From: a virus
Direction: 5' to 3' (one strand)
IMG/VR virus record: IMGVR_UViG_3300020048_000027
Coordinates: 64,001-128,000 of that record
Length of the DNA: 64,000 nucleotides
Shown here: positions 1 to 64,000 of the stretch, piece after piece
Layout: the number at the start of each line of letters is the position of its first letter
Position numbering within the stretch: position 1 is the first letter of the stretch
Program-made: the position numbers and the translations under genes
Notes under the pieces: generated by a model
What the model saw: only the letters and a program-made list of their open reading frames with translations
What the model was told of the DNA's origin: nothing
Database searches by the model: none

Positions 1-222
1 AAGCTTTTGCTACCCCTAAAACTAAAATTGCTGAAAGACCTACTATTATTAGAATAGCTAAACCTATCCATAAAGGAGCAGTTACCCACCACCAAGACCA
101 GTCTATGGTGCCTGTAAGTTTTAATACTAGAAAAATTAAAAAGAGTACTGTGCCTAATCCGGCTGATGATTTATTTTCCATAATGCTTTGTTTGTTTTAA
201 CTATACCTAAATATAAGAAGAA

Positions 223-236
223 GCCTCCGAAGAGGC
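223..236 (-). terminator. GCCTC-TTCG-GAGGC hairpin plus TTCTTCTT inside the promoter spacer (second copy 562-575)
   Basis: Perfect stem with UUCG loop and pyrimidine tail, just downstream of the upstream gene's stop. Confidence 0.65.
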
Positions 237-243
237 AACTTTT

Positions 244-516
244 TTATTGATTTTCTCTTACTGCTTTTAAAAATGCTTCAACTACAAAATGATCTCCACT
301 AAAATATCCTAATTGCTCAAGATTGCCATCTTCAATATCATTTAAAATATTTCCTAGTGTTCTATAAGAATCAATCTGATAGATTATACTTCCAAGATTT
401 CTATAATGATTTCTATAGGATTCTACCGTGTCATCTAAATCAGACCTACGATCGTCATAGATACATGTTGCTACTTGTATAAGTGTTTGTTTTGCAGTTG
501 ATAATAAATTTCCCAT
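244..516 (-). CDS. hypothetical early protein
   Basis: ORF with its own promoter copy. Confidence 0.7.
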   Translation of the reverse strand: MGNLLSTAKQTLIQVATCIYDDRRSDLDDTVESYRNHYRNLGSIIYQIDSYRTLGNILNDIEDGNLEQLGYFSGDHFVVEAFLKAVRENQ

Positions 517-1084
517 AATTTTATATTTGTTTTTAATTATTATATCTAAAGATAAGAAGAAGCCTCCGAAGAGGCAACTTTATTTTTAAAATTTATCACT
601 AATGTAGACTATTTGTGCAGATGTTAATTCAACCTTACACCTCTCAGCTACTTGTGCTACTAGGTTAGGACTTACCAAGTCACTAGATATTTTAAAGTTT
701 ATGATACTTAGAATTACTGTTCTCATATTTTCACTTACAATCATCTTTAATATAGTTTAATTATACCTAAATATACGAAGAATAAATAAGGTAAGCAACT
801 AATCACTTATCTTCTTTATACTTAATTTACTATAATTGGTTATTTATTAATGTTTGAATTATTTCTAAGACATCTGCTTCTGTATACAAATTATCTGTTT
901 TCCAATAATTTCTCCCATCTTTTCTGTCTTGTACTGCTTCAATGTTTTGTTCATTCAACCATTGTCGTGTAGTCATAAATTGTGGAACCATAATCTTTAT
1001 TGTTTTTAATTATACCTAAATATAAGAAAAATATTAATATAAAACAACTTTATACTAATATTTTTCTTACCTTAATTTAAATTA

Positions 1085-1513
1085 CTAATACATCATACAT
1101 TCATTCCTAAATTTCTCAACCAACTCATCCATCATTTTACTTACATCCCCATCCATATTCTTAACAACTACCTCATCCTTAATAACCTCATTCCTAACTT
1201 GAAAATCAATACTAACAACTTCCTTAACCTTATAACCTTCATTTAACAATCCTCTTCCATAAAAATCTCCCCCACCTAACTTAATTCCTTTTACCTCCAA
1301 AATACTTACCCTTAACTTTTCTTCTATCTTTCTTACTTCCTCTATTCCATTATTAACTTCCCCTACTAATTTTCTATATTCCTTTATTAAATACTTATTT
1401 TTACTTTCAAACTCCTCTAAAACCTTATTATTTTCCTTTTCCTTACCCTCTCTAATCCTTTTACTAATTAAATTTACTAAACTTTCAATCTCATAATTTT
1501 TTAAATTTCCCAT
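1085..1513 (-). CDS. hypothetical early protein with an almost C-free coding strand
   Basis: 142-aa ORF with its own promoter; leader identical to that of 244..516. Confidence 0.8.
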   Translation of the reverse strand: MGNLKNYEIESLVNLISKRIREGKEKENNKVLEEFESKNKYLIKEYRKLVGEVNNGIEEVRKIEEKLRVSILEVKGIKLGGGDFYGRGLLNEGYKVKEVVSIDFQVRNEVIKDEVVVKNMDGDVSKMMDELVEKFRNECMMY

Positions 1514-1577
1514 AATTTTATATTTGTTTTTAATTATTATACCTAAATATACGAAATAACTTTGTAACTAGCAACTT

Positions 1578-1847
1578 TTACACTATGTTTGTTTTAAAAT
1601 ATTTTTGTTTTATAATGTAATAGTAATATAGCTTCCTACTATCGGATGCTGTTTTCCATAGTATTCTCTTATATAAACCTTTCTCTAACCCCCTTCTTAA
1701 CATCTCCGCATATTTCTTATTACTTTCATAAGAAGAACTTCTGTAATAATTAAATACTTTTTCCTGTATTTGAGATTCTGTTTGAGGGTTTGAAGTTTCA
1801 AGAAACTTAACAATTTCCTTTACTGAACGGTATTGGGCTGTTTTCAT
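1578..1847 (-). CDS. hypothetical protein, possibly winged-helix-like (likely start MKTAQY)
   Basis: ORF; the promoter at 1865-1904 places the start at 1847. Confidence 0.6.
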   Translation of the reverse strand: MKTAQYRSVKEIVKFLETSNPQTESQIQEKVFNYYRSSSYESNKKYAEMLRRGLEKGLYKRILWKTASDSRKLYYYYIIKQKYFKTNIV

Positions 1848-1922
1848 AATATGTTTGTTTTTAATTATACCTAAATATACGAACAATAATTAAGGTAGGC
1901 AACTAATTACCTACCTTTTTTA

Positions 1923-2219
1923 TTACCTGCTTATAACCTTCTCAATAGCTTCAGATCCCATATTTACCATATCTAATACTAAGTTCCAATTCCCTTCATC
2001 TGCTTGCCATTCTATTTCAAATGGTTTGTGTTTCATTCCCCAATTTGATAAAGCAAAACCCATTCCGGACATTTTAAATTCCTCCCTATCATTTTTAGAA
2101 AACCTAATTGTACCTTTGTTATCACACATACAAGAAACTGTGTAAACTATTACTTCTTTTGCCCCTTGTTTAATTTCTAATTTAGGAGGACTAATTCTTA
2201 ATTCTGAATACCTACTCAT
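1923..2219 (-). CDS. hypothetical protein
   Basis: ORF with its own promoter. Confidence 0.7.
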   Translation of the reverse strand: MSRYSELRISPPKLEIKQGAKEVIVYTVSCMCDNKGTIRFSKNDREEFKMSGMGFALSNWGMKHKPFEIEWQADEGNWNLVLDMVNMGSEAIEKVISR

Positions 2220-2465
2220 AACCTATATTGTTTTTTAATTATACCTAAATATACGAACAATAATTAAGTTAGACAACTTTTATTTAAGTTATTCTAAGTC
2301 ATTTCCATGTTCATCTAAATATTCCCCCCAATCTATCCTATCATCAGGATGACATTGACTATTCCAATCATTCCAAGCTTTTCTTAATTCTACTAATGTT
2401 ACCATATTTTCTTTTAACTATACCTAAATATAAGAACTTTAATTAAGTTAGACAACTTTATTTAC

Positions 2466-2759
2466 CTATTTCTTTATAATAGTCCTGATTATATTTTCTA
2501 TTCCTGTAGGAACTACCTGTTCATTTGTATTCTGAAGATATACAGGACCTGTGTAAGTAAACGTATTAAACTCAGGATTAACAAGTTCTTCTCTAGGGGA
2601 AGGCTGTCTTACAATTTCTGTTATCCTTCTAGCTCCATCAAAGGACCTAAATTCATTGCAGGTAGTCCTATACCAATTACCTTTAATCTGCACCTCTAGT
2701 ACAGCAGCTGTATTGAAGTCATACTTCTTCTTTACTGTTCCTCCCTTTTTCTCTCCCAT
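2466..2759 (-). CDS. hypothetical protein
   Basis: ORF. Confidence 0.65.
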   Translation of the reverse strand: MGEKKGGTVKKKYDFNTAAVLEVQIKGNWYRTTCNEFRSFDGARRITEIVRQPSPREELVNPEFNTFTYTGPVYLQNTNEQVVPTGIENIIRTIIKK

Positions 2760-2803
2760 AAAAAAATATTAAGTTAAACAACTAATCACCTACCTTTTTT
2801 CAC

Positions 2804-3049
2804 TCACTTTTCTAGTAAGTACCAACTAGACATTCCTTCCTCAAAAAACATTTTTACTTCTTCTTCACTTTCAAATACAAGTTTCTCCTCGTCCTCTTTC
2901 ATTTCATTAATTTCTTCTTCATCATAATCTTCACTCAACTCCTCTAATACAAACTCCTCTAAAGTCTTACCTTCTTTCAAATCAAAGAATTCAATATCAT
3001 TCTCCATCATTCCCCAATCATTTGTAACTATAACTTTTAATACTCTCAT
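2804..3049 (-). CDS. highly acidic small protein (possible DNA mimic)
   Basis: About 28 D/E versus 8 K/R in 81 aa; own promoter. Confidence 0.6.
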   Translation of the reverse strand: MRVLKVIVTNDWGMMENDIEFFDLKEGKTLEEFVLEELSEDYDEEEINEMKEDEEKLVFESEEEVKMFFEEGMSSWYLLEK

Positions 3050-3122
3050 AATATGTTTGTTTTTAATTATACCTAAATATATGAAAAAGAATTAAGGTAC
3101 CCAACTAAATGACTACCTTTTT

Positions 3123-3359
3123 TTAAATTTGTTTAAGCGGATAATAGTAAATCACGCCTAAATCCATTTCCCTATCCCTCTCACATTCAGTTGTAAAGCC
3201 AAAGGGTTTTAAAATATCCTTTAACTCCTCTAAATTAACCTTATCCCAATCCCCAAATTTAAGGTAAGGATGAGTATTCATAAAAGCATAACTACTATCA
3301 ATTTCTTTATCTGTCCAAACCTCTAAAACTCCTAAAACATCTCTACTTATATAATTCAT
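3123..3359 (-). CDS. hypothetical protein
   Basis: ORF with its own promoter. Confidence 0.65.
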   Translation of the reverse strand: MNYISRDVLGVLEVWTDKEIDSSYAFMNTHPYLKFGDWDKVNLEELKDILKPFGFTTECERDREMDLGVIYYYPLKQI

Positions 3360-3446
3360 AATATCTATTTGTTTTTAATTATACCTAAATATAAGAACTT
3401 TATTTAATATAAGCAACTAATCTTTTTTAAAAAAACATTGTTACTT

Positions 3447-3486
3447 AGTTGCCTGACAAAGATAAGTTTCGTATCTTTAGGTATAG
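3447..3486 (+). promoter_or_regulatory. Divergent (+ strand) copy of the phage promoter
   Basis: AGTTGCCTGACAAAGATAAGTTTCGTATCTTTAGGTATAG matches the consensus and spacing. Confidence 0.75.
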
Positions 3487-3490
3487 ATGA

Positions 3491-3586
3491 AGATCTAGGG
3501 GCGTAGTGTAACACCAACACTGGAAGAGTAGACGGGCGGGTACCTCACAGTCTGCAAAACCCTAAACACCCTCTATGTGCAGATCT
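3491..3586 (+). ncRNA. candidate structured small RNA
   Basis: GC-rich, no ORF (ATG AAG ATC TAG); nested pairings TAGGG/CCCTA, AGTGT/ACACT, GTAGAC/GTCTGC, flanked by AGATCT. Confidence 0.4.
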
Positions 3587-3623
3587 CACCCCATATCCCT
3601 AATCTCCCTATATACCCCTTTTT

Positions 3624-3730
3624 CCTTGATAGAGGTAAAAATCCTTGATAGAGTGCTTTTTCCTTGATAGAGTGCTTTTTCCTTGATAGAGGTAAAAATC
3701 CTTGATAGAGTGCTTTTTCCTTGATAAGAC
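3624..3730. repeat. Six tandem 19-bp repeats with core CCTTGATAGAG (iteron-like)
   Basis: Cores start at 3624, 3643, 3662, 3681, 3700 and 3719; linkers are GTAAAAAT or TGCTTTTT. Confidence 0.95.
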
Positions 3731-3902
3731 TAAATTGCTTGAATGGAAGGACAAAGCTTGAATAGGTGTTTCCTATGGTAGAATTTAAGCATATCCCTTA
3801 AAAGTACTATAGCAACTTCCCCTTTGACTATGTAAAATCTCTAAGATATACTATAACTTTGTTACTTGTACTTGTTTTTAGATGTTTTTCCATAGGGACT
3901 CC

Positions 3903-4157
3903 CTATACTACTTTACTTTTTCGTATTCTTTTAAGAGTCTCTCGTAAGGACTCACGTAGTACATTATTAAAGGTAGTTAGCATCTCTAGATCTTCCAAGG
4001 AAGGGTCGGCAGGTAGGTGCTTCCTGTTAAAGTTAACTATGAGTTTTTCTAAGGCTCCCTTATGACTCAAAGAATCAGCACTATTAATCACCTTAAGTAC
4101 CCAGAAGGTATCTGAGTATATAGATCTGTATTCAATATTTAGTCCTCTTGTTTTCAT
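3903..4157 (-). CDS. hypothetical protein
   Basis: ORF preceded by a promoter copy at ~4158-4194. Confidence 0.6.
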   Translation of the reverse strand: MKTRGLNIEYRSIYSDTFWVLKVINSADSLSHKGALEKLIVNFNRKHLPADPSLEDLEMLTTFNNVLRESLRETLKRIRKSKVV

Positions 4158-4960
4158 ACTGTAAAGATAAGAAGAATTAATCTAATCTACAACTCTCTAC
4201 CCTTATCTTTTTACCCCTCTCTCTTTAAGGTTATTTTTTTATCTATGTGAGATGATTAATAAGGCAGGAGAACGTAGGGAAGAAGGCGGGAAGATGCCGT
4301 GAGGACAGTGGGAGATACTAAAGGCGGGAGGACGTAGTGAGGATGCCGTGAGGATATCGTGAGTCTCTAGTGATTTTTCTATATTCTGAGAGAATTTATG
4401 AAGGGAGAGAGGCGCATCCCTATTCTTTACTTCCTTTCTAACATACCTGCCTTACTTTCTATTTATACACTACTATGATATCATTATAATATTACTTTAA
4501 TATCATTATTATATTATATGCATATTATTTTAACTAAATACTTACCCTTCTATTCTCCTCTTCTTATAACTATATGATTACTTTCGTTTCTTTATAGGTT
4601 TTAATAGGTTCTCTCCTTAGTTCAATTGTCTAATAAGCCTTTCTATTGTACCACTCTTACCCCTCTTCATATACGTTATTCTTTCAGTATGACTTTTATA
4701 TCTCTTTCAGTATCCTATCTCTATCTCTCCATACAGTCAATTAGGATTCAAGTATGGTCTGCTTATCAATCTCCCAATCACCTGTCAGTTCAGGATGGAA
4801 CTCCCAGAACATTCCAGATCTTAATACCTTATCGTAATCTTCTTTTGTTTTTATTTGCCAGTACATCTTAATGAATTTATCTGAGTTATACTATTGGTAT
4901 TGGTCTTTATGTTTATATCTTTCTCTCTAGTGCTTGTAGTTCTTTGATTATTACTTGAGG

Positions 4961-5158
4961 CTATTTATCTCTCCAAATTTTTACTATTTGATAGGTTCCC
5001 CAATATCCCATTCCCACTCCAAGTAAGACTATAACTATTATTAGAATCTTTTGTATTATCACAAAGCTTACTATACTTGCTATGATTGCTAGTACCGTTA
5101 AAATTAATACAACTGCTATTAAGTGATCTACTATACTGTCTTTCATTTTATTTAACAT
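4961..5158 (-). CDS. small membrane protein (2 TM)
   Basis: Two hydrophobic stretches. Confidence 0.6.
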   Translation of the reverse strand: MLNKMKDSIVDHLIAVVLILTVLAIIASIVSFVIIQKILIIVIVLLGVGMGYWGTYQIVKIWRDK

Positions 5159-5193
5159 GCTATCTTACTATTAGTTTATAAGTTATATTATAA

Positions 5194-5457
5194 TCAATCC
5201 TTAATCCTTAAACCATACTGTAGGTCAAACCAGCTAAAGGTCTGTGCAGAAGCAGTCTTACTACATCTATATGCTTTGCTTATTAAAGGAACAGCATATG
5301 CTTTAAACTCATCATGCTGTCTGGAGGTCATGGTCCATTCACTATACCATTTAGGTTCGGCTGTTGCCTGGTCTAACGTCTTACCAACCATTGCCAATTG
5401 ATACTCAATCAAATGATCAGCCAAAGTATGTCTGGTAAGTTTAAGTTTCTTTTCCAT
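5194..5457 (-). CDS. hypothetical protein (likely start MEKKLK)
   Basis: ORF 5194..5517; internal ATG preferred. Confidence 0.55.
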   Translation of the reverse strand: MEKKLKLTRHTLADHLIEYQLAMVGKTLDQATAEPKWYSEWTMTSRQHDEFKAYAVPLISKAYRCSKTASAQTFSWFDLQYGLRIKD

Positions 5458-5633
5458 CTTATTACTATTCATTCTAGTTATTCTAACTCTATCTCTAAGC
5501 CCCATTCTAACCACCAAATACCAAGCCTATAGTTTCCTGTTAACATCCTATCATAGGTCACCACCACCGTAGGCAGTAGGTATAGTTGATATAGAGGTTT
5601 ATTAAATGATATTTTCATACTCCTTTATTTATA

Positions 5634-5732
5634 TTATTAATAACTTTCCTGCAAGGCAGGTTAAATATTTTAAAAATATGTGAACTTATTAATAACTTTC
5701 CTGCAAGGCAGGTTAAATATTTTAAAAATATG
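5634..5732. repeat. Two exact 47-bp direct repeats, each containing a CCTGC-AAG-GCAGG palindrome
   Basis: 5634-5680 and 5686-5732. Confidence 0.95.
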
Positions 5733-5802
5733 CGCGAGACGAAATTAATAAGACGCCCCCTCTTCTGCCTGTACTCTTTATACTGCCTGTACTCTTCTCC
5801 TT

Positions 5803-6240
5803 TTAATATTTATTCCAACCCGTTCGCCTAGCTTTCAATAGTCTATTACTTCTATATCCAATATATTCTAAAAATTCATCCGTTGGCTTTACTCCATGCA
5901 CTAATACATAATGTGGTGCAAAATCTTCCGGCCATATCCATTCATCTGTTTGATATTCTTGATTACCCAGTCTTTCGCCCGTAATTCTACTTTTAGTCGA
6001 ACCCATATAACCAATTTCCTTTGCCGTTTTCTCTTTCAATCGTATCAATTCGTAAATATCGTTTGCCTCTACTGGTGATAATACGTTTGGAATTGGTATT
6101 GGATACTCAACTTTATCTCTGGATGATATCATTTCTCGTGTTATTGAAGTCCTACCATCAGCTGATGTCATTGTTACCATGTGAGGTGGTTTTTTCCAAT
6201 ATCCCTCTATGTTTCTACCTTTATAATCTTTGTGTATCAT
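5803..6240 (-). CDS. hypothetical protein
   Basis: 145-aa ORF. Confidence 0.7.
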   Translation of the reverse strand: MIHKDYKGRNIEGYWKKPPHMVTMTSADGRTSITREMISSRDKVEYPIPIPNVLSPVEANDIYELIRLKEKTAKEIGYMGSTKSRITGERLGNQEYQTDEWIWPEDFAPHYVLVHGVKPTDEFLEYIGYRSNRLLKARRTGWNKY

Positions 6241-6267
6241 AATTTACCTTTCTTAAAAAAAATATGT

Positions 6268-6564
6268 TGTCGAAAGTAGAAAGTATATAGACTATGTCAA
6301 ATATAAAATCAATGTCAAAAACCTTCCTCTACCTCAAAGGCAAAGTTAAAACCTAAGTCTCAGTTACAATAGCCAATTATCTGTCTAGTTTTAAAGATTT
6401 CTCTTTCTCTATGAGCTTTCAGTAACTTGTCTATTAGTTGAGTTCTATCTCAGTTTTAGTTTTTTTGTAGTGGAAGCGAAGTTTAAATAAGGCCCATGGC
6501 CGTTTAATTGCTTAGATTGATATCTGTCTCTTATGTAGTTTTAGAAATCCTTCCACTTTCGACA
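6268..6564 (-). ncRNA. candidate ~300-nt structured RNA downstream of the coiled-coil gene
   Basis: 5' TGTCGAAAGTGGAAGG pairs with 3' CTTTCTACTTTCGACA; no long ORF. Confidence 0.55.
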
Positions 6565-6611
6565 CAAAACCAAAAGACATAGGCTTCTGCTTAGCCTTTT
6601 GGTACCATATA

Positions 6612-7523
6612 TTATTTTAACTCTTTTAAAAACATGTCAATTGTTGATTGAAAAATTGGATCAACTTCTATCTTAAGGTTAGCTGCTGCTTGAATACTTA
6701 TCTGACGTGTTACTTCAAAGTCTTTTACTGCTTGCTTTTGATCATCCACCCACTTACTGTATGCATTCTTATACTCAACATTCTGTTTTAACATAATCTC
6801 ATTCACCTCAGATTGTATATCAGCTCTCTCTTTTGCAATACGAGCATTCTCTAAGGTAGTTAAGTTTTTTACCTTTGCTTTAGAGTAGTTTACCTTTTGT
6901 TCATAATCTCTATGAAGTCCTGCTAGTTGCTCATGTAAAGTCAATAGCTCAGCTGCAGTATGATGAACCTTGATTATCATCGGAGTCCTCTTCCCTGCTT
7001 CAATTTCTATAAACTCTAAGGTTTTAATAGTAGGAAGTTCAGATCTTAATCTATCTAGCTTACCGCCTTTATGTATAAATTGTCCAATATGTGAAGCATA
7101 TGACTCAGCTTCTAGGAATTCATTATACTCTTTTGTTGACAACTGTGCCCATCCCCAGTCCTCATTTACCGCCGATGGTAAATCCTTAACAACTGATCTA
7201 GGCATTTGAGGCATTTCTACAGCATACTCATAATTTTCCTGTTGAATATTTTTAATCAGCTGATCTTTTGCTTTAATATTTTCCATTAGGAATGCCTGGG
7301 TAGCATGTAGTCTTGCTTTTTCAGTTAACATCTCTACTACACCTTTAGGCATACGGTTTCCTTGTTGATCCATGTATGTTACGTTATCAATAACTACTGC
7401 TTTGCTAGCGTTATTAATATCCGTCAATGCTGCTGTAATATCTTTTGAACGCTGATTGCATAGGTTTGAAACTGACTGTGCTGTAGACATTGATAGTCCT
7501 TTTGATGCTAATGAATTTTTCAT
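6612..7523 (-). CDS. helical/coiled-coil hypothetical protein
   Basis: 303-aa ORF, own promoter at 7551-7590. Confidence 0.8.
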   Translation of the reverse strand: MKNSLASKGLSMSTAQSVSNLCNQRSKDITAALTDINNASKAVVIDNVTYMDQQGNRMPKGVVEMLTEKARLHATQAFLMENIKAKDQLIKNIQQENYEYAVEMPQMPRSVVKDLPSAVNEDWGWAQLSTKEYNEFLEAESYASHIGQFIHKGGKLDRLRSELPTIKTLEFIEIEAGKRTPMIIKVHHTAAELLTLHEQLAGLHRDYEQKVNYSKAKVKNLTTLENARIAKERADIQSEVNEIMLKQNVEYKNAYSKWVDDQKQAVKDFEVTRQISIQAAANLKIEVDPIFQSTIDMFLKELK

Positions 7524-7655
7524 ATTTATATCTTTTATTTAATTTAGTATCTATATTTAAATATACGAATTATATTTGTATTATGCAACTTTTTACTAAG
7601 TTTTTTAAAGTATCTTATCTTCTCGGTACTACCTTAGTAATGTTGTTACTTACGT

Positions 7656-8042
7656 CTAATCTATTAAACCTACTGTAGGAAGTTTCTTTCTTATTTTAAA
7701 TTCTATTTCGCTTAACAGTCCTTCCTCATTTATAAACATTTCATTTTTTCTTCTATCTCTATCTTTATGAATATACTCCAAAACAATTGCGATTACTTTT
7801 TCAGCAAATTTTACTCCTGTTTTACTTGTATAGTAAAACTTATGGTTTGTAATTTGTATATGGTCATCTCCTATAAAAATATAGTAGTTAAGTTTCTTAT
7901 TCTCTATAAGATAGTTATCTGTTGTAGGATCAACTAGTACCGTTGTATCTAAATGCTTTAGGATAAGTTCCACAATATTTATAATTTGTGTTTCTTTTGG
8001 TGTAAAGTTAATTTTCTTCTTTAGGAAATTTATCATTTTCAT
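7656..8042 (-). CDS. hypothetical protein
   Basis: ORF. Confidence 0.65.
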   Translation of the reverse strand: MKMINFLKKKINFTPKETQIINIVELILKHLDTTVLVDPTTDNYLIENKKLNYYIFIGDDHIQITNHKFYYTSKTGVKFAEKVIAIVLEYIHKDRDRRKNEMFINEEGLLSEIEFKIRKKLPTVGLID

Positions 8043-8309
8043 AACTTTTAATGTAACTAATTAAATTATTATTTGTGTAAAGTTTTACCACATTGATGAC
8101 AGTATACAACATTATCAACCCAATGTAACCTACTAAAAGGATGAATACATGTTTCTTGTGATTCTTTTATAGGATTTTCCATTATTTAAAATTTAGAATA
8201 TAATACATTTTTGCTGTATGAATTAATTTATAACATTTAGAACCAAATTCTGTTTCATCTATTAAATTATTATAAAAGTTTATTCCTTTTGTGAATCTAG
8301 TTTCCATCT

Positions 8310-8540
8310 TTATGTTGGTAAAACTTTTACTACTCTTAGCCATACATTTTTAAAATACCATAAATATGGTTTTTCTGTCCAATGAGTTTTATTAGTACCT
8401 GCGTTAAGTAATACCATAGGCATCCCTAATAATAAAATAGGAAGTACAGGTATAAAAATTATTAACATAAGTATAAACATAAAAATGAAATACATAAAAA
8501 GTGAAATTATATCTGTAATCATTATTAGTATATTTTTCAT
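8310..8540 (-). CDS. small membrane protein
   Basis: Long hydrophobic segment. Confidence 0.55.
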   Translation of the reverse strand: MKNILIMITDIISLFMYFIFMFILMLIIFIPVLPILLLGMPMVLLNAGTNKTHWTEKPYLWYFKNVWLRVVKVLPT

Positions 8541-8595
8541 TTGATTATTTGTTTAATTATTAATGTATAACGTCTGTTTTTAGCATAACTTATAT

Positions 8596-8850
8596 CTAAA
8601 TATACGTTAAATAATCGTAGCAACCAACTTTATTTTGGAATTTAGGTATCTTTTCTATATACTTATTTAAATTACTTTTCACTATAAACCGCTTAGGAGT
8701 AATCCATATTCCAACGCTCCCTCCATTATAGCATATTTTCTTTAATCTACCTGTCTGTGTGTTAAAGATCTTTTTACATGTTGAAATTTGGATGTGTGGA
8801 TAGTCTACAAATCTCCATTTCAAAGTGTAATTAATTGATATTGAATTCAT
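8596..8850 (-). CDS. hypothetical protein (cassette-associated)
   Basis: ORF. Confidence 0.6.
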   Translation of the reverse strand: MNSISINYTLKWRFVDYPHIQISTCKKIFNTQTGRLKKICYNGGSVGIWITPKRFIVKSNLNKYIEKIPKFQNKVGCYDYLTYI

Positions 8851-8891
8851 TATGCTTTGGTATTTGTTAGTATATTAATTGTTGTAAAACA

Positions 8892-9179
8892 TTAAAGCTG
8901 ATGTTGGCTATCGTATATTTGTGAAAGTTCAGTAAAAGTATATTCTTTGTCTTTGTATAAAAACATTCCATAGCCTAAGTACCTCGCGTCTTGTTTTATC
9001 CAATCCCATAAAGTTATTTCTTCCTTTTCCTTTAACGATTTTACAACTGCGGGTAAAATTAACGCTTGCTTTTTCGCTTCTTTTAAACATTGAATAAATG
9101 CCCATTTCTCTTTTTCAAGTCCATCTAAACTATCACACATTTCTATTTTTCTCTCTAAGTACTCTATCATTTTTTCCAT
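8892..9179 (-). CDS. modular hypothetical protein spanning an attC-like core
   Basis: Reads through GCA GTT GTA (LPAVVKSL). Confidence 0.65.
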   Translation of the reverse strand: MEKMIEYLERKIEMCDSLDGLEKEKWAFIQCLKEAKKQALILPAVVKSLKEKEEITLWDWIKQDARYLGYGMFLYKDKEYTFTELSQIYDSQHQL

Positions 9180-9238
9180 AAATCTTATTTTTTTTAATTA
9201 ATTCGCTTGTAATCTTACCCGCTTAAAGTTAAAAGCAA

Positions 9239-9544
9239 TTACAAGTTTTCTCGCTCTTTTCTAAGTCTTTTTAACTCTTTTCCTATATGTTTTTTGGCTG
9301 ACATATCCCCAAGTTCGTCTGCATTTATATAGCTATCTTCTAAAATATGTATCTCATTTGTAACTTTAGTTAATTGTTCCTCAATCTCTAAAACTTGCAA
9401 CGTGCTATTAACTGCGCAAAAGGTTAATGCTTTGCCAAGTTTAGCAAATACCATATCAAAATCGTCATAACTAATTTTATCAGCGAAGTACATTTCTGTA
9501 AACACTTTGCCTAACTCTAGTAATTCTTTTTTTATTTCTTCCAT
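9239..9544 (-). CDS. modular hypothetical protein
   Basis: C-terminal module shared with 12500..12835. Confidence 0.7.
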   Translation of the reverse strand: MEEIKKELLELGKVFTEMYFADKISYDDFDMVFAKLGKALTFCAVNSTLQVLEIEEQLTKVTNEIHILEDSYINADELGDMSAKKHIGKELKRLRKERENL

Positions 9545-10185
9545 AATAATTAAATTTTGTATTTATTAAATCGCAATAACATTTTACGCTTATAGTTGTA
9601 GTTTATTACCGTTTTCTTAACCATTCTATACAATCAATGAAACCTTGTTTGTAAATTTCATCGTCTCTGTATGTTTGTAAAGTTTCTGTAAATCCTCTAT
9701 GTTTTTTTTTTAACTCTTTTTTCTATTTCCGAAAACTGTTCTTCTTCTGTCGGTAACAAAACCCCAACTAAATTATAACCATTATTTTCACTTTCTTTTT
9801 TATTTACGATATTTCCATATATGCTTTTTGCCATTTCTTTATTTTTTAAGTTTGTTAATATTCCTTTAAAACAATGGTTATACTCATCGTTATAAAACAT
9901 TTAAACTTTGTTGTAACCTGTCTATTTCTGCGATAAATATATCAATATTTACATCTATTTGTCTTTTTTCTAACTTAAGTAATTCTATTTGCTTATAGTT
10001 AAAGTCAATACTTTCTTGAATGTTTTTTTTGTCCATTTTTTAAACGTTTAATAACTATGCAAATAATTTATATTGCGTAGTCGGTTAGTATTCAGTTTTT
10101 GTTAATCAATTTAATTTATTTCAATATTTAAAATTCGTAATTCTTAGGCAATACAAATCATTTACTAATACAGTTAGCAGTAATA

Positions 10186-10407
10186 CTAACCTTCGTTCTC
10201 CCAAACAATAGATTTGTACATACTCTCTATTCTACTATGTAATGCGTTTGAAACTTCCATTTTGTTTCCAAGTGCTTCATTCGCACATTCAGCAGCAAAT
10301 CTTTTCGCTACATCTTCTGCATACATTTGCATTAATTCTTCCGTTGTAAAGTTTCCTTTAATTGAATTGTAAAACTCCTTTGCTGTTCTTAATTGATAAA
10401 TTCTCAT
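10186..10407 (-). CDS. cassette-encoded hypothetical protein
   Basis: Bounded by GTTAGCAGTAATAC and GTACTACTGCTAAC. Confidence 0.7.
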   Translation of the reverse strand: MRIYQLRTAKEFYNSIKGNFTTEELMQMYAEDVAKRFAAECANEALGNKMEVSNALHSRIESMYKSIVWENEG

Positions 10408-10784
10408 TTTATTTATATTTAGTTGTTAATAATCCGTACTACTGCTAACACCACCTATACGCAAGTTTTGTGAAAAACAAAACCTGACGTATAGCTGTAA
10501 CCGTTATGCGTAATTAAAGCCGACTTTTTATGTTTACGCTAATGGTTTTTAGGCTTTTTGTCTTTGCTTTACTTGCTATTTTCTGTAATGTTCCCTTTAA
10601 AATCGCATAACTCCGTATAAAAAATAAATTACATTTTTCTTTTAAAGTAACTTACTATTAGTAATCCTATTGCAAATCCAACTGCAATACCACCAATAAA
10701 AAATACTATCATTATTTCTATTTCTTCCATTTTATTATAATTTAAGTTAATTAACCATTCATTTTTTATACTATAAAGTTGTAG

Positions 10785-11084
10785 TTAATTGCCGTTGTCT
10801 TTTAACTTGTTTTTTAACCAATCAAAGCAAGCGTTAAATCCAAAAATATACTGTATACTTTCATTTCTGTTATTCACAAACTTGTTTGCAGTCAATCGTT
10901 CTAACTCCGATACCATTTGTTCTTTTGTCGGCAACGTAACACCAACTACGCATAAACGTATAAAATGCTCTACGTAATGCTTTAGTTCTTCTCCAGTAAA
11001 TTGAATCATAGCTATTTGCTTTAGGTTTGTTATTTCCTCTCCGTAAAAGCTTGTGTGTAATTTGCAAAATTCTTTTTTAGTCAT
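10785..11084 (-). CDS. modular hypothetical protein
   Basis: Reads through the core (LCVVGVTL). Confidence 0.65.
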   Translation of the reverse strand: MTKKEFCKLHTSFYGEEITNLKQIAMIQFTGEELKHYVEHFIRLCVVGVTLPTKEQMVSELERLTANKFVNNRNESIQYIFGFNACFDWLKNKLKDNGN

Positions 11085-11145
11085 AATATTTAGTATTTAT
11101 TAATTATTTTATACGTTTATACGTTTAAAGTTAGCAAACATAAAA

Positions 11146-11349
11146 TTATTCACACTCCACCTCGTCTTTTGAAAATGATATACCGTATGCTTTTGCAACA
11201 TCCCATTCAAAATCATTACCAGAATCAATTAAACTTCTTCTAATACCATTTTTTACTGTACGGTCGTTACAAAACCACCCACAATTAATAAATTGTCGTT
11301 TTACTTCTTCATCTCCTTTATAAAAAATAACTACACTTGGTAAACTCAT
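11146..11349 (-). CDS. cassette-encoded hypothetical protein (start MSLPSV)
   Basis: ORF inside segment 11130-11368. Confidence 0.6.
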   Translation of the reverse strand: MSLPSVVIFYKGDEEVKRQFINCGWFCNDRTVKNGIRRSLIDSGNDFEWDVAKAYGISFSKDEVECE

Positions 11350-11353
11350 AATT

Positions 11354-11584
11354 TTACGATTTGCTAACAAGGTATATATGCAATACCCTATTAAGGTTTA
11401 TATTAAATTTTAAAGTTCTCGGTACTCCGTGAAGGTCACAGAAGTAATGTATAATCTTATCAGTAAATGGTGAAAGATTACCATAATCACCTTGAAATAC
11501 ACCATTTTTAGCGGGAACTTTTCCTCTACGCTGGTCTTCAGTTAATAGATTGATACGTTCTTCCCAAGTTAATTCTCTTTCCAT
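11354..11584 (-). CDS. hypothetical protein
   Basis: ORF ending across an attC-like half-site; TACCTTTG box upstream. Confidence 0.6.
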   Translation of the reverse strand: MERELTWEERINLLTEDQRRGKVPAKNGVFQGDYGNLSPFTDKIIHYFCDLHGVPRTLKFNINLNRVLHIYLVSKS

Positions 11585-11696
11585 ATTCTATATTTTTTTA
11601 CAAAGGTAAAACAAATTAATGACAAAACCTAACAAAGAATATGTATCATTAAAACGAACACATATTCTCAAACGTTATGTGTAATAAAATAAAAAA

Positions 11697-11912
11697 TTAT
11701 TTACCATATCTACTATTAACAAAAACTCTATTCGCACCTATTGTAAGTGATAGTTGATTTTGTTCTTTCATAAGTATCTCAAATTGATTTTCTATTCTTA
11801 ACCTATCTAAATTAATTTTTAACATATTAACCAATTTATCCAACTCTGTATCTCTTTTTGAAGTTAGAAAATCAATTTGTTCTTTGTAATGTAGTTCGAG
11901 TTTTTGTTCCAT
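11697..11912 (-). CDS. cassette-encoded hypothetical protein
   Basis: ORF inside segment 11674-11946. Confidence 0.6.
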   Translation of the reverse strand: MEQKLELHYKEQIDFLTSKRDTELDKLVNMLKINLDRLRIENQFEILMKEQNQLSLTIGANRVFVNSRYGK

Positions 11913-12036
11913 TTGTATAATTTTTTATTTTACTAAATATATCAACAAATATAAGAAATAAATCTTACTTTGTCTATTTTTTAATGAAAAGATTTACTTC
12001 TCATATTTGTGACCGTTATAAGTAATAAAACAAAAA

Positions 12037-12216
12037 TTATGAGTTTTCATTTTTCTTTGTTCCATCCTCATTCCACTTTTTAAGAAACTCCTGATTTTCA
12101 GGTTTTGAAAGTTCTTCTTTCATCGCCTCGTCAAATTTATTTTGTATTTCAGTGTTTTGTTTATCTGTTAATGTATTCAAATCCTGAAAATCTTCTTTTG
12201 TTATTTTTGATTTCAT
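12037..12216 (-). CDS. cassette-encoded hypothetical protein (start MKSKIT)
   Basis: ORF inside segment 12015-12248. Confidence 0.6.
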   Translation of the reverse strand: MKSKITKEDFQDLNTLTDKQNTEIQNKFDEAMKEELSKPENQEFLKKWNEDGTKKNENS

Positions 12217-12499
12217 TTTATATAATTTTTGTTTTACATACTTATAACAAAGTGTAAAAAACATTAAAACAATTTTTTATACTCAACCGTTATAAGTAAT
12301 ATTATTTTTGTTTTGAATTTTTATAACTATCGTGTGTTTTATTAACAGCATCTTGAACACTTTCCATCCAAGTTCTGAATATTGGTCTGAAGTTAAATAT
12401 ACTCATCTCAGCATCCCAAATTACTTTTGGTATTTCAATTTTAATAATTTTTCGGTTTTTCATAATTTAATTTCGTATTCATTCATTTTAATTAATTTT

Positions 12500-12835
12500 T
12501 TAAAAGTTCATATTCTTAAAAGTTATGCGTAATTGCAGGTTTTCTCTTAATTTTCTAAGTCTTTTTAACTCTTTGCCTATGTGTTTTTTAGCGGATATAT
12601 CATCACATTCGTCTGCATTTATATAGCTATCTTCTAACTCATATATTTGTTGTGTTAGGGATTTTTCCCCCAATGAACCAACCTTTAACTTTCCGCTAAC
12701 TGCGCTTAAATTTGATTGCTCGTTATGGTATTCTTCGGCAATATTTGCACATTGACTTGCTATTAATTCTTTCCTTGGGTTTGTATCTAACCACTTTTGG
12801 AATTTCGCTATTAATTTTTTTCTATCTTCTGTCAT
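12500..12835 (-). CDS. modular hypothetical protein
   Basis: Shares the EDSYINADE..SAKKHIGKELKRLRK module with 9239..9544. Confidence 0.7.
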   Translation of the reverse strand: MTEDRKKLIAKFQKWLDTNPRKELIASQCANIAEEYHNEQSNLSAVSGKLKVGSLGEKSLTQQIYELEDSYINADECDDISAKKHIGKELKRLRKLRENLQLRITFKNMNF

Positions 12836-12933
12836 AATTTTTAAATTTTGTCTTTTATTTATTGTTTTTAAATTCTAGTTTCTATTAACCACCCGCCCAA
12901 ACTAATAAGTATATACTGTACCCTCTAAAATTC

Positions 12934-13218
12934 TTAGAAATTATTATCATAAAAGTCATCATTACTACCAAAAATTGGTAAAGATAGAAATGCTATTACT
13001 AAACCTAAAACTATATGTATCCTCCAAGCATGCATTCCAGGTAATAATTCACCTGAATAATAATATAATTGGAGAAATCCCCAATAAGAAGCATTAGGGT
13101 CAAGAACATTTAGTATCCAAAATATAGTGAACATTAATAGTGCAAATAAGGGTATAATAGATGATACGAAAACATACCCCAATAATACTCTACTTATATA
13201 ATTTTCTATTTTTTTCAT
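12934..13218 (-). CDS. membrane protein
   Basis: Two hydrophobic segments. Confidence 0.6.
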   Translation of the reverse strand: MKKIENYISRVLLGYVFVSSIIPLFALLMFTIFWILNVLDPNASYWGFLQLYYYSGELLPGMHAWRIHIVLGLVIAFLSLPIFGSNDDFYDNNF

Positions 13219-13417
13219 ATTTTAGTTTTCTTCTGCTAAATATATAGTAATAATCATTGCAGGGATCCACATTATTAAAATTGTACCAAGCCAACCATCT
13301 TCTACTTTATATGCTAAATATATAGGAAGAGCTAACCAAATTACAAGAAATGTAATTACATCTCTGAGTCTTGTCCAATAGTTCATTTTTTATGTTTTAA
13401 ATAATTTTCTAAAAATT

Positions 13418-13885
13418 TCATGGTTTTAATTTATTATACAAGTCTTCAACAATAGCTCCTATTAAACCTCTACGATTTGTGATATCATATAATGTAAACC
13501 CTCTTCGTAACAATTTATCTGTTACATAACTCTCCAGATATGCAATTTCTAACCCTATATTAACAACATCTTCATTCTTAACTTTAATTAAGAATTCACT
13601 ACAAGTTCTAAATTGTGCTTTACCAAAACTTACCCTAGCATCCTGGATATAACCTGTTTTATAACCTGGAACTATAAAGTTTGTAATGCCAACTTCTAAA
13701 ACTGTACCAACTATATCTTCTAACTTTTTAGTTGAGCCTGTTTCATCAGGGTATTGGTTTACAATATAGAAATCTCCTTTAACCCCAATACAACTTAGGG
13801 ATGAACCATCTATGATTTTAACTTGGTCACCAACCTTGATTGAAGGGTTGGTATGACTCTTTACTTCGAAACTATTTTTTTCCAT
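13418..13885 (-). CDS. hypothetical protein
   Basis: ORF. Confidence 0.7.
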   Translation of the reverse strand: MEKNSFEVKSHTNPSIKVGDQVKIIDGSSLSCIGVKGDFYIVNQYPDETGSTKKLEDIVGTVLEVGITNFIVPGYKTGYIQDARVSFGKAQFRTCSEFLIKVKNEDVVNIGLEIAYLESYVTDKLLRRGFTLYDITNRRGLIGAIVEDLYNKLKP

Positions 13886-14061
13886 AATTATTTTTTTACT
13901 CCATTAATAAATTTTCCTACTGCCTCACCTGCCCCTTCAGGGTCAGATATTAAATTGTAACCAATATAGGCGTAGAATGCCCAACTAGCTAAAATTCCGA
14001 TTAATGTTATTACAAACATTATATTAAATATTTTGGAAAAGTTTCTATGATTTATCATAAC

Positions 14062-14319
14062 TTATTTCTTTTTAAATTGTTCAAATAAATCTTTTAATAA
14101 TTTTCTCCCAGTTTTTAAATCTAACATTTTTATATTAGTTCTTTTTAACATTGCAGAATTAGCTAATTCTAATAGATATTTACCAAACTCTAACATTTCT
14201 TCCTCACTGTACATTCTTTCAGCTTGCCAGTTAGCACCGTCAATAAGACCATCCTTATAATCTCCCTTTGGAAATTTTTTAGTAGCTTTTTCTATTGTTT
14301 CTTGTTTTTTGTTCTTCAT
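14062..14319 (-). CDS. hypothetical protein, paralog of the C-terminus of 14321..15133
   Basis: KQET.E.A / GA.WQ.ER.YSEE / FEQFKKK motifs. Confidence 0.65.
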   Translation of the reverse strand: MKNKKQETIEKATKKFPKGDYKDGLIDGANWQAERMYSEEEMLEFGKYLLELANSAMLKRTNIKMLDLKTGRKLLKDLFEQFKKK

Positions 14320-14320
14320 C

Positions 14321-15133
14321 TTATTTCTTTTTAAATTGTTCAAACCATTCTTTAAAAGATTTAGGTTTATAATCTATCTTACCTTCCCAATCAAGATTTG
14401 CTTTTTGTGATTGTATTAATTCTTCATAACTTCTACCTGCTTCAAATGATTTTTCCATATCTTCTTCACTATAACTTCTTTCTTGTTGCCATTTAGCACC
14501 TAATTTAAAAGATGCAAAATCAAACTCTGTAAAATCAATTGAATTATATATTTTGTCAAAGGCTTCTTCAAGTGTTTCTTGTTTAGGTTTTTTACATTTA
14601 ACATTTACAAATCCTCTACACTCTGTATCACAAATGCATTCACTTTGATATTCTTGTTTAGATTCTTCTTTTGGAATGATGATTTTGTATAAATCTATAT
14701 ATTCATCTTTTTCTAAGTCAACATACTCATCATTTACAACATCAACACTATCACAACTTTTATTCTTAATAAACCATTCTAAAAACTCATCATCAATATC
14801 TTGTACACCATCTTTGATTAAGTCTTGGTCTGTTGTTAAGATTATTTTTTTATAAAACTCCAAATGACACTGCGGAGATGGAGATTGTTTACTAATAGTA
14901 CCGTCATCTGTAAATGATTTAATCTTATCATTGTTTAATTTTGTTACAAATCGAAGACCTCCATTCGTAATTACCCAATCACCTTCTTTAATTTCTTCTG
15001 AATTAGTGATGTAGATGTGAAACCCTTTAAATTCCCCGTATCTAATTTTTTCTATAATGGAAAAGTGTAATCCATTTTGTAACTCGAATATACCTGTTGG
15101 TTTATCTGTTGGTACTATGTGTATGTTTTTCAT
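14321..15133 (-). CDS. modular hypothetical protein
   Basis: 270-aa ORF. Confidence 0.7.
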   Translation of the reverse strand: MKNIHIVPTDKPTGIFELQNGLHFSIIEKIRYGEFKGFHIYITNSEEIKEGDWVITNGGLRFVTKLNNDKIKSFTDDGTISKQSPSPQCHLEFYKKIILTTDQDLIKDGVQDIDDEFLEWFIKNKSCDSVDVVNDEYVDLEKDEYIDLYKIIIPKEESKQEYQSECICDTECRGFVNVKCKKPKQETLEEAFDKIYNSIDFTEFDFASFKLGAKWQQERSYSEEDMEKSFEAGRSYEELIQSQKANLDWEGKIDYKPKSFKEWFEQFKKK

Positions 15134-15479
15134 AATTCTAATTTTTATTTTTTAGCAGCCCATTTAGCTAGTCTGTATGCTATGTACCACATGGCAATAA
15201 TAATGGTAAACTCTAATAGTGTTTTCATAATTTTTGTTTCATATGTTCTTGAAGTTCCTTCATTTTATCTAAGGAGTTTTGTAAGTTATCAAAGTCAAAC
15301 AGTTCCCAATTAGAAATAAAAGGAATTATGTACTTTACTTCCTTACTAAGTAATTCGTAGTTTTTAAAATCTGTATCCATATGTTTAATTTTTAACTATA
15401 CCTAAATATATGAAAAAATCCCTTATAAAACTACTATTTACAGGGATTTTTATTACAGTATTATTAAAAGTTTGTATGT

Positions 15480-16040
15480 CTAAGGCTGTTCTTGCATTCT
15501 GTAAGGTTCTCCTATTCTCTCTACAACCGATACAGCTTCCTTTACCGATATGTTAAAAAACTCTTTCTTTTTATTTACCCTAAATCCATGGTACTCTAGG
15601 TAACTGTGTATCTCTCCTTCAAGGTCATGGGCATTAAAGCAAGGAAACTGATAACATACGTCAAAGTCTATAGCGACACCTGTAGCAGAGTTTATTTGCT
15701 TTACTCTCTCGGTAGGTTTACTTTTAGTAAAACCTATCTTACATAAGCCAGGCATAGCTTTATTAGTAAGTATATAAATGTACTGACTTCCTACTAGCCC
15801 TTTAGGAATTTTAATATTTTTGGACCTGTTTGTATAGTAAGTAACATCCTCCCAGCCTTCTTCTGCTGGATACTTCTTATTATTAGAGGGTGTTAGTGTG
15901 TAATACCTGGTAGGCATGTTAAGTTGATCTTCTTTACATGAGATAAAATCTTCCGCTATAAAGCTGTTTATTCTACTTATATCCGGTATGTTACTATTAT
16001 TTGCCATCTTGTTTAGTGTTGCGGTACTTCCCACAATCAC
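15480..16040 (-). CDS. T5orf172/GIY-YIG-like domain protein
   Basis: YIYILTN...KIGFT...ERVKQIN...E.EIH...KEFF; start uncertain. Confidence 0.75.
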   Translation of the reverse strand: MIVGSTATLNKMANNSNIPDISRINSFIAEDFISCKEDQLNMPTRYYTLTPSNNKKYPAEEGWEDVTYYTNRSKNIKIPKGLVGSQYIYILTNKAMPGLCKIGFTKSKPTERVKQINSATGVAIDFDVCYQFPCFNAHDLEGEIHSYLEYHGFRVNKKKEFFNISVKEAVSVVERIGEPYRMQEQP

Positions 16041-16645
16041 ATTCTTCTGTTACTTCGTAAAATAGTGATTTAATAACTCTTATACGGTCCTCCTGGTTTT
16101 CCTCTCTAGCTAGAATATACTTCTTTCCTAGAAATTCTTGTACCATTCTAATTTCTGCTTGACTCATTCACTACCTTATTTATGTTTAAATAATTCGCAT
16201 GTATAATCTCTACTAGGTATTAGTGTAGTAAATGTTTCTTTAAAACTATTACGTTTAGGATGATTACATCTCATACCTAATCCTAATGCAATCAAATGTA
16301 CTACATACTTACAGTTTATACAGACTTCTTTACTATTACTTTCCATAGGGTATTGACTTCTGATTAGCTTGCTAGGCTATTCTGCAAAGTCTGATTTTTT
16401 ATTTTTATAAGGTGGATTGCCACTTTTCCAACTTCCATCTTTTTGAGGTGTCTCTCTTGACTTATATTCTTTTGTCAATCTTCCTGCTAAAATTAGCAAC
16501 ACTGCCATAACTAATACTAAAACTAATATGCTCATATTTTTTAATTTAATTTAATTTAATTTAATTTAAGATTTATATATAATGTAAAATACCTAAGGTA
16601 GTATAGCAACTATATTGTAAGGTTACAACTTTACCGCTATATCTT

Positions 16646-16981
16646 TTAAAGACTCTCCCTACAGAGTTTATATTCACTATTCTGCGTTTTAAAATGCACT
16701 AAACTATCTGATTTACTTATAATCTCAGTGATAGGTGTGGTCATCCATGTATAAGTAATTGAGAAAGGAGACATAATTAGACTGTACCCTATGCACGGTT
16801 CTTCATGTTCTTTTTCAACTCCCCCAGATGAGTGCCACTCTATCCATGATATAGCTTCTGAATATTTAACTAGCTGGTCTTCTCTTCGGAATAGCTTCCA
16901 ACGAAAAGCTGTACCTTCTATATTTAGTCTACCTAGACTATCTACTGCAATGTTAAATTTATGTTGTTTAATTTTTGACAT
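16646..16981 (-). CDS. hypothetical protein
   Basis: ORF. Confidence 0.65.
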   Translation of the reverse strand: MSKIKQHKFNIAVDSLGRLNIEGTAFRWKLFRREDQLVKYSEAISWIEWHSSGGVEKEHEEPCIGYSLIMSPFSITYTWMTTPITEIISKSDSLVHFKTQNSEYKLCRESL

Positions 16982-16996
16982 AGTATTTAGAAGTTA

Positions 16997-17131
16997 TTAT
17001 TGTTTTCTTAACTGTTTTTTATATCCGTACGGGCAATGCTTACATCCATTTTTACAACAAAATCCTCTTCCCTCTAAAAACTCTTTAGTAAATACGTACT
17101 TTCCGTCTTCGTCTATAATGTAGTCAGCCAT
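16997..17131 (-). CDS. small Cys-rich protein (DUF5522-like), not in the ORF track
   Basis: MADYIIDEDGKYVFTKEFLEGRGFCCKNGCKHCPYGYKKQLRKQ. Confidence 0.7.
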   Translation of the reverse strand: MADYIIDEDGKYVFTKEFLEGRGFCCKNGCKHCPYGYKKQLRKQ

Positions 17132-17356
17132 GCTTGTTACTATGAATATATTAACATCTGTTCATCTGTTGTTAAACTACGTAATCTTCTCCGTACTACC
17201 CTTCCTCTCGGTTTTTTTGATAACTGTTGATATATTCTTCCTTCAATTTCTATAGTACTATCGTTTATTACTATATCTTGTATTTTTAAATTTACTTTTA
17301 CGATAGGAACATATACTGTTTGATTTACGTTTTGCATTTATTTTGGAGTTTAAATT

Positions 17357-17659
17357 TTATAATTTATTTTTTACTACCTTTGAAAGTAACTGCCAGGTAT
17401 CTATGCATTCATCCGAACAGTTAAGTTCCTCATAATGTTTTAGACAGTTTTCCAACGCTGTCTTCCATTGCTTAGCTGGAAGAGATATTTCGTAAGATAG
17501 ATCTGTGTTTTCAAAGGATACTTGAAACATTATAGCTGTTTTTTTACCTTGCTCTATTGCTTCAGTTATCGCTTCTATAATAGCGTCTGTGACTTCTTTA
17601 GATTTTTTTGAGAATAATTTCTCAAACCCGTCTGGAGTTGTAAAGTTTAATTCTTTCAT
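17357..17659 (-). CDS. hypothetical protein
   Basis: ORF with promoter copy. Confidence 0.65.
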   Translation of the reverse strand: MKELNFTTPDGFEKLFSKKSKEVTDAIIEAITEAIEQGKKTAIMFQVSFENTDLSYEISLPAKQWKTALENCLKHYEELNCSDECIDTWQLLSKVVKNKL

Positions 17660-17865
17660 TTAGTATATTTTTTATCTCTTATTACATCTAAATATACGAA
17701 TTTTTAGTAAGAAAAACAACTATTCTAAAAGAAATCTAACCAATCCGTATTCATTTTTTTTTCTTTTAACTTTCCATTACGTTCAGATAACTTTACTAAA
17801 GTGTCGGCTAATTTATCTTCTCGAGATTTCTTTTTCGAAAAATGTTTTTTTATATCTTTTTTCAT

Positions 17866-18510
17866 TTACAGTCTACTTATATACTCTTCCCCCGGTCTCT
17901 TATCATCATCCTCAAAAAGTCCTAATGATTTAAGATGTTCTATATGGTGTTCATCTAACTGCCAATCTATGTCCGGTGTAATTCGATCTACAAAGTCCTC
18001 CATAGCTTCAACTTGTTTTTCTGTAATGGCAGAAGCTGCATATAGAAATGAACAATTATAACATAGAAACTCTAAATTTTCAAAAAGAAAGTTATTAGTA
18101 TTTCCATCCTTATGACTAAGTATTAAAGGTACTTTAGTATCTATTACTCTTCTTTCTACAAACCCACACTTGTTACACTTCTCTTCTAATACTCCTTCTA
18201 GTATTATTCTTTGTTTAAGTTTCTGAGGGCTAAAATGTTCTGCAGGAACTCTTCCTTCTACTATATCAAGTAATGCTGGCTGTTTATCCTTACTTGTTAA
18301 AAACTTAGGTATTCCTACTCCTGCTTGATTTTTATGAAGTTCGTGTAAACTGCTGCCGGTTTCTTCATCCTTGTACATTTTAGCATACTCTGCATAATGC
18401 GGGTAAGAGACATGGCAGTATCTTGCAGCTGCAAAATTAGAACGGGTCATTTTCATGGCCCGTAATACTGTCTCTTTTGATAATATCTTTGAAGGTCTAC
18501 CTCTTCCCAT
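17866..18510 (-). CDS. HNH endonuclease-domain protein
   Basis: CNKCG...HKDGNTNN...NLEFLCYNC. Confidence 0.7.
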   Translation of the reverse strand: MGRGRPSKILSKETVLRAMKMTRSNFAAARYCHVSYPHYAEYAKMYKDEETGSSLHELHKNQAGVGIPKFLTSKDKQPALLDIVEGRVPAEHFSPQKLKQRIILEGVLEEKCNKCGFVERRVIDTKVPLILSHKDGNTNNFLFENLEFLCYNCSFLYAASAITEKQVEAMEDFVDRITPDIDWQLDEHHIEHLKSLGLFEDDDKRPGEEYISRL

Positions 18511-18534
18511 TATTTGAATAACCTTTTAATCTTA

Positions 18535-18933
18535 CTAATCTATGTCCTCACTATCACTATCGTCATCGTTATCACTACCGTTATCGCTATCGCTATCGTT
18601 ACTGGTATCACTATCGTCTTCGAGCACTTTGCTTATTCTCTCTCTTACTACCTGGTCAACTTCAAATTCTTCCATTGAGTCTACATCGGAAGGTATGTGA
18701 AACTTTTTACCTCTTATTTCTGCTTCCCGTTTAGCAATTGCATTGGCAGTTGACTGTTCAAGTATAATCAGTCCATTCCACGTATGGTCTCCTACTCCTT
18801 CTACAGTAGTTATTCCTACCTTTGCCTCTATTGTTGAACAATCAACACAGAAGTTGTACCCATACTTAGTCTTTCTAAGTTCCGGAAAATCTTGTTTACA
18901 TTTTGGACAAGGTATCATTTTCAGTTCTTGCAT
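18535..18933 (-). CDS. zinc-finger protein with acidic Asp/Ser tail
   Basis: CPKC...CVDC; DS repeats. Confidence 0.65.
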   Translation of the reverse strand: MQELKMIPCPKCKQDFPELRKTKYGYNFCVDCSTIEAKVGITTVEGVGDHTWNGLIILEQSTANAIAKREAEIRGKKFHIPSDVDSMEEFEVDQVVRERISKVLEDDSDTSNDSDSDNGSDNDDDSDSEDID

Positions 18934-18986
18934 ATAACCTATTTTTATTTATACCTAAATGTACGATCTTTTCTTAACATATACAA

Positions 18987-19388
18987 CTATTCTACAGGAT
19001 TTATTCTCTCTAATACTTCCCAAACTTGCTCAGGTGTTTTAAAACCCACTATTTCAACTGTTTCCTGTGTTTTTATCTCAATTGTACCGTCCCAATCTTT
19101 ATCTTCACTAAGAGAATATAAATACATTTCGATTAACTTACACTGTTCTTCTGAAAAGGTTATTCTAAAAAGGTTTTCGATAACTATAAAGAATTTATCT
19201 TCGTATAGGCTCATATCAACTCCTAATTCACTCTGCATAAAATCTGTTCTATCTTCTATTTCCTTTAACGTATTGATTGCTTCTATAAACAGCTTACGTC
19301 TGGTAACATCTCTTTTCGGTTTCTTTTCGTAAATTCTATACTGCAGGTCATTATTGGTTTTTAACACTTTTCTGATAAATTCTTTCAT
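18987..19388 (-). CDS. hypothetical protein
   Basis: ORF. Confidence 0.7.
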   Translation of the reverse strand: MKEFIRKVLKTNNDLQYRIYEKKPKRDVTRRKLFIEAINTLKEIEDRTDFMQSELGVDMSLYEDKFFIVIENLFRITFSEEQCKLIEMYLYSLSEDKDWDGTIEIKTQETVEIVGFKTPEQVWEVLERINPVE

Positions 19389-19438
19389 TTTTTTCAGTTT
19401 AGATAATATACGTACTTTTTCTAAAACTCACAACTCTT

Positions 19439-19816
19439 TTACATAGCCTCTTCCTCAGCTCCTCTTGGGTTTTGATCTGATAGTACTTGTCTTATTATCT
19501 TATCGAAGTATTCAATGTAGATAAAGAAGCCTACAACTGTCTTATCCTTAAGATTCCTATCTCTCTCCACCTTTAAGTCGTATTGGTCTAGTCCTGCCTC
19601 TAATCTCTTTTCTAATTCAATAGCGATGTCGTTTTGCTGTGTGGAGGATATCTGTCCAAAGGTTGTAGGTATAAATTGAACTTTAATACCTTTTTTCTGA
19701 GGATCTTCATTTACATCTACCTTTAGCATAAATTGATGACCTGCAAATTTAATCCTTGCTGATTCTGAGATTACTTGCTTAACTGTCTCTAATATTGTTT
19801 TTTTATCTAGTTTCAT
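19439..19816 (-). CDS. hypothetical protein
   Basis: ORF. Confidence 0.7.
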   Translation of the reverse strand: MKLDKKTILETVKQVISESARIKFAGHQFMLKVDVNEDPQKKGIKVQFIPTTFGQISSTQQNDIAIELEKRLEAGLDQYDLKVERDRNLKDKTVVGFFIYIEYFDKIIRQVLSDQNPRGAEEEAM

Positions 19817-20031
19817 GTATATATTTTATAATAATAAATAGCTTATAATTCTATCCCAGTAATATTGATTTCTGATTACTTACAGTCTCTGCTATAGTTT
19901 TATGTGTACTGATTGGCTTATTTCTACAGTAGTCTTTTACGGTCTTTTCTATATTGGCTGTTTCAAACTCAACTTCAAAAGATCTTCCTTCTGTGTCTAT
20001 GAATTCTATAGTATATTTTTTCATAAGTACT

Positions 20032-20859
20032 TTACTGGTTTAATTTATATTTATAATTAGTTATAGTTTCCTTATAGTCTTTAATGCCTTGTAAATGTTT
20101 TGAATTAGTATTTACACCACTTCCTATATAACTGCCCCATTTTTCTTTAGCAAACTTATGACAATTTCTCTCGTCTATCTGCGATTTTTTAATTTCTGTT
20201 TCTGATTTTGCTGTCAATGATACAAAATGATAAAAATGACATGTATAACTTCTAAAGGTATTAATTCCGTTTAACCTGTACTTTAAAAATAAGTCCCAAT
20301 CCGCTACATATCCTGCCGAAGAAGGGTACTGTTCATCATAGCCCCCTACTTTATTCCAGTTTAATTTACTTGTATAGATTGGAAAGGTCGATCCTTCATT
20401 AGTTACTTCTTCTTTACTGCAAGTATTCTCAAACTCCCAATACGACTTCAAGTCAAAAGTTTTTGGATCTCTACCCAGGTCTTTTATAATAAATTGAGGA
20501 AACATGCTACTGAAAGGTTCTATCTGGTTAGGAGATACTACTGTGTTAGTTATATCTAAGCTGCTTAAGCTTACGTCCCAATTCTTTGGAAAAACATTGT
20601 CATCGTTCACAATTAGTATATTGTTGCTCTTAGCTTGAAATACCCCTAAGTTCAGTATACGTGCTACTCCTATGTTTTCTTCTAATATTAAGAAATTAAC
20701 CTTCCCTTTCCATTTCTCAATTACATGTTTATTTTGATCTGCCATACCATCTACCAGTACCAGTATCTCATTAATTCCTTGCTGCCCTTCGTATGCAGAC
20801 TTTATACACAGATCCAAAGCATCAGGACAGTTATAAGTAGGTATAAGCGCTGTTATCAT
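20032..20859 (-). CDS. glycosyltransferase family 2
   Basis: LIPTYN, VDG, NDD, GGYDE, DWDL motifs. Confidence 0.85.
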   Translation of the reverse strand: MITALIPTYNCPDALDLCIKSAYEGQQGINEILVLVDGMADQNKHVIEKWKGKVNFLILEENIGVARILNLGVFQAKSNNILIVNDDNVFPKNWDVSLSSLDITNTVVSPNQIEPFSSMFPQFIIKDLGRDPKTFDLKSYWEFENTCSKEEVTNEGSTFPIYTSKLNWNKVGGYDEQYPSSAGYVADWDLFLKYRLNGINTFRSYTCHFYHFVSLTAKSETEIKKSQIDERNCHKFAKEKWGSYIGSGVNTNSKHLQGIKDYKETITNYKYKLNQ

Positions 20860-21554
20860 AGTATACTAATTTTTTCCCAATCTGTTAATGGTGCTAGCCA
20901 AGCTGTCTCACCATGGGTTGAATATCCCGGTATTGAAGATAGTAATATACGATTACTTTTACCGAGCTCCAAGAACATATCAAAATCTCTTGGGTAAGTT
21001 CCTGTCGTATGTTTTCTCAGTATATGCTCTACCTCTCTCAATGTCTTTACCTTTGCTGCAAAAGTCATAGTAGTTGAATTAGTTATTTTCCAATGAGTAG
21101 ACTTTGTCAAATATACTCCTGTTGGTTCGGCTCCTCCCTGACAGTATGGGTTTCCTCCTCTTGAAGGATCTAGATACTTATCAGGATGGTCATAAAGTGT
21201 AATAAAAGAAGCTCCTAATTCTAAACCTTCCTTGATTACTTCTTCACTGCCCGGTTTATGTAAATAATCATTCTCAATAAAATAGACAATTTCATCATCG
21301 TCATAACTTAAAGCCTCGTCTAATGCAAGGTTAAATGTCTGAGCTCCTGATCCTTGAGAGGTATATAAGATAATACTCCTACTAACGTACTTTTGAACCA
21401 TATCATCTGTCTCTGCCGAAATATTATCTGCTATAACAGACCAGGTACTATTTTGAAATACCTTGGTAGCATTTCTAAGGCAGTTTTCATTTGTGATATA
21501 GCCCGGCTTCACCTTACTGTACCCCGCATCTGATATTCTATAAATTATTCTCAT
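20856..21554 (-). CDS. GT-A fold glycosyltransferase
   Basis: YFIENDYLH motif and cluster context. Confidence 0.65.
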   Translation of the reverse strand: MRIIYRISDAGYSKVKPGYITNENCLRNATKVFQNSTWSVIADNISAETDDMVQKYVSRSIILYTSQGSGAQTFNLALDEALSYDDDEIVYFIENDYLHKPGSEEVIKEGLELGASFITLYDHPDKYLDPSRGGNPYCQGGAEPTGVYLTKSTHWKITNSTTMTFAAKVKTLREVEHILRKHTTGTYPRDFDMFLELGKSNRILLSSIPGYSTHGETAWLAPLTDWEKISIL

Positions 21555-22288
21555 ACTAGTTTGTTTAGTGCTGCTTGCATTTTAACTTCTTCTGACCTTT
21601 GCTTAACTCTACCTGGACCTCCATTAATATATATGTTAGGTAAGTGATGAATTATATTATCCTCAAACTCCGATATACAGATTACCTTTCTCATACCACA
21701 GTGTTGGTATATATCTGTGTTAGTCTTACACTTCAAGCTGTATTGATCATTGCCTAAGAACCTAGTAAAGTCCTTTTCCTTCTTTATATTTGCTAACTGT
21801 TCCTTAGATATTAAGAAGGAAGCTTGATGTACATTAGTAAAGTGTGCAAACTTTTTACCCTCAAACTCTTCTACTGAATTATAGTCCCAGTCATAATGAG
21901 CATGGTATGCAGGGTAGAACCTACCTGTCTCATTTTCCTCATACTGTATCAATCCAGCTATTCTATCTTTAGGAAGTATTTTTTCGTACTCAATAAACTT
22001 ATCTACATGATGCTCTTTCCATAAATGATCATTCTCTGAAAAAATAAAGTAATCAAAGTTTTCTGATTCTTGATCAATCAATTGTCGACAAGTCATCGGA
22101 AGTAGTTGATAGTTGTCTAGCTTTACAATGTTTACCTGATCGATTCCTATTATAGTCGGAAGAGGTATATTGGAATGTACAACAACAGTTACTTGATATT
22201 TCTTAAAAGATTTTAACTCTGAAACTACTTCTTGAAGGTATTCTAACTGTTCTTCTCCAAAATTTACTAAAACTGCTAATATTTTCAT
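21551..22288 (-). CDS. putative glycosyltransferase
   Basis: FIFSENDH, IHHLPN; context. Confidence 0.5.
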   Translation of the reverse strand: MKILAVLVNFGEEQLEYLQEVVSELKSFKKYQVTVVVHSNIPLPTIIGIDQVNIVKLDNYQLLPMTCRQLIDQESENFDYFIFSENDHLWKEHHVDKFIEYEKILPKDRIAGLIQYEENETGRFYPAYHAHYDWDYNSVEEFEGKKFAHFTNVHQASFLISKEQLANIKKEKDFTRFLGNDQYSLKCKTNTDIYQHCGMRKVICISEFEDNIIHHLPNIYINGGPGRVKQRSEEVKMQAALNKLV

Positions 22289-22295
22289 GTTCTTT

Positions 22296-23297
22296 TTATT
22301 TATTTCTCCAGTAACTGTAGAGCCCTTTATCTAGTTCATACTCCGACCAAACAAATCTATCTCTTGTAGGCTGTTGCTTAGCCCATTCCCACATTTGAGC
22401 TAACCCCTCTCTAAGGTCAGTCTTATGTTTAAATCCTAAAATATTAACTGATTTCTGAAATGTAGGTATAGAGTGTTTAACTTCATGTCTACCTTCTAAG
22501 TGAATTACTTTTTCAGCTCCTATCACCTCTCTTAGTATGCTGCTTGCTTCTTTAATAGAGTATTCCTCGATGCCCCCTAGGTTAATTATCTCTTTAGATG
22601 CTCTTGGTTCAATCGCAGCGTTCCATAGCGGCTCTAACGAATCATCTATATAGCTAAATGCTCTTGTCTGTTCCCCATCTCCAAATATAGTTATCGGGTC
22701 TCCGTTAAGATATTGGTACATCCAAATACCTAGTACGTTTCTATACTTATCCCAGATATTCTGCTTAATCCCATATACGTTATGTGGCCTAATAATACAG
22801 TAATCTAATCCATGTTGTTCGTTAGCTATCTGGATATCCATTTCACATGCATACTTAGCTACTCCGTAAGGGTCAATCGGTTTAGGTATTTGTGTTTCTT
22901 CAAATACTCCTCCGTACCCATGTCCATATACCGCTAGTGTGGATGTAAATACTAATCTCGTTACATCATGCTTAATACATTGGTTAACTATTCTAGCTGT
23001 AGCTTTAAGATTATTATCGTAATTATAAGATCTAATGAATGGAGATAACCCTTCTGCAGCATATGCAGCAAAATGAAATACGTAATCAATCTTACCAGCT
23101 TTAAAACAATTCTCAATAGGACCTCCTACAAGGTTCATTTCCCAAAACTCAACTCTCGGGTCAATATTCTCTTGAAAACCTCCGCTTAAGTCATCTATCC
23201 CTATTACCGTATACTCAGGCTTATTTTCAAGTATCCAATCAGCTAACCTTGATCCGAGCAATCCTGCTACTCCTGTTATTAATACTCTTTTTCCCAT
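22296..23297 (-). CDS. NAD-dependent epimerase/dehydratase
   Basis: TGVAGLLG, HFAA, YGVAK, GDGEQTRAF. Confidence 0.9.
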   Translation of the reverse strand: MGKRVLITGVAGLLGSRLADWILENKPEYTVIGIDDLSGGFQENIDPRVEFWEMNLVGGPIENCFKAGKIDYVFHFAAYAAEGLSPFIRSYNYDNNLKATARIVNQCIKHDVTRLVFTSTLAVYGHGYGGVFEETQIPKPIDPYGVAKYACEMDIQIANEQHGLDYCIIRPHNVYGIKQNIWDKYRNVLGIWMYQYLNGDPITIFGDGEQTRAFSYIDDSLEPLWNAAIEPRASKEIINLGGIEEYSIKEASSILREVIGAEKVIHLEGRHEVKHSIPTFQKSVNILGFKHKTDLREGLAQMWEWAKQQPTRDRFVWSEYELDKGLYSYWRNK

Positions 23298-23312
23298 TAT
23301 TATTATTAGTTA

Positions 23313-23906
23313 TTATAGTAGTTTAGTAAACTGATCGACTGTAATTAAATTTAAAGCATTAACTCTATTTTCGTCGAACCATTTATATTCTAAAACTTTA
23401 GGAAGAATATAGTTACATTTACCTTTACCTTCTCTTATTACGCCGATTCCTAAATCTGTGTCCACTACATAGGTAGTATACTTTGTATGGTTATTATAAT
23501 TAAACTCGACTAAAGATCGCCATACATCTCCTGTCCAGCAGTTTGATACTCTAGGAACTATTTGAGATTGTTCATCAGGAGGAGAACAATCATGAAGTAT
23601 CACAGCTCCGTGTTTATTTAAAGCTTTAATCGAATTTGCTATATCTTTTGTTACCTGTTCTGAATGATGTAAACCGTCTATAAAGATAATATCATATGTT
23701 TTCTCAGGATATGTTTCAAAAAACTCATCAGATGTCATTCTATAAGTCGGGTTAGCATGACTGTATTGACCGGTTGAAGGATCTATGCTCTCTTTACTCT
23801 CTACTTCAATCTGCTTAAAGTTTAATCCCGTATCTAATCCTATTTCTAGATAACTTTTATAATTATACTTCTTTATGAGTCTTTGTATAACTTCTGTTCT
23901 TACCAT
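23313..23906 (-). CDS. class I SAM-dependent methyltransferase (Methyltransf_24-like)
   Basis: YLEIG, DIIFIDGLH, ILHD. Confidence 0.8.
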   Translation of the reverse strand: MVRTEVIQRLIKKYNYKSYLEIGLDTGLNFKQIEVESKESIDPSTGQYSHANPTYRMTSDEFFETYPEKTYDIIFIDGLHHSEQVTKDIANSIKALNKHGAVILHDCSPPDEQSQIVPRVSNCWTGDVWRSLVEFNYNNHTKYTTYVVDTDLGIGVIREGKGKCNYILPKVLEYKWFDENRVNALNLITVDQFTKLL

Positions 23907-24685
23907 TTTTCTTTTACTTTATTTATTAAGTCGTTATAGTTATTAAATCCAAATATGTTTGCTCCACCTAAAAGTCTTAACCACGAGTCTGTCTTCCATA
24001 CGCCCCTGCCTGCTCCTGCACCTTCTATACTGTCAAATATTAGCACATCTCCTCCGAAGTATGAAGCAATACATGCGTTACCTCCTGATACTGTTATATG
24101 TTTTTCAGAGCAAGCTTCAATCATAAATTGTAATATATTATAGTTCATATCCGGGTATGTGTTCTTAAAGTCTTCTATGGTATAAACCTCAGGATAGTTC
24201 TGCTTAATAAATTCATAGTCGTTAAACTTCCTAATCTCATTTTCATCTTTATAGTAGTCCCTAGACCCACCTGTAGGTCTTATATATACAATATCGTACT
24301 TTTCTTTTAGGTATCCAAATAATTCACCTAATACTTCTGTTGGAAAATAATTAAACGGCCCTTGTCCCCATTCTAATGAAAATTTATTCTGAATAACGAC
24401 GACAGGTTTGTTAAATTTAATACTGTCTTTAAAATGTTCTTTCATAGGAGGAGGAGTCCATTCTAACTCTGTATATCCTGGTGGTTCCGTGCTATATGAA
24501 GCAGAATCATTGTCTGCATCAAATCTCTCTACTTCCTGTACGTTTGAACTAAAGTAATACACTTGCTTTAATCCTGGTTTGCATTTTACTTGGTACGGTA
24601 TTTTATTACTCTCATAATAATAAGCTTTAGGTAAAGCTTTAATCATATCCCAAGTAAACTCGTGGAACTCTTCTACTACCTTCAT
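23900..24685 (-). CDS. putative glycosyltransferase
   Basis: Context; ITVSGG..IASYFG. Confidence 0.45.
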   Translation of the reverse strand: MKVVEEFHEFTWDMIKALPKAYYYESNKIPYQVKCKPGLKQVYYFSSNVQEVERFDADNDSASYSTEPPGYTELEWTPPPMKEHFKDSIKFNKPVVVIQNKFSLEWGQGPFNYFPTEVLGELFGYLKEKYDIVYIRPTGGSRDYYKDENEIRKFNDYEFIKQNYPEVYTIEDFKNTYPDMNYNILQFMIEACSEKHITVSGGNACIASYFGGDVLIFDSIEGAGAGRGVWKTDSWLRLLGGANIFGFNNYNDLINKVKEKW

Positions 24686-24686
24686 G

Positions 24687-25304
24687 TTATATTTTTAAAT
24701 TTCTATGATAACCTCTTGTTGCTTTTCCTACGTACGGATCAAATACACTTCCAACATCTATATATGTGTTTGTCTTATTCTCTTTCCATAATTCATGTAT
24801 AAATACATTTGTAGCCATACCGGCTGAGAAACAGTATACTTTAGGAGTGTTCTCAAATGTACTCCTAACTATTTCCATTAATTCCTCCTTTTGCAACCAT
24901 ACATTGTTCTGAGGTATGACTATAAACTGGTTTACAAAAGTGAGGTTTACTAAGTCTGAGTTTCCAATATAGGTTACCTGTTTGCTAGTTAAGATATCTA
25001 TAAACGGTTGAAGTTTTCCCTCCATACTTGCTTTATGAAAAATATCAGCATCTATCCAATCCTGGTCGTAGTCCTCTACGTCTGAGGTTAAATTAAAGGT
25101 CTTGTAGTCTTGTGCCCCTAGTATGTAATCTTGTTTTACGCTTACTATCTCTTTTAAAGCATCTCCTAGGTCTGGGTAGTATATGTTTCCATCACAGTTC
25201 GCTCCTTGAAGTTTTCTTATGTTATACCATTCTCCGTCTCCCCATCTAGTTAAAGCGAAAGGTTCATTAGATTCTATCTTATAAATTATATCCTTTAATG
25301 TCAT
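24687..25304 (-). CDS. GT-D fold (DUF1792-like) glycosyltransferase
   Basis: RWGDGE and IDVGSVFD motifs. Confidence 0.7.
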   Translation of the reverse strand: MTLKDIIYKIESNEPFALTRWGDGEWYNIRKLQGANCDGNIYYPDLGDALKEIVSVKQDYILGAQDYKTFNLTSDVEDYDQDWIDADIFHKASMEGKLQPFIDILTSKQVTYIGNSDLVNLTFVNQFIVIPQNNVWLQKEELMEIVRSTFENTPKVYCFSAGMATNVFIHELWKENKTNTYIDVGSVFDPYVGKATRGYHRNLKI

Positions 25305-25324
25305 ATTCTTTTATTTCTAGTATA

Positions 25325-25975
25325 TTAAAAAGGTTCCACAATGTTCTCTTGAATAAAAAACTCTTTCCATCCCGGACTTTTACTTTTACCTTTTCTAACT
25401 GCATTAAAGTACACGGAAGGTACTTTTTTATCAATAAAGATGTTATACCCTCCCCCTAACATTTTACGTGACCCTTCTATTTCAAAATCCCAAGGTGAAT
25501 ATTCCGGAAGGAGCACATCATACAGAAATGACTTCCTCCAAATTGAAGGTTGCATAGATATTAAGTATTCACTATTATCTGAAAACTGTGTTACTCCATC
25601 TACTTCTATGTTTGAATATAGTTGATGTCCGCTTGGAGATATTTGTAACCTATCTATGTTATGTTTATCACATATTTCTAAATAACCCTGTAACTGTTCC
25701 CCTGTATAGGTATAATTAAAAAGGTAATCCTCTAATATAAAGAAGATATAATCAGTTTTACACGACTCAATTCCTTTTCTCATACGTGCTCCCCAGCTAT
25801 CATTTTTAGATAAAATAGTTGTAAAGTTAGTATCTGTATAGGACGGAACTTCTACTGTTTCCCCAACGAATATATTATTAGTAGATATCTTCCAGTATCT
25901 ATCGAATGTAATCTGAAATGGTTTCCAAAGTGATGAGTAACTATCACACGTACCGATTAGAGTAGTTAAGTTCAT
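25325..25975 (-). CDS. putative GT-A glycosyltransferase
   Basis: FILEDY, QPSIW, SPWDFE. Confidence 0.55.
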   Translation of the reverse strand: MNLTTLIGTCDSYSSLWKPFQITFDRYWKISTNNIFVGETVEVPSYTDTNFTTILSKNDSWGARMRKGIESCKTDYIFFILEDYLFNYTYTGEQLQGYLEICDKHNIDRLQISPSGHQLYSNIEVDGVTQFSDNSEYLISMQPSIWRKSFLYDVLLPEYSPWDFEIEGSRKMLGGGYNIFIDKKVPSVYFNAVRKGKSKSPGWKEFFIQENIVEPF

Positions 25976-26739
25976 ACTAACTTATTACTTTTACATATAA
26001 TGATATGGTTATCATGATATGATGTTTTTGGTATTTCTTTTTCAACACTGACAGTATCAAATATAGTTTTAAGTTGTTTTACCAATTCATTAAATAAAGT
26101 TCCGCTTGAATTTACAGTAAAATACCCGTGCTTACATTTACTTATAATATTCTCTACATAGAACGTAATTCCGGTTAAGTCCAATTCAGATAGGCAGTAG
26201 TCAGAGATTACTAAATCATAGTACCTATCAGTACGTATATTTAGGGTATCCATGAATTTCGCATCACATTTATTAAGTTTCAAATACGCACTTGACACTA
26301 ATAGGCTCTCCGGTATGTCAACCAGACTATAGTCTACATCCATGTACGATTTAATTACTAAACACTGACCGCCATAACCCGAACCGATTTCAACGATACT
26401 GTTAATATCTTTGTCTATTTCTAGAATATCTCCCAATACTCGCATAAATCTTAGAGTTCCAGGTGATATAGTATTGGTTTCAATATCATATATGTATGGG
26501 CTACCTGTTATATCATTCTTGCAAAATTTATCAATGGTATCTCGTTCAAGTAAAAGTGGGTAATTTTCTTTAATATGCTTATAGAACGCGATGGCAGTCT
26601 CTTCATCTCTTAAATCATTTCCAATAAAATTAGCGTATACTGGGTTTTGTTTAAAATTATCTAGATTTTTTGAAATTTTAACACACTCTAACTTAAATTC
26701 TTCAACTGATGGAAGCCATACTCCTTCGAAGTTTTTCAT
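25972..26739 (-). CDS. putative sugar O-methyltransferase
   Basis: IVEIGSGYGGQ, DLVISDYCLSE. Confidence 0.7.
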   Translation of the reverse strand: MKNFEGVWLPSVEEFKLECVKISKNLDNFKQNPVYANFIGNDLRDEETAIAFYKHIKENYPLLLERDTIDKFCKNDITGSPYIYDIETNTISPGTLRFMRVLGDILEIDKDINSIVEIGSGYGGQCLVIKSYMDVDYSLVDIPESLLVSSAYLKLNKCDAKFMDTLNIRTDRYYDLVISDYCLSELDLTGITFYVENIISKCKHGYFTVNSSGTLFNELVKQLKTIFDTVSVEKEIPKTSYHDNHIIICKSNKLV

Positions 26740-27593
26740 ATTAGTTCTTTTATCTCCTCAATAGTAAATTCTTGTACTTCATTCGAATAGGGTCCTTCAT
26801 CTAGAACCTTTTCATGTAAATTCTCACCAGGTTGTAATCCTATAATACTAATTGGAATATCAACTCCATTCGAATATTTTTCTACCATTGCCTGTAAAAG
26901 GTTCGCTATACTCATAGATTTCATGGATGGACAGTAAGGTGTACTATCAGTTGCATGTTTCATACAATCTAAAATTAGTTCTATAGCTTGTTCTACAGTC
27001 CAGAAAAATCTTGTAGCTTTAGGCTCTGTAACGGTAACACCTTTACCAGCTTCTATTAAATCTTTCCATTTACATAGTACTGAACCTGTAGAGTATAGTA
27101 CGTTTCCGTATCTCACAACTCTATATTTACATTTTGGATTTAAGTCTTCGTACTGTTTAGCTAATCTCTCCATTAAAAATTTGGTAGCCCCGTATACTCC
27201 TGATACCTGTGCTGCTTTATCCGTAGAGATAACTAATACAAACGTTAGATCTTGTTTAATTGACTGTTCGTAAATATTTAGAGATCCTATAGTATTTGTT
27301 TTTATATTCTCTCTTACAAACTTTTCTGCTAGTCCGACATGTTTAGAGGCAGCTAAATGAAATACACCGGTTACATTTTTCATTGCTTGCATAACTTCAA
27401 AAGTGTCCGAAATATCTCCTGTATAGATTTCTACTGATGGGTGTTTTTCTTTTAACGCTACTAACGTTCCCTCGTCTCTTCCTAAAACTCTTACTCTAGC
27501 TCCTTGGCTAAGTATATGTTCAACTAACGGCTTTCCTAGAAAACCCGCTCCTCCTGTTACTAAGTACAGTCTGTTTCTTTCTATCTTAATCAT
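26736..27593 (-). CDS. UDP-GlcNAc 4,6-dehydratase-like (PseB/CapD family)
   Basis: TGGAGFLG, STDKA, YGATK, RYGNV, PGENLHE. Confidence 0.85.
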   Translation of the reverse strand: MIKIERNRLYLVTGGAGFLGKPLVEHILSQGARVRVLGRDEGTLVALKEKHPSVEIYTGDISDTFEVMQAMKNVTGVFHLAASKHVGLAEKFVRENIKTNTIGSLNIYEQSIKQDLTFVLVISTDKAAQVSGVYGATKFLMERLAKQYEDLNPKCKYRVVRYGNVLYSTGSVLCKWKDLIEAGKGVTVTEPKATRFFWTVEQAIELILDCMKHATDSTPYCPSMKSMSIANLLQAMVEKYSNGVDIPISIIGLQPGENLHEKVLDEGPYSNEVQEFTIEEIKELI

Positions 27594-27613
27594 TATATCT
27601 ATGTTTATTTTTT

Positions 27614-28444
27614 TTATTCACTTACTGCTCTTCCTTTTGACTTTTCCCAATCCTTTTCCGGTCTAACCTCTAAGTTTGTTTTCCATCCTCCTTTAATTGT
27701 ATGTAAGGGTGTTCCTAACTTATCTGCTAAAGTTATTAATGCGTTAACATCTTTTGGAAAGCAAGTTCCTCCGTATCCTAATTTTCCATCCGGTCCCGGT
27801 ACATGTAGGTGACTATCTCCTATTCTTCCATCGGATGCAAATCCATTTAAAGCATCGACCCAGTTTGTACCTAGTTTATCTGAAAGTAACTTAAATTCAT
27901 TCATTATGGATACTTTTGTTGCAAAGAATGAATTATTCATATACTTAATTAATTCTGCAGTTGTTGAGTCTGTATGAATTATATTTCTGTTCATAAATCT
28001 TTGCTCAAATAGATATTGGACTCTCTGTGTAAATTCAAGAGGTCCTCCTAGTACAATTCTTGCTTGAGTAAGCATATCTAATTTAGCGGTTCTCTCAGTT
28101 AAAAACTCAGGGCTAAACACTATACTTAACTTTGGGTATCTCCTACAGAGATCCGCCGTAGTACCAGGAAGTACTGTTGATTTAATAATATAGATCGGCC
28201 CTTCTACTGCTTGGTCAAACACTTTCTCAATGTACGATAAGTCTTGCGAACCGTCTCTATGCATTGGGGTCGGTACACATATGAAGATAAAATCACATTC
28301 ATCTACCTCTTCCTTTGTATGACTAGCCTTTAATGGATCTACATCATAAATTCTTAAATCAGTTGTTGGTGAAAATGCGAATGCTAGACTCTCTCCTACA
28401 AACCCATTTCCCAATACTCCTACTTTGTATATTTCGTTTTTCAT
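27614..28444 (-). CDS. UDP-glucose/GDP-mannose dehydrogenase family (short form)
   Basis: GNGFVG, CVPTP, KST, PEFL, GYGGTCFPKD. Confidence 0.9.
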   Translation of the reverse strand: MKNEIYKVGVLGNGFVGESLAFAFSPTTDLRIYDVDPLKASHTKEEVDECDFIFICVPTPMHRDGSQDLSYIEKVFDQAVEGPIYIIKSTVLPGTTADLCRRYPKLSIVFSPEFLTERTAKLDMLTQARIVLGGPLEFTQRVQYLFEQRFMNRNIIHTDSTTAELIKYMNNSFFATKVSIMNEFKLLSDKLGTNWVDALNGFASDGRIGDSHLHVPGPDGKLGYGGTCFPKDVNALITLADKLGTPLHTIKGGWKTNLEVRPEKDWEKSKGRAVSE

Positions 28445-28447
28445 TAA

Positions 28448-28876
28448 CTAATAATTATGTATTGCTTTCCTTACGTTAAATTTTAGCTGTATTACCTTAT
28501 GTGTGTCTTCGCTCCAATCAAATTCCCCGAAATTAACTGACTCAACTGTTCCATATAGTACCCATTCCTCTACAATATCGCCTACTGGTCCTACTGAGTT
28601 AAGTTTAACTTGGATTGTTCTATCATCTCGTGTTCGCTGATACCTTAATCCTTCGTTAATTGCTTGTGAAGTGGACGGACTAATCGGGTCGTACATGTAA
28701 AATGTAATTGGGTCAACTTTCATACTTCCGCCATCCATTATAATAGGGGATACTTTAAAGATCGTGGAAGGGTTTATTTCAAACTCTTCTGGAAATAGTA
28801 CGGTAAATCGGTTTGTTTGCTTTGGGAATGATGGTACGGGCATTCCGTTAGTAATATATTCATAGTTGTTTTTCAT
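28448..28876 (-). CDS. T4 gp19-like tail tube protein homolog
   Basis: NRF, YDPISPS, GPVGDIVEEW.L.G, FGEFDW pattern. Confidence 0.6.
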   Translation of the reverse strand: MKNNYEYITNGMPVPSFPKQTNRFTVLFPEEFEINPSTIFKVSPIIMDGGSMKVDPITFYMYDPISPSTSQAINEGLRYQRTRDDRTIQVKLNSVGPVGDIVEEWVLYGTVESVNFGEFDWSEDTHKVIQLKFNVRKAIHNY

Positions 28877-28884
28877 AATGTGCG

Positions 28885-29511
28885 TTATTTCATTAACAAG
28901 TAGCTTGCATTCTGTTTTTCTTGTTTTTCTATAGTTTTATGGTGGTATAAACAGTATTCTTCAATATCTGGCAGTAATGAATACTTTTCAAATCCTTTTA
29001 ATGTCTCGTGGACTTTTCCTTGCCATTTAATTTCCGGCTTATTTTTCCATATTCTCATCTGCCAATCCGGAAAGTTCACCCAGCCCTTGTCATTGATTCT
29101 CCAATTCCAATCTGCTATGTGATTTGCGGATAGGTCCTTAACTGTATTTATCCTCGGTACCATTAGTACCTCCAACTCTCCATTAGTCTCTAACATTTCC
29201 GGTAGTGCTTGTATCAAGGTAAGGTTGGGGATTTCGTCTGCATCTATATTAAAAATATAATCCCCAGTACAGTACTCTACTAATTTATTTTTCCAATCAG
29301 CAAAGTGTCCTTCAAAGTTTCCTCTCCAAGTTTGTACGTTTGGCAGTTTATTAAACTTTAAAAGGTACTGTAGTACTTCCTTATTTCCGTTTTTTTCATC
29401 GTAAAGTATCACTATTTCATCCTGAATCCGTTTATGTTCCAGTAGGAAAGTTAGTAAATTTTGAATCTCTATGAACTCTGTGCAGACTGTTATTGCATAT
29501 GATAATTTCAT
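28885..29511 (-). CDS. glycosyltransferase family 2
   Basis: IDADE, PDWQ.R, W.GKVHE. Confidence 0.8.
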   Translation of the reverse strand: MKLSYAITVCTEFIEIQNLLTFLLEHKRIQDEIVILYDEKNGNKEVLQYLLKFNKLPNVQTWRGNFEGHFADWKNKLVEYCTGDYIFNIDADEIPNLTLIQALPEMLETNGELEVLMVPRINTVKDLSANHIADWNWRINDKGWVNFPDWQMRIWKNKPEIKWQGKVHETLKGFEKYSLLPDIEEYCLYHHKTIEKQEKQNASYLLMK

Positions 29512-29518
29512 ACTGGTA

Positions 29519-29968
29519 TTAGTCTTTAAAAAAACCTATATGTTCTAATGCATCAACAAAATCTCTTTGATCAAACTTCTTCATATTTTTCATATCCATT
29601 TTCATTTGCTGATCAGTAGGAAACTTTTTGGATTCCCTATCTTCCTCTGTAATAGCTACCGACCTAACTGCGGACCATTGCCAATCTTTCTTTGAGATAC
29701 CATCAAGAAACACCATACCTTTATCAGGTATTGTTACAGTTGCTGGAGCCCATACTCTACCGTCTGCATCTTCAAACATTAAGTCTCTGTATAACTCAGG
29801 TGATGAGCTTTTTAAAGTCTCTGCAACTTTTCCTCCTTTGTTCATCAGTGTTGAGCTTGTAAAGCCACATCCTACACAGAACCAAGTGATAACATCCGCA
29901 CCGATATGCTGTTCGTAACAAGCGTTACCGCCACATCTGTTACATACTATTAATTTGTCTTTTTCCAT
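29519..29968 (-). CDS. zinc-ribbon hypothetical protein
   Basis: CNRC...CVGC. Confidence 0.6.
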   Translation of the reverse strand: MEKDKLIVCNRCGGNACYEQHIGADVITWFCVGCGFTSSTLMNKGGKVAETLKSSSPELYRDLMFEDADGRVWAPATVTIPDKGMVFLDGISKKDWQWSAVRSVAITEEDRESKKFPTDQQMKMDMKNMKKFDQRDFVDALEHIGFFKD

Positions 29969-29973
29969 ATTTT

Positions 29974-31230
29974 TTAAATTTTTGTAAATTTTGGTAAGTT
30001 AAGTGGAATTTGTAATGGTTGTAAGATTACGTGTTCCTTTATAATATGCTTAAGACTGTCTGACATTTTATCGTAACTAAACCGAGTTCTTGTTATATAG
30101 CCTTGTCTTTTAGCCAACTCTTTATACTTTTTATAGTTCTTAAATACTTCTTTAAAAGCTTGTGATACTTGTTCATCACTAGGTGTAAACCATAGAGCTT
30201 CCTCTAGTATCATTCCTTTAACTGCTGCGCTTTTATCTACTTTTCTTAACTCTCCTCCTACTACTATTGTAAATTCTTTAGATAAGAAATCAACTTGACC
30301 TGACCAGCCTGATGCTATTACCGGTTTATCGGTTGTTGTAAACTCTAGTAAAGGTCTTCCAAATCCTTCTCCCTTTGTTAGAGATACCATCGCTTTAACT
30401 TTCTCATGATTATACAGCTCATTCACTTCTTCGTCTGACAATTCTCCATGCAGTACGTAAATGTTAGGAAGCGTTCCTTTAACGGTTTTTCTTATTTCAT
30501 CTATCTTTTTCAAAATTTTCTCCTTATCCATCACGGAACTTCCTCCTACTTGTGTTTTTAGTATAAGAGCTGGAGCATTAGGCTTATTCTTAAAAGTCTC
30601 TAAAAAACTCTTAACAAGATACCCTACGTTTTTTCTATCTTCTCCTATTTTTCCTTGCATCCAATGTCCAACAAAAAGATAACACCAGCTTTCTTTTATT
30701 GAAGATATATCGAGTGTGGACTTAACAGGAAAATATGTATTTAAATCTACTCCTTCAAATAGTATTTTTATAGGAGTTCCAAGCTCTACCTTAGAAGTTA
30801 TCTGACCTGTTCTTGAATCTTGTACACTATACTTGCTATCCTGTAGTACAGTTTTTCCATGTTCTGAAGAGACTATAATTAAGTCCATTCTATTACATCC
30901 CTCTATCCAACTTGCATCTGCTAAAGTAGTTTCCATAGCAGCTGTTACTCCTATATTGTACCTACCTACTTTTTGAAATTCATTCGGGACTGTAATTTGA
31001 ATAAATACATCAGGTTGGTAGTCTGCTGAATTTACTATTAACGGTGTAAGCATTGTATCGTTATGATCTGCTAAGTAACCTGTTCTTGTATTTCCCCATC
31101 TCTTAGAAAGTATTTTTACATCCCAATCAGGTTGTGTTTCTATAAGCGCTTTTACGAAGTCCCTACTACGAGCTCCATATCCAGAGAATGTATCTACTGG
31201 TGCTGATACTATACATGTTGCTTTTCTCAT
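29974..31230 (-). CDS. glycosyltransferase family 4
   Basis: SGYG, RKN, GEGFGRPLLE. Confidence 0.85.
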   Translation of the reverse strand: MRKATCIVSAPVDTFSGYGARSRDFVKALIETQPDWDVKILSKRWGNTRTGYLADHNDTMLTPLIVNSADYQPDVFIQITVPNEFQKVGRYNIGVTAAMETTLADASWIEGCNRMDLIIVSSEHGKTVLQDSKYSVQDSRTGQITSKVELGTPIKILFEGVDLNTYFPVKSTLDISSIKESWCYLFVGHWMQGKIGEDRKNVGYLVKSFLETFKNKPNAPALILKTQVGGSSVMDKEKILKKIDEIRKTVKGTLPNIYVLHGELSDEEVNELYNHEKVKAMVSLTKGEGFGRPLLEFTTTDKPVIASGWSGQVDFLSKEFTIVVGGELRKVDKSAAVKGMILEEALWFTPSDEQVSQAFKEVFKNYKKYKELAKRQGYITRTRFSYDKMSDSLKHIIKEHVILQPLQIPLNLPKFTKI

Positions 31231-31231
31231 A

Positions 31232-32155
31232 TTAATAATCTGTGATTTTATGTGTTATATATTTTTTAGGTACCTCTTTAGCTTTATATATGTTGTACTT
31301 AGGTCTAGGTATAAAGTTCTCTAACACAGTATCCATAGCGTTAATAACATTATTACACATTCCTTTTGCACTCATTCCGGATTCTTCTGATAATACCCAT
31401 TCTCTTCCTGCTTTACCTCTTCTCTCTCTTTCTTCCGTAGACATTTTATAGACTTCCCCTATTGCTGTTGCAATATCTTCTGCTGATGCTCTATCATCTG
31501 AAATGTATGGTGTAGGTATGGATCCTACAATATGTAAATTGCTAGGAAAAACTGGGATTGCCCATTCACCACAATCTTTAACTGTTCCTCTATGGTTGGA
31601 AGGAAAATCAGAGTTAAAATCTATCCACTTTCCATCTTTTTCAAATCTCATTTGATCTTGCATCCCTCCTGTAACTGTTGCTATAATCATAGTCTCAGAC
31701 ATCATAGATTCTGTCAAGGATAATCCCCAACCTTCATTTGAGGAAGTTAGTAAGCTTACATCTGCTAAGTTATACAGGTAATTCATCTGAGGTGTGTTCA
31801 AATGATCTGTGGAAAAATATACATTTATATAACTATCATCACAAAACGCATCTCGTACTGCATATAGGTCTGTTCCGTTACTGTCTACTGGATCTGTGTG
31901 CATAACAAGGGCACATTTACTAGATGCTTCCTTACCTATTCTGTCACAGAATATTCGATAAGCTACCATGATATTTGCAGGACCTTTTCTTTGAATATTC
32001 CTAGAATTCCAAAATACTACGTACTTTATATCCTTACCGTTAAATATAGTTTCCTTAAAAGCTCGGTATGTCTCATCCTCTCCTATCTTATAGAAAGATT
32101 CGCTATTAATACCATGAGGTACATATTTAATTAATATTTTTTGTTTCTCTTGCAT
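31232..32155 (-). CDS. glycosyltransferase family 4, C-terminal half
   Basis: VPHGI, RNIQRK, EGWGLSLTES. Confidence 0.8.
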   Translation of the reverse strand: MQEKQKILIKYVPHGINSESFYKIGEDETYRAFKETIFNGKDIKYVVFWNSRNIQRKGPANIMVAYRIFCDRIGKEASSKCALVMHTDPVDSNGTDLYAVRDAFCDDSYINVYFSTDHLNTPQMNYLYNLADVSLLTSSNEGWGLSLTESMMSETMIIATVTGGMQDQMRFEKDGKWIDFNSDFPSNHRGTVKDCGEWAIPVFPSNLHIVGSIPTPYISDDRASAEDIATAIGEVYKMSTEERERRGKAGREWVLSEESGMSAKGMCNNVINAMDTVLENFIPRPKYNIYKAKEVPKKYITHKITDY

Positions 32156-32164
32156 AACTTTTAT

Positions 32165-32710
32165 TTATCCTAAATCAATTATTTCTAATTCTGTACGTTC
32201 TAATATAGATTTTGTGAGTGCTTTAGTCTGCTTAGAGATACACATGTGCAAATCTACAGATTCATAAAACGCTTCATTATATAATGGTGCTGGAGTTGAA
32301 TCCCATATAGAAAGGTATGCGATTGGAATTGTTGACCTAATCTCTCTCTCTATATCGAATAACCATGTCCAATATCTTGGATCGGTAAATATCATTACTA
32401 TATCAGGTTTTTCTAGTCTCATAAGATGTCTGATTGTATCTGCATCTCCATACCCTATGTTAGGTAACACTCTTACGTTCGAATCTTTTAGTCCTGTAAT
32501 TCTATTCACTTCATCCGAAAGACTGAGAATCTTACCTGCATCCGGGTTACTTAGTGCTGCACCTAGATTTATCCAGTTATAGTGGTGGGCTGTACCGATT
32601 ACAATCTCTCTTGCCATCGTAGCTATACCAGAACTCATACGAATATCATCACACAACAGTAGGACTTTTTTCCTGTCCTCTTGTTTTAATGGTTTAAGTT
32701 TTTCTTGCAT
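32165..32710 (-). CDS. glycosyltransferase family 4, N-terminal half
   Basis: LLLCDD..SGIA, EKPDIV, IWD. Confidence 0.7.
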   Translation of the reverse strand: MQEKLKPLKQEDRKKVLLLCDDIRMSSGIATMAREIVIGTAHHYNWINLGAALSNPDAGKILSLSDEVNRITGLKDSNVRVLPNIGYGDADTIRHLMRLEKPDIVMIFTDPRYWTWLFDIEREIRSTIPIAYLSIWDSTPAPLYNEAFYESVDLHMCISKQTKALTKSILERTELEIIDLG

Positions 32711-32711
32711 G

Positions 32712-32903
32712 TTACTTTTTTACTTTTGTACTACTTTGATTATACACTTTCTCCTTATACTCCATATCTGTAAGATATAAAAAAATCGAACGGGATACAA
32801 GCTTTTGTAATGAAAACTTATCTCTCTTACATTGATCTTTAAACTCCTCGTACAATTGTGGATCTAGTCGTATTGACGTTAGCGATTTGTTTTCGTTTTT
32901 CAT
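32712..32903 (-). CDS. ribbon-helix-helix-like DNA-binding protein
   Basis: TSIRLD..LYEEFK pattern. Confidence 0.55.
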   Translation of the reverse strand: MKNENKSLTSIRLDPQLYEEFKDQCKRDKFSLQKLVSRSIFLYLTDMEYKEKVYNQSSTKVKK

Positions 32904-32910
32904 ATTATAA

Positions 32911-33846
32911 TTATTTAATTATTGCATCTTTACATATTCCCAGTTTTGCAAAATCACAAAACCTACAAGCTTTTTCTGAAGGAGTACTTATGTGTTGTTT
33001 ATCAATCACTTCACTACCTTCCTCTAATACGCTTTTAACAAAGCTATTTAATGCACTGATAGCTTTTCCTCGTTTTATTTTACCGGAAGCAGGTACAAAT
33101 TGTTGTACTCTTCTTTGCATAGCTGGAAAATCAGCTTCAACAGGTATATGTCTTTTTACGATGAAGTACTCTACGTCCACGTTATCTACACTAACTCCGT
33201 ACTGTTCCGCAAAATACTCTTTATATAGCAGTATTTGAGCGATTTTTGTATCATCTGCTTTTTGCCACTTGTTCCAACCTGTTGTAGAAGTTTTTATATC
33301 TAATATTAACCATTTTTCTGTAGCTTCATTATAGAATACTAAATCGATATACCCTCGATAGTATACGTTAGGGCGTAACTCCCTGTATAATAGCGTTTCT
33401 ATCCCTGCTAAATGTACCTGCTTACTACTAAAGTATGTTAAGCGTTTTCTCTTTATATAGTCCAGTATGTAGGTCCCTTCTAAGTAAAACATTTGAAGTT
33501 CTTCTGAAGAAGAAAATAATTTATCTGAAGATTCCTTCTGTTTAACGTACTCTTTTACCATTGAGTTGTATAGTAAGGAGTTCACATCCATCTCGTTAGC
33601 ATCTTTTATACTTCCATTATATACTACATCTAACCAAGCCTGTAATGTTTCATGAAAAGCTGTTCCGAATACTAAATGTATAGATGGTTCCTGTACACCT
33701 AGTTTATCTAAGTATTTATATTGCCACTGTTTTGGACAGTTCAAATAAGTTGTCAGTTGACTGTATGAAAAAGTCTTAGCACCTTCTACCGGGGTAGGTG
33801 TTTTACTTTTAAAGTCTTTTATAATATTAGGAATTTTTTTTGCCAA
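32911..33846 (-). CDS. PD-(D/E)XK nuclease (RecB/Cas4-like exonuclease)
   Basis: SYSQ..CP, GTAFH, GYID, DIKT, Q..LY, CRFC. Confidence 0.85.
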   Translation of the reverse strand: MAKKIPNIIKDFKSKTPTPVEGAKTFSYSQLTTYLNCPKQWQYKYLDKLGVQEPSIHLVFGTAFHETLQAWLDVVYNGSIKDANEMDVNSLLYNSMVKEYVKQKESSDKLFSSSEELQMFYLEGTYILDYIKRKRLTYFSSKQVHLAGIETLLYRELRPNVYYRGYIDLVFYNEATEKWLILDIKTSTTGWNKWQKADDTKIAQILLYKEYFAEQYGVSVDNVDVEYFIVKRHIPVEADFPAMQRRVQQFVPASGKIKRGKAISALNSFVKSVLEEGSEVIDKQHISTPSEKACRFCDFAKLGICKDAIIK

Positions 33847-33847
33847 A

Positions 33848-34222
33848 CTATTTCCAGTTTTTTCTCCCTACTATCATGCCAATTATTCCATAATTTGCAA
33901 TATCTATAAAGGTATCCTCAATTGATTCTCCTACTACGTATGCTGTGTTATTTTTCAGTAAGTTTTTTAACCTACTTATCTTATCGTGTAATCTAGTCTG
34001 TATACCTGTCAGTGAATATTTAATATCCTCTTTATCTTGCATGTTTCCTCCCATAGCTATGTTTCCTATTCCATAATCTAGCATTTTTCTTGCAAAAAGA
34101 TCATACTGTTCTTGCTGTATGTTTAAGAATTCTTTTGATAAGTGGGGGTATGTTTTTTCAAACATTTCTACTGCAGTAGTTCTAATTATCCCTATTAACA
34201 GGTCTGTTTTTTCCGGTTCCAT
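33848..34222 (-). CDS. DUF1599 / nucleotide-modification-associated domain protein
   Basis: K..DYG, DKISR, ESIEDT..DIANY. Confidence 0.7.
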   Translation of the reverse strand: MEPEKTDLLIGIIRTTAVEMFEKTYPHLSKEFLNIQQEQYDLFARKMLDYGIGNIAMGGNMQDKEDIKYSLTGIQTRLHDKISRLKNLLKNNTAYVVGESIEDTFIDIANYGIIGMIVGRKNWK

Positions 34223-34313
34223 TTATATAACTTTTAATTTTAATATAACTTTAAGATACGAAAAGAGTCGGCAGGAACCAACTCTTTTTATATATTTTTA
34301 CTATTAAGGAATC

Positions 34314-35399
34314 TTATAGGTACCTTTTTTTATTCTGCATTTCGTCTTTAACCTTCTCTTTTGGTTGCCAATCTACTGTACCGTCCTCATGTTCTACCCT
34401 CCATTTTGTAGGTCCCTTTTGAACTACGTTAACAATCTTGTTATCATTCTCTGCCACTATTTTAGAAACTTTATCTAATGTATCCTTAAATTCCTGCTTA
34501 CTCATAGAAGGTACAGGTGCTACCTCTTCCGCTACAACTTCTAGATTGTCCCATTCCCTAAAGTTATTCTCTATCTCACCATATAGATTCTCTTTAGGTT
34601 TTGCCTGTTCAAAAGCAAAGCTTGCTGCAATTACTAGAGAGATAGCTAGAGGGTCAAATACGAATATAATGACTAATAATAGCCAATTTATAATTCTGTT
34701 CATAGGAATATCAAACAAGGTACTTAGGTACTTTAATGGACCCACCTCACTTGCAACAGTGGATGCACTACGTACTTCTGCTACTTCTTCTGTAGTAGAA
34801 TATACTTTACCTGTTAGTTCATCAACCTTGGCCGTAACTTCCTTTTCCCTACTTGTTGCATCGTTTAGCTGTTTTTCTAGTGCTTGTCTTGTTCCTTTAG
34901 AAGTTGTGGTAACTGTATTACCGTTTTTATCAACGTACTGTAGCTTATTTGTGACAAGGCCAGTACGTAGCGTCTGTATTGATTCTGATAATTCTTTTTT
35001 TTCTGTGTTATAAATTGCAAGTTGCTCACTATACCCTGTTTTCCTACTCTCTAACAATCCTATCTGGTTATCTACAACTTCTAACTGGTTTGCAGTATTT
35101 TGGTAAGCTGCTGATAAGAATCCGTAAATTCCCATAGATGTGATTAGTACAAGTATTGTAGTAGCTACTACTAGATATATCCTAAGCACTTTATTAATGC
35201 TATCCCAATACCTGTATAGTAAAGAGGCTATTACTAACTTTGCAACTTCTAAAGATCCAGTCATAATTATTACCTCTGTAGATGCTCCTGCAAACAGTTT
35301 ACTTAGTCCACTCACACTGTAAAATGCAGCTGATGTGGATACTGCTAAAGCTGTTAAAGTAATCAGAACTGGAAATGCATATCTTCTAATTTGTTTCAT
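34314..35399 (-). CDS. multi-TM coiled-coil membrane protein
   Basis: Three N-terminal TMs, coiled coil, VFDPLA TM. Confidence 0.7.
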   Translation of the reverse strand: MKQIRRYAFPVLITLTALAVSTSAAFYSVSGLSKLFAGASTEVIIMTGSLEVAKLVIASLLYRYWDSINKVLRIYLVVATTILVLITSMGIYGFLSAAYQNTANQLEVVDNQIGLLESRKTGYSEQLAIYNTEKKELSESIQTLRTGLVTNKLQYVDKNGNTVTTTSKGTRQALEKQLNDATSREKEVTAKVDELTGKVYSTTEEVAEVRSASTVASEVGPLKYLSTLFDIPMNRIINWLLLVIIFVFDPLAISLVIAASFAFEQAKPKENLYGEIENNFREWDNLEVVAEEVAPVPSMSKQEFKDTLDKVSKIVAENDNKIVNVVQKGPTKWRVEHEDGTVDWQPKEKVKDEMQNKKRYL

Positions 35400-35400
35400 A

Positions 35401-35808
35401 TTACTGAAGTGCTATCGCTGCTATTGCTATTAAAGCTACGCCTGTAGAAGCCTTATACAATACTGATTTAATATTTGCTTTTCGTAATGTGTTTACTAAG
35501 TCTTTATTTAACTCTCTTCCAAACTCAGTTTCTTTTTCTGCTAGTAGTGTAAGATTGGTTTGGTTAAGTAAAAGTATGTCTTTATAGACTATTATACTAT
35601 CCTGCTTGCTTGATTTCATTTCTAATATACTTATTTTTTCTCTTAGAAACTCAACCTCTTTCTTAGCAGCATCACCACGAACAAGATCTTTTACAACTAA
35701 CCTTGCTACTGCTTGTGATAGCTGTATTGAGGTGTTACTTGTAGCGTTCTGCGAAAAACAGCTTAAGCTCACTAGTGCTATAATTATTAATAGTTTGAAT
35801 CTGCTCAT
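35401..35808 (-). CDS. signal-peptide protein, spanin-like candidate
   Basis: N-terminal signal, C-terminal hydrophobic tail, overlaps 35735..36076. Confidence 0.4.
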   Translation of the reverse strand: MSRFKLLIIIALVSLSCFSQNATSNTSIQLSQAVARLVVKDLVRGDAAKKEVEFLREKISILEMKSSKQDSIIVYKDILLLNQTNLTLLAEKETEFGRELNKDLVNTLRKANIKSVLYKASTGVALIAIAAIALQ

Positions 35809-36076
35809 CTAATTTATCTTTTAGTATTACTATTTTTTTATCCTGTAAGGATATTTCTTTATTTAATTCAACAATTTCACCTGTAAGTGTTGATACCTCT
35901 GCTTTAATATGCTTATTGATAGATTGTAAAGAGTCTGCTTTCTTCTCTAACATCTCAATCTGTGCTTTGTACTTGGTTTTATCTACTGTGTTAAATGTAT
36001 TAGTTGCTACAAAGTATACTACTAATATCACTACGACACCTAATACTATTAACTGTCTGTATTTAGTGCTTTCCAT
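35735..36076 (-). CDS. N-terminal TM coiled-coil protein, spanin-like candidate
   Basis: Topology and overlap. Confidence 0.4.
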   Translation of the reverse strand: MESTKYRQLIVLGVVVILVVYFVATNTFNTVDKTKYKAQIEMLEKKADSLQSINKHIKAEVSTLTGEIVELNKEISLQDKKIVILKDKLDEQIQTINNYSTSELKLFFAERYK

Positions 36077-36085
36077 GTTTTTTAT

Positions 36086-36409
36086 TTATTTTCTTTTACG
36101 TACTTTTCTAACTGGTACATCTTCTTCTTCCTCATAACTTTCTTCTTCCTCATAACTTTCTTCTTCCTCCGCTGGTGGTGCTTTTCTATAAGCCCCTACT
36201 GCTTTACTTACCTCTGATATTCCGAACGAGCCTAACGCTAACATAAGGAATGAATTATAGATATACTCAGTTACTGTAACTCCGTCAAAGAATAATGATG
36301 ATATTAAATCTGCAAATGCAAATATTACCATTATTCCAAATGACATAAAACCTACTATGGTCTTCTCATTAAGGTCGTTCTTATCTTTAAAAATGTCTAA
36401 AAATTTCAT
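36086..36409 (-). CDS. two-TM protein with acidic tail, holin-like candidate (start MKFLDI)
   Basis: Two TMs; EEEESY repeat. Confidence 0.45.
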   Translation of the reverse strand: MKFLDIFKDKNDLNEKTIVGFMSFGIMVIFAFADLISSLFFDGVTVTEYIYNSFLMLALGSFGISEVSKAVGAYRKAPPAEEEESYEEEESYEEEEDVPVRKVRKRK

Positions 36410-36498
36410 TACTTTACTTTTTACATAGTTGTACATAGTGTAACATATTTTAATGTAACCTTTATATAACATAAATAGCTTAATAATGCGATAAGTAC

Positions 36499-36723
36499 TT
36501 AATCCCTAAAGTTAGGAACTTCCTTTGGTAGAAATTCAGTGTTAACATGTCCGCAACTTATGCAAGCAAATAGTGGGATTGGTATGTAAGAAGTCTGCCC
36601 TGTCCCTGTAAGAAATCCTGATGCTTTTCTTATATGTAACGCTTGTTGAAAGTACATTCCTCCACATTCATCGCAAGTTACTGAGTCTGTTTGTGATATG
36701 TCTAAGTTTAATTTATTCTCCAT
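36499..36723 (-). CDS. zinc-ribbon protein
   Basis: CDEC...CISC. Confidence 0.65.
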   Translation of the reverse strand: MENKLNLDISQTDSVTCDECGGMYFQQALHIRKASGFLTGTGQTSYIPIPLFACISCGHVNTEFLPKEVPNFRD

Positions 36724-37018
36724 GTTCTTATTTTTTTGTTAGTTTTGCTTCCACCCAATCCTCAAATCTAATAGAACTATCCCAAGGTGCACTGCTCTTC
36801 CAGTATTGTTCATACTGTTTACGTAAGTCATTTAGTATCTGCTCTACTTCAGCTTTTTCGAATAACGGAAAACGTTGAGACGGTATGTCTGTATTTATTT
36901 TTCCTCGTTCTTTTAACTCATTATATTTTTCTATTGAACTACTCATAACTTATTTTTTTTAAAAAAAAGCTCTAAGACTACACCTAAGTACCTCAGAGCC
37001 TTTTTCATGTTAGTTCTA

Positions 37019-37192
37019 CTACTTTTTTGATTCTTCTACTGAGCATTTTCTATACTCGGTAACTAGTTTTTTCAAATCTCCAATATACTTTCTAGCTTTT
37101 GTTTGAGATGATTTTGTAGTTCCGTTATGTGCATCTGCGAACATTCTATAAAGTTCATTAATTTGTTCGAATACTTCTTCTTTTTTAGTCAT
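37019..37192 (-). CDS. Hc1-like histone-like protein (likely start MTKKEE)
   Basis: KARK...LKKLVTEYRK.SVE signature. Confidence 0.6.
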   Translation of the reverse strand: MTKKEEVFEQINELYRMFADAHNGTTKSSQTKARKYIGDLKKLVTEYRKCSVEESKK

Positions 37193-37323
37193 TTTCTTTA
37201 TTATTTGTTTATTGTCTACTTTAGGGAAAGTAAACTCTGTCCGTATTAACACATTCCCTCGATATGTCCATTTATCTAATAATCCGTATTGGTTTTTGAA
37301 TTCCCTGATTAGTAGTGTTTCCA

Positions 37324-38964
37324 TTACCCAAACATGCTTGGGTCAATTCCGCTATCGGCTACAGCTTCTGATTTTACGTTGTATACTACAGCCTCTGTGG
37401 TTAGCATTGTTCCTGCAACAGACGCTGCATTCTCTAAAGCAAGTCTTGTTACTTTAGTTGGATCGATTACCCCCTCTGTAAACATGTCGACGTACTTACC
37501 TGTTCTAGGGTTATATCCTGCCCAGAATTCACTATCAGCTGAAACTTTATCTGCAATTAGATTAGTTGCAGGTACGTCTAGTCCTGCATTATATAATATC
37601 TGATGAAACGGTTTAGAGATTGCGTTTATTACAATTTGATAACCTATTCTTTTATCTTCTGTTAGTTCCTTATTTGATAAAGATACTCTCAAATCTGTTG
37701 CGATATTAAGTAATGCTACGCCTCCTCCAGGTAATATACCTTCTTCTAAGGCTGCTTTTGTTGCATGTAGAGCATCGTCAACTCTATCTTTCTTCTCCTT
37801 CATCTCAATCTCAGTGTGTCCTCCTACGTGTACAACAGCAACTCCTCCTATAAACTTGGCTAATCTATTTTGTAAATTTTCTGTTAGGTAGTTTGACGTA
37901 CTATCTGCGATCTGTTGCTTAATTGCTTCAATTCTCTCAGAGATTTTATCCTGGTCTCCTAGCGCATCAATAATAGTGGTTACATCTTTACCTACTGTAA
38001 CTTTTTTAGCTTTACCTAACCAGTTAGTATCAAATTTATCTATCCTCATACCTTTTTCAGAAGATATTACTGATCCGCCTGTTAGAATTGCAATATCCTC
38101 TAGTAGATCTTTTTTACGGTCTCCAAAATCTGGTGCTTTTACTGCAACACATTGTAAGATTCCTCTCATCTTGTTTACTACTAATGTGGATAGTGCTTCT
38201 CCATCTATATCATCTGCAATAATTAACAATGATCGGTTTTGTTGTGATACTGCTTCAAGTAATGGTAGTAATTCCTTTACTTGATTTAATCGACCGGTAG
38301 TAATTAAAATTGCCGGGTCTTTTAAGATTGCTTGCATCGATGTGTTGTCTGTAACAAAGTAAGGTGATTTATATCCTCTATCGAATTGAACTCCTTCTAC
38401 AGTTTCAAGATAAGTCTCTCCTGTCTTAGATTCTTCTATTGCAATAACACCATCTCTACCTACCTTATCCATTGCTGCTGCAATTAACTCTCCTACTTCT
38501 AGATCATTATTAGCTGAGACAGTTGCAACTTGTTTAAGCTGGTCTTCTTCTGTAATCTCCACAGAATATTTTATCAAGCTTTCAACTACCTCCTTTACTG
38601 CATCGTCAATACCTCTTTTTACCTCAATAATATTACGTTCAGAGTTAGTATATTGCAGTCCCTGTTTATAAAGTTCTCTAGCTAGCAACGTAGAGGTAGT
38701 TGTACCATCTCCTGCCTGCTCTCCTGTTTTAATAGAAGCTTGTTTAACTAACTGTGCTCCTATATTTTCTACCTCATCTTCGAGATCTATACTTTTTGCT
38801 ACTGTTACCCCATCCTTCGTAGATGTTGGGTTACCTTGCGGCTGCTGTATCAATACATTTCTACCTGATGGTCCTAATGTTGCTACAACTGCGTTTGCTA
38901 ATTTATCGACTCCGTTTGCCAGTTGCTCTCTTGCATCTGATGAAAAAACTATTCTTTTACTCAT
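37324..38964 (-). CDS. groL: chaperonin GroEL
   Basis: TLGPSGRNV, TKDGVTVA, AGDGTTT, KAPDFGDR, PGGG. Confidence 0.97.
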   Translation of the reverse strand: MSKRIVFSSDAREQLANGVDKLANAVVATLGPSGRNVLIQQPQGNPTSTKDGVTVAKSIDLEDEVENIGAQLVKQASIKTGEQAGDGTTTSTLLARELYKQGLQYTNSERNIIEVKRGIDDAVKEVVESLIKYSVEITEEDQLKQVATVSANNDLEVGELIAAAMDKVGRDGVIAIEESKTGETYLETVEGVQFDRGYKSPYFVTDNTSMQAILKDPAILITTGRLNQVKELLPLLEAVSQQNRSLLIIADDIDGEALSTLVVNKMRGILQCVAVKAPDFGDRKKDLLEDIAILTGGSVISSEKGMRIDKFDTNWLGKAKKVTVGKDVTTIIDALGDQDKISERIEAIKQQIADSTSNYLTENLQNRLAKFIGGVAVVHVGGHTEIEMKEKKDRVDDALHATKAALEEGILPGGGVALLNIATDLRVSLSNKELTEDKRIGYQIVINAISKPFHQILYNAGLDVPATNLIADKVSADSEFWAGYNPRTGKYVDMFTEGVIDPTKVTRLALENAASVAGTMLTTEAVVYNVKSEAVADSGIDPSMFG

Positions 38965-38966
38965 AA

Positions 38967-39269
38967 CTATTTTAATTCTTTTATGGTTGCTAATATCTCT
39001 CTATCCGCTACTATGTAGAACTCTTCTCCTTCGAAATCGATTCGTAAACTTCCTATTTTAGGAATTAACACGATATCTCCTACTTTAGCATTCACAGGCA
39101 CCTGTGTGCCGAATTCAGATAACCTCCCTGGTCCGACTGCTACGACTTCCCCCATCTCAGGTTTCTCTTTTCCCATGTCTGGGATTATAATTGAACCGTA
39201 TCTTTCCTCACCCCCATCTGAAGGTTTTATCAGTACTCGATCATTTTGTGGAATAATTGTCTTACTCAT
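38967..39269 (-). CDS. groS: co-chaperonin GroES
   Basis: P.NDRVLI, IIIPD..KEKP..GEVVAVGPG. Confidence 0.95.
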   Translation of the reverse strand: MSKTIIPQNDRVLIKPSDGGEERYGSIIIPDMGKEKPEMGEVVAVGPGRLSEFGTQVPVNAKVGDIVLIPKIGSLRIDFEGEEFYIVADREILATIKELK

Positions 39270-39348
39270 TTAATAACTTTTCTTTTAATTAATAACTCTT
39301 ATCTTTTAATATAACTACTTTAGTTCGAAGTTCAAACTTAATTCATAA

Positions 39349-40119
39349 CTATTTTCTGGCTAACCAGTAACTGTTTGTATAGATATTCGTTAACCTTCTG
39401 TACTTCTCCAGCTTACCACTTTTAACAAAAGGTTTATGGAAATCTACATCTACCCAACTTAACATTCCCTCACTGTTCGGCTGTCCTGAAGCTCCTGTAG
39501 AGGTATTTGTAATTATTCCATGTCCGAATACATCATGTACTAACGTTCCTCCTTTTCTATAGTCTGTTCTAACTCTATAGGGTAACTCTTCTTTAGTCAC
39601 TTCAGCATCTTTTAAGGATATCTCTTTTTCCCCCATTAAGTTTTCTAAGTCGATTTTAAATTTTGCAAATAATGGCGGTAATACGTCTACTGTAACATTT
39701 TCCATATCTGCACCTGTCCTCTTAATATGAGATATTGCTTGCTGTCTAATATCAGCAGATCCTTTAAGCAGTAGTAAAGTTACCATTACATCCCCTGCTA
39801 CTACCACGACATAAACGTTTCCTACAGACTCTCCTGCTTTTATTACAATAGGGTATTCACTCTCCCCTGTTTTTAATACCGGTGCTAAAGCTGTTATAAT
39901 TCTATACTGGTTGCTTTTTAAAGCAGCTGTTTTGAAAGTTTCTAAGCTTGCTAACCTATTTAATAGTGCTTTCTCTATAACAGCTTTTAACTTACTGTCT
40001 AACTTTTCCTTACCGTACTTTTCATAAAACTGCTTAGCTACGTTAATCTCCAGGATAGTACCCCTTTCTGCCTTCCTTTCAAGGTAGTGTTGAGATGCAA
40101 ATATTTCTTTTATTATCAT
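39349..40119 (-). CDS. hypothetical protein
   Basis: ORF. Confidence 0.7.
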   Translation of the reverse strand: MIIKEIFASQHYLERKAERGTILEINVAKQFYEKYGKEKLDSKLKAVIEKALLNRLASLETFKTAALKSNQYRIITALAPVLKTGESEYPIVIKAGESVGNVYVVVVAGDVMVTLLLLKGSADIRQQAISHIKRTGADMENVTVDVLPPLFAKFKIDLENLMGEKEISLKDAEVTKEELPYRVRTDYRKGGTLVHDVFGHGIITNTSTGASGQPNSEGMLSWVDVDFHKPFVKSGKLEKYRRLTNIYTNSYWLARK

Positions 40120-40153
40120 ATTCTCTTTTACTTAGTATAGATATTACACTTAC

Positions 40154-40534
40154 CTAGAAAGGTAGCTCTTCGTAAATTATTACTTTAACAGGTTTTTCTG
40201 CTTTCTCAAATAACTTTATAGTACTTAGTGTACCTTTCGATTTATTATCCCAAAATGCTATTCCTGCATCTGCATTATTTACTATATACTGATTTCTAAT
40301 AAAACCTGCACTCTTACTGTGTTTATTCCAATCTGCAGGAAATATTAATTTTGGTATTTTATTCGTATCTGCCCACTGTTCACCAAATGTATCAGCTCCG
40401 GTAGCTCCTCCGCTTACTACTAATCCTATTTTGTTTTTATAATCTTCTAAAGTATTTGCAAGAAGTTCATAATTATCAAAACTTCTACTTCCTATAATAG
40501 CTATTCGAATTCCTTCTATATTATGTATTTCCAT
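40154..40534 (-). CDS. SLOG / DUF2493 family protein
   Basis: IIGSR, VSGGATGAD, AG.IRN, SKGT. Confidence 0.85.
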   Translation of the reverse strand: MEIHNIEGIRIAIIGSRSFDNYELLANTLEDYKNKIGLVVSGGATGADTFGEQWADTNKIPKLIFPADWNKHSKSAGFIRNQYIVNNADAGIAFWDNKSKGTLSTIKLFEKAEKPVKVIIYEELPF

Positions 40535-40571
40535 GTATACCTAACTTTTATAAATATGTTTGTTTTCTATT

Positions 40572-42905
40572 CTAATGACCTTCCTTCCAATTATTTGCTA
40601 TTTCTGGCGGTGCTTTTAATGTTACACCCGGCAGTACTAAGTTAGTCTCCATAATATGCTGCACTATCGGTGCAAACATTTCTGCTTCTTCCTCAGCAAT
40701 ATTTATTATAAGTTGATCATGAATCTGAGCTTGTACTCTAGCGTCTAATCCCAACTCCTTAGCTTTTCTGTTAATCTTTAATGCAGCCCTGTTTACAACT
40801 GATGCTGCTAAACTTTGTAATTGGTAGTTAAGACAGTTGTTCAAGCCGTTTTTATAGTCTCTGTATATCTGAAGTACTTCCGGTTTTCCGAATCTTTGCT
40901 CTAATGTCTTTCTAAATTTCCAATCTAGTATCTGATCTCCAAATTTACCGTATATAAGAGCTACTTTGGGCAAGTGTCTAACTCTTCCAACGTAATTTTT
41001 AATAGTCCCATGAGCCTTAACTTGCTCTCTTGAACTTTCCATCCACTCTTTTAGTTGTGGAAACCCGTTTAAATAACCGTTTATTAATCTTTCTGCTTCT
41101 TTCTGTGAAACATCTAATGTCTTCGATAATGCAAAAGGTCCCATCCCATATGGTACACCCAGTGCATAGCCCTTTGCAGTATTTCTCTTTACCGGATCTA
41201 ACTTCTTTAAGAATACAGGAGACTTCATATCTGGAGAAACTCCATTCGGATATCTCTTTGTATCCTCTTCTAATTTCTCAGTTTTAATAGCAACTGTTGA
41301 GTAAAAGTCCCAACCGTTATTAAAAATATCTTGTAAATTTTTATCCTTAGTTACAGATGCAAAGCAATGAGGCTCCAGTGATTCAAAATCCGCATCAATC
41401 GCTTTTCTTCCTTTCCCTGCTATAAGGAAAGCTCTCACAATGTTTGTATACTTTACAATAATTGGCACATCTTCTCCTTCTTCTTTAGGTTTAGGAAGTT
41501 GTTGCATATCTGATCCATACCTCCCTGATACTGTTCCATGTTGCTTATAGTAAGGGTAATATTTACCATCTTCCTGTCTATCCCTAAATCTATCTATGTA
41601 TGTTGAGTTAATTTTAACTAACTTATTATATATCCTTAAATTCTCAGCCCATGTATAGTCTTTGGCTAAAATCTCTATCATATCCATATCAAACTGATCT
41701 TGCCCTTTCTTGGTTTGACTTTGAGCTTTAATCCCCATATAGTTAAAAATTATCTCTCCCAGGTGCTTTTTAGACTGTATATTAATATAGTCACCTTCAT
41801 TAACTTCCTTCCATAGGTACATTGAGATACGTGCTACTTCTACTTCCTCTAGTAGTTTTACATCTCCTGTTAGTAGAAACTGTTTTACAGTCGAGTCTTC
41901 TAATTCTTCAATATTTTTTGACGTAAGTGAATACTTTCCTGTTTTTTCAGATTTCGGTATCGGTAGAGAATATCTTTCAACTAATGTCTGAGCCCATGTT
42001 CCTTTATGGTTTGGAGGGTATGTTTTAAACGCTGTATCCATCACCCATTGCTTAGCTTCTACGGTTGTTACTAAGCTCCGTAAAACTATTTCTTTATTTA
42101 TCTTAAGGTCCTCTAAAATTTCAATGTGTGTCTGCTCTATAAGAGCTAAGTCCAAATCTACTCCTAACTCCTCCATTGGTATAGTAACTTCCTTGTATAT
42201 CGGCATTACCTCTTCCTCGAAAAAGAATTCTTCTAACCCTTCTTCCTTTAGTTTTTCAAGGAAGTAGTTACATAGCCGTAATGTTAAATCTGTATCTGCA
42301 CAAGCATACTCAGATATAATCTCTAGGTCTGCCTTGTATAGTTCATAGTTTGTTTTTGTAACAGATCCACCATTTGCTTTTATAGAATCTTTTAGTCTTA
42401 TTTGCTCTTCGTTAGCTTCTTTTTCTACGTCTAATCCAATCTCCTTTTGAACTGAGATTGCTAATGGTTTTAACCCGAATACTCCCATGCCTGCTCCTTC
42501 TTCTTGAACAGTGTGTACAAGTAAAGCAGTGTCCACCCAGGTATCCATTATAAGATCTACTCCGTAGTAGTTCTTAATTATTCTAGTATCAAAAGACATA
42601 TTGTGTCCAATAAGTTTCTTACCATGTAACGTTCCAAGCAAGTTCTTTACAATGTCGTCTGCTTTTTTTTTGTCTATATATAGGTACTCCAACGATTCGT
42701 TTACTGGGTTCCATTCTCGGGTAGGTATATACCATCCGTTACCTACCTCTGTTGTAAACGAGACTCCTATAATAGAATCTTTCCTTACATTAAGTCCTGT
42801 AGTCTCAGTATCTATTGCGATCTTCTCATGATCCATTAGGTTTTGCCACAATACTTTTAACTTCTCAATTGAATCTACAGTTACGTACTGTTTCGTTATT
42901 TGCAT
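40572..42905 (-). CDS. polA: family A DNA polymerase with 3'-5' exonuclease
   Basis: DTETTGL, HN..FD, YACAD, TVSGR, ADFESLE, R..AK....G..YG, IHD. Confidence 0.95.
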   Translation of the reverse strand: MQITKQYVTVDSIEKLKVLWQNLMDHEKIAIDTETTGLNVRKDSIIGVSFTTEVGNGWYIPTREWNPVNESLEYLYIDKKKADDIVKNLLGTLHGKKLIGHNMSFDTRIIKNYYGVDLIMDTWVDTALLVHTVQEEGAGMGVFGLKPLAISVQKEIGLDVEKEANEEQIRLKDSIKANGGSVTKTNYELYKADLEIISEYACADTDLTLRLCNYFLEKLKEEGLEEFFFEEEVMPIYKEVTIPMEELGVDLDLALIEQTHIEILEDLKINKEIVLRSLVTTVEAKQWVMDTAFKTYPPNHKGTWAQTLVERYSLPIPKSEKTGKYSLTSKNIEELEDSTVKQFLLTGDVKLLEEVEVARISMYLWKEVNEGDYINIQSKKHLGEIIFNYMGIKAQSQTKKGQDQFDMDMIEILAKDYTWAENLRIYNKLVKINSTYIDRFRDRQEDGKYYPYYKQHGTVSGRYGSDMQQLPKPKEEGEDVPIIVKYTNIVRAFLIAGKGRKAIDADFESLEPHCFASVTKDKNLQDIFNNGWDFYSTVAIKTEKLEEDTKRYPNGVSPDMKSPVFLKKLDPVKRNTAKGYALGVPYGMGPFALSKTLDVSQKEAERLINGYLNGFPQLKEWMESSREQVKAHGTIKNYVGRVRHLPKVALIYGKFGDQILDWKFRKTLEQRFGKPEVLQIYRDYKNGLNNCLNYQLQSLAASVVNRAALKINRKAKELGLDARVQAQIHDQLIINIAEEEAEMFAPIVQHIMETNLVLPGVTLKAPPEIANNWKEGH

Positions 42906-42980
42906 CCTATATCTTTTATTATATTAATCTATATCTAAATATATGAAAAAAGTTGCATTTCTGCAACTCTTTCTCTATTT

Positions 42981-43256
42981 TTACCCCTCTCCGTAAAGAT
43001 CATAAACCTTAGGTGGTGGAGGTGGTGGAGCTTCAAGCCATTCTATAGCCATTAGGTACCCTTTTAACGGTTCTAATCTATAACCTCCTTTATGTCCTGT
43101 GCTTCTCATATAGACGGCTAGTGTCTCTACTAACCCGTCTATTGTACTTCCCACAGGGTTCGAACTCTCATCTACTAATTTCCACCTATCTCCCGGTGGC
43201 TGCCTTTTTGCTATTATTTTAAAGCTTATTTGACCCTCTTCTTGATTTTTATGCAT
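42981..43256 (-). CDS. hypothetical protein
   Basis: ORF. Confidence 0.65.
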   Translation of the reverse strand: MHKNQEEGQISFKIIAKRQPPGDRWKLVDESSNPVGSTIDGLVETLAVYMRSTGHKGGYRLEPLKGYLMAIEWLEAPPPPPPKVYDLYGEG

Positions 43257-44173
43257 TATTGTTGCGGTGTTTTTTCAAAGAGTATTTCCGTGTTCTCGTA
43301 CTCCCACATTATGTTTTTTATAAGAGTGTTGTTTGTTGCTCTAATCGAGTGAATATCTAATCCTCCTCTTCTATTGTAGATGTTTGCTACAAGTAACTCT
43401 ACCGGACTATACTTCTTCTGCAATGTATCGTACATGATCTCTGTTACGTTTTCATGAAAGTGTTGAGAATCTCTAAAGGAAATTATATACTTTGTTAATG
43501 CTTCTTTGGTCGGGGATTTTTTTCCTCTCATAAAAATATAACAATTTCCTGTATCCTTCTGGTTTGTAATTTCGCAGTTACTTCTTAAGTTAGCTGTATG
43601 AAAGCTGAAGTTATCTATTTCTTTTGCTTCAACCATATCAAGTAATTCAGGGTTTTCCTCATACTCACTCATCTCGTACCCTTTGTCGTCCACATTCTCA
43701 AAATAGTAGTTAAAAGGTGCTTTTGCAAAGCTGGCTGTGTGTGCTATATGAAGGGTTACTTTTACATCATCTACCAGTGCTTCCGAAAGGTCTTGTCTAA
43801 TTATATCTTCAACAACTTCCTTACTTTGAAATTTCTCTAAATCAAAAGAATTTAGATATAACTTAAATGATTTGGACTCCACCATAGCTTCAGAAGAAGC
43901 CGAATACTTTACTTTAAGCACACCTGTAACTGGCATCCCGGTCGGACCTATAAAAGACATCTCGTATGCATGCCAAACTTCATAACCTACAAAGTCACTA
44001 TTTTTAATCTTTGAATTAGTCCTATTTAAAGATCTAGGTAAGGGCACCAGTAGTGTTTTATCATGCTCAGTTGGGGTAACATAAGCTTTTACCAGTGTTC
44101 CGTCTCCTGCTTTCCCTAAATGCTTTGAAGCTAATTCTCTTAATTTATCTATTCCGTTGTCTTGTTCTTTCAT
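43256..44173 (-). CDS. queF: NADPH-dependent preQ0 reductase QueF (bimodular)
   Basis: ESKSFKLYLNSF, LRSNC..T.Q.D, FHE, RRGGLDI. Confidence 0.9.
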   Translation of the reverse strand: MKEQDNGIDKLRELASKHLGKAGDGTLVKAYVTPTEHDKTLLVPLPRSLNRTNSKIKNSDFVGYEVWHAYEMSFIGPTGMPVTGVLKVKYSASSEAMVESKSFKLYLNSFDLEKFQSKEVVEDIIRQDLSEALVDDVKVTLHIAHTASFAKAPFNYYFENVDDKGYEMSEYEENPELLDMVEAKEIDNFSFHTANLRSNCEITNQKDTGNCYIFMRGKKSPTKEALTKYIISFRDSQHFHENVTEIMYDTLQKKYSPVELLVANIYNRRGGLDIHSIRATNNTLIKNIMWEYENTEILFEKTPQQ

Positions 44174-44370
44174 CTATTTAATCTGTTATTTCATATTCAA
44201 TTAATGGTTCTTCTGACTCTATTTCTGTAGTCCATTTCCAACCTAGTTCTGGATACTTTATAAAAAATGCTTGCTCATCTTTCTGAAAAAGGTGAGCCTG
44301 TTCACCGGTTATGGAAACTTCCCAGTATTCTGTGGTTTTTAGTTCTTTTATTTTAATTAATGTTGGCATG

Positions 44371-44736
44371 CTAACTTCCGAAAAGTATTTTTGTTCCTCC
44401 AGAGTACGCATATCCGTGTCCATTTTCGATTAACAGCTCAGTTACCGATTTAACCTCACCGTCTACGTAGATGTCTGCTAGGACTCTGCCAAACTTATCT
44501 AACTCTCTAGAGATTATCGTAAATTCCCCACCGTTTCTGTTCAGCAGTTCTTTAGTAAATTCCTTTGCTTTTTTTCCAGCTTCTTTTTCCTCTAAGTTAA
44601 GTGTTCTACTTTCCCAAGTATCTACTCCGTTTATTCTTATGGTTTTTTCTACCCATGTGTAAAACCCTAAGTCAATTGAAACTTCAACTGTGTCACCATC
44701 TACTACTCTTTGTAATTTTGCTCTATATGTATACAC
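44371..44736 (-). CDS. thermonuclease (SNase) family
   Basis: RVVDGDT, IR..GVDT.E, DKFGR.LA. Confidence 0.85.
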   Translation of the reverse strand: MYTYRAKLQRVVDGDTVEVSIDLGFYTWVEKTIRINGVDTWESRTLNLEEKEAGKKAKEFTKELLNRNGGEFTIISRELDKFGRVLADIYVDGEVKSVTELLIENGHGYAYSGGTKILFGS

Positions 44737-45257
44737 TACTTTATAAATTTTAAAATTTGCTCTACTCTTTGCATCGGTGATCCTGTAACTGTCAGTTTTG
44801 AAACTGCTGTTCGTTGTAGTTCATATTGAAAACCTTCATCAACTTTAACTCGCCACTCTTCATTAATGCTCCTTACTCCATCATCTACCGATTTAAATTC
44901 AATTGGAAAATATATAAAATGAGTATACCTTCCAGCAACATTTTTCCAAATATCTTCAATAAACTTTAACTGATTTTTGTCTATGTTTTCTAAGCATTTC
45001 GAATACACCAGTAAGTCCATATAACACCTGTCGTAGACTGTACTTTCCATTGAAAGTAAAGCCTGTAAGTGAAAGGAACTAATTGCTAATTGAGTTGCTA
45101 ACGTACCTTCTTCATTTATAGCAAAACCATACTTCTGCACTGTTCGTGTAGACTCATTAATAAATGTATATTTAGGCAACCTACTCTTAAGTAGTTCGTA
45201 CACCGTAGTTTTTCCTGTACTGCTCGCTCCTATTAACGCAATTTTATTTATTGACAT
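44736..45257 (-). CDS. P-loop kinase (AAA_28 / dNMP-kinase-like)
   Basis: GASSTGKTT, YDRC..D, DDGVR. Confidence 0.75.
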   Translation of the reverse strand: MSINKIALIGASSTGKTTVYELLKSRLPKYTFINESTRTVQKYGFAINEEGTLATQLAISSFHLQALLSMESTVYDRCYMDLLVYSKCLENIDKNQLKFIEDIWKNVAGRYTHFIYFPIEFKSVDDGVRSINEEWRVKVDEGFQYELQRTAVSKLTVTGSPMQRVEQILKFIK

Positions 45258-45290
45258 TCCTATTGTTTTATTTATCTAAATATACGAAAT

Positions 45291-45848
45291 TTAAATATAA
45301 ACTCCAACTTCTTTAAAGAATCTTACCCACAGGTATAACGAACGGTCTCTCAATTTACTGTACAGTTCATCCAAGCTTGTAAGGGTCTCTACATTAAAGT
45401 ACTCCTTCATTAAAACTTTTCCTTCGTCAACTCCTGCTGTAACTCTATGTATAACACATCCTGCTTGTTTCATCTCGCCATTCTGTATTGCAGTGTATGC
45501 TCTTTCTTGAGGATCTTTTCCTTTAAGCTCTGGGTATTTTGTAATAAGTCCAGGATGTCCATTTATTATGCTATATTTTTCACATATCTGTGGTGGCATT
45601 ATTCTAAGCCATCCATGTAGGGTAATAACAGCATTCTCGTATCCGGATAGTATATCTTCTAACTCTTCTACTGTTGGCTTATTTGATACAAATGTAACCT
45701 TCCCCTCTAATTCTTGCGATACTGTTCTGAGGTGTTCTGGTCTTTCATTTGTTACTATAAGGTCAGGCCATCTTCCTATCTGTTTACTTATATCTACAAT
45801 TTCTTTTCCTGTTTGTGAAAAGAAAGCTACATGTTTTTTACTCTCCAT
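45291..45848 (-). CDS. PurN-like formyltransferase, DpdN-like (preQ1 formylation)
   Basis: HGWLRI, INGHPG, H.V..GVDEG; near queF and the DpdA-like gene. Confidence 0.8.
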   Translation of the reverse strand: MESKKHVAFFSQTGKEIVDISKQIGRWPDLIVTNERPEHLRTVSQELEGKVTFVSNKPTVEELEDILSGYENAVITLHGWLRIMPPQICEKYSIINGHPGLITKYPELKGKDPQERAYTAIQNGEMKQAGCVIHRVTAGVDEGKVLMKEYFNVETLTSLDELYSKLRDRSLYLWVRFFKEVGVYI

Positions 45849-46022
45849 TACTCTATTTTAGACCTTATGCTAGTTTCCGGTAATGGGTATTTATACCTAC
45901 CATCATTCATTAAATATAATTCTCTACTCGATGTTAATCCCTCTACCTCTTGAATGCTTTCAATTACCCCTGTTAACTTCTCTCCTAGAAATTCAAATAT
46001 TACCTTATCTCCTTGCTTATAT

Positions 46023-46832
46023 TTACTCTTTTGCTTTACCATTCCAGTATTTTCTAAACTCATTAATATTATATTCTACCAACTCTAAGTTAATTTCAGA
46101 CTTTGAATAGTTAATAAGCTCAAATAACTTCTGAGATTCTTTTGTGTACAGTCCAAAATTCTCTTCATACTTTATTCCTTTAATGGCATGCACTACCGGA
46201 TTACTTGTATCTATAGAATATATCCAAGGATACATACTATATAGCTTCCCTTCAACGGGTAAGCCTATTCCTAATAGGTGGTGTTTCTTTTCTATATTAA
46301 TAACACCGTTGCTAAGCAGGTCTCCAAGTAGCTTTGCTCTTCCCATTGTCCAGCTTATATGCTTGTTAGGATGCGGAAAAGTCTCTTCGTAGTAACTGTA
46401 ATCGAAAGATATTGCAATCATATCTACATTTGCAATTTTATCCATATACTCGTAACAAGCTGCAATTTGATTATAATTCTTACCCTGAACTACTCCTATT
46501 TTCTTTCCTGGTAAGTTCTTGTGCTTTTCATTCCAGGTTGCCATTTGAATCATAGTCTGTAGGCCATCCTCTAATGCATCTGGAACTATATACCAGGTTG
46601 GTCTTAATTTATCAATCCACTTAGCAAATTTATCTGCATCAAAAGCTTCCTCTAGCTCAAATATCGAATTGTCTAGTATAACTTCTCTACCTTCCGCTAT
46701 TGCATCTTTGAATAGGTTATAATATTCCTCGTCTTCCTCAAAAAGGTGCACAAGAGCATAATCCCCGTCGGTAATTTTTTGAACTTCCTTAAATATGCTT
46801 TTAGGAGCTTCGTGGTATGTTTTTATTGCCAT
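46023..46832 (-). CDS. TGT-like TIM-barrel protein, DpdA-like deazaguanine insertion enzyme
   Basis: VILDNS, IVPD, GVVQG, HHLLG, SIDTS; pathway context. Confidence 0.65.
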   Translation of the reverse strand: MAIKTYHEAPKSIFKEVQKITDGDYALVHLFEEDEEYYNLFKDAIAEGREVILDNSIFELEEAFDADKFAKWIDKLRPTWYIVPDALEDGLQTMIQMATWNEKHKNLPGKKIGVVQGKNYNQIAACYEYMDKIANVDMIAISFDYSYYEETFPHPNKHISWTMGRAKLLGDLLSNGVINIEKKHHLLGIGLPVEGKLYSMYPWIYSIDTSNPVVHAIKGIKYEENFGLYTKESQKLFELINYSKSEINLELVEYNINEFRKYWNGKAKE

Positions 46833-47064
46833 AATCTATAATTTTATAAGTAGTTAAGAGAATGCTTAACTAATATCTAATGCTGTCTTATATATACTCT
46901 CTATTAGACGATTTAACGTATCTTCTGACTTTTCTAACCCTTCCGAGATTTTCTTTAGATTCTCTTCTGACAGTCTACTCTGTTCTTCCAATATCTGTTT
47001 TGCTATCCCGTATGGAACCATCTCTGTCTTTAAAGAATCTATATATACGATATGGTCTTCTAGT

Positions 47065-47712
47065 TTAAAGCTCATTTTTTGCTTTTTTTAGTTCTTCCTC
47101 CGTAAAAAATTGTTTTAAATTCGGTTTAAAATAGTCTACCGATTTCATAACTTTTCTATCTCTTGTCCTGTACACCACATAATAGTCTCCTACCTTCTCA
47201 TAATGACAAGGTTCTCCTTGTTCTTTTTGACGTAAAGCTGTTGATTCTATAGCTACTATTTCGTTCTTACAAGCTTTAGACATATTGGATGCTTGAACTT
47301 CTTTGTAAGCTTCCACAATTTTACCTTTTAAACCATGTAACATAGTTCCATTGCCCAACGATACATATGTAATGTCACATAATGCGTCTAATACTTCCAC
47401 AATATCTCCTCTCTCACATGCTTCTTTATACTCCTCTAACTCTTCCATTATGAACTCATATACAAACCTCCAGTCGTAATCTTCCGGAATGTTTGGAGTA
47501 TATTTGTTAGGCTTGCTGAATGTTTTATTAAATATTTCTACTTCATCTACAAAAGGCACAGATTTTTCAAGATTTTTTATATCAAGTTTAAGTCTAATAA
47601 TTTCAGCAATAACATCATCTCCTAATTCTATTTTAGACATCATTGTAAGGTCTTGTATTTGGCCAATCAACACATCAATCAATTCGTTTTGTTTTTTTTC
47701 CAATAAACTCAT
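47065..47712 (-). CDS. MazG-like NTP pyrophosphohydrolase
   Basis: EELEEY, DALCD..YV, EVQASNMSK. Confidence 0.8.
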   Translation of the reverse strand: MSLLEKKQNELIDVLIGQIQDLTMMSKIELGDDVIAEIIRLKLDIKNLEKSVPFVDEVEIFNKTFSKPNKYTPNIPEDYDWRFVYEFIMEELEEYKEACERGDIVEVLDALCDITYVSLGNGTMLHGLKGKIVEAYKEVQASNMSKACKNEIVAIESTALRQKEQGEPCHYEKVGDYYVVYRTRDRKVMKSVDYFKPNLKQFFTEEELKKAKNEL

Positions 47713-48010
47713 AAATTCTTACTTTTCTATAATTATTGCTCCTTTATTACCAATTCTTCAAATTTATCACCAGGTTTAGAACTTTTACCTAGATATGCTT
47801 CATAATCATTAAAGTCTCCCTTAGTTGACATATGTTCTAGAACTTTTATATCTTGCGGTGTTAAGAATGCCATATTCTGTTTGACTCTTCCTAATATTGC
47901 GCTTACTATTTTTTCTTGAGATTCTCCTCTCATACTTTTCTGTGCCATCATCTATATCTGTTTTATATGTTATAAAGATAAGAAAAAGATCCCGAAGGAT
48001 CTAATATTTC

Positions 48011-48211
48011 TTAAATAACTTGTACTATTCTTGATTCTGTAAGGCTTATGATTTTAAAAGCTGTTTCTCCTAACTCTTCTAACATTTTGTATGTTTTAGA
48101 TTCTGCTTCTGTGCCTGTCATTGCATCTACTAAGTAAATTTCTTTTACTTTTTGAACTCTACCTCTATCGTTTTCTCTTTCGAATTGGGTAACTACTTGC
48201 CAATAATTCAT
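48011..48211 (-). CDS. DUF4494-like protein
   Basis: G...KVKE.YLVDA...TEAE. Confidence 0.6.
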   Translation of the reverse strand: MNYWQVVTQFERENDRGRVQKVKEIYLVDAMTGTEAESKTYKMLEELGETAFKIISLTESRIVQVI

Positions 48212-48239
48212 AATGTTTGATTTTAGTTATTATATTTAA

Positions 48240-48947
48240 TTACCTCTTTCTTACCGCATCACTTACGTGCATCATAAACTCAGCTCGTGCAGAATCCTCC
48301 TCTAGAAAACAACCTGATAGTTTTGTTGTTTGCATTGAGGCTCCTTGATGTTTTATACCTCTACAGCTAACGCATGAATGAGTAGCGTCTACCGTAATTG
48401 CGACTCCTTGATTCCCTTCACAGATAAGGTTTATAGCATTGTGTATGGAAACTGTTAACTGTTCCTGTATTTGACCTCTTCTACCAAAATGCTCTACAAT
48501 ACGGTTAATTTTAGATAATCCCACTACCTTTCCATCCTTAGACGGTACATAAGCTGCGGTTACATATCCCCGTATTTCTTCATGGTGGTGACTACACATT
48601 GAAATTAACGGTATATTGGACTCAACAACTAGGCCATCGTATCCATCAGAGGGAAAGGACGTAATACTGGTTAGTGGTTCAAATCTTCCTTGCCACTTTT
48701 CCATATATGCCTTTGCAACCCTCATTGGAGTATCAGATGAATTAGGATCATTTTCCCAATCACATCCTAATGCTGTAAGGAAATCTGCAAAGGCAGCAGC
48801 TGCATTAACGATGATAGTACTCTTTTCTATCTCGGTTAAGCTAGCTTCAGGACCGTCCTTTTTTTGCTTCTCAGCTAATTGAGTAGAAATTCCATTTGCG
48901 AAACCTGCTTGAACTAATTCGGTCCCTTTAATAAACTTTTTTGCCAT
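48240..48947 (-). CDS. folE: GTP cyclohydrolase I
   Basis: DTP.RVAK, SMCSHH, GLSK..R, QIQE, H.C..CRG. Confidence 0.95.
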   Translation of the reverse strand: MAKKFIKGTELVQAGFANGISTQLAEKQKKDGPEASLTEIEKSTIIVNAAAAFADFLTALGCDWENDPNSSDTPMRVAKAYMEKWQGRFEPLTSITSFPSDGYDGLVVESNIPLISMCSHHHEEIRGYVTAAYVPSKDGKVVGLSKINRIVEHFGRRGQIQEQLTVSIHNAINLICEGNQGVAITVDATHSCVSCRGIKHQGASMQTTKLSGCFLEEDSARAEFMMHVSDAVRKR

Positions 48948-49832
48948 TCTTTTTTAATTTTTATTAGTGGTGTTAAAACACTCTGTTAATATACGCACTT
49001 TACCTTTACTTTTCAAACTTTTTACTTTAAAAAAGTTAAATTTAGTTCTGAGGTCCATTCATAGTTATCTAACACTTCCCCATCGCTTTCATCTATGAAT
49101 ATAACGTCTTCTTGCTTAATCCTACATTCGTAGAGATATTTTGATAATTCCTGTAAATTTACGTTTCCTTCTACTACCGAAGTATCTTGTTCGTTAATTA
49201 GGTATACCTTGTTTCCTTTTGCTTTATAATCCCATACTGGGTTGGAACCAACGTATACTACTTTGTTTAAGTACTCTAATCCTTTGTCGTCTGTTACATC
49301 TTTAAAATTCATTCTAGTTTTATTTTATATTTTTCTTTAATTAATTATTTCCCAACTATTATCAAATACTGAGCCTGCCCATTCACAACTTTTTATACCA
49401 TTTACCCCTATAAGGCGATATACAGGGCATTTAATATCCCCATAAGTAACTTCATAGAACTCATATTCCATTATTTTTCTATAATCTCCTCTTAGAGGGT
49501 CCGAATAACCCTCTCCAGGCATCCATTGGGGAAAATTGAGTCTTTCTATAGTTAATTCTTTTTTAACTTTACATTTCATTATTTACCTTTTATAGTTTTA
49601 TTTTATATTTTTCTTTAATTACGTTATAATACTTACCAACTACCAATCGATTGAATATTTACTGCTTCCGTCATGTGCTTCTGCTGTAATTCCTCCATTG
49701 GTTATGCTTGTTAAATTCAAAAAGTACCCTGTTAGCAGTAGATGCTTTACTTGTGATGTTTCTATTTGTCTTTTTTTCCAAAGGTTATAAAGAACTCTTA
49801 ATGCCTCGGGTGGTGTTGCTTGTGCTACCATA

Positions 49833-50669
49833 CTATACGTACCTGTTTTTACCAAACATCATAATATGGAGTCTAGGTGCAAATCTCCAACCTCTTTTTA
49901 ATGCTTGCTCTGCTATCCATCCCGTTCTACTATTTAAAGTATTAACATCTACTCCTTCTGGCATTAGACATACATCTGAAGGTTTAAATTCAGTTAACTG
50001 TTGTAATATCTGTTCGATTTCTTCAATATCCCGGTCTGTTGCTACTACAAATTTTAATTGAAAATCTGATAAATACTTTTTGCTTCCATCAATAAAAGAT
50101 TGAATTACAGGTATATTAATTCTTAACTTTTCATGTCTACTGGCCCATTTCTCACTATACTCAATTCCTGTACCTGCAAGATTTGCTTGATGGGGAACTG
50201 AGGTTGATAGTTTAGGAGACATTGAAACTAAGTCTGTATGTTGTGAAATTTTTTCACTAAAGATAGTTGCATTTGTCTCAATAGTTGTGTGGTACCCTAA
50301 TTTCTGTAGTGTTTCTAATAGCTCCTCTAATGCTTCTGTTTGCATTGTAGGCTCACCTCCTGAAACTACTATATGTTTGATTTTTTGAGGTACAGTGTTC
50401 TCTAGTACTATTTTAACTATCTCATCAATAGTCATTATGTTTTTTTCAGGTCTATGTGATGAGTAAGGTGTATCACAAGGCGATCCTTTTCCATCTAATC
50501 CAATCCAAGCACATCTCAAATTACATGCTGAAGTTCTTATAAATAAACAAGCTGTTCCTGTTAATTTTCCTTCTCCTTGAAAAGTACCTGCATACTTAAA
50601 TCCGGTTGAATCATTTATAAGGTTATCCTTTATAGGAAATATTCCTCCTTGTACTAAGTTTATTTTCAT
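49833..50669 (-). CDS. queE: 7-carboxy-7-deazaguanine synthase (radical SAM)
   Basis: QGEG, FIR...CNLRC...CDT.YS, SGGEP, IETN, MSPK. Confidence 0.92.
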   Translation of the reverse strand: MKINLVQGGIFPIKDNLINDSTGFKYAGTFQGEGKLTGTACLFIRTSACNLRCAWIGLDGKGSPCDTPYSSHRPEKNIMTIDEIVKIVLENTVPQKIKHIVVSGGEPTMQTEALEELLETLQKLGYHTTIETNATIFSEKISQHTDLVSMSPKLSTSVPHQANLAGTGIEYSEKWASRHEKLRINIPVIQSFIDGSKKYLSDFQLKFVVATDRDIEEIEQILQQLTEFKPSDVCLMPEGVDVNTLNSRTGWIAEQALKRGWRFAPRLHIMMFGKNRYV

Positions 50670-50706
50670 TTTTTATTTTTTATTTTTTTAATGTATGCTT
50701 CTAATA

Positions 50707-51906
50707 CTAGAATTTTTCTTCTGAAAGATCTATCCATTGTTCAAGCTTTTCTTCGGTAAAGGAAGAAAGAATTTCATTAAATTTCTTATCTAATTTATCT
50801 ATATCTGTTTGATACCATCCTCCTGAGGTGTACACGTTCATAACATCTTGGAAGTACTTCTCATACATAGGAGCTACATTCTCTAATGAAAACTTTTCTC
50901 CATACTCTCTACAAGTCTTGTAATCTATTTCTCCGTTATTAACTTTTATAGTTGCTTTTAAGTAATCATCAAACGTTCTACATCTATAACCAGTTACTCC
51001 GTTTATGTTATTCTCTGCAAATGCTCCCCAGTCTGAAGTAATAGTAGGTGTTCCTGATAATAGATTTTCTATTTGAACTCCTCCGAATGGTTCGACATAT
51101 TGTGAAGGTAAGAAGCATCCTTTTGCATTCTTCATTAACTCTTTTCTCTTCTCGGTACCGGCATACCCTACGAACTCTACATGAGGAGGAAAGATTCCAT
51201 CCTTATAAGGTCCATCGGCGTCAATCTGTCCTGCTATCTTTAATTTATAACCTAAGTGTTCGGTAACCTGGATTGCTATATTAACTCCTTTTCCGTCAAA
51301 GACTCTTCCTAAATAAAGAAAGTAATCTTCTTTTTTATCGCTAAATTCGAAATCAGAGAGGTCAAAATAGTTTGGAATTACTACTTCGTAGTTTTTCATA
51401 TCGCAATAATTCACTCCCACTAGTCCATAGTATGCATGGTAGATTGCATAAGATTCAAATACTTTCCAATTGGCCCAATGACCTCCAGCGTAACCTATTC
51501 CTGGTTCAACTGTTATTAAATCTGGATGAGCATCACATATTGGACGTACCCCCGATCCCCAGAATGGAAGTATGAAATCATTCTTCTGTTTTCTTTTACC
51601 TATCTCCTCTATTGCATTTTTGTAGAAGGTCTGGTATACTTCATCTTCAGTGTTGTAAGTAAACAGTTTAGTTTTATAGTCATGAGTTCCATAAACCTTT
51701 TTCCATACCTCATTGGTGATAACTGTTACGTTTTCCGCATATGGAGCGTCGCTCTCCTCATGTCCGTAGTGGTAGATAGTATGTCCTCTCTCCCCCATCA
51801 TCTTACAGAATTTCCAAGCTTTTTGTGTATAAGCACAAGCTGTAAACTCTTTATTAGTAATTGTATGAGGAAGTCCTAATACGTGGAATGTAAATTTATT
51901 ATTCAT
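50707..51906 (-). CDS. glycosyltransferase family 4
   Basis: LGR...GKG, EPFGGVQIE, SDWGAF.E. Confidence 0.85.
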   Translation of the reverse strand: MNNKFTFHVLGLPHTITNKEFTACAYTQKAWKFCKMMGERGHTIYHYGHEESDAPYAENVTVITNEVWKKVYGTHDYKTKLFTYNTEDEVYQTFYKNAIEEIGKRKQKNDFILPFWGSGVRPICDAHPDLITVEPGIGYAGGHWANWKVFESYAIYHAYYGLVGVNYCDMKNYEVVIPNYFDLSDFEFSDKKEDYFLYLGRVFDGKGVNIAIQVTEHLGYKLKIAGQIDADGPYKDGIFPPHVEFVGYAGTEKRKELMKNAKGCFLPSQYVEPFGGVQIENLLSGTPTITSDWGAFAENNINGVTGYRCRTFDDYLKATIKVNNGEIDYKTCREYGEKFSLENVAPMYEKYFQDVMNVYTSGGWYQTDIDKLDKKFNEILSSFTEEKLEQWIDLSEEKF

Positions 51907-51908
51907 GT

Positions 51909-52481
51909 TTATTTTTTTCTATCATCGTATTCTAATACTCCTTTCTCAATTGCGTAAGCTTGAATAGTCTCTCCTTGTACAGACTGAAAAAACATTCTTT
52001 CTGTATCTGAGATGCTATCGTCAAAGCATTCTGTAGAGCAGTTTGGTGTTTCGTAAATTTGTACTTTGTGTATTTTTAGTCCTGTTGGAGTATTTGCATA
52101 TAGAGTATTTGAAAGAAGTTCCATTGCTAAAAATACTTCTTTAGCAATATTCTCTACCGAAGGATTACAGTATTCTCCTTCTCCATTCAAAGACATCAAC
52201 CAAAGTTTAGTTCCGTAGTCTCTTGTAGTTTGAATAAGTAGTTCGTCTTTTGCATTTAAAAGCATTCCATGATCTAGAATATCATCTATCCATTGACAGA
52301 ATACTCTTTTAATCTCTTTGAAGTCGATTGCATACCCAATCTCTTCCATATTCTCAAATGAGAATGTTAACTCATAAAGGTACGTATGACCATGAATGTT
52401 AAAGCATTTCATGGACTCATTCATAACTCTGTGACCAGAGTCGAAGTTGCCTTTTCGGCTAGTGTATTGGATTCTTTTCAT
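51909..52481 (-). CDS. queD: 6-carboxy-5,6,7,8-tetrahydropterin synthase
   Basis: GHR...C..IHGHTY, DF, LDH, PSVENIA, ET. Confidence 0.9.
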   Translation of the reverse strand: MKRIQYTSRKGNFDSGHRVMNESMKCFNIHGHTYLYELTFSFENMEEIGYAIDFKEIKRVFCQWIDDILDHGMLLNAKDELLIQTTRDYGTKLWLMSLNGEGEYCNPSVENIAKEVFLAMELLSNTLYANTPTGLKIHKVQIYETPNCSTECFDDSISDTERMFFQSVQGETIQAYAIEKGVLEYDDRKK

Positions 52482-52854
52482 ATTCTTTGTTTTTATTTAA
52501 TATACGAACTTTATTTTATTTTTCCAAATTTCTTGAATAATATTTTTCATAGAGTTCTGCTTCTTTCTTTCCACATTCATCACATTGAACACCTCGTCCG
52601 ACTGTACTAAGCATTTGATCATATAAGGAAAGTATATCTAACTCTTCCATTTGTTCTGGTGTTAAATCTGTTCGTTCTAAATTTTCCCACCAATCTTTTC
52701 TTCCCCACTTATCAATCTTTTCTTCCATTTCAGGAACAGGAATACACATCGTTATGAATCCATGATAGCAATTTTCTTTCTCTTCACCGCAGTGGTGACA
52801 TGTTTCTAGTTTTTTCATTTCCAAAATAATTGTTTGCACCATTCAACTATGTTA

Positions 52855-53388
52855 TCAGTCCCACCAACCTTGTATATTCTCTTCCATTATTTTGAATAAT
52901 AATTTGTGGGCTCTTGCTTGGTTTAAATGACCAATACTCATAGCAATAAAATGTTTATCATCTTCTCTTCCTTCTATAGAGGACCATCCTTCTCCATTCA
53001 TTACTCGTTTATATATTAATGGATACTTTTTAAAGTAATCATCATATTTCTCCCAAATATTTTCACTTTCCCAAGTTGAATTATCTGTTCCATCATTACA
53101 AGGTTCAAACCAATGTTTAGTTTTTTCATAATCCATATACTCCATTTCATAGAAATCATCTTGAAGTTTTTGAATTAGATTAACACAGATTGTCATTCTA
53201 CGAGCGTCTTGTTGAGCTCTTGTATGCCTATCTTGTACCCCAATGTACTTAGCTTGAGCTTTTAACTTGTGTTGTAGCATTGTATAGATGTAAAATCCAT
53301 CCCAGTTTCGGTCTTTCCATATGATAGGAAACCAGTAAATAAGATTTTTTACACCCTGTGTAAAATTGTAGATGTTAAATTTTTCCAT
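52855..53388 (-). CDS. conserved phage hypothetical protein
   Basis: W.DRNWD...WWD. Confidence 0.7.
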   Translation of the reverse strand: MEKFNIYNFTQGVKNLIYWFPIIWKDRNWDGFYIYTMLQHKLKAQAKYIGVQDRHTRAQQDARRMTICVNLIQKLQDDFYEMEYMDYEKTKHWFEPCNDGTDNSTWESENIWEKYDDYFKKYPLIYKRVMNGEGWSSIEGREDDKHFIAMSIGHLNQARAHKLLFKIMEENIQGWWD

Positions 53389-53410
53389 AACCTAAATAAT
53401 TTGTATGTTA

Positions 53411-54091
53411 CTATATTTCTAAGATGTTACCGTTACTGCTTAATTGTCCGAATTTTCTATCTGTTACAACTGAACCATTACTAAAGGTAGTCTCAAATGC
53501 AGATAATTTTAATATTCCTGCATTGATAATATCTTCGCTGTTGTGAATATGTCCAAATAAACATAATTTAGGTTTTATTCTAAATAGTATATGTTTTCTT
53601 AATGCTGTACAGCCACAATATTCTAATATTCCTTCTCTGCTGTATGAAAGATCTAAAATTCCTTTAGGCGGTCCATGAACAATAAAAATATCTATGTCTT
53701 CATCCACTTTATCCCAATGATTGTGCATTTTATCTCTTGACTTCATAAAATACCAATTGCTAAATGTTGGAGTATTAGGGCTGCCAAATATTTTTACACC
53801 TTCAATAGTAACATAATCATTCTCTAAATAATTAATATTATAATGCTTGCACCATTCTTCTAGTTGTTTTTTATAATGGAATGCGTAAGCATCATGATTT
53901 CCGGCTATTAATACTTTGTATTGAATCGGTAATTTACCAAACCAATGTATAAAAGTTAAAGCTTCTGGTTCATTTCTTTCTACACCATAGTAGTTACTAA
54001 AATCTCCGCTATGCACCACCATATCTATGCCTTCTGGCATAACTAATAAGTCATGGTAGCTATGTGTATCGCTTATATGCCAAATTTTCAT
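53411..54091 (-). CDS. metallophosphoesterase
   Basis: SDTH, GD, GNHD, HGPP, GHIH. Confidence 0.9.
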   Translation of the reverse strand: MKIWHISDTHSYHDLLVMPEGIDMVVHSGDFSNYYGVERNEPEALTFIHWFGKLPIQYKVLIAGNHDAYAFHYKKQLEEWCKHYNINYLENDYVTIEGVKIFGSPNTPTFSNWYFMKSRDKMHNHWDKVDEDIDIFIVHGPPKGILDLSYSREGILEYCGCTALRKHILFRIKPKLCLFGHIHNSEDIINAGILKLSAFETTFSNGSVVTDRKFGQLSSNGNILEI

Positions 54092-54092
54092 A

Positions 54093-54659
54093 CTATTTTT
54101 TAAATTTTGAAGTTAAGTTTTTACTCTGTACAATCTGTTTCAACCTTGTAACATAATTAACATCTTCCGCATAGTGTTCTCGCAAGTATGCATAGTAGGC
54201 TTGCTCTGTTTTAAGTTTATGTAAGTAGGTTGAGTAATATAGTGCATAGTCAATTACAGAATCTTCCCAATTGTCATAATATGCATGTGATCGGTTTGTA
54301 CCTGCTGCTAAATTTGCTCGAACTTTAGCTTCTTTCATTCCAAACAAATTATTATTTTCTCTAAATAAGTTGGATGTAAATGTGTTTGTCTCCTGAGTTG
54401 CCTGGGCAAGTACAATTTCTGGAAATCTAAAATTTAATTTTTCTATTTGTTCTACCAAAGCTTCCTCTGAAAAGGGTTTTTTACCATTAATGACAAGTAC
54501 TGCTGCTTCTTGTGTTTGATTATCTATTTCTGAGTTCGGTATGTTTACGGAGGATAGTAACATAACTGATAACAGCACTGTTACTACTACTCTAGCTATT
54601 GGTTTTCGTATGCTTGCTTTTTCAAATATTAACTTTCTGTCATTGTATTTATAATACAT
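54093..54659 (-). CDS. glucosaminidase-domain peptidoglycan hydrolase
   Basis: LAQA..ET, NNLFGMK, YAED..Y. Confidence 0.8.
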   Translation of the reverse strand: MYYKYNDRKLIFEKASIRKPIARVVVTVLLSVMLLSSVNIPNSEIDNQTQEAAVLVINGKKPFSEEALVEQIEKLNFRFPEIVLAQATQETNTFTSNLFRENNNLFGMKEAKVRANLAAGTNRSHAYYDNWEDSVIDYALYYSTYLHKLKTEQAYYAYLREHYAEDVNYVTRLKQIVQSKNLTSKFKK

Positions 54660-54761
54660 AATTTAAGGTATTGTGTATAAGTATTTCTAAAGATACGAAA
54701 TAGTAATGTAACAAGAAACTTTTTCTTAGATTACTTTACTACTATACTTATACGGAGTTAG

Positions 54762-54834
54762 AGAACATAATCAGATTCGAACTGATGAATAACGGTTTTG
54801 CAGACCGTTCCTTTAACCGCTCAGGCATATGTTC
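54762..54834 (-). tRNA. tRNA-Cys(GCA)
   Basis: Cloverleaf; ACGGT-CTGCAAA-ACCGT. Confidence 0.9.
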
Positions 54835-54840
54835 TTAAAA

Positions 54841-55036
54841 AAATTCTTTGCCTAAATTTCAGTAGGATATAATTGGTCTGCCTTGAACAGACTGCTTCAC
54901 TTGGCAATTATAATATCTACAATAAACACAACTGCTGATACAGTCTTTTTAAAGTTTAATACAAGGCTCTGCCCCTTCTGGTATTTCACAGGTCTATTTA
55001 GCCTTTATTATATGTTCATCTTCAATCAAAGAATTT
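54841..55036 (-). ncRNA. candidate ~195-nt structured RNA
   Basis: Closed by AAATTCTTTG/CAAAGAATTT; several internal hairpins. Confidence 0.5.
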
Positions 55037-55500
55037 TAAAGTCTTAGCACCCTCTTTCTTATAGCTTACCGAGTTATCAGTTACGGAGCTTGTATAAGAG
55101 TAGGGTCACATAGTTAATCTACACAATGATGATACCTCTCACATCTAGGCATAATTATTAACTACTTGCTGAGAACTCATTTGTGTTGGGACTTGCTCAT
55201 TACCGAACCATCTCTCATTGCTTTCTCAAGGCAACAACACATCTAGGATTACTCCATTAATTTATATAATCTTATCCATTAAGTGACACATGCAGTTAAT
55301 TTATGTTATATCCCCTAATATCCTGTCAATTCAGGATTAATATCTTTAATAGTTTCTCATGGTGTAAGTTATACACACTATTAGGTTCAATGTTTAGCCT
55401 TTTTTAATATAACATTAAGAGTGCCTTAGTTCTCTTACTAGTATTTTTTGCTTATGTGTTTTATCACATGGTTATAATAGGACTTTCCAGTGTTATATTT
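55037..55500 (-). ncRNA. candidate large (~460-nt) structured RNA
   Basis: No ORF; many stems; sits within the tRNA region. Confidence 0.55.
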
Positions 55501-55738
55501 ACTTATCTATAATTTTTCTAATACTATTCCAGTTGATATATATGAATAGTGCTGCTGATGCTGTCGCTAGGCAGTTCCATCCTTGTATAAATCCTGCAAT
55601 AGCTCCTACTAAGAATAGTACGTTAGTTAACCCTACTTTTGCGTACCATACGTTAAATTTGTCTATCATAATTTGCATTTAATGTTTATTTCTATTCTAT
55701 TATAAATATACGAATTTTAATTCTAATTAACAACTTTT

Positions 55739-56245
55739 TTAGTAAAATAAAAATTCTTCCCAATTTTTCGGGATATATGACACCCTTTTTAATAACATTA
55801 ATGAATGAGGTCTTTTTAAAACAGGTAACTCTTTTCCCCATTCCTGCAAAGATAAATCACTCTTTTCATTATTGCATTTTTTGCAAGCTGTTACAAGATT
55901 ATCCCATGTATTTAATCCTCCTTTACATTGAGGTATCACATGATCCAGAGTTAACTTATGTGTTTCGTAGATCTTTCCGCAATATAAACACGTATTGTCA
56001 TCTCTTTTGAATACGTTTACCCTATTTAAAGGAACGTTCCCATAGTTTACGTTTACGTAGTTGTTAATTCTGATTACCGAGGGCCTGAATATATCTATGT
56101 CTTTTCTCACTAGTCCGAACTTAGAATCATGGTGTTTTAATATCTCGCAGTTACCTTTCATGTAAATCACAAAAGCTCTTGAAGAACTGATTACATTTTT
56201 AGGTAAATACGAGGAATCTAGTAATAATGTTTTATCATATTTCAT
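55739..56245 (-). CDS. HNH endonuclease (McrA-like)
   Basis: RD..TCLYCG, TLDHVIP..KGG..TW.NLV.AC..CN. Confidence 0.9.
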   Translation of the reverse strand: MKYDKTLLLDSSYLPKNVISSSRAFVIYMKGNCEILKHHDSKFGLVRKDIDIFRPSVIRINNYVNVNYGNVPLNRVNVFKRDDNTCLYCGKIYETHKLTLDHVIPQCKGGLNTWDNLVTACKKCNNEKSDLSLQEWGKELPVLKRPHSLMLLKRVSYIPKNWEEFLFY

Positions 56246-56274
56246 AACCTATTAAAGTGTTTTTTAAATAAAAT

Positions 56275-56300
56275 AAAGGGGTCACCGATGCCACCCCTTT
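56275..56300 (-). terminator. intrinsic terminator at the end of the tRNA array
   Basis: AAAGGGGT...ACCCCTTT stem followed by a T-rich tail. Confidence 0.6.
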
Positions 56301-56414
56301 TTGACAGGATTTTTTATGAGAGCTTTAGTTTGGATTTATGTGAGACCTTCCCAACTCACCGCAAGTTCCTGTTTTGCCCTCGTACTGTTTTCGGTATTAA
56401 GGTATTTTTAAAAG

Positions 56415-56489
56415 TAGCAGGAGTCAGATTCGAACTGACGTAGTTTGGCTTATGAGACCAAGCTGGGACCATCTCCAGTCTATCCTGCG
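56415..56489 (-). tRNA. tRNA-Met(CAT), initiator-like
   Basis: CAT anticodon; unpaired C1. Confidence 0.8.
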
Positions 56490-56508
56490 ATTTGAATTCA
56501 TTAATTAG

Positions 56509-56581
56509 CGCAACGAAAAGGACTTGAACCCTTAACCTTCGGGTTTGGAATCCGCTGCTCTACCAATTGAGCTACCGATGC
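56509..56581 (-). tRNA. tRNA-Trp(CCA)
   Basis: Cloverleaf; imperfect anticodon stem. Confidence 0.75.
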
Positions 56582-56916
56582 TTTTAAATGTACTACATTT
56601 TATATGATTTTGATTGTTTCCTATGATTTCATAGTGAAAATCTCTAACCCCTAAATCTTGTACACCGTGTAAACAATGTTTTTGGATAGGACATTTATGT
56701 AAATTACATTTCATATATACATAAATACATAAATAAACTTCTTTTGTGTCCTTGGAGGATTCGAACCTCTGTGCTATATAGAATTCTCTTTGGGATGATC
56801 AGTCTTCTAATTGTTCTATAAGGTACTTAGCTACTTGTGCACTTTCACATTTCCCACTTTAACCTCTACTTTTACCAGTAGTTGAGCCAGCCATTACTCT
56901 TCTCAGACATTTATTG

Positions 56917-56990
56917 TGACCTATGAAAGACTTGAACTTTCAACCGCAAGTTTAGAAAACTTGTGCTCTATCCAATTGAGCTAATAGGCC
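56917..56990 (-). tRNA. tRNA-Arg(TCT)
   Basis: CAAGT-TTTCTAA-ACTTG. Confidence 0.9.
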
Positions 56991-57232
56991 GATTCCTGGA
57001 TTTCGTTCCAGGAGACGTGATTGTTTTATCTACTTTTTAGCAGTACCAAATGGATTCGAACCACCCCTTATATTCGTATTAATCCAAATATAATTTGTTC
57101 CAACACATAACGTATACTTTATGTGCAAACTGTTTGACAGTTATTTATTTTGATACTATGTTTGTTGCGGAAAGAAAGGGAATCGAACCCATGTCCTTTA
57201 AAAAAAACATAAATGTCTACAGTTAATAATAG

Positions 57233-57312
57233 TACCCCTGATAGGACTCGAACCTACATGCTTACGCGACAATGCTTAAAACTGTTGTGTCTACCAATTT
57301 CACCACAGGGGC
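57233..57312 (-). tRNA. tRNA-Leu(TAA)
   Basis: Long variable arm. Confidence 0.9.
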
Positions 57313-57405
57313 TGGTATTTGTGATTACCTTTGCAAAGGCTACGCAAGCTCACAAATAAAGCTTTATTATTATGAATCCTTACTAGTTCAGATTCGCGTA
57401 TTCTG

Positions 57406-57478
57406 TGTGACACATCGGGATCGAACCGACACCTTCCTACACCACAAGCAGGAGTACTACCTTTATACGAATGTCACC
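57406..57478 (-). tRNA. tRNA-His(GTG)
   Basis: GTG anticodon; G-1 encoded. Confidence 0.85.
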
Positions 57479-57493
57479 ATATAAAAATTTTAG

Positions 57494-57566
57494 TAGCGCA
57501 AAAGAGAATTGAACTCTTGACCTTAGGTTTATGAATCCTATGTTCTACCAACTGAACTACTGCGCC
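57494..57566 (-). tRNA. tRNA-Met/Ile2(CAT)
   Basis: TAGGA-TTCATAA-ACCTA. Confidence 0.85.
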
Positions 57567-57623
57567 TGGAGTATGGTAGGAGCTAGCTTCCTTGTGGTTA
57601 CCGTACGTTTTATCCACTTTTTG

Positions 57624-57705
57624 AAGAGGATGTGGGATTTGAACCCACGGGCCTTTACGACCTACAGTTTAGCAAACTGCTGCATTACCACTCTGCCAAT
57701 CCTCC
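57624..57705 (-). tRNA. tRNA-Ser(GCT)
   Basis: Long variable arm. Confidence 0.9.
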
Positions 57706-57721
57706 AATTAATACTATACTA

Positions 57722-58303
57722 TTAGAACTCTTTTAATAAGCAGTATGTTACTGTTTTTTGATTTTTTACAAGGTCTAATATTTTGTAATATTCCCCTACA
57801 TGATTAATGACCTGACATCCTACCGACCATCCTCCTATAAGTTTTGTCCAGTACGACAAATTCTTCTCATACAGAACTGTATGGAAGTTTATGCCTATAA
57901 TTCCCTGGTATAATTCTCCCATCTCCTCCACTAAGTTGTTTTTGTTCCAATCCCTAAAGTATTTTATTGGTTTTCTCTGCTTTAGTGCCGGCATCCTACC
58001 TTTATGTAGTCCGTAGCTCCAAAGGTCGTAGTACCATTCGTTCGTCTTTATTACCGCTACTCCCTTAGAGGAGTAGTTCGTATAGTTCTTTAGTCCTGTT
58101 GTTCCTGCATTTGTAGTACCTTTCACTACTTTCACACACTTATCGCCCTTAAATATGTAGAACTTATCATCAAACTCATTATATGCATCTTCCTCAGACT
58201 GTACCCCTAATATCCAGTACTCGGTTGGTATTTGCTTAAAACTATCTAAGCTTTTCACTTTACTTAAAAGTGCCTTATCCGTATATGATTTTACGTTACT
58301 CAT
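57722..58303 (-). CDS. putative peptidoglycan peptidase (YkuD-like H...S.GC motif)
   Basis: GINFH...WSVGCQV. Confidence 0.5.
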   Translation of the reverse strand: MSNVKSYTDKALLSKVKSLDSFKQIPTEYWILGVQSEEDAYNEFDDKFYIFKGDKCVKVVKGTTNAGTTGLKNYTNYSSKGVAVIKTNEWYYDLWSYGLHKGRMPALKQRKPIKYFRDWNKNNLVEEMGELYQGIIGINFHTVLYEKNLSYWTKLIGGWSVGCQVINHVGEYYKILDLVKNQKTVTYCLLKEF

Positions 58304-58338
58304 AATTAATTATTATTATTACTATTATTAAACTTTTG

Positions 58339-58412
58339 TCCTCATAATAGGATTTGAACCTATGACATTTGACGTATCAGGTCAACACTCTACCAAGCTG
58401 AGTTATATGAGG
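58339..58412 (-). tRNA. tRNA-Ile(GAT)
   Basis: TTGAC-CTGATAC-GTCAA. Confidence 0.9.
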
Positions 58413-58474
58413 TGTTGCAGGATATCGCTTAACCTGCTGAAGTTAATTACTCTTCTTTTATTACGATTTTTTTG

Positions 58475-58546
58475 TGAACATAGAAAGATTCGAACTCTCA
58501 CCAAAACGTCCGTAGCGTTCCGTTCTATCCATTAAACTATACGTCC
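58475..58546 (-). tRNA. tRNA-Arg(ACG)
   Basis: GAACG-CTACGGA-CGTTT. Confidence 0.85.
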
Positions 58547-58714
58547 ATTAGTATTACAAATTCTAACCTACCGACTTTAGCAATATTAAAAAGGTGCTGT
58601 CTGCTAGGAAGTATTACTATTTCTTCCGAATCTCCACCTGTTCTTGAATAATTCTGTGACTGGTACTCCTTACCGTCTAACATGTTTAAAACCTTCATAC
58701 TTGTTAATTTTTTG

Positions 58715-58787
58715 AGGGCTGGATGGGGTTCGAACCCATGCGCTTTTGCTTAACAGGCAAATGCTCTACCAACTGAGCTACCAACCC
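58715..58787 (-). tRNA. tRNA-Asn(GTT)
   Basis: TTTGC-CTGTTAA-GCAAA. Confidence 0.9.
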
Positions 58788-58952
58788 TAGTTGTAACTTT
58801 TCTAAGCTTAAGAGTTACCAACTTACCCAACTAACGATTTGGACATACGATGCGCTTTAAACTAAGAATACCGAAATATTCAATCTAAACGATTTAAGTA
58901 GGCGTTACATGCTCTTCGTTCCCTATCCTATGCATCGGAATCAGGCTGTTCG

Positions 58953-59025
58953 TGGTTACAGTTGGAATCGAACCAACGACACCTAGGGCTTCAACCTAGT
59001 GCTCTACCAACTGAGCTATGTAACC
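58953..59025 (-). tRNA. tRNA-Phe(GAA)
   Basis: CTAGG-TTGAAGC-CCTAG. Confidence 0.9.
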
Positions 59026-59031
59026 TAGTAG

Positions 59032-59102
59032 TACTGATAGAGAGAATCGAACTCTCGTTGATAGGTCGAAAACCTACTGTCCTGCCTCTAGACGATACCA
59101 GC
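59032..59102 (-). tRNA. tRNA-Glu(TTC)
   Basis: GTAGG-TTTTCGA-CCTAT. Confidence 0.9.
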
Positions 59103-59160
59103 AAGTGTACTTCATCTTATATCTTTCGATTAACGCGATTATAGTACTAACTAAACTCTG

Positions 59161-59227
59161 TGGGATACAGTGGATTCGAACCACTCGGTTAGAGTTTTAC
59201 AGACTCGACCTCAACCCGAGGCATCCC
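59161..59227 (-). tRNA. atypical short tRNA-Tyr(GTA)
   Basis: 67 nt; reduced D arm, no long variable arm. Confidence 0.65.
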
Positions 59228-59239
59228 TTAATAATTTTT

Positions 59240-59303
59240 TAAATAGAATAGGATTCGAACCTATGTCTTGCCTGCGGCTATGCTACCACTACACCATCTA
59301 TTC
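59240..59303 (-). ncRNA. tRNA-like RNA with a collapsed anticodon arm
   Basis: Acceptor, D and T arms intact; anticodon arm is GCC-GCA-GGC. Confidence 0.7.
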
Positions 59304-59336
59304 AAGGTTAATTAAGAACCTTATTCTGCAAAATTG

Positions 59337-59409
59337 CGGTCTACAAGGGCGTCGAACCCTCAATCTCCTCCGTGACAGGGAGGCATGTTACCACCAACAC
59401 CTCTAGACC
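59337..59409 (-). tRNA. tRNA-Asp(GTC)
   Basis: CCTCC-CTGTCAC-GGAGG. Confidence 0.9.
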
Positions 59410-59512
59410 TTGATTCCCTTCGTTGCTACTTACACCTTCTAGCTAGTGTGCTTTCACCATTTTTATTTATTTTAAATCGCCATACCTACTGGGCTTTTAT
59501 GCTACGATTTTG

Positions 59513-59586
59513 TACTCCATATAGGAATTGAACCTATGACTTCCAAGATATAAGCTTGACACTCTGACCAACTGAGTTAATGGAGC
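59513..59586 (-). tRNA. tRNA-Ile(TAT)
   Basis: TCAAG-CTTATAT-CTTGG. Confidence 0.85.
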
Positions 59587-59667
59587 AGTTGAACTAAGAA
59601 AAATTTGTAATTAAATGTTTTTTGAATCACATATTGAAGTAACCCGTCTATTTACTACTTACTTTCG

Positions 59668-59741
59668 TACAGATAGAGGGATTCGAACCCCCGACTTTTT
59701 CCATGTAAAAGAAACACTCTGACCAACTGAGTTATATCTGC
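59668..59741 (-). tRNA. tRNA-Val(TAC)
   Basis: TTTCT-TTTACAT-GGAAA. Confidence 0.9.
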
Positions 59742-59756
59742 GTTTTTTAATTTTTG

Positions 59757-59829
59757 TGGAACAGATGGGACTCGAACCCACATCCTTTTCGTTGCAAACG
59801 AAATGCTAAACCAATTTAGCTACTGCCCC
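59757..59829 (-). tRNA. tRNA-Ala(TGC)
   Basis: TGC anticodon; G3:U70. Confidence 0.9.
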
Positions 59830-59838
59830 TTACTATAG

Positions 59839-59911
59839 AGCTTTCTATCGGGGTCGAACCGATGACCTTCTGTTTACAAAACAGGTGCTCTACCAATTGA
59901 GCTAAGAAAGC
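59839..59911 (-). tRNA. tRNA-Thr(TGT)
   Basis: CCTGT-TTTGTAA-ACAGA. Confidence 0.9.
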
Positions 59912-59973
59912 GTTTACTTGTCTTTCCAAGTTGTCATTTAGTTTTTCTGTACTGGGGACTAAAACCCCTATAG

Positions 59974-60046
59974 AGCGGCTACTCGGATTCGAACCGAGGA
60001 CATTCACCTTGGAAGGGTGACGTTCTACTCACTGAACTACAACCGC
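59974..60046 (-). tRNA. tRNA-Gly(TCC)
   Basis: TCACC-CTTCCAA-GGTGA. Confidence 0.9.
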
Positions 60047-60136
60047 AAATTAAAAATAGTTATATTAACCAAGTGACCAATTAATATAAGGGTAATGTTG
60101 TCACTTCCTACGGCAGTTACCCACTTCTATTTTTAG

Positions 60137-60218
60137 TACCCTCTGAGAGACTCGAACTCTCACACCTTTCGATACTAGAACCTAAATCTAGCGCGTCTAC
60201 CAATTCCGCCAAGAGGGT
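60137..60218 (-). tRNA. tRNA-Leu(TAG)
   Basis: Long variable arm. Confidence 0.9.
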
Positions 60219-60227
60219 ATTTATTTG

Positions 60228-60298
60228 CTTTATATAAAAGACTCGAACTTTTACTTCCTGGCTTTCGCCAGGCGTGCTGACCCATACACTCATATAAA
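60228..60298 (-). ncRNA. tRNA-like RNA with a GAAA tetraloop in place of the anticodon loop
   Basis: CCTGGC-GAAA-GCCAGG; acceptor TTTATAT/ATATAAA; T loop TTCGAGT. Confidence 0.75.
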
Positions 60299-60398
60299 CA
60301 ACCAAATAATTAAGACTTGCAATTCTACTCTATTTGATTCGAACATAAAACTACTTTAGCCCCTTTGCAACAGGTATATTTCGTTTCGCCATTCTTAG

Positions 60399-60474
60399 TC
60401 TAGGTAGTAGGATTTGAACCTACGAGTTCTCTTGCTCCCAAAGCAAGCGGGGTACCGGGCTCCCCAATACCTAG
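60399..60474 (-). tRNA. tRNA-Pro(TGG)
   Basis: CTTGC-TTTGGGA-GCAAG. Confidence 0.9.
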
Positions 60475-60483
60475 TTATTATTG

Positions 60484-60554
60484 ATGTCCCAAAAGGGGTC
60501 GAACCTTTACTGTCTGAACCAAAATCAGGTGTGCTACCATTACACAATAGGACA
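60484..60554 (-). tRNA. tRNA-Gln(TTG)
   Basis: CCTGA-TTTTGGT-TCAGA. Confidence 0.9.
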
Positions 60555-60563
60555 AGTTAATTG

Positions 60564-60653
60564 CGGAAGATGTAGGACTTGAACCCACACACCCTTTAAA
60601 GGATTGACTGTTTTCAAAACAGCTGCCGATAGACCGACTCGGCTTAATCTTCC
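60564..60653 (-). tRNA. tRNA-Ser(TGA)
   Basis: Long variable arm. Confidence 0.85.
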
Positions 60654-60720
60654 AATTTACCTACCTTACGTCTGGTATATTGTAAGGTAGGATTTTGTTA
60701 TTTAAATTTTACTATCCAAA

Positions 60721-60790
60721 ATGTCAATGAACTCTTTTACTATACTGTTTCTATACCTAAATATAGTATCTTTTTTCTTCCTATGCAACT
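60721..60790 (-). promoter_or_regulatory. tRNA-array promoter followed by boxA-like GAGTTCATTGACAT
   Basis: Promoter copy at 60751-60790; boxA-like at 60721-60734. Confidence 0.55.
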
Positions 60791-61083
60791 CTTTTAATAA
60801 AAAACCCGAATCTTTTTTTTTGATCCGGGCTTAGTGTTATTTGATATGTGATTATATTATCAACTCATCTTAGTCCCGTCTATGTTCTTTGGTTGGTTAT
60901 CCTCAATACTAAAGCCATAATTCGCTATTGCCCATACCGATAAGATTCCCTGCGTAAGGACTTCTCTCGATGTGTTTAATACTAATTGTATGTGTTCAGT
61001 TATTTTCATTATCTTTTTATCTATATATAAATATACTGTTTTTTTATTTCCCAACCAACTTTTTTTTATAGTAATTAAAATAT

Positions 61084-61508
61084 AAAACTTATTTTTAAAA
61101 AACCAAATAGTTTACCTCTATTTTCTAATGATTAATTTACCCTTTTATTAATTCTTTTTTTGCTGATTTATTACTGTCTTGATTAGATAAAAGTATTTTC
61201 TGTTCTAATTTATCTACTCTAGAATCAATGTACCTCGTACTAGCCTCGTACATTCTATCTGCTCTATCGATCTCTTGATCGACTCTACGGTGAACTATTT
61301 CATTGTTATCTGCTATTTGTAACTGTTGTTCCATAGCTAATCTTTCAATCCTTCTAACTTTACTTAGTGTTCTAAATGCTACCGTAACCGCCCAGATAAG
61401 AGCAACTACACTAACACCTAAAACAAATGCTAATATTTCTTCCATAATTTATAAGTTTTTATTTCAAAGAACAGAGGTAAACTATTTGGTTTTTTAAAAA
61501 TAAGTTTT
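61084..61508. repeat. Perfect 36-bp inverted repeat flanking ORF 61137..61445
   Basis: AAAACTTATTTTTAAAAAACCAAATAGTTTACCTCT at 61084-61119; reverse complement at 61473-61508. Confidence 0.95.
61137..61445 (-). CDS. N-terminal TM coiled-coil protein
   Basis: Hydrophobic N-terminus. Confidence 0.7.
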   Translation of the reverse strand: MEEILAFVLGVSVVALIWAVTVAFRTLSKVRRIERLAMEQQLQIADNNEIVHRRVDQEIDRADRMYEASTRYIDSRVDKLEQKILLSNQDSNKSAKKELIKG

Positions 61509-61534
61509 TTAATTTTTATCTTTTGTTTTATCCG

Positions 61535-61921
61535 TTAAAAATTTACTGTTCTAAGAACGCTAATAATAGTAAGTTCAGGATCAAAGTCGTTACCTAGTTG
61601 TTTTGCAACTAATAAGTCAATTGATGTTCCGTTCTTTTGTTCAATCCATAATTCTTTTACAAATTTAGTTGAATTAATTTCATTTGTATCCTCATCTCTT
61701 GTGATTGTGAATACTGCTACTTGTACTTGATTTGGTGTCATGTTATTTGAATTTTGATTTGAAAAATTAATTGTTGAATTTCCTGATAATGTTAATCCTG
61801 GAACATCTGTAATAGTTGTTATTGATGTTCCTGTAAGAGGTGTGTTCAACTCAGGCTGATAATATCCAGTTGTTGTTCCCGAGTACCCGGTTACTAGGTT
61901 TGATGTGTTTGCTTCGAACAT
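61535..61921 (-). CDS. hypothetical protein
   Basis: ORF. Confidence 0.6.
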   Translation of the reverse strand: MFEANTSNLVTGYSGTTTGYYQPELNTPLTGTSITTITDVPGLTLSGNSTINFSNQNSNNMTPNQVQVAVFTITRDEDTNEINSTKFVKELWIEQKNGTSIDLLVAKQLGNDFDPELTIISVLRTVNF

Positions 61922-61925
61922 AATC

Positions 61926-62795
61926 TTATTTATTATGGTTCGTTAATAAATCTAAAACATACGTTCTAGCTGTGTGCCAGCCTACAGGACCACTTTCATC
62001 TGCATATAATACAGGGTCGGGTTTTCCCAGTTTAATAAAAGCTTCGATACGTTCAACACTTGATGCTGATTTATAGTCTGAATACCAAGTTCCTTTAGTT
62101 GAGTTTTCGGCTATCATTTTTCCATGAGAATGTATAAAGATGGGTTTATATGAAGTATTAGTTCTTGAATAAACTTCATCAAAATCTAATCCTAATTCCT
62201 TACACAATACTTCTCCATCTTTCAAGATATCAAATTTATCCCCTTCTAAATAGGGAGTAAAAAATCCAACTCTTTCAGCATCCCAATTCCCTAGTCTAAA
62301 AGCTAAGTCGTCAGCATCCCTAAATTCTTGTCTACAGTCTGGATATATATTATGATCTCCTGCATGAATTCCCATTGCAATATCACAAGTCTCTCCTGTA
62401 CGATTTGCAACTGATAAAGCTACTGCTTGAGCAATAGAAGCAAATATCTTGTTTCTATTAGGAACAACTGTTTCTTTCATATTATCAGATTCGTAATGAC
62501 CTTCAGGAACTTCTTTACCTCCTGTTACCAAAGCTGAATCTAATAGATCAACTAATCCGTCTAGTTTGATTTGACGATAAGTTACAAAATTCTGTTCCCA
62601 ACCTGTACCCCTAGTTGACATAAGATTGTTAATATAATCTACCAACGATTGAGCTCTCTCTAGCTCTACTCTGTGTTTTTGACCATAGTCAAATGAAATA
62701 GCTGTTACGCTATCATACTCTTTTAGACATCTAAGTAATAAAGTACTTGAGTCCATCCCTCCTGATAAGGATATTACAACATGTTTTTTAGGCAT
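61926..62795 (-). CDS. queC: 7-cyano-7-deazaguanine synthase
   Basis: SGGMDS, FDYGQKH..E, VVPNRN, YPDCR. Confidence 0.93.
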   Translation of the reverse strand: MPKKHVVISLSGGMDSSTLLLRCLKEYDSVTAISFDYGQKHRVELERAQSLVDYINNLMSTRGTGWEQNFVTYRQIKLDGLVDLLDSALVTGGKEVPEGHYESDNMKETVVPNRNKIFASIAQAVALSVANRTGETCDIAMGIHAGDHNIYPDCRQEFRDADDLAFRLGNWDAERVGFFTPYLEGDKFDILKDGEVLCKELGLDFDEVYSRTNTSYKPIFIHSHGKMIAENSTKGTWYSDYKSASSVERIEAFIKLGKPDPVLYADESGPVGWHTARTYVLDLLTNHNK

Positions 62796-62866
62796 AATTT
62801 ATTTATTTAAGTTTGTGCCAGGTATTTAAAACGTATAGGCTAACGTTACTATTTCTTGCAATTTTA

Positions 62867-63196
62867 CTAGTATTTAAAGTATTTATCTAGGAAAGTCCTT
62901 GTATATAACATTACTTTCCCTGTATAACTCTTATTGCTTACATCTCTACTTCCTACACTTTGATGAAGTGCTTTCGCAGTTCGGTATACTTTTCCTCCTA
63001 GTTCTTTATTTGCAGCATATCCTAAGTACTCATATAAAGATACTGTAGGTGCTTCTATGCCTTGAACATCTTTCTTTTGAATATCTTGCTCTTGTTCTTC
63101 TGTACGTACAATTTCTATTAGAAATATTACATACTCTTTAGTAAATCCTTTATTAAGAGACTCTCTTAATATCTCTAGAATTTCTTTCTTATCCAT
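62867..63196 (-). CDS. hypothetical protein
   Basis: ORF. Confidence 0.65.
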   Translation of the reverse strand: MDKKEILEILRESLNKGFTKEYVIFLIEIVRTEEQEQDIQKKDVQGIEAPTVSLYEYLGYAANKELGGKVYRTAKALHQSVGSRDVSNKSYTGKVMLYTRTFLDKYFKY

Positions 63197-63447
63197 AATG
63201 ATTTTATTTTAAATTTTACATACTACTCTACCACATCTTTGACAAACATGGATTAGATTCTTGTTAGTTGACTCTTTTATTTTAGGCTCTTTACACGAAC
63301 ACGGTAATGCCATACTGATTTTATTTTAAATTTAATATATGAAATACTTGCTCCGATTGCAACTGATGCTGCAGAAATATTTATTAAGTTAGGATGCCAG
63401 TGTTCTCCGCAAATCCCTAAGACGTGTCTTAATGCTTCCACCATTTC

Positions 63448-63753
63448 TTAAATCTCTGTTAATTTAGTTATCTTTTCTGCGATTGCTTTCCATGTATTTA
63501 CATATTCCGATATACTGGTATAATTTTTTCCTGGCTCTGTGTGTAGCAGTTCTTTTGACACTATTGTAAGTGCGTGTGTAAAATTTGAGGGATAGCCAAT
63601 TGTTTCAATGTAGGGCTTTTGTTCCTTACCCTTTATAACTCTTTTATAAACTACATAACCTCCGGATTGTGATTTTGAAATAAAGAACGGTTCTATAATC
63701 GGATCTTCTATTAAGCAGTCTCCTGCTGGTATTGATTTAGGATTTCTTAACAT
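63448..63753 (-). CDS. hypothetical protein
   Basis: ORF. Confidence 0.65.
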   Translation of the reverse strand: MLRNPKSIPAGDCLIEDPIIEPFFISKSQSGGYVVYKRVIKGKEQKPYIETIGYPSNFTHALTIVSKELLHTEPGKNYTSISEYVNTWKAIAEKITKLTEI

Positions 63754-64000
63754 TTTATAACCTTTTTTAAAATTTAGTAAATACTTTATAAGTTTATCTC
63801 AAGTCTCCTTGAGGTTTCTTATATATTTGTTTTTTTTCAACTGAAATAGCTGTAGGTCTCATTACCTTTAACCATTCAATTAATTGTGTGTAAGTTTGCA
63901 TTGATGAGTTCTTCGACATATTTATAGTATTTAATATTATACTTAAATATACGAAGAATTTTCTAAATATGCAACTTTTTTAAATGTTTATTTATCCGGT

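Follow-up and report, generated by a model that had tools for sequence, protein, structure and literature searches.

Natural selection has kept cytosine out of an entire transcription unit of a large, uncultured phage of Flavobacterium type. The unit carries a small early gene within the 64,000-nt window that we analyzed, which corresponds to positions 64001-128000 of a 153.6-kb genome; excluding C from its coding strand is the same as excluding G from its template strand. The phage has 23 tRNA genes and nearly all of its genes on one strand, and it is a PolA phage related to Immutovirus, with a PolA 69% identical to that encoded by Flavobacterium phage vB_FspM_immuto (hereafter immuto).

The first-pass annotation of this DNA had reported a single template-strand G between positions 1027 and 1525, and our base count agreed: the plus strand of this tract contains A159, C129, G1, and T210, with the sole G falling in the only Gln codon of the gene. 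On the minus strand the tract comprises 12 nt of leader, the coding sequence, and a 58-nt trailer, and the 70 non-coding nucleotides of the transcription unit hold no C at all. Given that 13.4% of the plus strand is G, finding at most one G in 499 nt has a probability of ~10^-29. The two longest G-free runs of the window (324 and 174 nt) adjoin each other to make up this tract, and the third longest is 85 nt. The first C beyond the tract, at 1026, is a conserved promoter C. The sense strand of the gene is 28.7% G and 0.2% C, and the neighboring genes all have more G than C too. Ranking genes by coding-strand C content across the genome, a check suggested with the first-pass annotation, placed this gene last of 337 ORFs (0.23%), the runner-up having 3.3%. 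The flanking genes, which have the same promoter type, use C normally (11-12%), as had been claimed.

A second ORF, at 2804..3049, had been described as also depleted. The count was correct (8 C in 246 nt), but this gene retains synonymous third-position C (TTC, GAC, and TAC) and is therefore only mildly depleted and outside the rule that governs the C-less gene. Separately, 3.4 kb before the start of the window, a 94-aa early gene (genome positions 60322-60606, minus strand) has a 149-nt C-free run as its C-terminal half and 12 C in its N-terminal half; possibly, a C-less module has been joined in it to a normal one to give a chimera.

Exclusion of C has shaped the protein as well as its codons. 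A codon count verified that Ala, Pro, Thr, and His are missing and that Ser is encoded only by AGT, Leu by TTA or TTG, and Arg by AGA or AGG. Residues that require C (A, P, T, H, and Q) account for 1 of 142 positions, compared to 21% of the phage proteome (P ~10^-13). Moreover, given this protein, the codon usage of the phage predicts 24.9 synonymous C, and none was observed (P ~10^-14). The deficit in residues, the deficit in synonymous C, and the C-free flanks together show that neither chance nor protein composition accounts for the pattern. A codon- or tRNA-level cause was rejected because the non-coding flanks are C-free as well. By our estimate, stops would be expected at ~12% of codons in a sequence with the A/G/T composition of this gene, and an open frame of 142 codons is thus not accidental. 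We conclude that 1085..1513 is a real protein-coding gene and forms a one-gene early cassette, with a host-type promoter, an A-rich leader, the ORF, and a hairpin.

The 142-aa protein has a predicted long N-terminal helix and a conserved C-terminal motif, IKDEVVVKNMxGDV..DEIVEKF. Searches of Pfam and PHROGs returned no match for the protein and its homologs (family 1, below), for a second low-C family (family 2, below), or for the neighboring early proteins, and a search of the ESM Atlas with the 142-aa protein gave sub-threshold matches only. A single-sequence AlphaFold model had a pLDDT of 51 and was unusable. We also considered a Ugi-like acidic glycosylase inhibitor or DNA mimic; the protein has no such similarity in Pfam, PHROG, or the Atlas, and its pI is 5.8. 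When viral contigs were searched with a degenerate DNA pattern based on the conserved KLKNYEI..LV motif, no match appeared; in metagenomes the pattern gave four matches, all due to chance, such as one to the C-terminus of APRT. Loci related to A3 or A4 were sought in viral and metagenome contigs, and none was found.

Features of the C-less cassette, its homologs, and the predicted G-replacement genes. Positions are numbered along the window.
Feature	Position	Strand	Description
C-free tract	1027..1525	-	G-free template; one C (1201); from base counts
C-less coding sequence	1085..1513	-	142 codons, ATG start; 142 aa, 16.6 kDa, pI 5.8
Lone C of the tract	1201	-	Codon 105, CAA, the only Gln
Predicted promoter of the C-less cassette	1536..1576	-	AGTTGC at 1571-1576, 19-nt spacer, TATATTTAGG/TATAAT at 1536-1551; by consensus only
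A-rich leader, AATTAAAAACAAATATAAAATT	1514..1535	-	One conserved C at 1526
Terminator-like hairpin	1022..1070	-	22 bp, nearly all A-U and G.U; GUUGU in loop; U-run in 3' arm
Promoter core of the next cassette	1009..1022	-	By consensus
Acidic early gene, 81 aa	2804..3049	-	8 C (3.3%)
QueF (bimodular)	43256..44173	-	Above Pfam cut-off
DpdN-like formyltransferase	45291..45848	-	PF00551; 57% identical to the immuto counterpart beside DpdA3
DpdA3-type DNA guanine transglycosylase	46023..46832	-	71% identical over 98% of length to immuto; 40% to the CP220 group
FolE (GTP cyclohydrolase I)	48240..48947	-	Above Pfam cut-off
QueE (radical SAM)	49833..50669	-	Above Pfam cut-off
QueD (PTPS)	51909..52481	-	Above Pfam cut-off
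QueC	61926..62795	-	Above Pfam cut-off
Family 1 homolog, L061			420-nt gene; 1 C
Family 1 homolog, L062			0 C; C-free run of 485 nt
Family 1 homolog, L064			0 C; G 41%; C-free run of 492 nt; contig 47% GC, neighbors 19-28% C
Family 1 homolog, L063			31 C (7.6%), normal C content; same promoter type

The C-less gene is the sixth in an early array of ~22 one-gene cassettes (window 200-3400, minus strand; genome 57-67.4 kb), each built as AGTTGC-N19-TATATTTAGGTATAAT-TAAAAACAAA..ATG plus a hairpin. The predicted promoter is Bacteroidota-like (-33/-7) and recurs in ~22 near-identical copies across the array. Matches to TATTTAGGTATAAT number 19 in the window, against 3.8 expected, and 22 predicted promoter cores stand directly before an ORF in the whole genome. 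The ~20 other genes with this promoter contain 3-15% C, and all have G in the template. The cassettes at 1549 and 552 have identical leaders and share their first four codons (MGNL).

The hairpin that follows the C-less gene has a predicted folding energy of -20.3 kcal/mol (z -7.3), which none of 200 shuffled sequences matched, and its loop holds the -33 box (GTTG) of the next promoter. In layout it matches the G-C hairpins of the neighboring cassettes while doing without C; a second hairpin, at 1885-1935 (z -3.4), also has a GTTG box in its loop. At the other end of the unit, the one leader C that the window phage keeps has been lost from other C-less cassettes (twice on contig L061, and on L062 and in immuto), so that the C-free stretch of these sister cassettes extends from the promoter's -7 element onward.

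The C-less cassette is accessory, being present or absent among close relatives. In L002, a metagenomic variant contig that is 98% identical, the two small genes that come next in the window (830-991 and 586-744) are missing, a pattern that suggests recombination at the promoter and hairpin repeats. Upstream of the array, the stretch at ~3440-4600 is richer in G+C and has short ORFs only; an Rfam scan of window positions 1-9000 gave no match there or elsewhere, and the stretch could represent a regulatory region or some unclassified RNA.

A HMMER search of the full library identified four distant homologs, 32-40% identical to the window gene, which together with it make up family 1. Protein motifs at both the N and C termini are conserved across the family. 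Whether homologs stay C-free while diverging had been proposed as a check on the initial observation. Three of the four do, with 0-1 C at 32-39% protein identity (L061, L062, and L064), L063 being the exception. Proteins from the four C-less lineages, including the window gene, are 33-39% identical to each other, except for L061 and L062 at 68%, and their genes differ at ~170-185 nt per pair, or at only 75 for L061 and L062. In each of the other pairs, 90-97 of these differences are between A and G, versus 0-2 between C and T. C-lessness has thus lasted through ~180 substitutions per pair, and a single hypermutation event was rejected on this ground. Since relatives remain C-free after divergence and sister leaders are C-free from the -7 element onward, a single hypermutation event and a codon-level cause are excluded. 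The constraint is long-lasting and spans the transcript.

A second, unrelated early-gene family, in related phages, obeys the same rule. With 5 C in 357 nt, gene 128 of immuto stands out as the C outlier of that genome, and its homolog in a complete 162-kb contig, G002, has 4 C and encodes a protein 40% identical. The two genes differ at 116 of 309 nt, and five of these differences involve C. A third member, on L061, has no C. Proteins of this second family are acidic, and across 54 members the median number of C-requiring residues is ~2, with nearly all having 0-8. The acidic 81-aa product of 2804..3049 was considered as a member and rejected, as no relation was found. Both families occur on one 1.9-kb contig (L061; JGI Ga0480390_0059800), at 168-536 and 1398-1817, with two normal genes (8% and 12% C) between them, indicating that C-free and normal cassettes are interleaved.

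The first-pass annotation had also proposed that this genome encodes a 7-deazaguanine replacement of G. That premise is well founded by homology, as the phage has a full set of DpdA3, FolE, QueD, QueE, QueC, QueF, and DpdN genes, although the Pfam TGT model fails to detect the DpdA3 gene. Immuto, which belongs to the same phage group, shares the DpdA3, FolE, QueE, QueC, QueF, and DpdN genes in addition to having a near C-less early gene. LC-MS of immuto virion DNA detected no dG, only formyl-preQ1 (fdPreQ1), corresponding to 100% replacement, and DpdA3 enzymes give complete replacement of G (Hutinet et al., bioRxiv 10.1101/2023.04.13.536721). By analogy, every G in the DNA of the window phage has very probably been exchanged for a modified base. 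The same paper describes the base and its synthesis and says nothing on avoidance of G in a template.

Other genes in this part of the genome include a GT1 glycosyltransferase (50707-51906, minus strand) between QueE and QueD, with no tblastn counterpart in immuto, in three other genomes examined (G001, G002, and G003), or in Campylobacter phage CP220, and a large cluster of sugar-nucleotide and glycosyltransferase genes at 20032-32155. It may be that the modified base carries further decoration, or that a virion or host glycan does. Among the 23 tRNA genes, which lie at 54.7-60.7 kb, ARAGORN predicts a tRNA-like gene with an unusual two-base anticodon, 'ct' (56414-56489, minus strand).

We then compared the occurrence of C-less genes with G modification. 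Among the whole genomes screened, such a gene is present in the window phage, immuto, and G002, and all three of these complete genomes encode a DpdA3-type enzyme; the gene set of G002 resembles that of Cellulophaga phage phiST, of the non-bulky dDG type. No C-less gene was found in two members of the same phage group, G001 (93% complete, with the same gene set and a DpdA3 69% identical) and G003, nor in CP220 (100% dADG), phiST (100% dDG), Chryseobacterium phage MA9V-3, Cellulophaga phage phi3ST:2, or the control phi10:1, which has no FolE. Because all tested carriers fall in one phage group, the association amounts to roughly one independent observation. Avoidance of template G is no general or necessary companion of full G replacement. 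As a general rule, then, the tie between C-free genes and G modification that had been suggested does not hold: six G-replacing relatives and other phages (G001, G003, CP220, phiST, MA9V-3, and phi3ST:2) do without such a gene, and L063 has normal C content.

What is being selected against? The loss of one letter from gene, leader, and terminator, together with five amino acids, points to an agent that punishes every C in the RNA or every G in the template. A C in the RNA, a G in the template, and a C in the non-template strand fall at the same positions, so that selection on any of the three would leave the same trace in the sequence. The near-zero tolerance for C argues for a cost per site, and the accessory, swappable nature of the cassette argues for a counter-defense or takeover gene.

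The explanation we tentatively favor, as plausible though short of probable, is that this is an accessory early cassette, probably for counter-defense, which lacks modified G in its template and so remains readable under host attack on that base. Every G in the genome would be formyl-preQ1, and the template strand of the cassette would be the one stretch without the modified base, such that agents acting at modified G could not interrupt its transcription. The leading candidates for such agents would be host enzymes, either DNA glycosylases or nucleases, whose excision of 7-deazaguanines leaves abasic sites or nicks behind; hindrance of RNA polymerase by the base itself is a less likely alternative. 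Template-strand lesions or nicks halt RNA polymerase far more than do those on the other strand. A small protein, probably a counter-defense or takeover factor, could then be made from incoming DNA while the remaining genome is attacked, at the price of being limited to 15-16 amino acids.

Host activities of this kind exist. Diverse host DNA glycosylases (Dag1, Dag2, and 17 of 22 additional clusters) act in defense specifically against phages with 7-deazaguanine DNA, and they inflict damage that scales with modification density (bioRxiv 10.1101/2025.10.29.685425). Acting on every modified G, Dag1, Dag2, and their relatives would not see a strand that lacks G, and the authors of that study expect phage countermeasures. 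These enzymes were, however, found in Vibrio integrons, not in Flavobacteriia, and no phage inhibitor or template avoidance was described. The dDG-like gene set of G002 fits attack at modified G better than it fits an argument from a bulky base, and the accessory, swappable nature of the cassette fits a counter-defense gene. Against this explanation, 129 G lie on the tract's non-template strand, all open to attack; the promoter of the cassette keeps three template G, and the window leader keeps one C; and L063, with the same promoter type, has 31 C.

Selection could instead act on the RNA, the main rival reading, which we consider real but doubtful. A C-less transcript would escape ddhCTP made by prokaryotic viperins, a shortage of CTP, Rho (by having no YC sites), or C-dependent RNases or deaminases, and the gene would serve counter-defense or takeover whatever the modification of the DNA. 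Viperins have reportedly been found in archaea and Bacteroidota. The entire transcript is under the constraint, its leader and a hairpin rebuilt without C among the parts affected, and the near-zero tolerance fits a cost paid per C. That many G-replacing phages lack the trait, and that it appears on a contig of 47% GC (L064), would also be accommodated, the patchy link to modification being explained. Still, neither the host nor either protein family is tied to a named agent, every complete genome with the trait has a DpdA3-type G-replacement enzyme, and chain termination or a lack of CTP would tolerate C in the 3' trailer, which is C-free. Avoidance of Rho has been documented as a source of G-over-C and purine bias, in which the coding strand is likewise selected through the nascent RNA and an excess of C over G is harmful (Dierksheide et al. 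2026, PMC13323073). That bias is genome-wide and graded, however, and predicts no lone zero-C gene among neighbors with G>C; it requires only G>C, which all the neighboring genes already satisfy, leaving zero C unexplained.

Benefits incidental to a three-letter strand are an unlikely cause. A C-free strand cannot hold a palindromic restriction site with a G:C pair; the 509-nt RNA is weakly folded (-47 kcal/mol, no better than shuffled sequences), which could favor the Shine-Dalgarno-independent initiation of Bacteroidota; and the GC skew of ~+1 over the tract could promote R-loops from the G-rich non-template strand. None of these benefits requires strictly zero C, though, and restriction avoidance would be redundant if the DNA is fully modified, whereas R-loop or origin roles need no conserved frame, and two protein families are conserved. 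Very unlikely, in our estimation, is the proposal of the first-pass annotation that a bulky modified G slows or blocks elongation by unmodified host RNA polymerase and that a G-free template provides a readable first gene, perhaps one that adapts the polymerase. The phage does encode the full fdPreQ1 pathway, and in vitro the RNA polymerases of E. coli and B. subtilis are strongly inhibited when deazaG bears a bulky 7-substituent, but truncated transcripts were absent and the effect was placed at initiation (PMC4838386), and in its G the promoter of this cassette matches all the others. The ~20 other early genes with template G, the position of this gene as sixth and not first in the array, and the near C-less gene of G002, whose predicted dDG would be unsubstituted and fully tolerated by RNA polymerase, likewise tell against it. 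The least credible account is purely mutational, with C-to-T deamination in a burst or ongoing, on a non-template strand exposed by heavy transcription and without selection. The tract does coincide with the transcription unit, the surviving C at codon 105 sits where a C-to-T change would make a stop codon, and the lost 3' arm of the hairpin resembles a C-to-T converted copy. But neighboring cassettes with the same promoter are unaffected, four lineages have stayed C-less through ~180 substitutions per pair while keeping their protein motifs, the hairpin has been rebuilt as a significant 22-bp stem and not left to decay, and G reaches 41% in L064, which deamination does not yield.

Messages lacking ACA that resist MazF, and synthetic G-less or C-less cassettes for in vitro transcription, are known. 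The C-less gene resembles these in that a target is removed from a whole message or a template needs one NTP fewer, but MazF recognizes a 3-nt motif and the synthetic cassettes are man-made, whereas here a whole letter is missing from a natural gene, which costs the protein five amino acids. Our literature searches turned up no account of cytosine-free genes in nature. The arrangement of the array recalls the PeSL cassettes of the T4-type phages RB49 and phi1, in which small, non-essential early ORFs lie between repeats of a strong host-type promoter and a stem-loop terminator and are shuffled by recombination (Arbiol et al. 2010, PMC2839356). Here there are ~22 copies of promoter, ORF, and hairpin, with the stem-loop joined to the promoter, and presence/absence variants such as L002. 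No nucleotide exclusion was reported there, however, and the present array has a Bacteroidota-like promoter in a PolA phage; as this is not a T4-type phage with a sigma70-type early promoter, the array works like PeSL cassettes without being one of them.

Taking attack at modified G as the agent, we suggest, more tentatively still, that G-replacing phages carry swappable 'three-letter' starter genes that are proof against such attack, that deazaguanine-directed defense would have its first inhibitors in the products of families 1 and 2, and that removal of a letter from a whole transcription unit may be a general viral way to keep a counter-defense gene expressible under the same defense that it counters. 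The question is directly testable, as immuto is cultured (on Flavobacterium sp. LMO8) and has a sister gene. Transcription units free of one letter offer a simple signature for finding such genes in viral genomes. If the agent were identified, two orphan protein families would gain a role, and either of two things would be revealed: a new counter-defense logic aimed at deazaguanine-directed glycosylases, or a natural means of escaping nucleotide-analog or CTP-directed immunity.

Follow-up and report, generated by a model that had tools for sequence, protein, structure and literature searches.

The region at approximately 9200 to 12550 of the window analysed here, a 64,000-nucleotide stretch of a viral genome record from IMG/VR, is likely to be an orphan and partly decayed array of hairpin-bounded gene cassettes, belonging to a system of Bacteroidota phages that resembles integrons in its working but is not an integron. 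This system, which probably extends to the hosts of these phages as well, is separate from integrons and barely described; in the literature a single such site has been found, P12002L_attC1, which was termed a putative attC (PMC9892861). The genome record as a whole spans 153.6 kb, is 94% complete, and represents a large Flavobacterium-type phage whose relatives lack such arrays. A first-pass annotation of the window had proposed an integron-like attC array in this region; the cassette behaviour that it described is upheld by our analysis, with circularly permuted, hairpin-bearing units that are exchanged at G|TTA, while its integron and attC labels are not.

Organization of the array in the window

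Between 9889 and 12300 of the window, four TAAC...GTTA hairpins fold significantly and five units have complementary ends (Table 1). The arms of these units, which begin at 9889, 10173, 10503, 11130, and 12015, are unit-specific and alternate with inner hairpins. A genome-wide search for GTTA... and ...TAAC ends that are complementary, score at least 9, and are separated by less than 400 nt recovered five in the window (9889-12289) and zero in the rest of the 153.6 kb. The exact motif GTTANNNGTAAT has eight copies in the genome, six of which lie in the window at 10173-12533, all six on the plus strand.

All examples quoted in the first-pass annotation were recovered at the coordinates it gave, namely the palindrome at 10443-10509, a pair of 54-bp sites (11627 and 12242) that share the loop CATTAAAAC, and the complementary segment ends at 10173/10436 and at 12015-12040/12222-12248 (pairing in Table 1). 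Its estimate of approximately 12 palindromes agrees with the number of GTTA-type cores, of which there are 12 motif matches (9228-12522), but a recognizable hairpin is kept at only six or seven of them; decay is common among the sites, and 8583-9880 contains remnants only. When folded as single-stranded DNA, as that annotation had suggested for finding extrahelical bases, four sites outperformed shuffled controls (z-scores in Table 1); bulged bases were not seen in the predicted folds. The sites at 10040-10096 and 11356-11408 folded no better than shuffled controls, and T runs were not found 3′ of the window hairpins.

Table 1 Features of the cassette array, in window coordinates.
Feature	Coordinates	Strand	Description
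Remnant cassette	9228-9544	-	3′ arm GTTAAAAGCAAT immediately follows the stop codon of gene 9239-9544; no matching 5′ arm
Gene	9239-9544	-	Paralogue of gene 12500-12835
Cassette unit, 48-aa gene 9890-10036	9889-10055	-	Matched ends GTTATAAAACATTTAAA / TTTAAACGTTTAATAAC, score 11 over 17 nt
Degenerate inter-cassette site	10056-10095	-	28-nt inner segment, then GTTAGTATT; z = -0.5 versus shuffles
Cassette unit, 73-aa gene 10186-10407	10173-10449	-	Ends GTTAGCAGTAATAC / GTACTACTGCTAAC, complementary at 13/14
Best-preserved site	10446-10506	-	TAAC, 53-nt inner hairpin 10450-10502, GTTA; z = -5.5
ORF-less 109-nt unit	10503-10611		17-nt complementary ends GTTATGCGTAATTAAAG / CTTTAAAATCGCATAAC
Cassette unit, 67-aa gene 11146-11349	11130-11368	-	Ends GTTAGCAAA / TTTGCTAAC
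Decayed site	11369-11404	-	27-nt inner segment, GTTT replaces GTTA; z = 0.08
Site	11630-11677	-	40-nt inner hairpin, perfect 8-bp stem, loop CATTAAAAC; z = -2.6
Cassette unit, 71-aa gene 11697-11912	11674-11946	-	Outer 16 nt of arms match
Site	11947-12018	-	68-nt inner hairpin, ~20-bp stem, then GTTA; z = -3.2
Cassette unit, 59-aa gene 12037-12216	12015-12248	-	26-nt complementary ends, pairing ~24/26
Site	12245-12292	-	40-nt inner hairpin, loop CATTAAAAC; z = -2.8
Two unpartnered 3′ arms	12289-12533	-	GTTATAAGTAAT at 12289, GTTATGCGTAAT at 12522

Parts of this array recur elsewhere in different surroundings. The best-preserved site, which forms the 5′ head of the 10186-10407 cassette, lies within a segment (10431-10506) that is 100% identical to Flavobacterium phage mymlan6-1 with the match stopping right after GTTA, and its inner hairpin recurs with differing flanks in 30 contigs of IMG/VR and in 5 from metagenome-assembled genomes. 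Similarly, 11920-12018 matches LR756500.1, an uncultured phage of 462 kb, at 93% identity, and here too the match stops right after GTTA. The loop motif of site 11630-11677 is also found in Polaribacter phage P12002L and other loci, empty units resembling 10503-10611 (69-101 nt) occur in loci L012, L024, and L027, and gene 11354-11584, whose 3′ end overlaps site 11369-11404, encodes a protein 85% identical to one in locus L014 with different flanks.

The units differ in their state of preservation. In unit 10173-10449 the sole arm mismatch, A.C on the plus strand, corresponds to a G.T wobble on the coding strand at arm position 11, and the stop codon TAG lies at the base of the 3′ arm, ending 13 nt before the core; the same arm type also borders unrelated genes in other phages. 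This is the only unit in the window with the wobble; unit 11130-11368 has C.T at position 11, and positions 10-12 are irregular in the remaining units. The core-proximal part of the arm in unit 11674-11946 has diverged to ATATCAAC instead of ...TAAC, and the two arms of site 12245-12292 also match each other over 10 bp, as a hairpin-type pair. Gene 12302-12463 lies between the two unpartnered 3′ arms, and gene 12500-12835 has lost the stop before its arm, the frame continuing for 11 codons.

Anatomy of the units across loci

We identified 96 distinct units at approximately 45 loci of Flavobacteriia-type phages, some of them cultured phages of Flavobacterium and Polaribacter. At the 31 loci with the 10446-10506 hairpin, the two arms of the hairpin match each other only at GTTA/TAAC, and the complement of each arm is found 100-1240 nt away, across one gene; this pattern of circular permutation is present in at least 25 of the 31. 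The arms covary among the 96 units, with positions 5-9 unit-specific, positions 12-14 paired in approximately 80, position 11 a G.T on the coding strand in 75-78, and a stop codon that typically ends 13 nt before the core. TAAC/GTTA, and with it AAC/GTT, is conserved across units, and the arms beyond GTTA deviate from GTTRRRY, positions 5, 6, and 7 being R, R, and Y in only ~50%, 48%, and 33% of units, respectively. In integrons, strand selectivity comes from extrahelical bases and an unpaired central spacer. The predicted folds here, which do not in themselves gauge recognition, combine the strand-specific wobble with an asymmetric internal loop (5 nt, GKTTN, versus 2-3 nt), likewise without bulged bases.

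A linked Xer-like recombinase

Arrays of this type are linked to a 284-aa Xer-like tyrosine recombinase with best matches to XerA/XerD/XerC, relatives of which are encoded in 217 viral contigs. Its score to TIGR02249 is 156 bits, versus an integron-integrase cut-off of 265 bits. For the 56 recombinase loci that have 1.5 kb or more of sequence upstream, in which the arrays were reached via the recombinase, a matched unit was found no more than 4 kb upstream of the recombinase gene in every case (56/56), and the recombinase was co-oriented with the array and located at its 3′ end in all 56 viral contigs examined. Units around the recombinase numbered 183 upstream versus 1 downstream, and in none of them was arm position 11 an A.C, the signature of the opposite strand. 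At locus L205, the array's last TAAC is where the recombinase gene begins.

A co-oriented Xer-like recombinase at the 3′ end of the array is absent from the genome studied here. The first-pass annotation had remarked that the window encodes no tyrosine recombinase (PF00589), and the same is true of the whole record, in which serine recombinases (PF00239) and Y1 transposases (PF01797) were also not found. Because this phage has no recombinase we regard the array as an orphan, with cassettes that are either moved in trans or fossils, and since no recombinase of any class was found here or in the complete genomes of mymlan6-1 and P12002L, activity of the array in this phage is only putative.

The cargo of these arrays is rich in DNA-modification enzymes (30 of 75 proteins, ~40%), and the commonest array neighbours are Erf-type annealing proteins and NinG/Rap nucleases. 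Plating efficiency has been tied to whether a methyltransferase gene is present (Nilsson et al. 2020, PMC7077304).

Breakpoints and cassette exchange

In Muminvirus and Lillamyvirus isolates with segments of 97-100% identity, 8-9 of 9 array breakpoints fall at AAC|GTTA or TAAC| cores; the chance expectation is 0.75 of 9, and none of 20,000 random trials reached the observed count. Cassettes have been gained, lost, and reordered at these cores, as is evident from an insertion at TAAC|GTTAAC, a swap between A-B and B-A order, and the presence of six different cassettes at one position among seven genomes; the overlap at one insertion is AACGTTA. Breakpoints of related phages lying away from the GTT cores had been named in the first-pass annotation as evidence against cassettes, and this objection does not apply because the Muminvirus breakpoints fall at cores. 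In addition, one methyltransferase unit was found in 10 contigs, and in each of them the point at which it diverges from its neighbours is precisely GTTA.

When seven Muminvirus genomes were compared, 8 of 9 breakpoint clusters were located between the 3′ arm of a unit and the next hairpin, and on these alignments the inner hairpin travels with the downstream gene and not with the upstream one. A second, rarer breakpoint lies at the opposite flank of the inner hairpin (L071, L077, L138, and mymlan 5325), and identical heads and tails frame different ORFs, for which a single crossover point is an insufficient explanation.

Every junction is flanked by short homologies of 7-25 nt, which would also be expected if modules were shuffled by homology in the manner of the PeSL of T4-type phages, with hairpins kept as regulatory elements for expression, general phage recombination crossing over in their conserved parts, mini-circles arising as by-products, and no dedicated enzyme involved. 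The identity of inner hairpins between unrelated phages (up to 100%), the annealing proteins and nucleases beside the arrays, the several array-bearing phages without a recombinase, and the finding that PeSL circles arise without an integrase (PMC2839356) are all consistent with such a process. Nevertheless, we consider it unlikely, given that one unit meets ten unrelated sequences precisely at GTTA, past which homology is absent, and that shuffling by homology leaves unexplained the complementary unit ends, the unit-specific bases, the fixed G.T wobble, and the Xer-like recombinase at the end of 56/56 arrays examined.

Alternative explanations for the sites

The sites could instead be mainly RNA elements, in which arm pairing would close cistrons in polycistronic early mRNA and the hairpins would present start codons or act in processing or stabilization, with exchange being incidental. 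The wobble (G.U in RNA) is conserved on the coding strand only, the inner hairpins are more stable on that strand in 25 of 34 cases, and 20 of 93 units have a start codon inside the hairpin loop, as this explanation would have it. Many window genes without paired arms still have open frames, however, and thus pairing appears dispensable for expression; a search of the sites against Rfam, which contains no attC model, matched no family, and breakpoints at a 7-nt core and the linked recombinase are left unaccounted for, so that we judge this explanation improbable.

Another interpretation is that the array is a fragment of a true integron, an integrase-less attC cluster (CALIN) served by classical integron integrases of the host. 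IntegronFinder defines a CALIN by at least two sites that pass the attC covariance model and by the lack of a nearby integrase. CALINs have been reported in phages, with methyltransferase cargo noted (Qi et al. 2023, PMC9892861); in the same study, HattCI called a site of the present family attC in P12002L, and the neighbouring terminal site, attC2, recombined with IntI1. In our analysis attC2 and the gp35 unit share the GTTA core at which they end. The AAC/GTT triplets and the hairpin shape are also as in attC, as is the G|TT crossover, in that the start of a cassette is complementary to its own far end. Against this, of six phage sites P12002L_attC1 alone lacked verified IntI1 recombination (PMC9892861), the arms depart from GTTRRRY, and the hairpin belongs to the downstream gene. 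The search for IntI-like recombinases in genome and host that the first-pass annotation had recommended found none in the genome, and an integron integrase above the curated cut-off was present in only 1 of 301 host-class genomes and in none of the three metagenome-assembled genomes that hold the hairpin. We therefore regard a CALIN as very improbable. The classical integron label was likewise rejected, there being no IntI in the record, a linked recombinase that falls short of the TIGR02249 cut-off, and attC cores (R″ RYYYAAC and R′ GTTRRRY) that are not kept; an attC placed 3′ of its own ORF was ruled out, since the hairpin stays with the downstream gene.

Lastly, small transposon-like elements, which a transposase provided in trans would cut and paste at GTTA...TAAC terminal inverted repeats, are barely credible: inverted repeats do bound the units exactly, breakpoints occur at both GTTA and TAAC, and ORF-less units exist, but target-site duplications were not seen, transposon repeats need not be unit-specific and mutually complementary, insertions occur only at pre-existing array cores, arrays of this kind in other phages are linked to a tyrosine recombinase, and Y1, the sole transposase class searched, was not found in this genome.

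Proposed mechanism

In the cassette system that we favour, a unit on the coding (minus) strand consists of GTT.., an inner hairpin of 40-130 nt that sometimes contains the start codon, GTTA with a 10-11-nt arm, the ORF and its stop, and a complementary arm ending in ..TAAC. Were the unit closed into a circle, the arms would come to flank the inner hairpin and jointly form a single long stem in which AAC/GTT is conserved, the internal loop is small and asymmetric, and base pair 11 is a G.T wobble that exists on the coding strand alone. The site of the unit could then recombine at AAC|GTT with that of an array, so that cassettes are inserted, excised, or reordered. This reaction would probably be carried out by the 284-aa Xer/IntI-like tyrosine recombinase encoded at the 3′ end of complete arrays. 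The unit architecture, the covarying arms, the breakpoints at cores, and the linkage of recombinase and arrays are observed here; the catalytic role of the enzyme, the circular intermediate, and the folding of one DNA strand are what we infer. For the phage studied here, the enzyme acting in trans would be that of a host or co-infecting phage. More broadly, we see an even chance that Bacteroidota and their phages share a separate integron analogue, with a short, distal Xer-like recombinase, strand-specific hairpin sites with a G.T wobble, cassettes with a 5′ site that often includes the start codon, and orphan arrays in virulent phages that are serviced in trans; such a system would serve mainly for trading anti-restriction methyltransferases and small early genes.

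Comparison with known systems

The promoter/stem-loop (PeSL) cassettes of T4-type phages (Arbiol et al. 2010, PMC2839356; PMC4122927) are similar in that conserved intergenic stem-loops lie on either side of small accessory genes within the early regions of large virulent phages, mark points of insertion, deletion, and replacement between close relatives, and occur in phages without an integrase. PeSLs, in which a sigma-70 early promoter is joined to a terminator stem-loop, differ in being direct repeats that recombine through homology at variable points, and they have no conserved 7-nt crossover core, genes with complementary ends, or dedicated recombinase.

In the integration of CTX phage by XerCD at dif, a Xer-family recombinase acts on an attP hairpin that is folded from one DNA strand and has an unpaired central bubble, with a single strand exchange completed by replication. 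A Xer enzyme working on a folded single strand would be the feature shared with the present system. The CTX arms are dif-like, and the whole phage genome integrates at one chromosomal site, without arrays of gene cassettes.

Integrons share several features with the arrays described here, including single-gene cassettes that all point one way in their array, sites that are imperfect palindromes and conserve AAC/GTT, a G|TT crossover that leaves the start of an integrated cassette complementary to its own far end, a tyrosine recombinase of the Xer/IntI branch beside a simple site where new cassettes pile up, the existence of orphan arrays, and methyltransferase cargo in phages. In contrast to integrons, the only member tried with IntI1 (P12002L_attC1) gave no verified product, the recombinase is shorter and scores below the integron-integrase cut-off, the inner stems are long and near-perfect with extrahelical bases not evident in predicted folds, and the outer arms extend over 14-15 bp (7 in integrons) with a fixed G.T wobble and without keeping GTTRRRY. 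The two systems also differ in polarity, as in these arrays the recombinase is co-oriented at the distal 3′ end, and the hairpin is located at the 5′ end of the cassette, where it may hold the start codon.

Results

About 16 small genes lie on the minus strand at window positions ~8300-13000, with short spacers between them, and all sequences cited from this region in the first-pass annotation were found there on rechecking. The exact motif GTTANNNGTAAT occurs in eight copies in the genome, six of them at 10173-12533 (these six all on the plus strand), and a whole-genome scan for arm pairs (a GTTA-led word and its reverse complement ending in TAAC, less than 400 nt apart, score at least 9) returned five pairs, every one inside 9889-12289. 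Because the cited sequences are present, the pairs are confined to this stretch, and four sites have single-strand folds better than shuffles, we consider the hairpin-cassette observation to be real. The array is also partly decayed, since two further candidate sites in the window fold no better than dinucleotide shuffles and other spacers either retain a single arm (9228, 12289, 12522) or have a mutated core (11396, 11943).

Coordinates of features of the array and of related loci, with associated values
Feature	Location	Remarks
Source record	153,571 bp	IMG/VR virus record, of which the window is bases 64001-128000; ~30% G+C; rated 94% complete; all long ORFs on minus strand
Site	window 10446-10506	ssDNA fold z = -5.5 versus dinucleotide shuffles
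Site	window 11630-11677	ssDNA fold z = -2.6 versus dinucleotide shuffles
Site	window 11947-12018	ssDNA fold z = -3.2 versus dinucleotide shuffles
Site	window 12245-12292	ssDNA fold z = -2.8 versus dinucleotide shuffles
Hairpins with CGTTTTAATG loop	window 11634-11673, 12249-12288; L041 (Polaribacter phage P12002L) 30012-30050; L108, L189, L190	
Same frame, different ORF	window 10431-10506; L018, L024, L031, L138	
Variable cassette position	L074 (Flavobacterium phage vB_FspS_mymlan6-1) 2035-2049	same place in Muminvirus comparison genomes L193-L198

The array contains two paralogous pairs of cassette genes (9239-9544 with 12500-12835, and 9618-9900 with 10785-11084). In gene 12500-12835 the stop codon ahead of the 3' arm is altered (CAA; TAA in the paralogue) and the frame continues for 11 codons across the arm, while copy 9618-9900 looks disrupted by a frameshift in a T run at ~9704-9713. 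In the sense direction, the final recognisable core at the array's 3' end (8596-8612) is TTTAAC/GTATATTTAG, loosely like the TAAC/TAnnATATAT junction beside the recombinase gene of other phages, a likeness that may be due to chance in this AT-rich region. Pfam and PHROGs searches with the window's cassette proteins gave no informative match, and an Rfam search gave none; no DNA methyltransferase was present among the ten window cassette proteins scanned, compared with ~40% of cargo elsewhere.

The same sites recur in other phages. Window 10431-10506 matches, at 100% identity, a spacer that separates methyltransferase genes in mymlan6-1, and 11920-12018 matches part of the uncultured 462-kb phage LR756500.1 at 93% identity; both identities end directly after GTTA. 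Exact copies of the inner part of site 10446-10506 are found in 30 IMG/VR contigs and five Bacteroidota metagenome-assembled genome contigs, with flanks that differ every time and diverge from TAAC on one side and from GTTA on the other. At these loci the arms of one hairpin pair over only the four core bases, and the complement of each arm lies 100-1240 nt away, across one gene. Syntenic relatives found through a 303-aa neighbour gene (60-67% identical in that protein) have no arrays and therefore provide no breakpoints; a 155-aa neighbour gene used as query found no relatives.

Altogether we collected, from ~45 loci, 96 distinct units with mutually complementary arms at their two ends. Within the arms, positions 5-9 are specific to each unit and positions 12-14 are paired in about 80 of the 96. 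In 75-78 units, position 11 shows A.C on the plus strand of the window, equivalent to G.T on the coding strand, and the end of the stop codon is usually 13 nt ahead of the final C. Between units lie hairpins 40-130 nt long, whose stems reach ~21 bp, with five unpaired bases (GKTTN) after TAAC and two or three ahead of GTTA, and the longest ORF starts inside a hairpin loop in 20 of 93 units. Short (~40-nt) inner hairpins whose coding-strand loop is CGTTTTAATG are common to unrelated phages, and the conservation of this loop suggests that it may have some binding partner. A scan of viral contigs for a stop codon, arm and GGTT gave matches at about the chance level, with an exact partner arm in 23 of 120, and was therefore unusable for prevalence. 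Inverted repeats flank each gene, as in invertible-gene switches, but we rejected these given the same G.T polarity in 78 of the 96 units; the only clearly built unit of opposite A.C polarity (locus L029, 2273-2513) has the longer of its ORFs on the opposite strand, as do a few very short or overlapping units.

Junctions between cassettes fall mostly at the cores. A methyltransferase unit with the arms of window unit 10173-10449 is present in ten contigs, and its 3' side in the sense direction meets ten unrelated neighbours, each joined exactly at GTTA. The decisive breakpoint evidence is from cultured isolates of Muminvirus and Lillamyvirus (Nilsson et al. 2020, PMC7077304), of which seven genomes have 97-100% identical segments in common and differ in cassette content and order. 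Nine breakpoint clusters lie in the minus-strand array (mymlan coordinates), seven of them at ...AAC/GTTA within a 3-nt tolerance (e.g., 2035-49, 2825-43, 4666-72, and 6984-98). An eighth GTTA core, at 3775, is 4 nt from breakpoint 3771, the cluster being within tolerance only via a TAAC ending at 3773, and a further cluster at 5325-28 is 4 nt off a TAAC end. Random placement predicts 0.75 core matches, and the observed number was reached in 0 of 20,000 trials; breakpoints in adjacent plus-strand genes of the Muminvirus comparison are not at such cores. Breakpoints of relatives lying off the GTT cores had been named beforehand as the finding that would speak against the first-pass annotation, and these seven isolates gave no such refutation.

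Several rearrangements can be followed individually: phage mumin has an additional cassette inserted at mymlan's TAAC/GTTAAC, with overlap AACGTTA; two cassettes ordered A-B in mymlan are ordered B-A in snork and snusmum; and at the position beside the conserved final gene of the Muminvirus array, the seven nearly identical genomes carry six different cassettes. From this comparison, the variable position seems to be a hot spot akin to attI, though a promoter-distal one. On the coding strand the usual cut separates the 3' arm of a unit (..TAAC) from the following hairpin (GTT..), and the cassette therefore comprises hairpin, arm, ORF, and arm; a rarer cut lies between hairpin and GTTA (loci L071, L077, and L138; mymlan 5325). 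At some loci the same head (inner hairpin, arm, and GGATTATTAAC) and tail (stop and arm) enclose unrelated ORFs of 73 to ~350 aa, from which we infer a second kind of exchange that swaps the ORF within a conserved frame.

The absence of a tyrosine recombinase from the window, noted at first pass, was borne out and extends further: no tyrosine recombinase, serine recombinase, or Y1 transposase was found in the phage's whole 153,571-bp record, and no tyrosine recombinase in the complete genomes of mymlan6-1 and P12002L. An all-against-all protein comparison of these three phages for a common recombinase gave only unrelated HNH endonucleases. IS200/IS605-type single-strand transposition was rejected, as no Y1 transposase was found and the geometry differs.

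In IMGVR_UViG_3300028557_000060, an eight-unit array ends at a TAAC where a same-strand gene for a 284-aa tyrosine recombinase begins. This protein combines PF00589 with a PF13495 N-terminal domain, scores best on the XerA, XerD, and XerC models, and reaches 156 bits on the integron-integrase model against a cut-off of 265. Relatives are encoded by 217 viral contigs. We tabulated 60 loci of the 80 matches listed; upstream sequence of 1.5 kb or more is available for 56, and all 56 carry at least one matched unit within 4 kb upstream of the recombinase gene (at least two in 49). Units of the tabulated loci number 183 upstream versus 1 downstream, and the position-11 signature in recombinase-linked units is same-strand G.T in most and opposite-strand A.C in none. 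The final unit often stops within tens of bases of the recombinase gene, with the junction TAAC/TAnnATATAT in several contigs; beside the last gene of Muminvirus arrays the junction is TAAC/TACAATATTAC. One homologue, 75% identical to the array-linked recombinase (locus L167, 3963-4817), contains two in-frame stop codons and could be either pseudogenic or recoded.

Homology-driven shuffling, as for PeSL elements (PMC2839356), is a possible explanation of some events, but it accounts neither for the unit-specific complementary arms nor for junctions without homology, and it leaves the linked recombinase unexplained.

DNA-modification enzymes make up 30 of 75 unit proteins (22 N6_N4 methylases, 3 Mom, 2 C5 methylases, plus Dam, MT-A70, and D12), and further cargo includes YopX and an ADP-ribosyltransferase. 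In the Muminvirus/Lillamyvirus isolates 15 methyltransferase genes are variably present, one of them linked to plating efficiency, and a relation of methyltransferase content to host range among strains has been reported (Nilsson et al. 2020, PMC7077304).

Among host-class genomes, an integron integrase exceeded its cut-off in 1 of 301, and relatives of the Xer-like enzyme occur in 148 of 401 sampled (a tally including one unpublished genome, G097, on which no specific statement depends), at 40-48% identity and mostly in longer open frames. Typical units are present at 5 of 12 short loci around chromosomal recombinase relatives; no arrays were seen beside three chromosomal recombinases (L206-L208).

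Discussion

Judged from sequence, the array in the window is a probable recombinase-less member of a hairpin-cassette system of Bacteroidota phages. If this is true, a parallel gene-capture device is common in Flavobacteriia-type phages, its main cargo is phage counter-defence genes, and it accounts for methyltransferase differences between closely related phages. For direct tests of the enzyme, of strand choice, and of what the G.T wobble does, a cultured system exists: Muminvirus isolates grown on Flavobacterium LMO6 and LMO9.

The textbook example of a device that captures single genes and reshuffles them is the integron, which is regarded as rare both in phages and in Bacteroidota. The only published mention of a hairpin-cassette site that we found is in Qi et al. 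2023 (PMC9892861), where P12002L is among the phages with integrase-less attC clusters. Their P12002L attC1, predicted by HattCI alone and with no verified product with IntI1, is a site of the hairpin-cassette family; attC2, which recombined with IntI1, is the terminal site, ending at the GTTA core of attC1's methyltransferase unit. The integron/attC reading of the first-pass annotation holds in part: the features that define integrons are mostly lacking in the hairpin-cassette system, whereas the breakpoints do lie at cores and the topology is of the integron type, with circularly permuted units, a single favoured crossover at a palindromic core of 7 nt, and a hot spot on the recombinase side.

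Follow-up and report, generated by a model that had tools for sequence, protein, structure and literature searches.

Two-module genes of the array

The window analysed is a stretch of 64,000 nucleotides (positions 64,001-128,000 of IMGVR_UViG_3300020048_000027) from a large Flavobacterium-type phage with a 153.6-kb genome. On the minus strand of the region 8892-12835 there are five ORFs (A-E), each built from two modules (Table 1). An N-module of about 45 codons is followed by a valine codon GTT and then by a C-module. The junction valine is encoded in all five ORFs by GTT preceded by A, in identical phase, at codon 45-47. The N-modules are of nearly uniform length (45-50 aa) and end with a similar Leu-x-x-Val motif. 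The five ORFs and the junction peptides described in an earlier note on this DNA were all recovered, coordinates included, and the claim that the frame crosses the core with GTT as a valine codon held for each of them, AGTT being in phase throughout.

Some members of the array deviate from this scheme. In ORF B the stop codon is replaced by CAA, so that the frame continues for 11 codons across the AAC box; this box is one of five copies of an intergenic motif, all confined to 10.5-12.5 kb. Only a frameshift, at an A10 run near 9707-9716, brings ORF C into its C-module. The arms of site G surround a complete 33-aa membrane-peptide ORF (ORF G, 10629-10730). One C-unit has no ORF in the junction frame; its homologues were found in contigs L019 and L023. 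Finally, there is a whole-gene cassette (ORF F), the boxes of which pair at 13 of 14 positions, the sole mismatch being G.T on the sense strand.

The two-module proteins belong to no family in Pfam or PHROGs, and ORFs D and B had no tblastn match in 50,697 GenBank phage records. An AlphaFold2 model predicts two helical hairpins; the linker that joins them at the junction, residues 44-54, has low confidence.

Table 1. Features of the array; coordinates are those of the window
Feature	Coordinates	Strand	Remarks
ORF B, 111 aa	12500..12835	-	N-module 12698-12835; junction GTT 12698-12700; C-module common to ORF A
GTT box (R') of ORF B	12692..12701	-	begins AGTT
AAC box (R'') at end of ORF B C-unit	12521..12532	-	
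Compact attC-like site	12236..12299	-	45.9 bits, model R1
Compact attC-like site	11621..11684	-	44 bits, model R1
AAC box 5' of ORF D	11129..11135	-	followed by 4-nt bulge
Left arm (L'') of ORF D site	11106..11124	-	21 nt 5' of ATG
ORF D, 99 aa	10785..11084	-	N-module 10944-11084; GTT 10944-10946, then C-module
Right arm (L') of ORF D site	10948..10966	-	coding; AGTT immediately after
GTT box (R') of ORF D	10938..10947	-	
AAC box (R'') at end of ORF D C-unit	10777..10786	-	overlaps stop codon
Expanded site G	10613..10773	-	arms 10760-10773 and 10613-10626
C-unit without junction-frame ORF	10501..10612	-	GTT box 10603-10612, AAC box 10501-10510
Compact attC-like site	10437..10513	-	32.3 bits, model R1
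Whole-gene cassette, ORF F (10186-10407)	10173..10449	-	GTT box 10436-10449, AAC box 10173-10186
ORF C	9595..9900	-	GTT box 9759-9769, AAC box 9594-9604; frameshifted paralogue of ORF D C-module
Left arm (L'') of ORF A site	9573..9589	-	AACT and 4 nt before arm
ORF A, 101 aa	9239..9544	-	right arm 9414-9430, GTT box 9403-9413, AAC box 9227-9237
Left arm (L'') of ORF E site	9210..9222	-	AACT and 4 nt before arm
ORF E, 95 aa	8892..9179	-	right arm 9049-9061, GTT box 9039-9048
AAC box (R'') at end of ORF E C-unit	8881..8889	-	

Folding of the expanded and compact sites

The array has a distinct anatomy, with covarying arms and a strand-specific fold. At four sites (ORFs D, G, A and E) a stem of 13-19 bp pairs the leader with the final codons of the N-module. 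The loops of these expanded sites are about 150 nt long (135-154 nt between 13-nt arms) and contain the start codon. The order of elements is AAC box, spacer of about 5 nt, the stem, 0-1 nt, and GTT box. The 19-nt arms of the ORF D site form 18 Watson-Crick pairs and one G.T pair. It had been suggested that the ORFs start within attC-like loops; this is true of ORFs D, A, E and G, but not of ORF B, which has no enclosing stem, nor in the usual form of ORF C, where the stem is atypical. Among the homologues, P0007, P0008 and P0013 also lack the stem.

Of 15 genes, 8 have a right arm separated from AGTT by 0-1 nt and a left arm that precedes the ATG by 14-30 nt. The stems of these genes, with the 33-aa ORF G as the ninth, were used in an anchored covariation test, in which loop length was constant at 148-154 nt. 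Over 13 positions, cognate arms formed 12.3 pairs and non-cognate arms 6.7, and the observed total was matched by one of 20,000 permutations. The whole genome contains 28 inverted repeats with arms of at least 12 nt and loops of 40-300 nt, and 11 of them fall within these 4.3 kb. Given this local clustering and the pairing of cognate arms, the stems exceed chance expectation. The mismatches are asymmetric: when read on the sense strand, they comprise 13 G.T pairs and no internal A.C pair (six A.C pairs were taken as terminal extensions). The minimum-energy fold of this strand contains the AAC/GTT helix, a 4-nt bulge and the 19-bp stem. The folding energies of whole units are ordinary (z-score -1.27 for the sense and -1.02 for the antisense strand).

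Each C-module is also flanked by an inverted repeat formed by its GTT and AAC boxes. By hand count, the GTT box is more complementary to the AAC box that closes its own C-unit than to the AAC box of its own site (10/11 versus 4/11 for A, 9/10 versus 6/10 for E, 8/10 versus 5/10 for both D and G).

Genome-wide, stems ending at AGTT are no more common than stems ending at control tetramers, and the only match in a strict scan for AGTT..AACT was ORF A. Thus the system is restricted to this array.

The array also holds three compact attC-like sites of about 62 nt each, oriented on the sense strand. A covariance model trained solely on other genomes (R1) recovered all three, as well as both sites of Polaribacter phage P12002L; it did not detect the expanded sites. 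The P12002L sites have been published as attC, and one of them was recombined by IntI1 in E. coli, the sole published result of this kind (Qi et al. 2023; PMC9892861). The compact family covaries, with 47 double-change cells against 12.3 in shuffled alignments, and none of 500 shuffles reached 47. It occurs in cassette arrays of Flavobacteriales as well as in their phages. In bacteria, the G.U-bearing strand of the compact sites is antisense to both neighbouring genes in 45 of 47 cases, which excludes an mRNA element there. Rfam had no match to the region 8000-13500 up to an E-value of 1, nor to the bacterial compact sites. Loose DNA pattern scans produced many chance matches, and only those with a paired stem were retained.

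Compact and expanded sites alike have outer AAC and GTT boxes, an unpaired spacer and an inner stem, and structure is conserved over sequence, as shown by the covariation of the arms and the folding of one strand. The start of the cassette is complementary to its own inverse-core box both in a bacterial array and in the phage C-units; in a Flavobacteriales chromosome, this complementarity to the 3' box holds at 7/8, 7/8 and 8/8 positions. The compact sites are thus kin to the attC-like sites of cassettes. The attC-like reading proposed earlier is borne out structurally, the architecture being common to a covarying attC-like family with an integron cassette signature in Flavobacteriales. The expanded sites depart from the usual description of attC as a non-coding element of 57-141 nt located 3' of the cassette ORF. 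At about 190-200 nt they are longer than usual, they contain the start codon and about 45 codons, and their right arm and GTT box are translated.

Partner switching and its breakpoints

ORFs A and B share the C-terminal part (137 nt at 80% identity; BLASTP 61% over 61 aa, E-value 7e-21, starting from Ala-Val), and segments 9595-9768 and 10778-10946 have both the second module and the 3' flank in common. The recurrence of C-modules noted earlier was verified for both pairs. In contig L024, the C-unit of ORF D is identical at 165 of 166 nt (99.4%) and follows an unrelated N-module, a sign of recent exchange. The N-module of ORF B was found in 102 representative protein clusters, where 82 tails fall into at least 76 unrelated groups. 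The N and C halves are not found together in metagenomic homologues; the switches lie at AGTT and the phase is fixed.

The ends of the matching segments coincide with the boxes. The stretch 11124-10944, matched in another contig, is exactly the N-unit of ORF D, and the stretch 9413-9227, also matched in another contig, is exactly the C-unit of ORF A. Contig matches beginning at 9230, 8886, 10506 and 12018 start inside an AAC box; the one at 8886, within the box at the end of the ORF E C-unit, matches contig L019 at 99.5%. At the boxes, identity of about 90-99% gives way to background over no more than a few bases. A 76-nt segment (10431-10506) is 100% identical to Flavobacterium phage mymlan6-1, although the flanks are non-homologous and the phages unrelated. 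In phages mymlan6-1 and mumin6-1 divergence begins immediately 3' of an AAC box. Stretches of 9-21 nt are conserved across the junction in otherwise unrelated modules.

Judging from these alignments, partners switch at both the AAC and the GTT boxes. The claim that the crossover is at GTT was correct in that the switches occur at AGTT, but it was incomplete, as exchange is also observed at the AAC box 3' of each stop codon. N-units therefore assort independently of C-units. If attC is taken as the guide, the canonical crossover point would be the AAC box rather than GTT.

Candidate mechanism and comparison with known systems

We interpret the locus as a phage-borne integron-like cassette array without an integrase (CALIN), in which the loops of some attC-like sites have expanded to about 150 nt; we assign this reading a probability of roughly 0.55. 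On the sense strand, each site begins with the AAC box immediately 3' of the previous stop codon, then has a spacer of about 5 nt and the left arm. Next come a leader rich in A, the start codon ATG and the roughly 45 codons of the N-module, the last of which form the right arm. The GTT box, whose GTT is the fixed-phase valine codon, and the C-module follow, up to the next AAC box. The sense strand would fold as single-stranded DNA, similar to the bottom strands of attC. Strand exchange at the AAC box would transport whole genes, and exchange at the GTT box would place new C-modules in frame after N-modules, producing new two-domain combinations. In the phage, the folded form is presumably DNA rather than RNA, the exchange is probably performed by a structure-specific recombinase of the host or of another origin, and the shuffling may be adaptive.

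No integron integrase or tyrosine recombinase (PF00589) was found in six phage records (this genome and five related ones), nor any serine recombinase (PF00239), Y1 transposase or reverse transcriptase (PF00078) in this genome. In five Flavobacteriales genomes with compact sites, all matches to TIGR02249 scored under the cut-off and lacked profile positions 179-238. Since there is no integron integrase and attI beside the array, it is at most a CALIN. The earlier proposal of site-specific shuffling fits the switching of partners at AGTT in fixed phase; it is not matched by a recombinase gene in this genome.

Even the CALIN reading meets difficulties. Canonical attC recombination has a single crossover point, whereas here there are two points of exchange. 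The strand that folds in the phage is also that of the mRNA, which leaves room for an RNA role of the expanded sites; these sites exceed the usual attC lengths and are missed by model R1. The six phage records contain no integrase, and ORF B and several homologues have no stem.

A more specific version, which we regard as tentative, is an assembly line active during infection in phages of Flavobacteriia. The attC-type sites would be flipped, with the folding strand coding; the loops would encode N-domains; and a structure-specific recombinase of the host or another source would swap genes at the AAC boxes and half-genes at the GTT boxes. The products would be combinatorial two-domain early proteins, e.g. 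for host takeover or counter-defence.

One alternative is that the modules are shuffled passively, by the ordinary recombination, relaxed homologous or illegitimate, of related phages that infect a cell together, with the boxes providing microhomology and the stems serving another purpose, such as insulation or stabilisation of mRNA. Selection for intact arm pairs and frame would make the breakpoints look site-specific and predicts exchange at both boundaries. A similar passive model has been put forward for the PeSL cassettes of T4-type phages (PMC2839356, PMC4122927). No recombinase gene was detected in the phages, their folding strand is the mRNA strand, and the 9-21 nt conserved across junctions of unrelated modules could provide the microhomology. 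However, the 76-nt identical unit has non-homologous flanks and the 166-nt unit lies beside unrelated sequence, and transfers without flanking homology fit site-specific exchange better. This explanation also sits poorly with the bacterial compact homologues, which have the integron cassette signature and fold on the antisense strand, and with the P12002L site of the compact family that is a substrate of IntI1 (PMC9892861). On balance, we consider it unlikely.

It is very improbable that the combinations arise in RNA or in translation, with the stems aligning junctions either to let RNA be cut and ligated or to let ribosomes take off and land at GTT, so that several pairings are made from unchanged DNA. 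The sense-strand fold with G.U pairs, the same GTT codon and phase at every junction, and the bringing together of unit ends by the stems would suit such a process, but the alternative pairings are present as DNA in separate contigs, GTT is not followed by a stop codon or other bypass signal, and the related compact sites in bacteria are unable to act as mRNA. Distances of 300-400 nt far exceed those of known translational bypassing (T4 gene 60). Least probable is the absence of any shuffling, the ORFs being ordinary diverged paralogues of one two-domain family with one half evolving faster: the near-equal N-modules with their common ending and the two-sequence comparisons confined to the window would agree with it, but the sequence data already contradict it, given the loss of identity within a few bases of the boxes, the 76 unrelated tail groups behind one N-module and the 99.4% identical C-module DNA behind unrelated N-modules.

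The closest known systems are the integron attC sites and integrase-less clusters (CALINs) of virulent phages (Qi et al. 2023; PMC9892861). Common to both are imperfect inverted repeats that combine an outer AAC...GTT box pair with an unpaired spacer and an inner stem, the single-strand fold of one strand, cassette ends complementary to their own box, and co-oriented small genes in arrays with no integrase nearby. Unlike those sites, several here have loops of about 150 nt that carry a leader and a start codon and code for an N-terminal domain; translation continues through the right arm and the GTT box, and both boxes are points of exchange. The folding strand is the sense strand in phages and the antisense strand in bacterial arrays.

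PeSL cassettes of T4-type phages, in which promoter-terminator motifs lie between whole genes (PMC2839356, PMC4122927), are similar in having repeated intergenic stem-loops around small accessory ORFs in hyperplastic regions of large virulent phages, and in marking the edges of insertions, deletions and replacements among relatives. However, they have not been reported within reading frames or joining protein halves in fixed phase. By eye, the 14-30 nt that separate the left arm from the ATG seem too few for a promoter.

The earlier note set the system apart from diversity-generating retroelements (DGRs) and shufflons, and this distinction holds. Shufflons and the Gin/Cin/Min systems also join a constant N-part to alternative C-parts at a short in-frame recombination site, but they invert oppositely oriented segments and have the gene for the recombinase next to them; every ORF here lies on the same strand, neither PF00589 nor PF00239 is present, and the N-parts vary too. 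DGRs likewise diversify phage proteins, but they require a reverse transcriptase with template and variable repeats and alter single residues, whereas whole domains change here, PF00078 is absent, and the repeats are inverted and unit-specific. In attI1 ORF-11 and fused integron cassettes, the recombination site gives the downstream cassette gene initiation signals or N-terminal residues; these are few residues or accidental fusions. In the phage array, in contrast, the site itself encodes a folded domain of about 45 residues, and does so regularly and in many combinations.

The system looks like a new way to build proteins from cassettes. Integron cassettes are known to transport whole genes; recombination sites that encode domains would open a new route of protein innovation, as a single crossover would fuse two domains in frame. 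The concept of attC would broaden to longer, coding sites with opposite polarity in phages, and a recombinase other than a canonical integrase may exist in Flavobacteriia or their phages. The proposal offers a concrete, testable account of mosaic small ORFs in accessory regions of large aquatic phages. For locating such arrays, the compact family, which is not in Rfam and occurs in chromosomes and phages of Flavobacteriales, provides a handle.

Several other candidates were considered. The box motif may resemble the arms of Xer/dif sites; no complete two-arm site was seen, and the resemblance is no more than a lead. An IS200/IS605-type hairpin mechanism was rejected, as this genome has no Y1 transposase. 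Cruciform cutting by a junction resolvase fits poorly with the bias of G.T pairs to one strand. MITE-like terminal repeats were also rejected, as the arms vary between units and yet remain complementary.

Two-module genes and their junctions

The contig holding the window is viral, 153.6 kb long, with an IMG/VR completeness rating of 94%. With a G+C content of 26-39%, it encodes at least 23 tRNAs, and almost all of its genes are on the minus strand. Its DNA matches in GenBank are few: Flavobacterium phages and a 462-kb uncultured phage. Within the window, 23 tRNA genes are clustered on the minus strand at 54761-60653; the anticodon loop call of one of them is odd.

The two-module ORFs A-E belong to a series of small minus-strand ORFs at approximately 8.9-12.9 kb of the window. 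All five, with the junction peptides claimed for them in an earlier note, were found. The claim that the frame crosses GTT in a fixed phase also holds: the junction DNA is xxA GTT in identical phase at codon 45-47 of each ORF. Below, the approximately 45 codons ahead of this Val codon are called the N-module, and the coding part behind it the C-module.

The C-terminal module said to be common to ORFs A and B is indeed present in both (137 nt at 80% on the DNA level). The protein match between their second halves begins at Ala-Val (61% over 61 aa, E 7e-21). Another C-module, together with its 3' flank, is common to C and D, again as claimed. ORF C is disrupted by a frameshift within a run of ten A, in the stretch 9700-9725; either the copy is in decay or the run is slippery. 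At 12500-12540, ORF B reads CAA where its homologues, ORF A and protein P0004, have a stop codon, and thus its frame extends by 11 codons, through the AAC box.

The start codons were also claimed to lie in the loops of attC-like sites. This is the case for D, A, E and a 33-aa ORF, G. It is not so for B, which has no such stem, nor for C, which has an atypical internal stem only. The stem of D encloses the start codon and the entire N-module and ends immediately 5' of AGTT; the arrangement in A, E and G is the same. Of the 28 inverted repeats in this size range across the whole genome, 11 fall within this 4.3 kb.

Two-module ORFs, the stem of ORF D and compact sites (window positions)
Feature	Position	Strand	Description
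ORF A	9239-9544	minus	two-module gene
ORF B	12500-12835	minus	two-module gene
ORF C	9595-9900	minus	two-module gene
ORF D	10785-11084	minus	two-module gene
ORF E	8892-9179	minus	two-module gene
ORF D stem	11106-11124 / 10948-10966	minus	19-nt inverted repeat, 18 Watson-Crick + 1 G.T
Compact site	12299-12236	sense (minus)	model R1, 45.9 bits
Compact site	11684-11621	sense (minus)	model R1, 44 bits
Compact site	10513-10437	sense (minus)	model R1, 32.3 bits

No family for the two-module proteins was found in Pfam or PHROGs. The AlphaFold2 model of ORF B consists of two predicted helical hairpins with a low-confidence linker, residues 44-54, which is the junction. Several C-modules of homologues contain Cys-x-x-Cys pairs. 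That a conserved "handle" is paired with variable "heads" in an accessory region hints at a role in host takeover or in counter-defence, although this is a guess. A 74-aa ORF at 11146-11370 has a PHROG match to "major head protein" (E 1e-12, 60 residues), a label that is doubtful given the protein size.

Alternating units and the folding strand

From 11135 to 8881 on the minus strand, N-units and C-units alternate regularly. An N-unit starts with an AAC box, usually AACT, directly after or overlapping the preceding stop codon. It is followed by 4 nt, the left arm of the stem, an A-rich leader of 14-30 nt, and ATG with approximately 45 codons, the final ones forming the right arm. A C-unit opens with a GTT box, whose first bases are AGTT; the C-module and its stop codon follow, and the next AAC box closes the unit. 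In every C-unit, the GTT box and this closing AAC box form an inverted repeat of 9-18 bp that brackets the unit. The sequence of these repeats varies among C-module families, but complementarity is kept.

The stems are specific to their units. Nine sites from the window and metagenomic contigs were anchored at the stem foot, and their arms were compared. Cognate arms pair at 12.3 of 13 positions, non-cognate arms at 6.7, and the observed total was reached by one of 20,000 permutations. The loop length is nearly constant in these sites (148-154 nt; 135 nt in G). In one N-module family, pairing of the arms by hand revealed a compensatory change from C-G to G-C between the window and contig L023.

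The fold is also strand-specific. Counted by hand on the sense strand, the stem interiors contain 13 G.T and no A.C pairs, and three more repeats of the region, also read by hand, contribute G.T and zero A.C. Six A.C pairs reported by the scoring are taken to be terminal extensions that the scoring itself had made. The presence of G.T without A.C inside the stems identifies the sense strand as the folding strand. The predicted minimum-energy fold of this strand has an AAC/GTT helix, a 4-nt bulge and a 19-bp stem, whereas the outer helix is missing from the antisense-strand centroid structure.

Some units depart from this scheme. A unit of approximately 110 nt with its own GTT and AAC boxes is conserved in three contigs (window 10503-10612, L019 about 1240-1350, L023 1623-1727). 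It has no ORF in the junction frame; it could be either a small RNA or the remnant of a decayed C-module. In contig L006 (3001-3246), in proteins P0011 and P0015, and in many other tails, the C-parts start with a short conserved Gln-Ser-Glu-Gln-Leu-like stretch holding a second AGTT. In L006, each of the two AGTT sites has a matching AAC box, a hint of nested junctions or of a mini-unit of approximately 8 codons.

Exchange at the GTT and AAC boxes

The switching of partners proposed in the earlier note was checked on homologues, and the halves of ORF D were found apart. Homologue P0003 has the N-module of D followed by an unrelated zinc-ribbon C-part, whereas P0002 has an unrelated N-part followed by the C-module of D. 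The DNA match with the P0003 contig begins exactly where the left arm begins and extends to GTT (11124-10944, 90.6%). Similarly, the C-unit of A matches another contig from AGTT through AACT (9413-9227). The C-unit of D is identical to the P0002 contig at 165 of 166 nt, whereas of the preceding 40 nt just the final 11 are common. Such identity next to an unrelated 5' side speaks for a recent exchange.

The N-module of B recurs ahead of many tails, certain of which resemble the C-parts of E and D. Among 1.84 billion representative proteins, it was found in 102 clusters, nearly always at the N-terminus. When the 82 tails that are 15 aa or longer were compared by BLASTP, they formed 76 unrelated groups. 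The residue at the fixed junction position is Val in 31 of 94 proteins. Conversely, the C-module of A and B stands behind four unrelated N-modules.

The AAC box is an exchange point too. Matches to other contigs start at 9230, 8886, 10506 and 12018, all within AAC boxes; the one starting at 8886 has 99.5% identity over 377 nt. Two cultured Muminvirus phages, mymlan6-1 and mumin6-1, resemble each other as far as an AAC box and are unrelated beyond it. A 76-nt compact hairpin unit (window 10431-10506, L001 3001-3076) is 100% identical in mymlan6-1, with non-homologous flanks. Mymlan6-1 is a 38.5-kb Flavobacterium siphophage, and the phage of the window is 154 kb long. In the close relative mumin6-1, the AAC box is the same and the next unit is different.

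Both the shuffling and the anatomy of the units are well supported. The closest known systems are attC sites and the integrase-less attC clusters of virulent phages (PMC9892861), and PeSL cassettes of T4-type phages (PMC2839356, PMC4122927). Our literature search found no account of attC-like sites with loops encoding protein domains, or of in-frame exchange of half-genes at such sites.

Compact sites and the candidate mechanism

The array also holds three intergenic compact hairpins of approximately 62 nt. Each starts with an AAC box and a GGTT spacer; a stem with a conserved 10-nt loop follows, and the GTT box comes after the return stem. The same element, which has no Rfam entry, turned up in Flavobacteriales chromosomes and IMG/VR phages when these were scanned with a loose pattern. 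Thirty-three instances, all from genomes other than that of the window, aligned easily. Covariation in this alignment is strong: 93% of cells are paired, and double-sided changes occur in 47 cells versus 12.3 in shuffles; none of 500 shuffles matched this count.

The covariance model of these sites, R1, detects all three sites of the window, the mymlan6-1 unit and several sites of the 462-kb phage. It also detects both intergenic sites between methyltransferase genes of Polaribacter phage P12002L, with 54 and 53 bits. For this phage, an integrase-less cluster encoding two methyltransferases was predicted by Qi et al. 2023 (PMC9892861) to contain two attC sites, one of which IntI1 recombined into attI1.

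In bacteria, compact elements are few per genome and form small co-oriented arrays with a spacing of approximately 1 kb between unrelated accessory genes (genomes G004, at L094 1800-5950, G005 and G006, and approximately 25 further Flavobacteriales loci, L029-L146). In one chromosome, the cassette-start boxes are complementary to the boxes at their own ends at 7/8, 7/8 and 8/8 positions, and far less so to the box with which they share a site. Integron cassettes, with the crossover inside the GTT/AAC box, classically show this signature, the complementarity of a cassette start to its own end box. The C-units of the phage carry the same signature.

The main rival explanation, itself plausible, is passive recombination at short conserved boxes, with selection preserving the stems and frames and the stems functioning in phage mRNA. 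Indeed, the strand bearing G.U pairs is sense in six of seven cases in viral contigs. For the bacterial elements, on the other hand, this strand is antisense to the ORFs on either side in 45 of 47 cases, so the fold there cannot be an mRNA feature. Most simply, the bacterial fold would be that of single-stranded DNA, by analogy with the attC bottom strand. The opposite polarity of the phage sites, noted at viral loci L156, L194, L227 and L247, allows the reading frame to run through them.

Searches for tyrosine recombinases were negative in this genome and five related phage records, as were those for a serine recombinase, a Y1 transposase and a reverse transcriptase in this genome. Five Flavobacteriales genomes with compact sites have Xer-like proteins only, without the IntI insertion, and no canonical integron integrase. 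This counts against an ordinary integron.

An attC-type single-stranded DNA mechanism is likely. The sites would fold as single-stranded DNA of the sense strand, and a putative structure-specific recombinase would exchange strands within the boxes. In attC bottom strands, cleavage takes place within the 5' AAC box. By analogy, exchange at the AAC box would move whole genes. Exchange at the GTT box would create fusions, and would require the other strand or a second half-site.

Two small ORFs of the region are wholly enclosed by perfect A/T-rich inverted repeats: 11697-11912 by a 16-nt repeat (11685-11700 / 11917-11932) and 12037-12216 by a 15-nt repeat (12026-12040 / 12222-12236). In the 462-kb phage LR756500, the intergenic DNA flanking the former, 71-aa ORF is 91-93% identical to the window, and approximately 3 kb of different sequence stands in place of the ORF.
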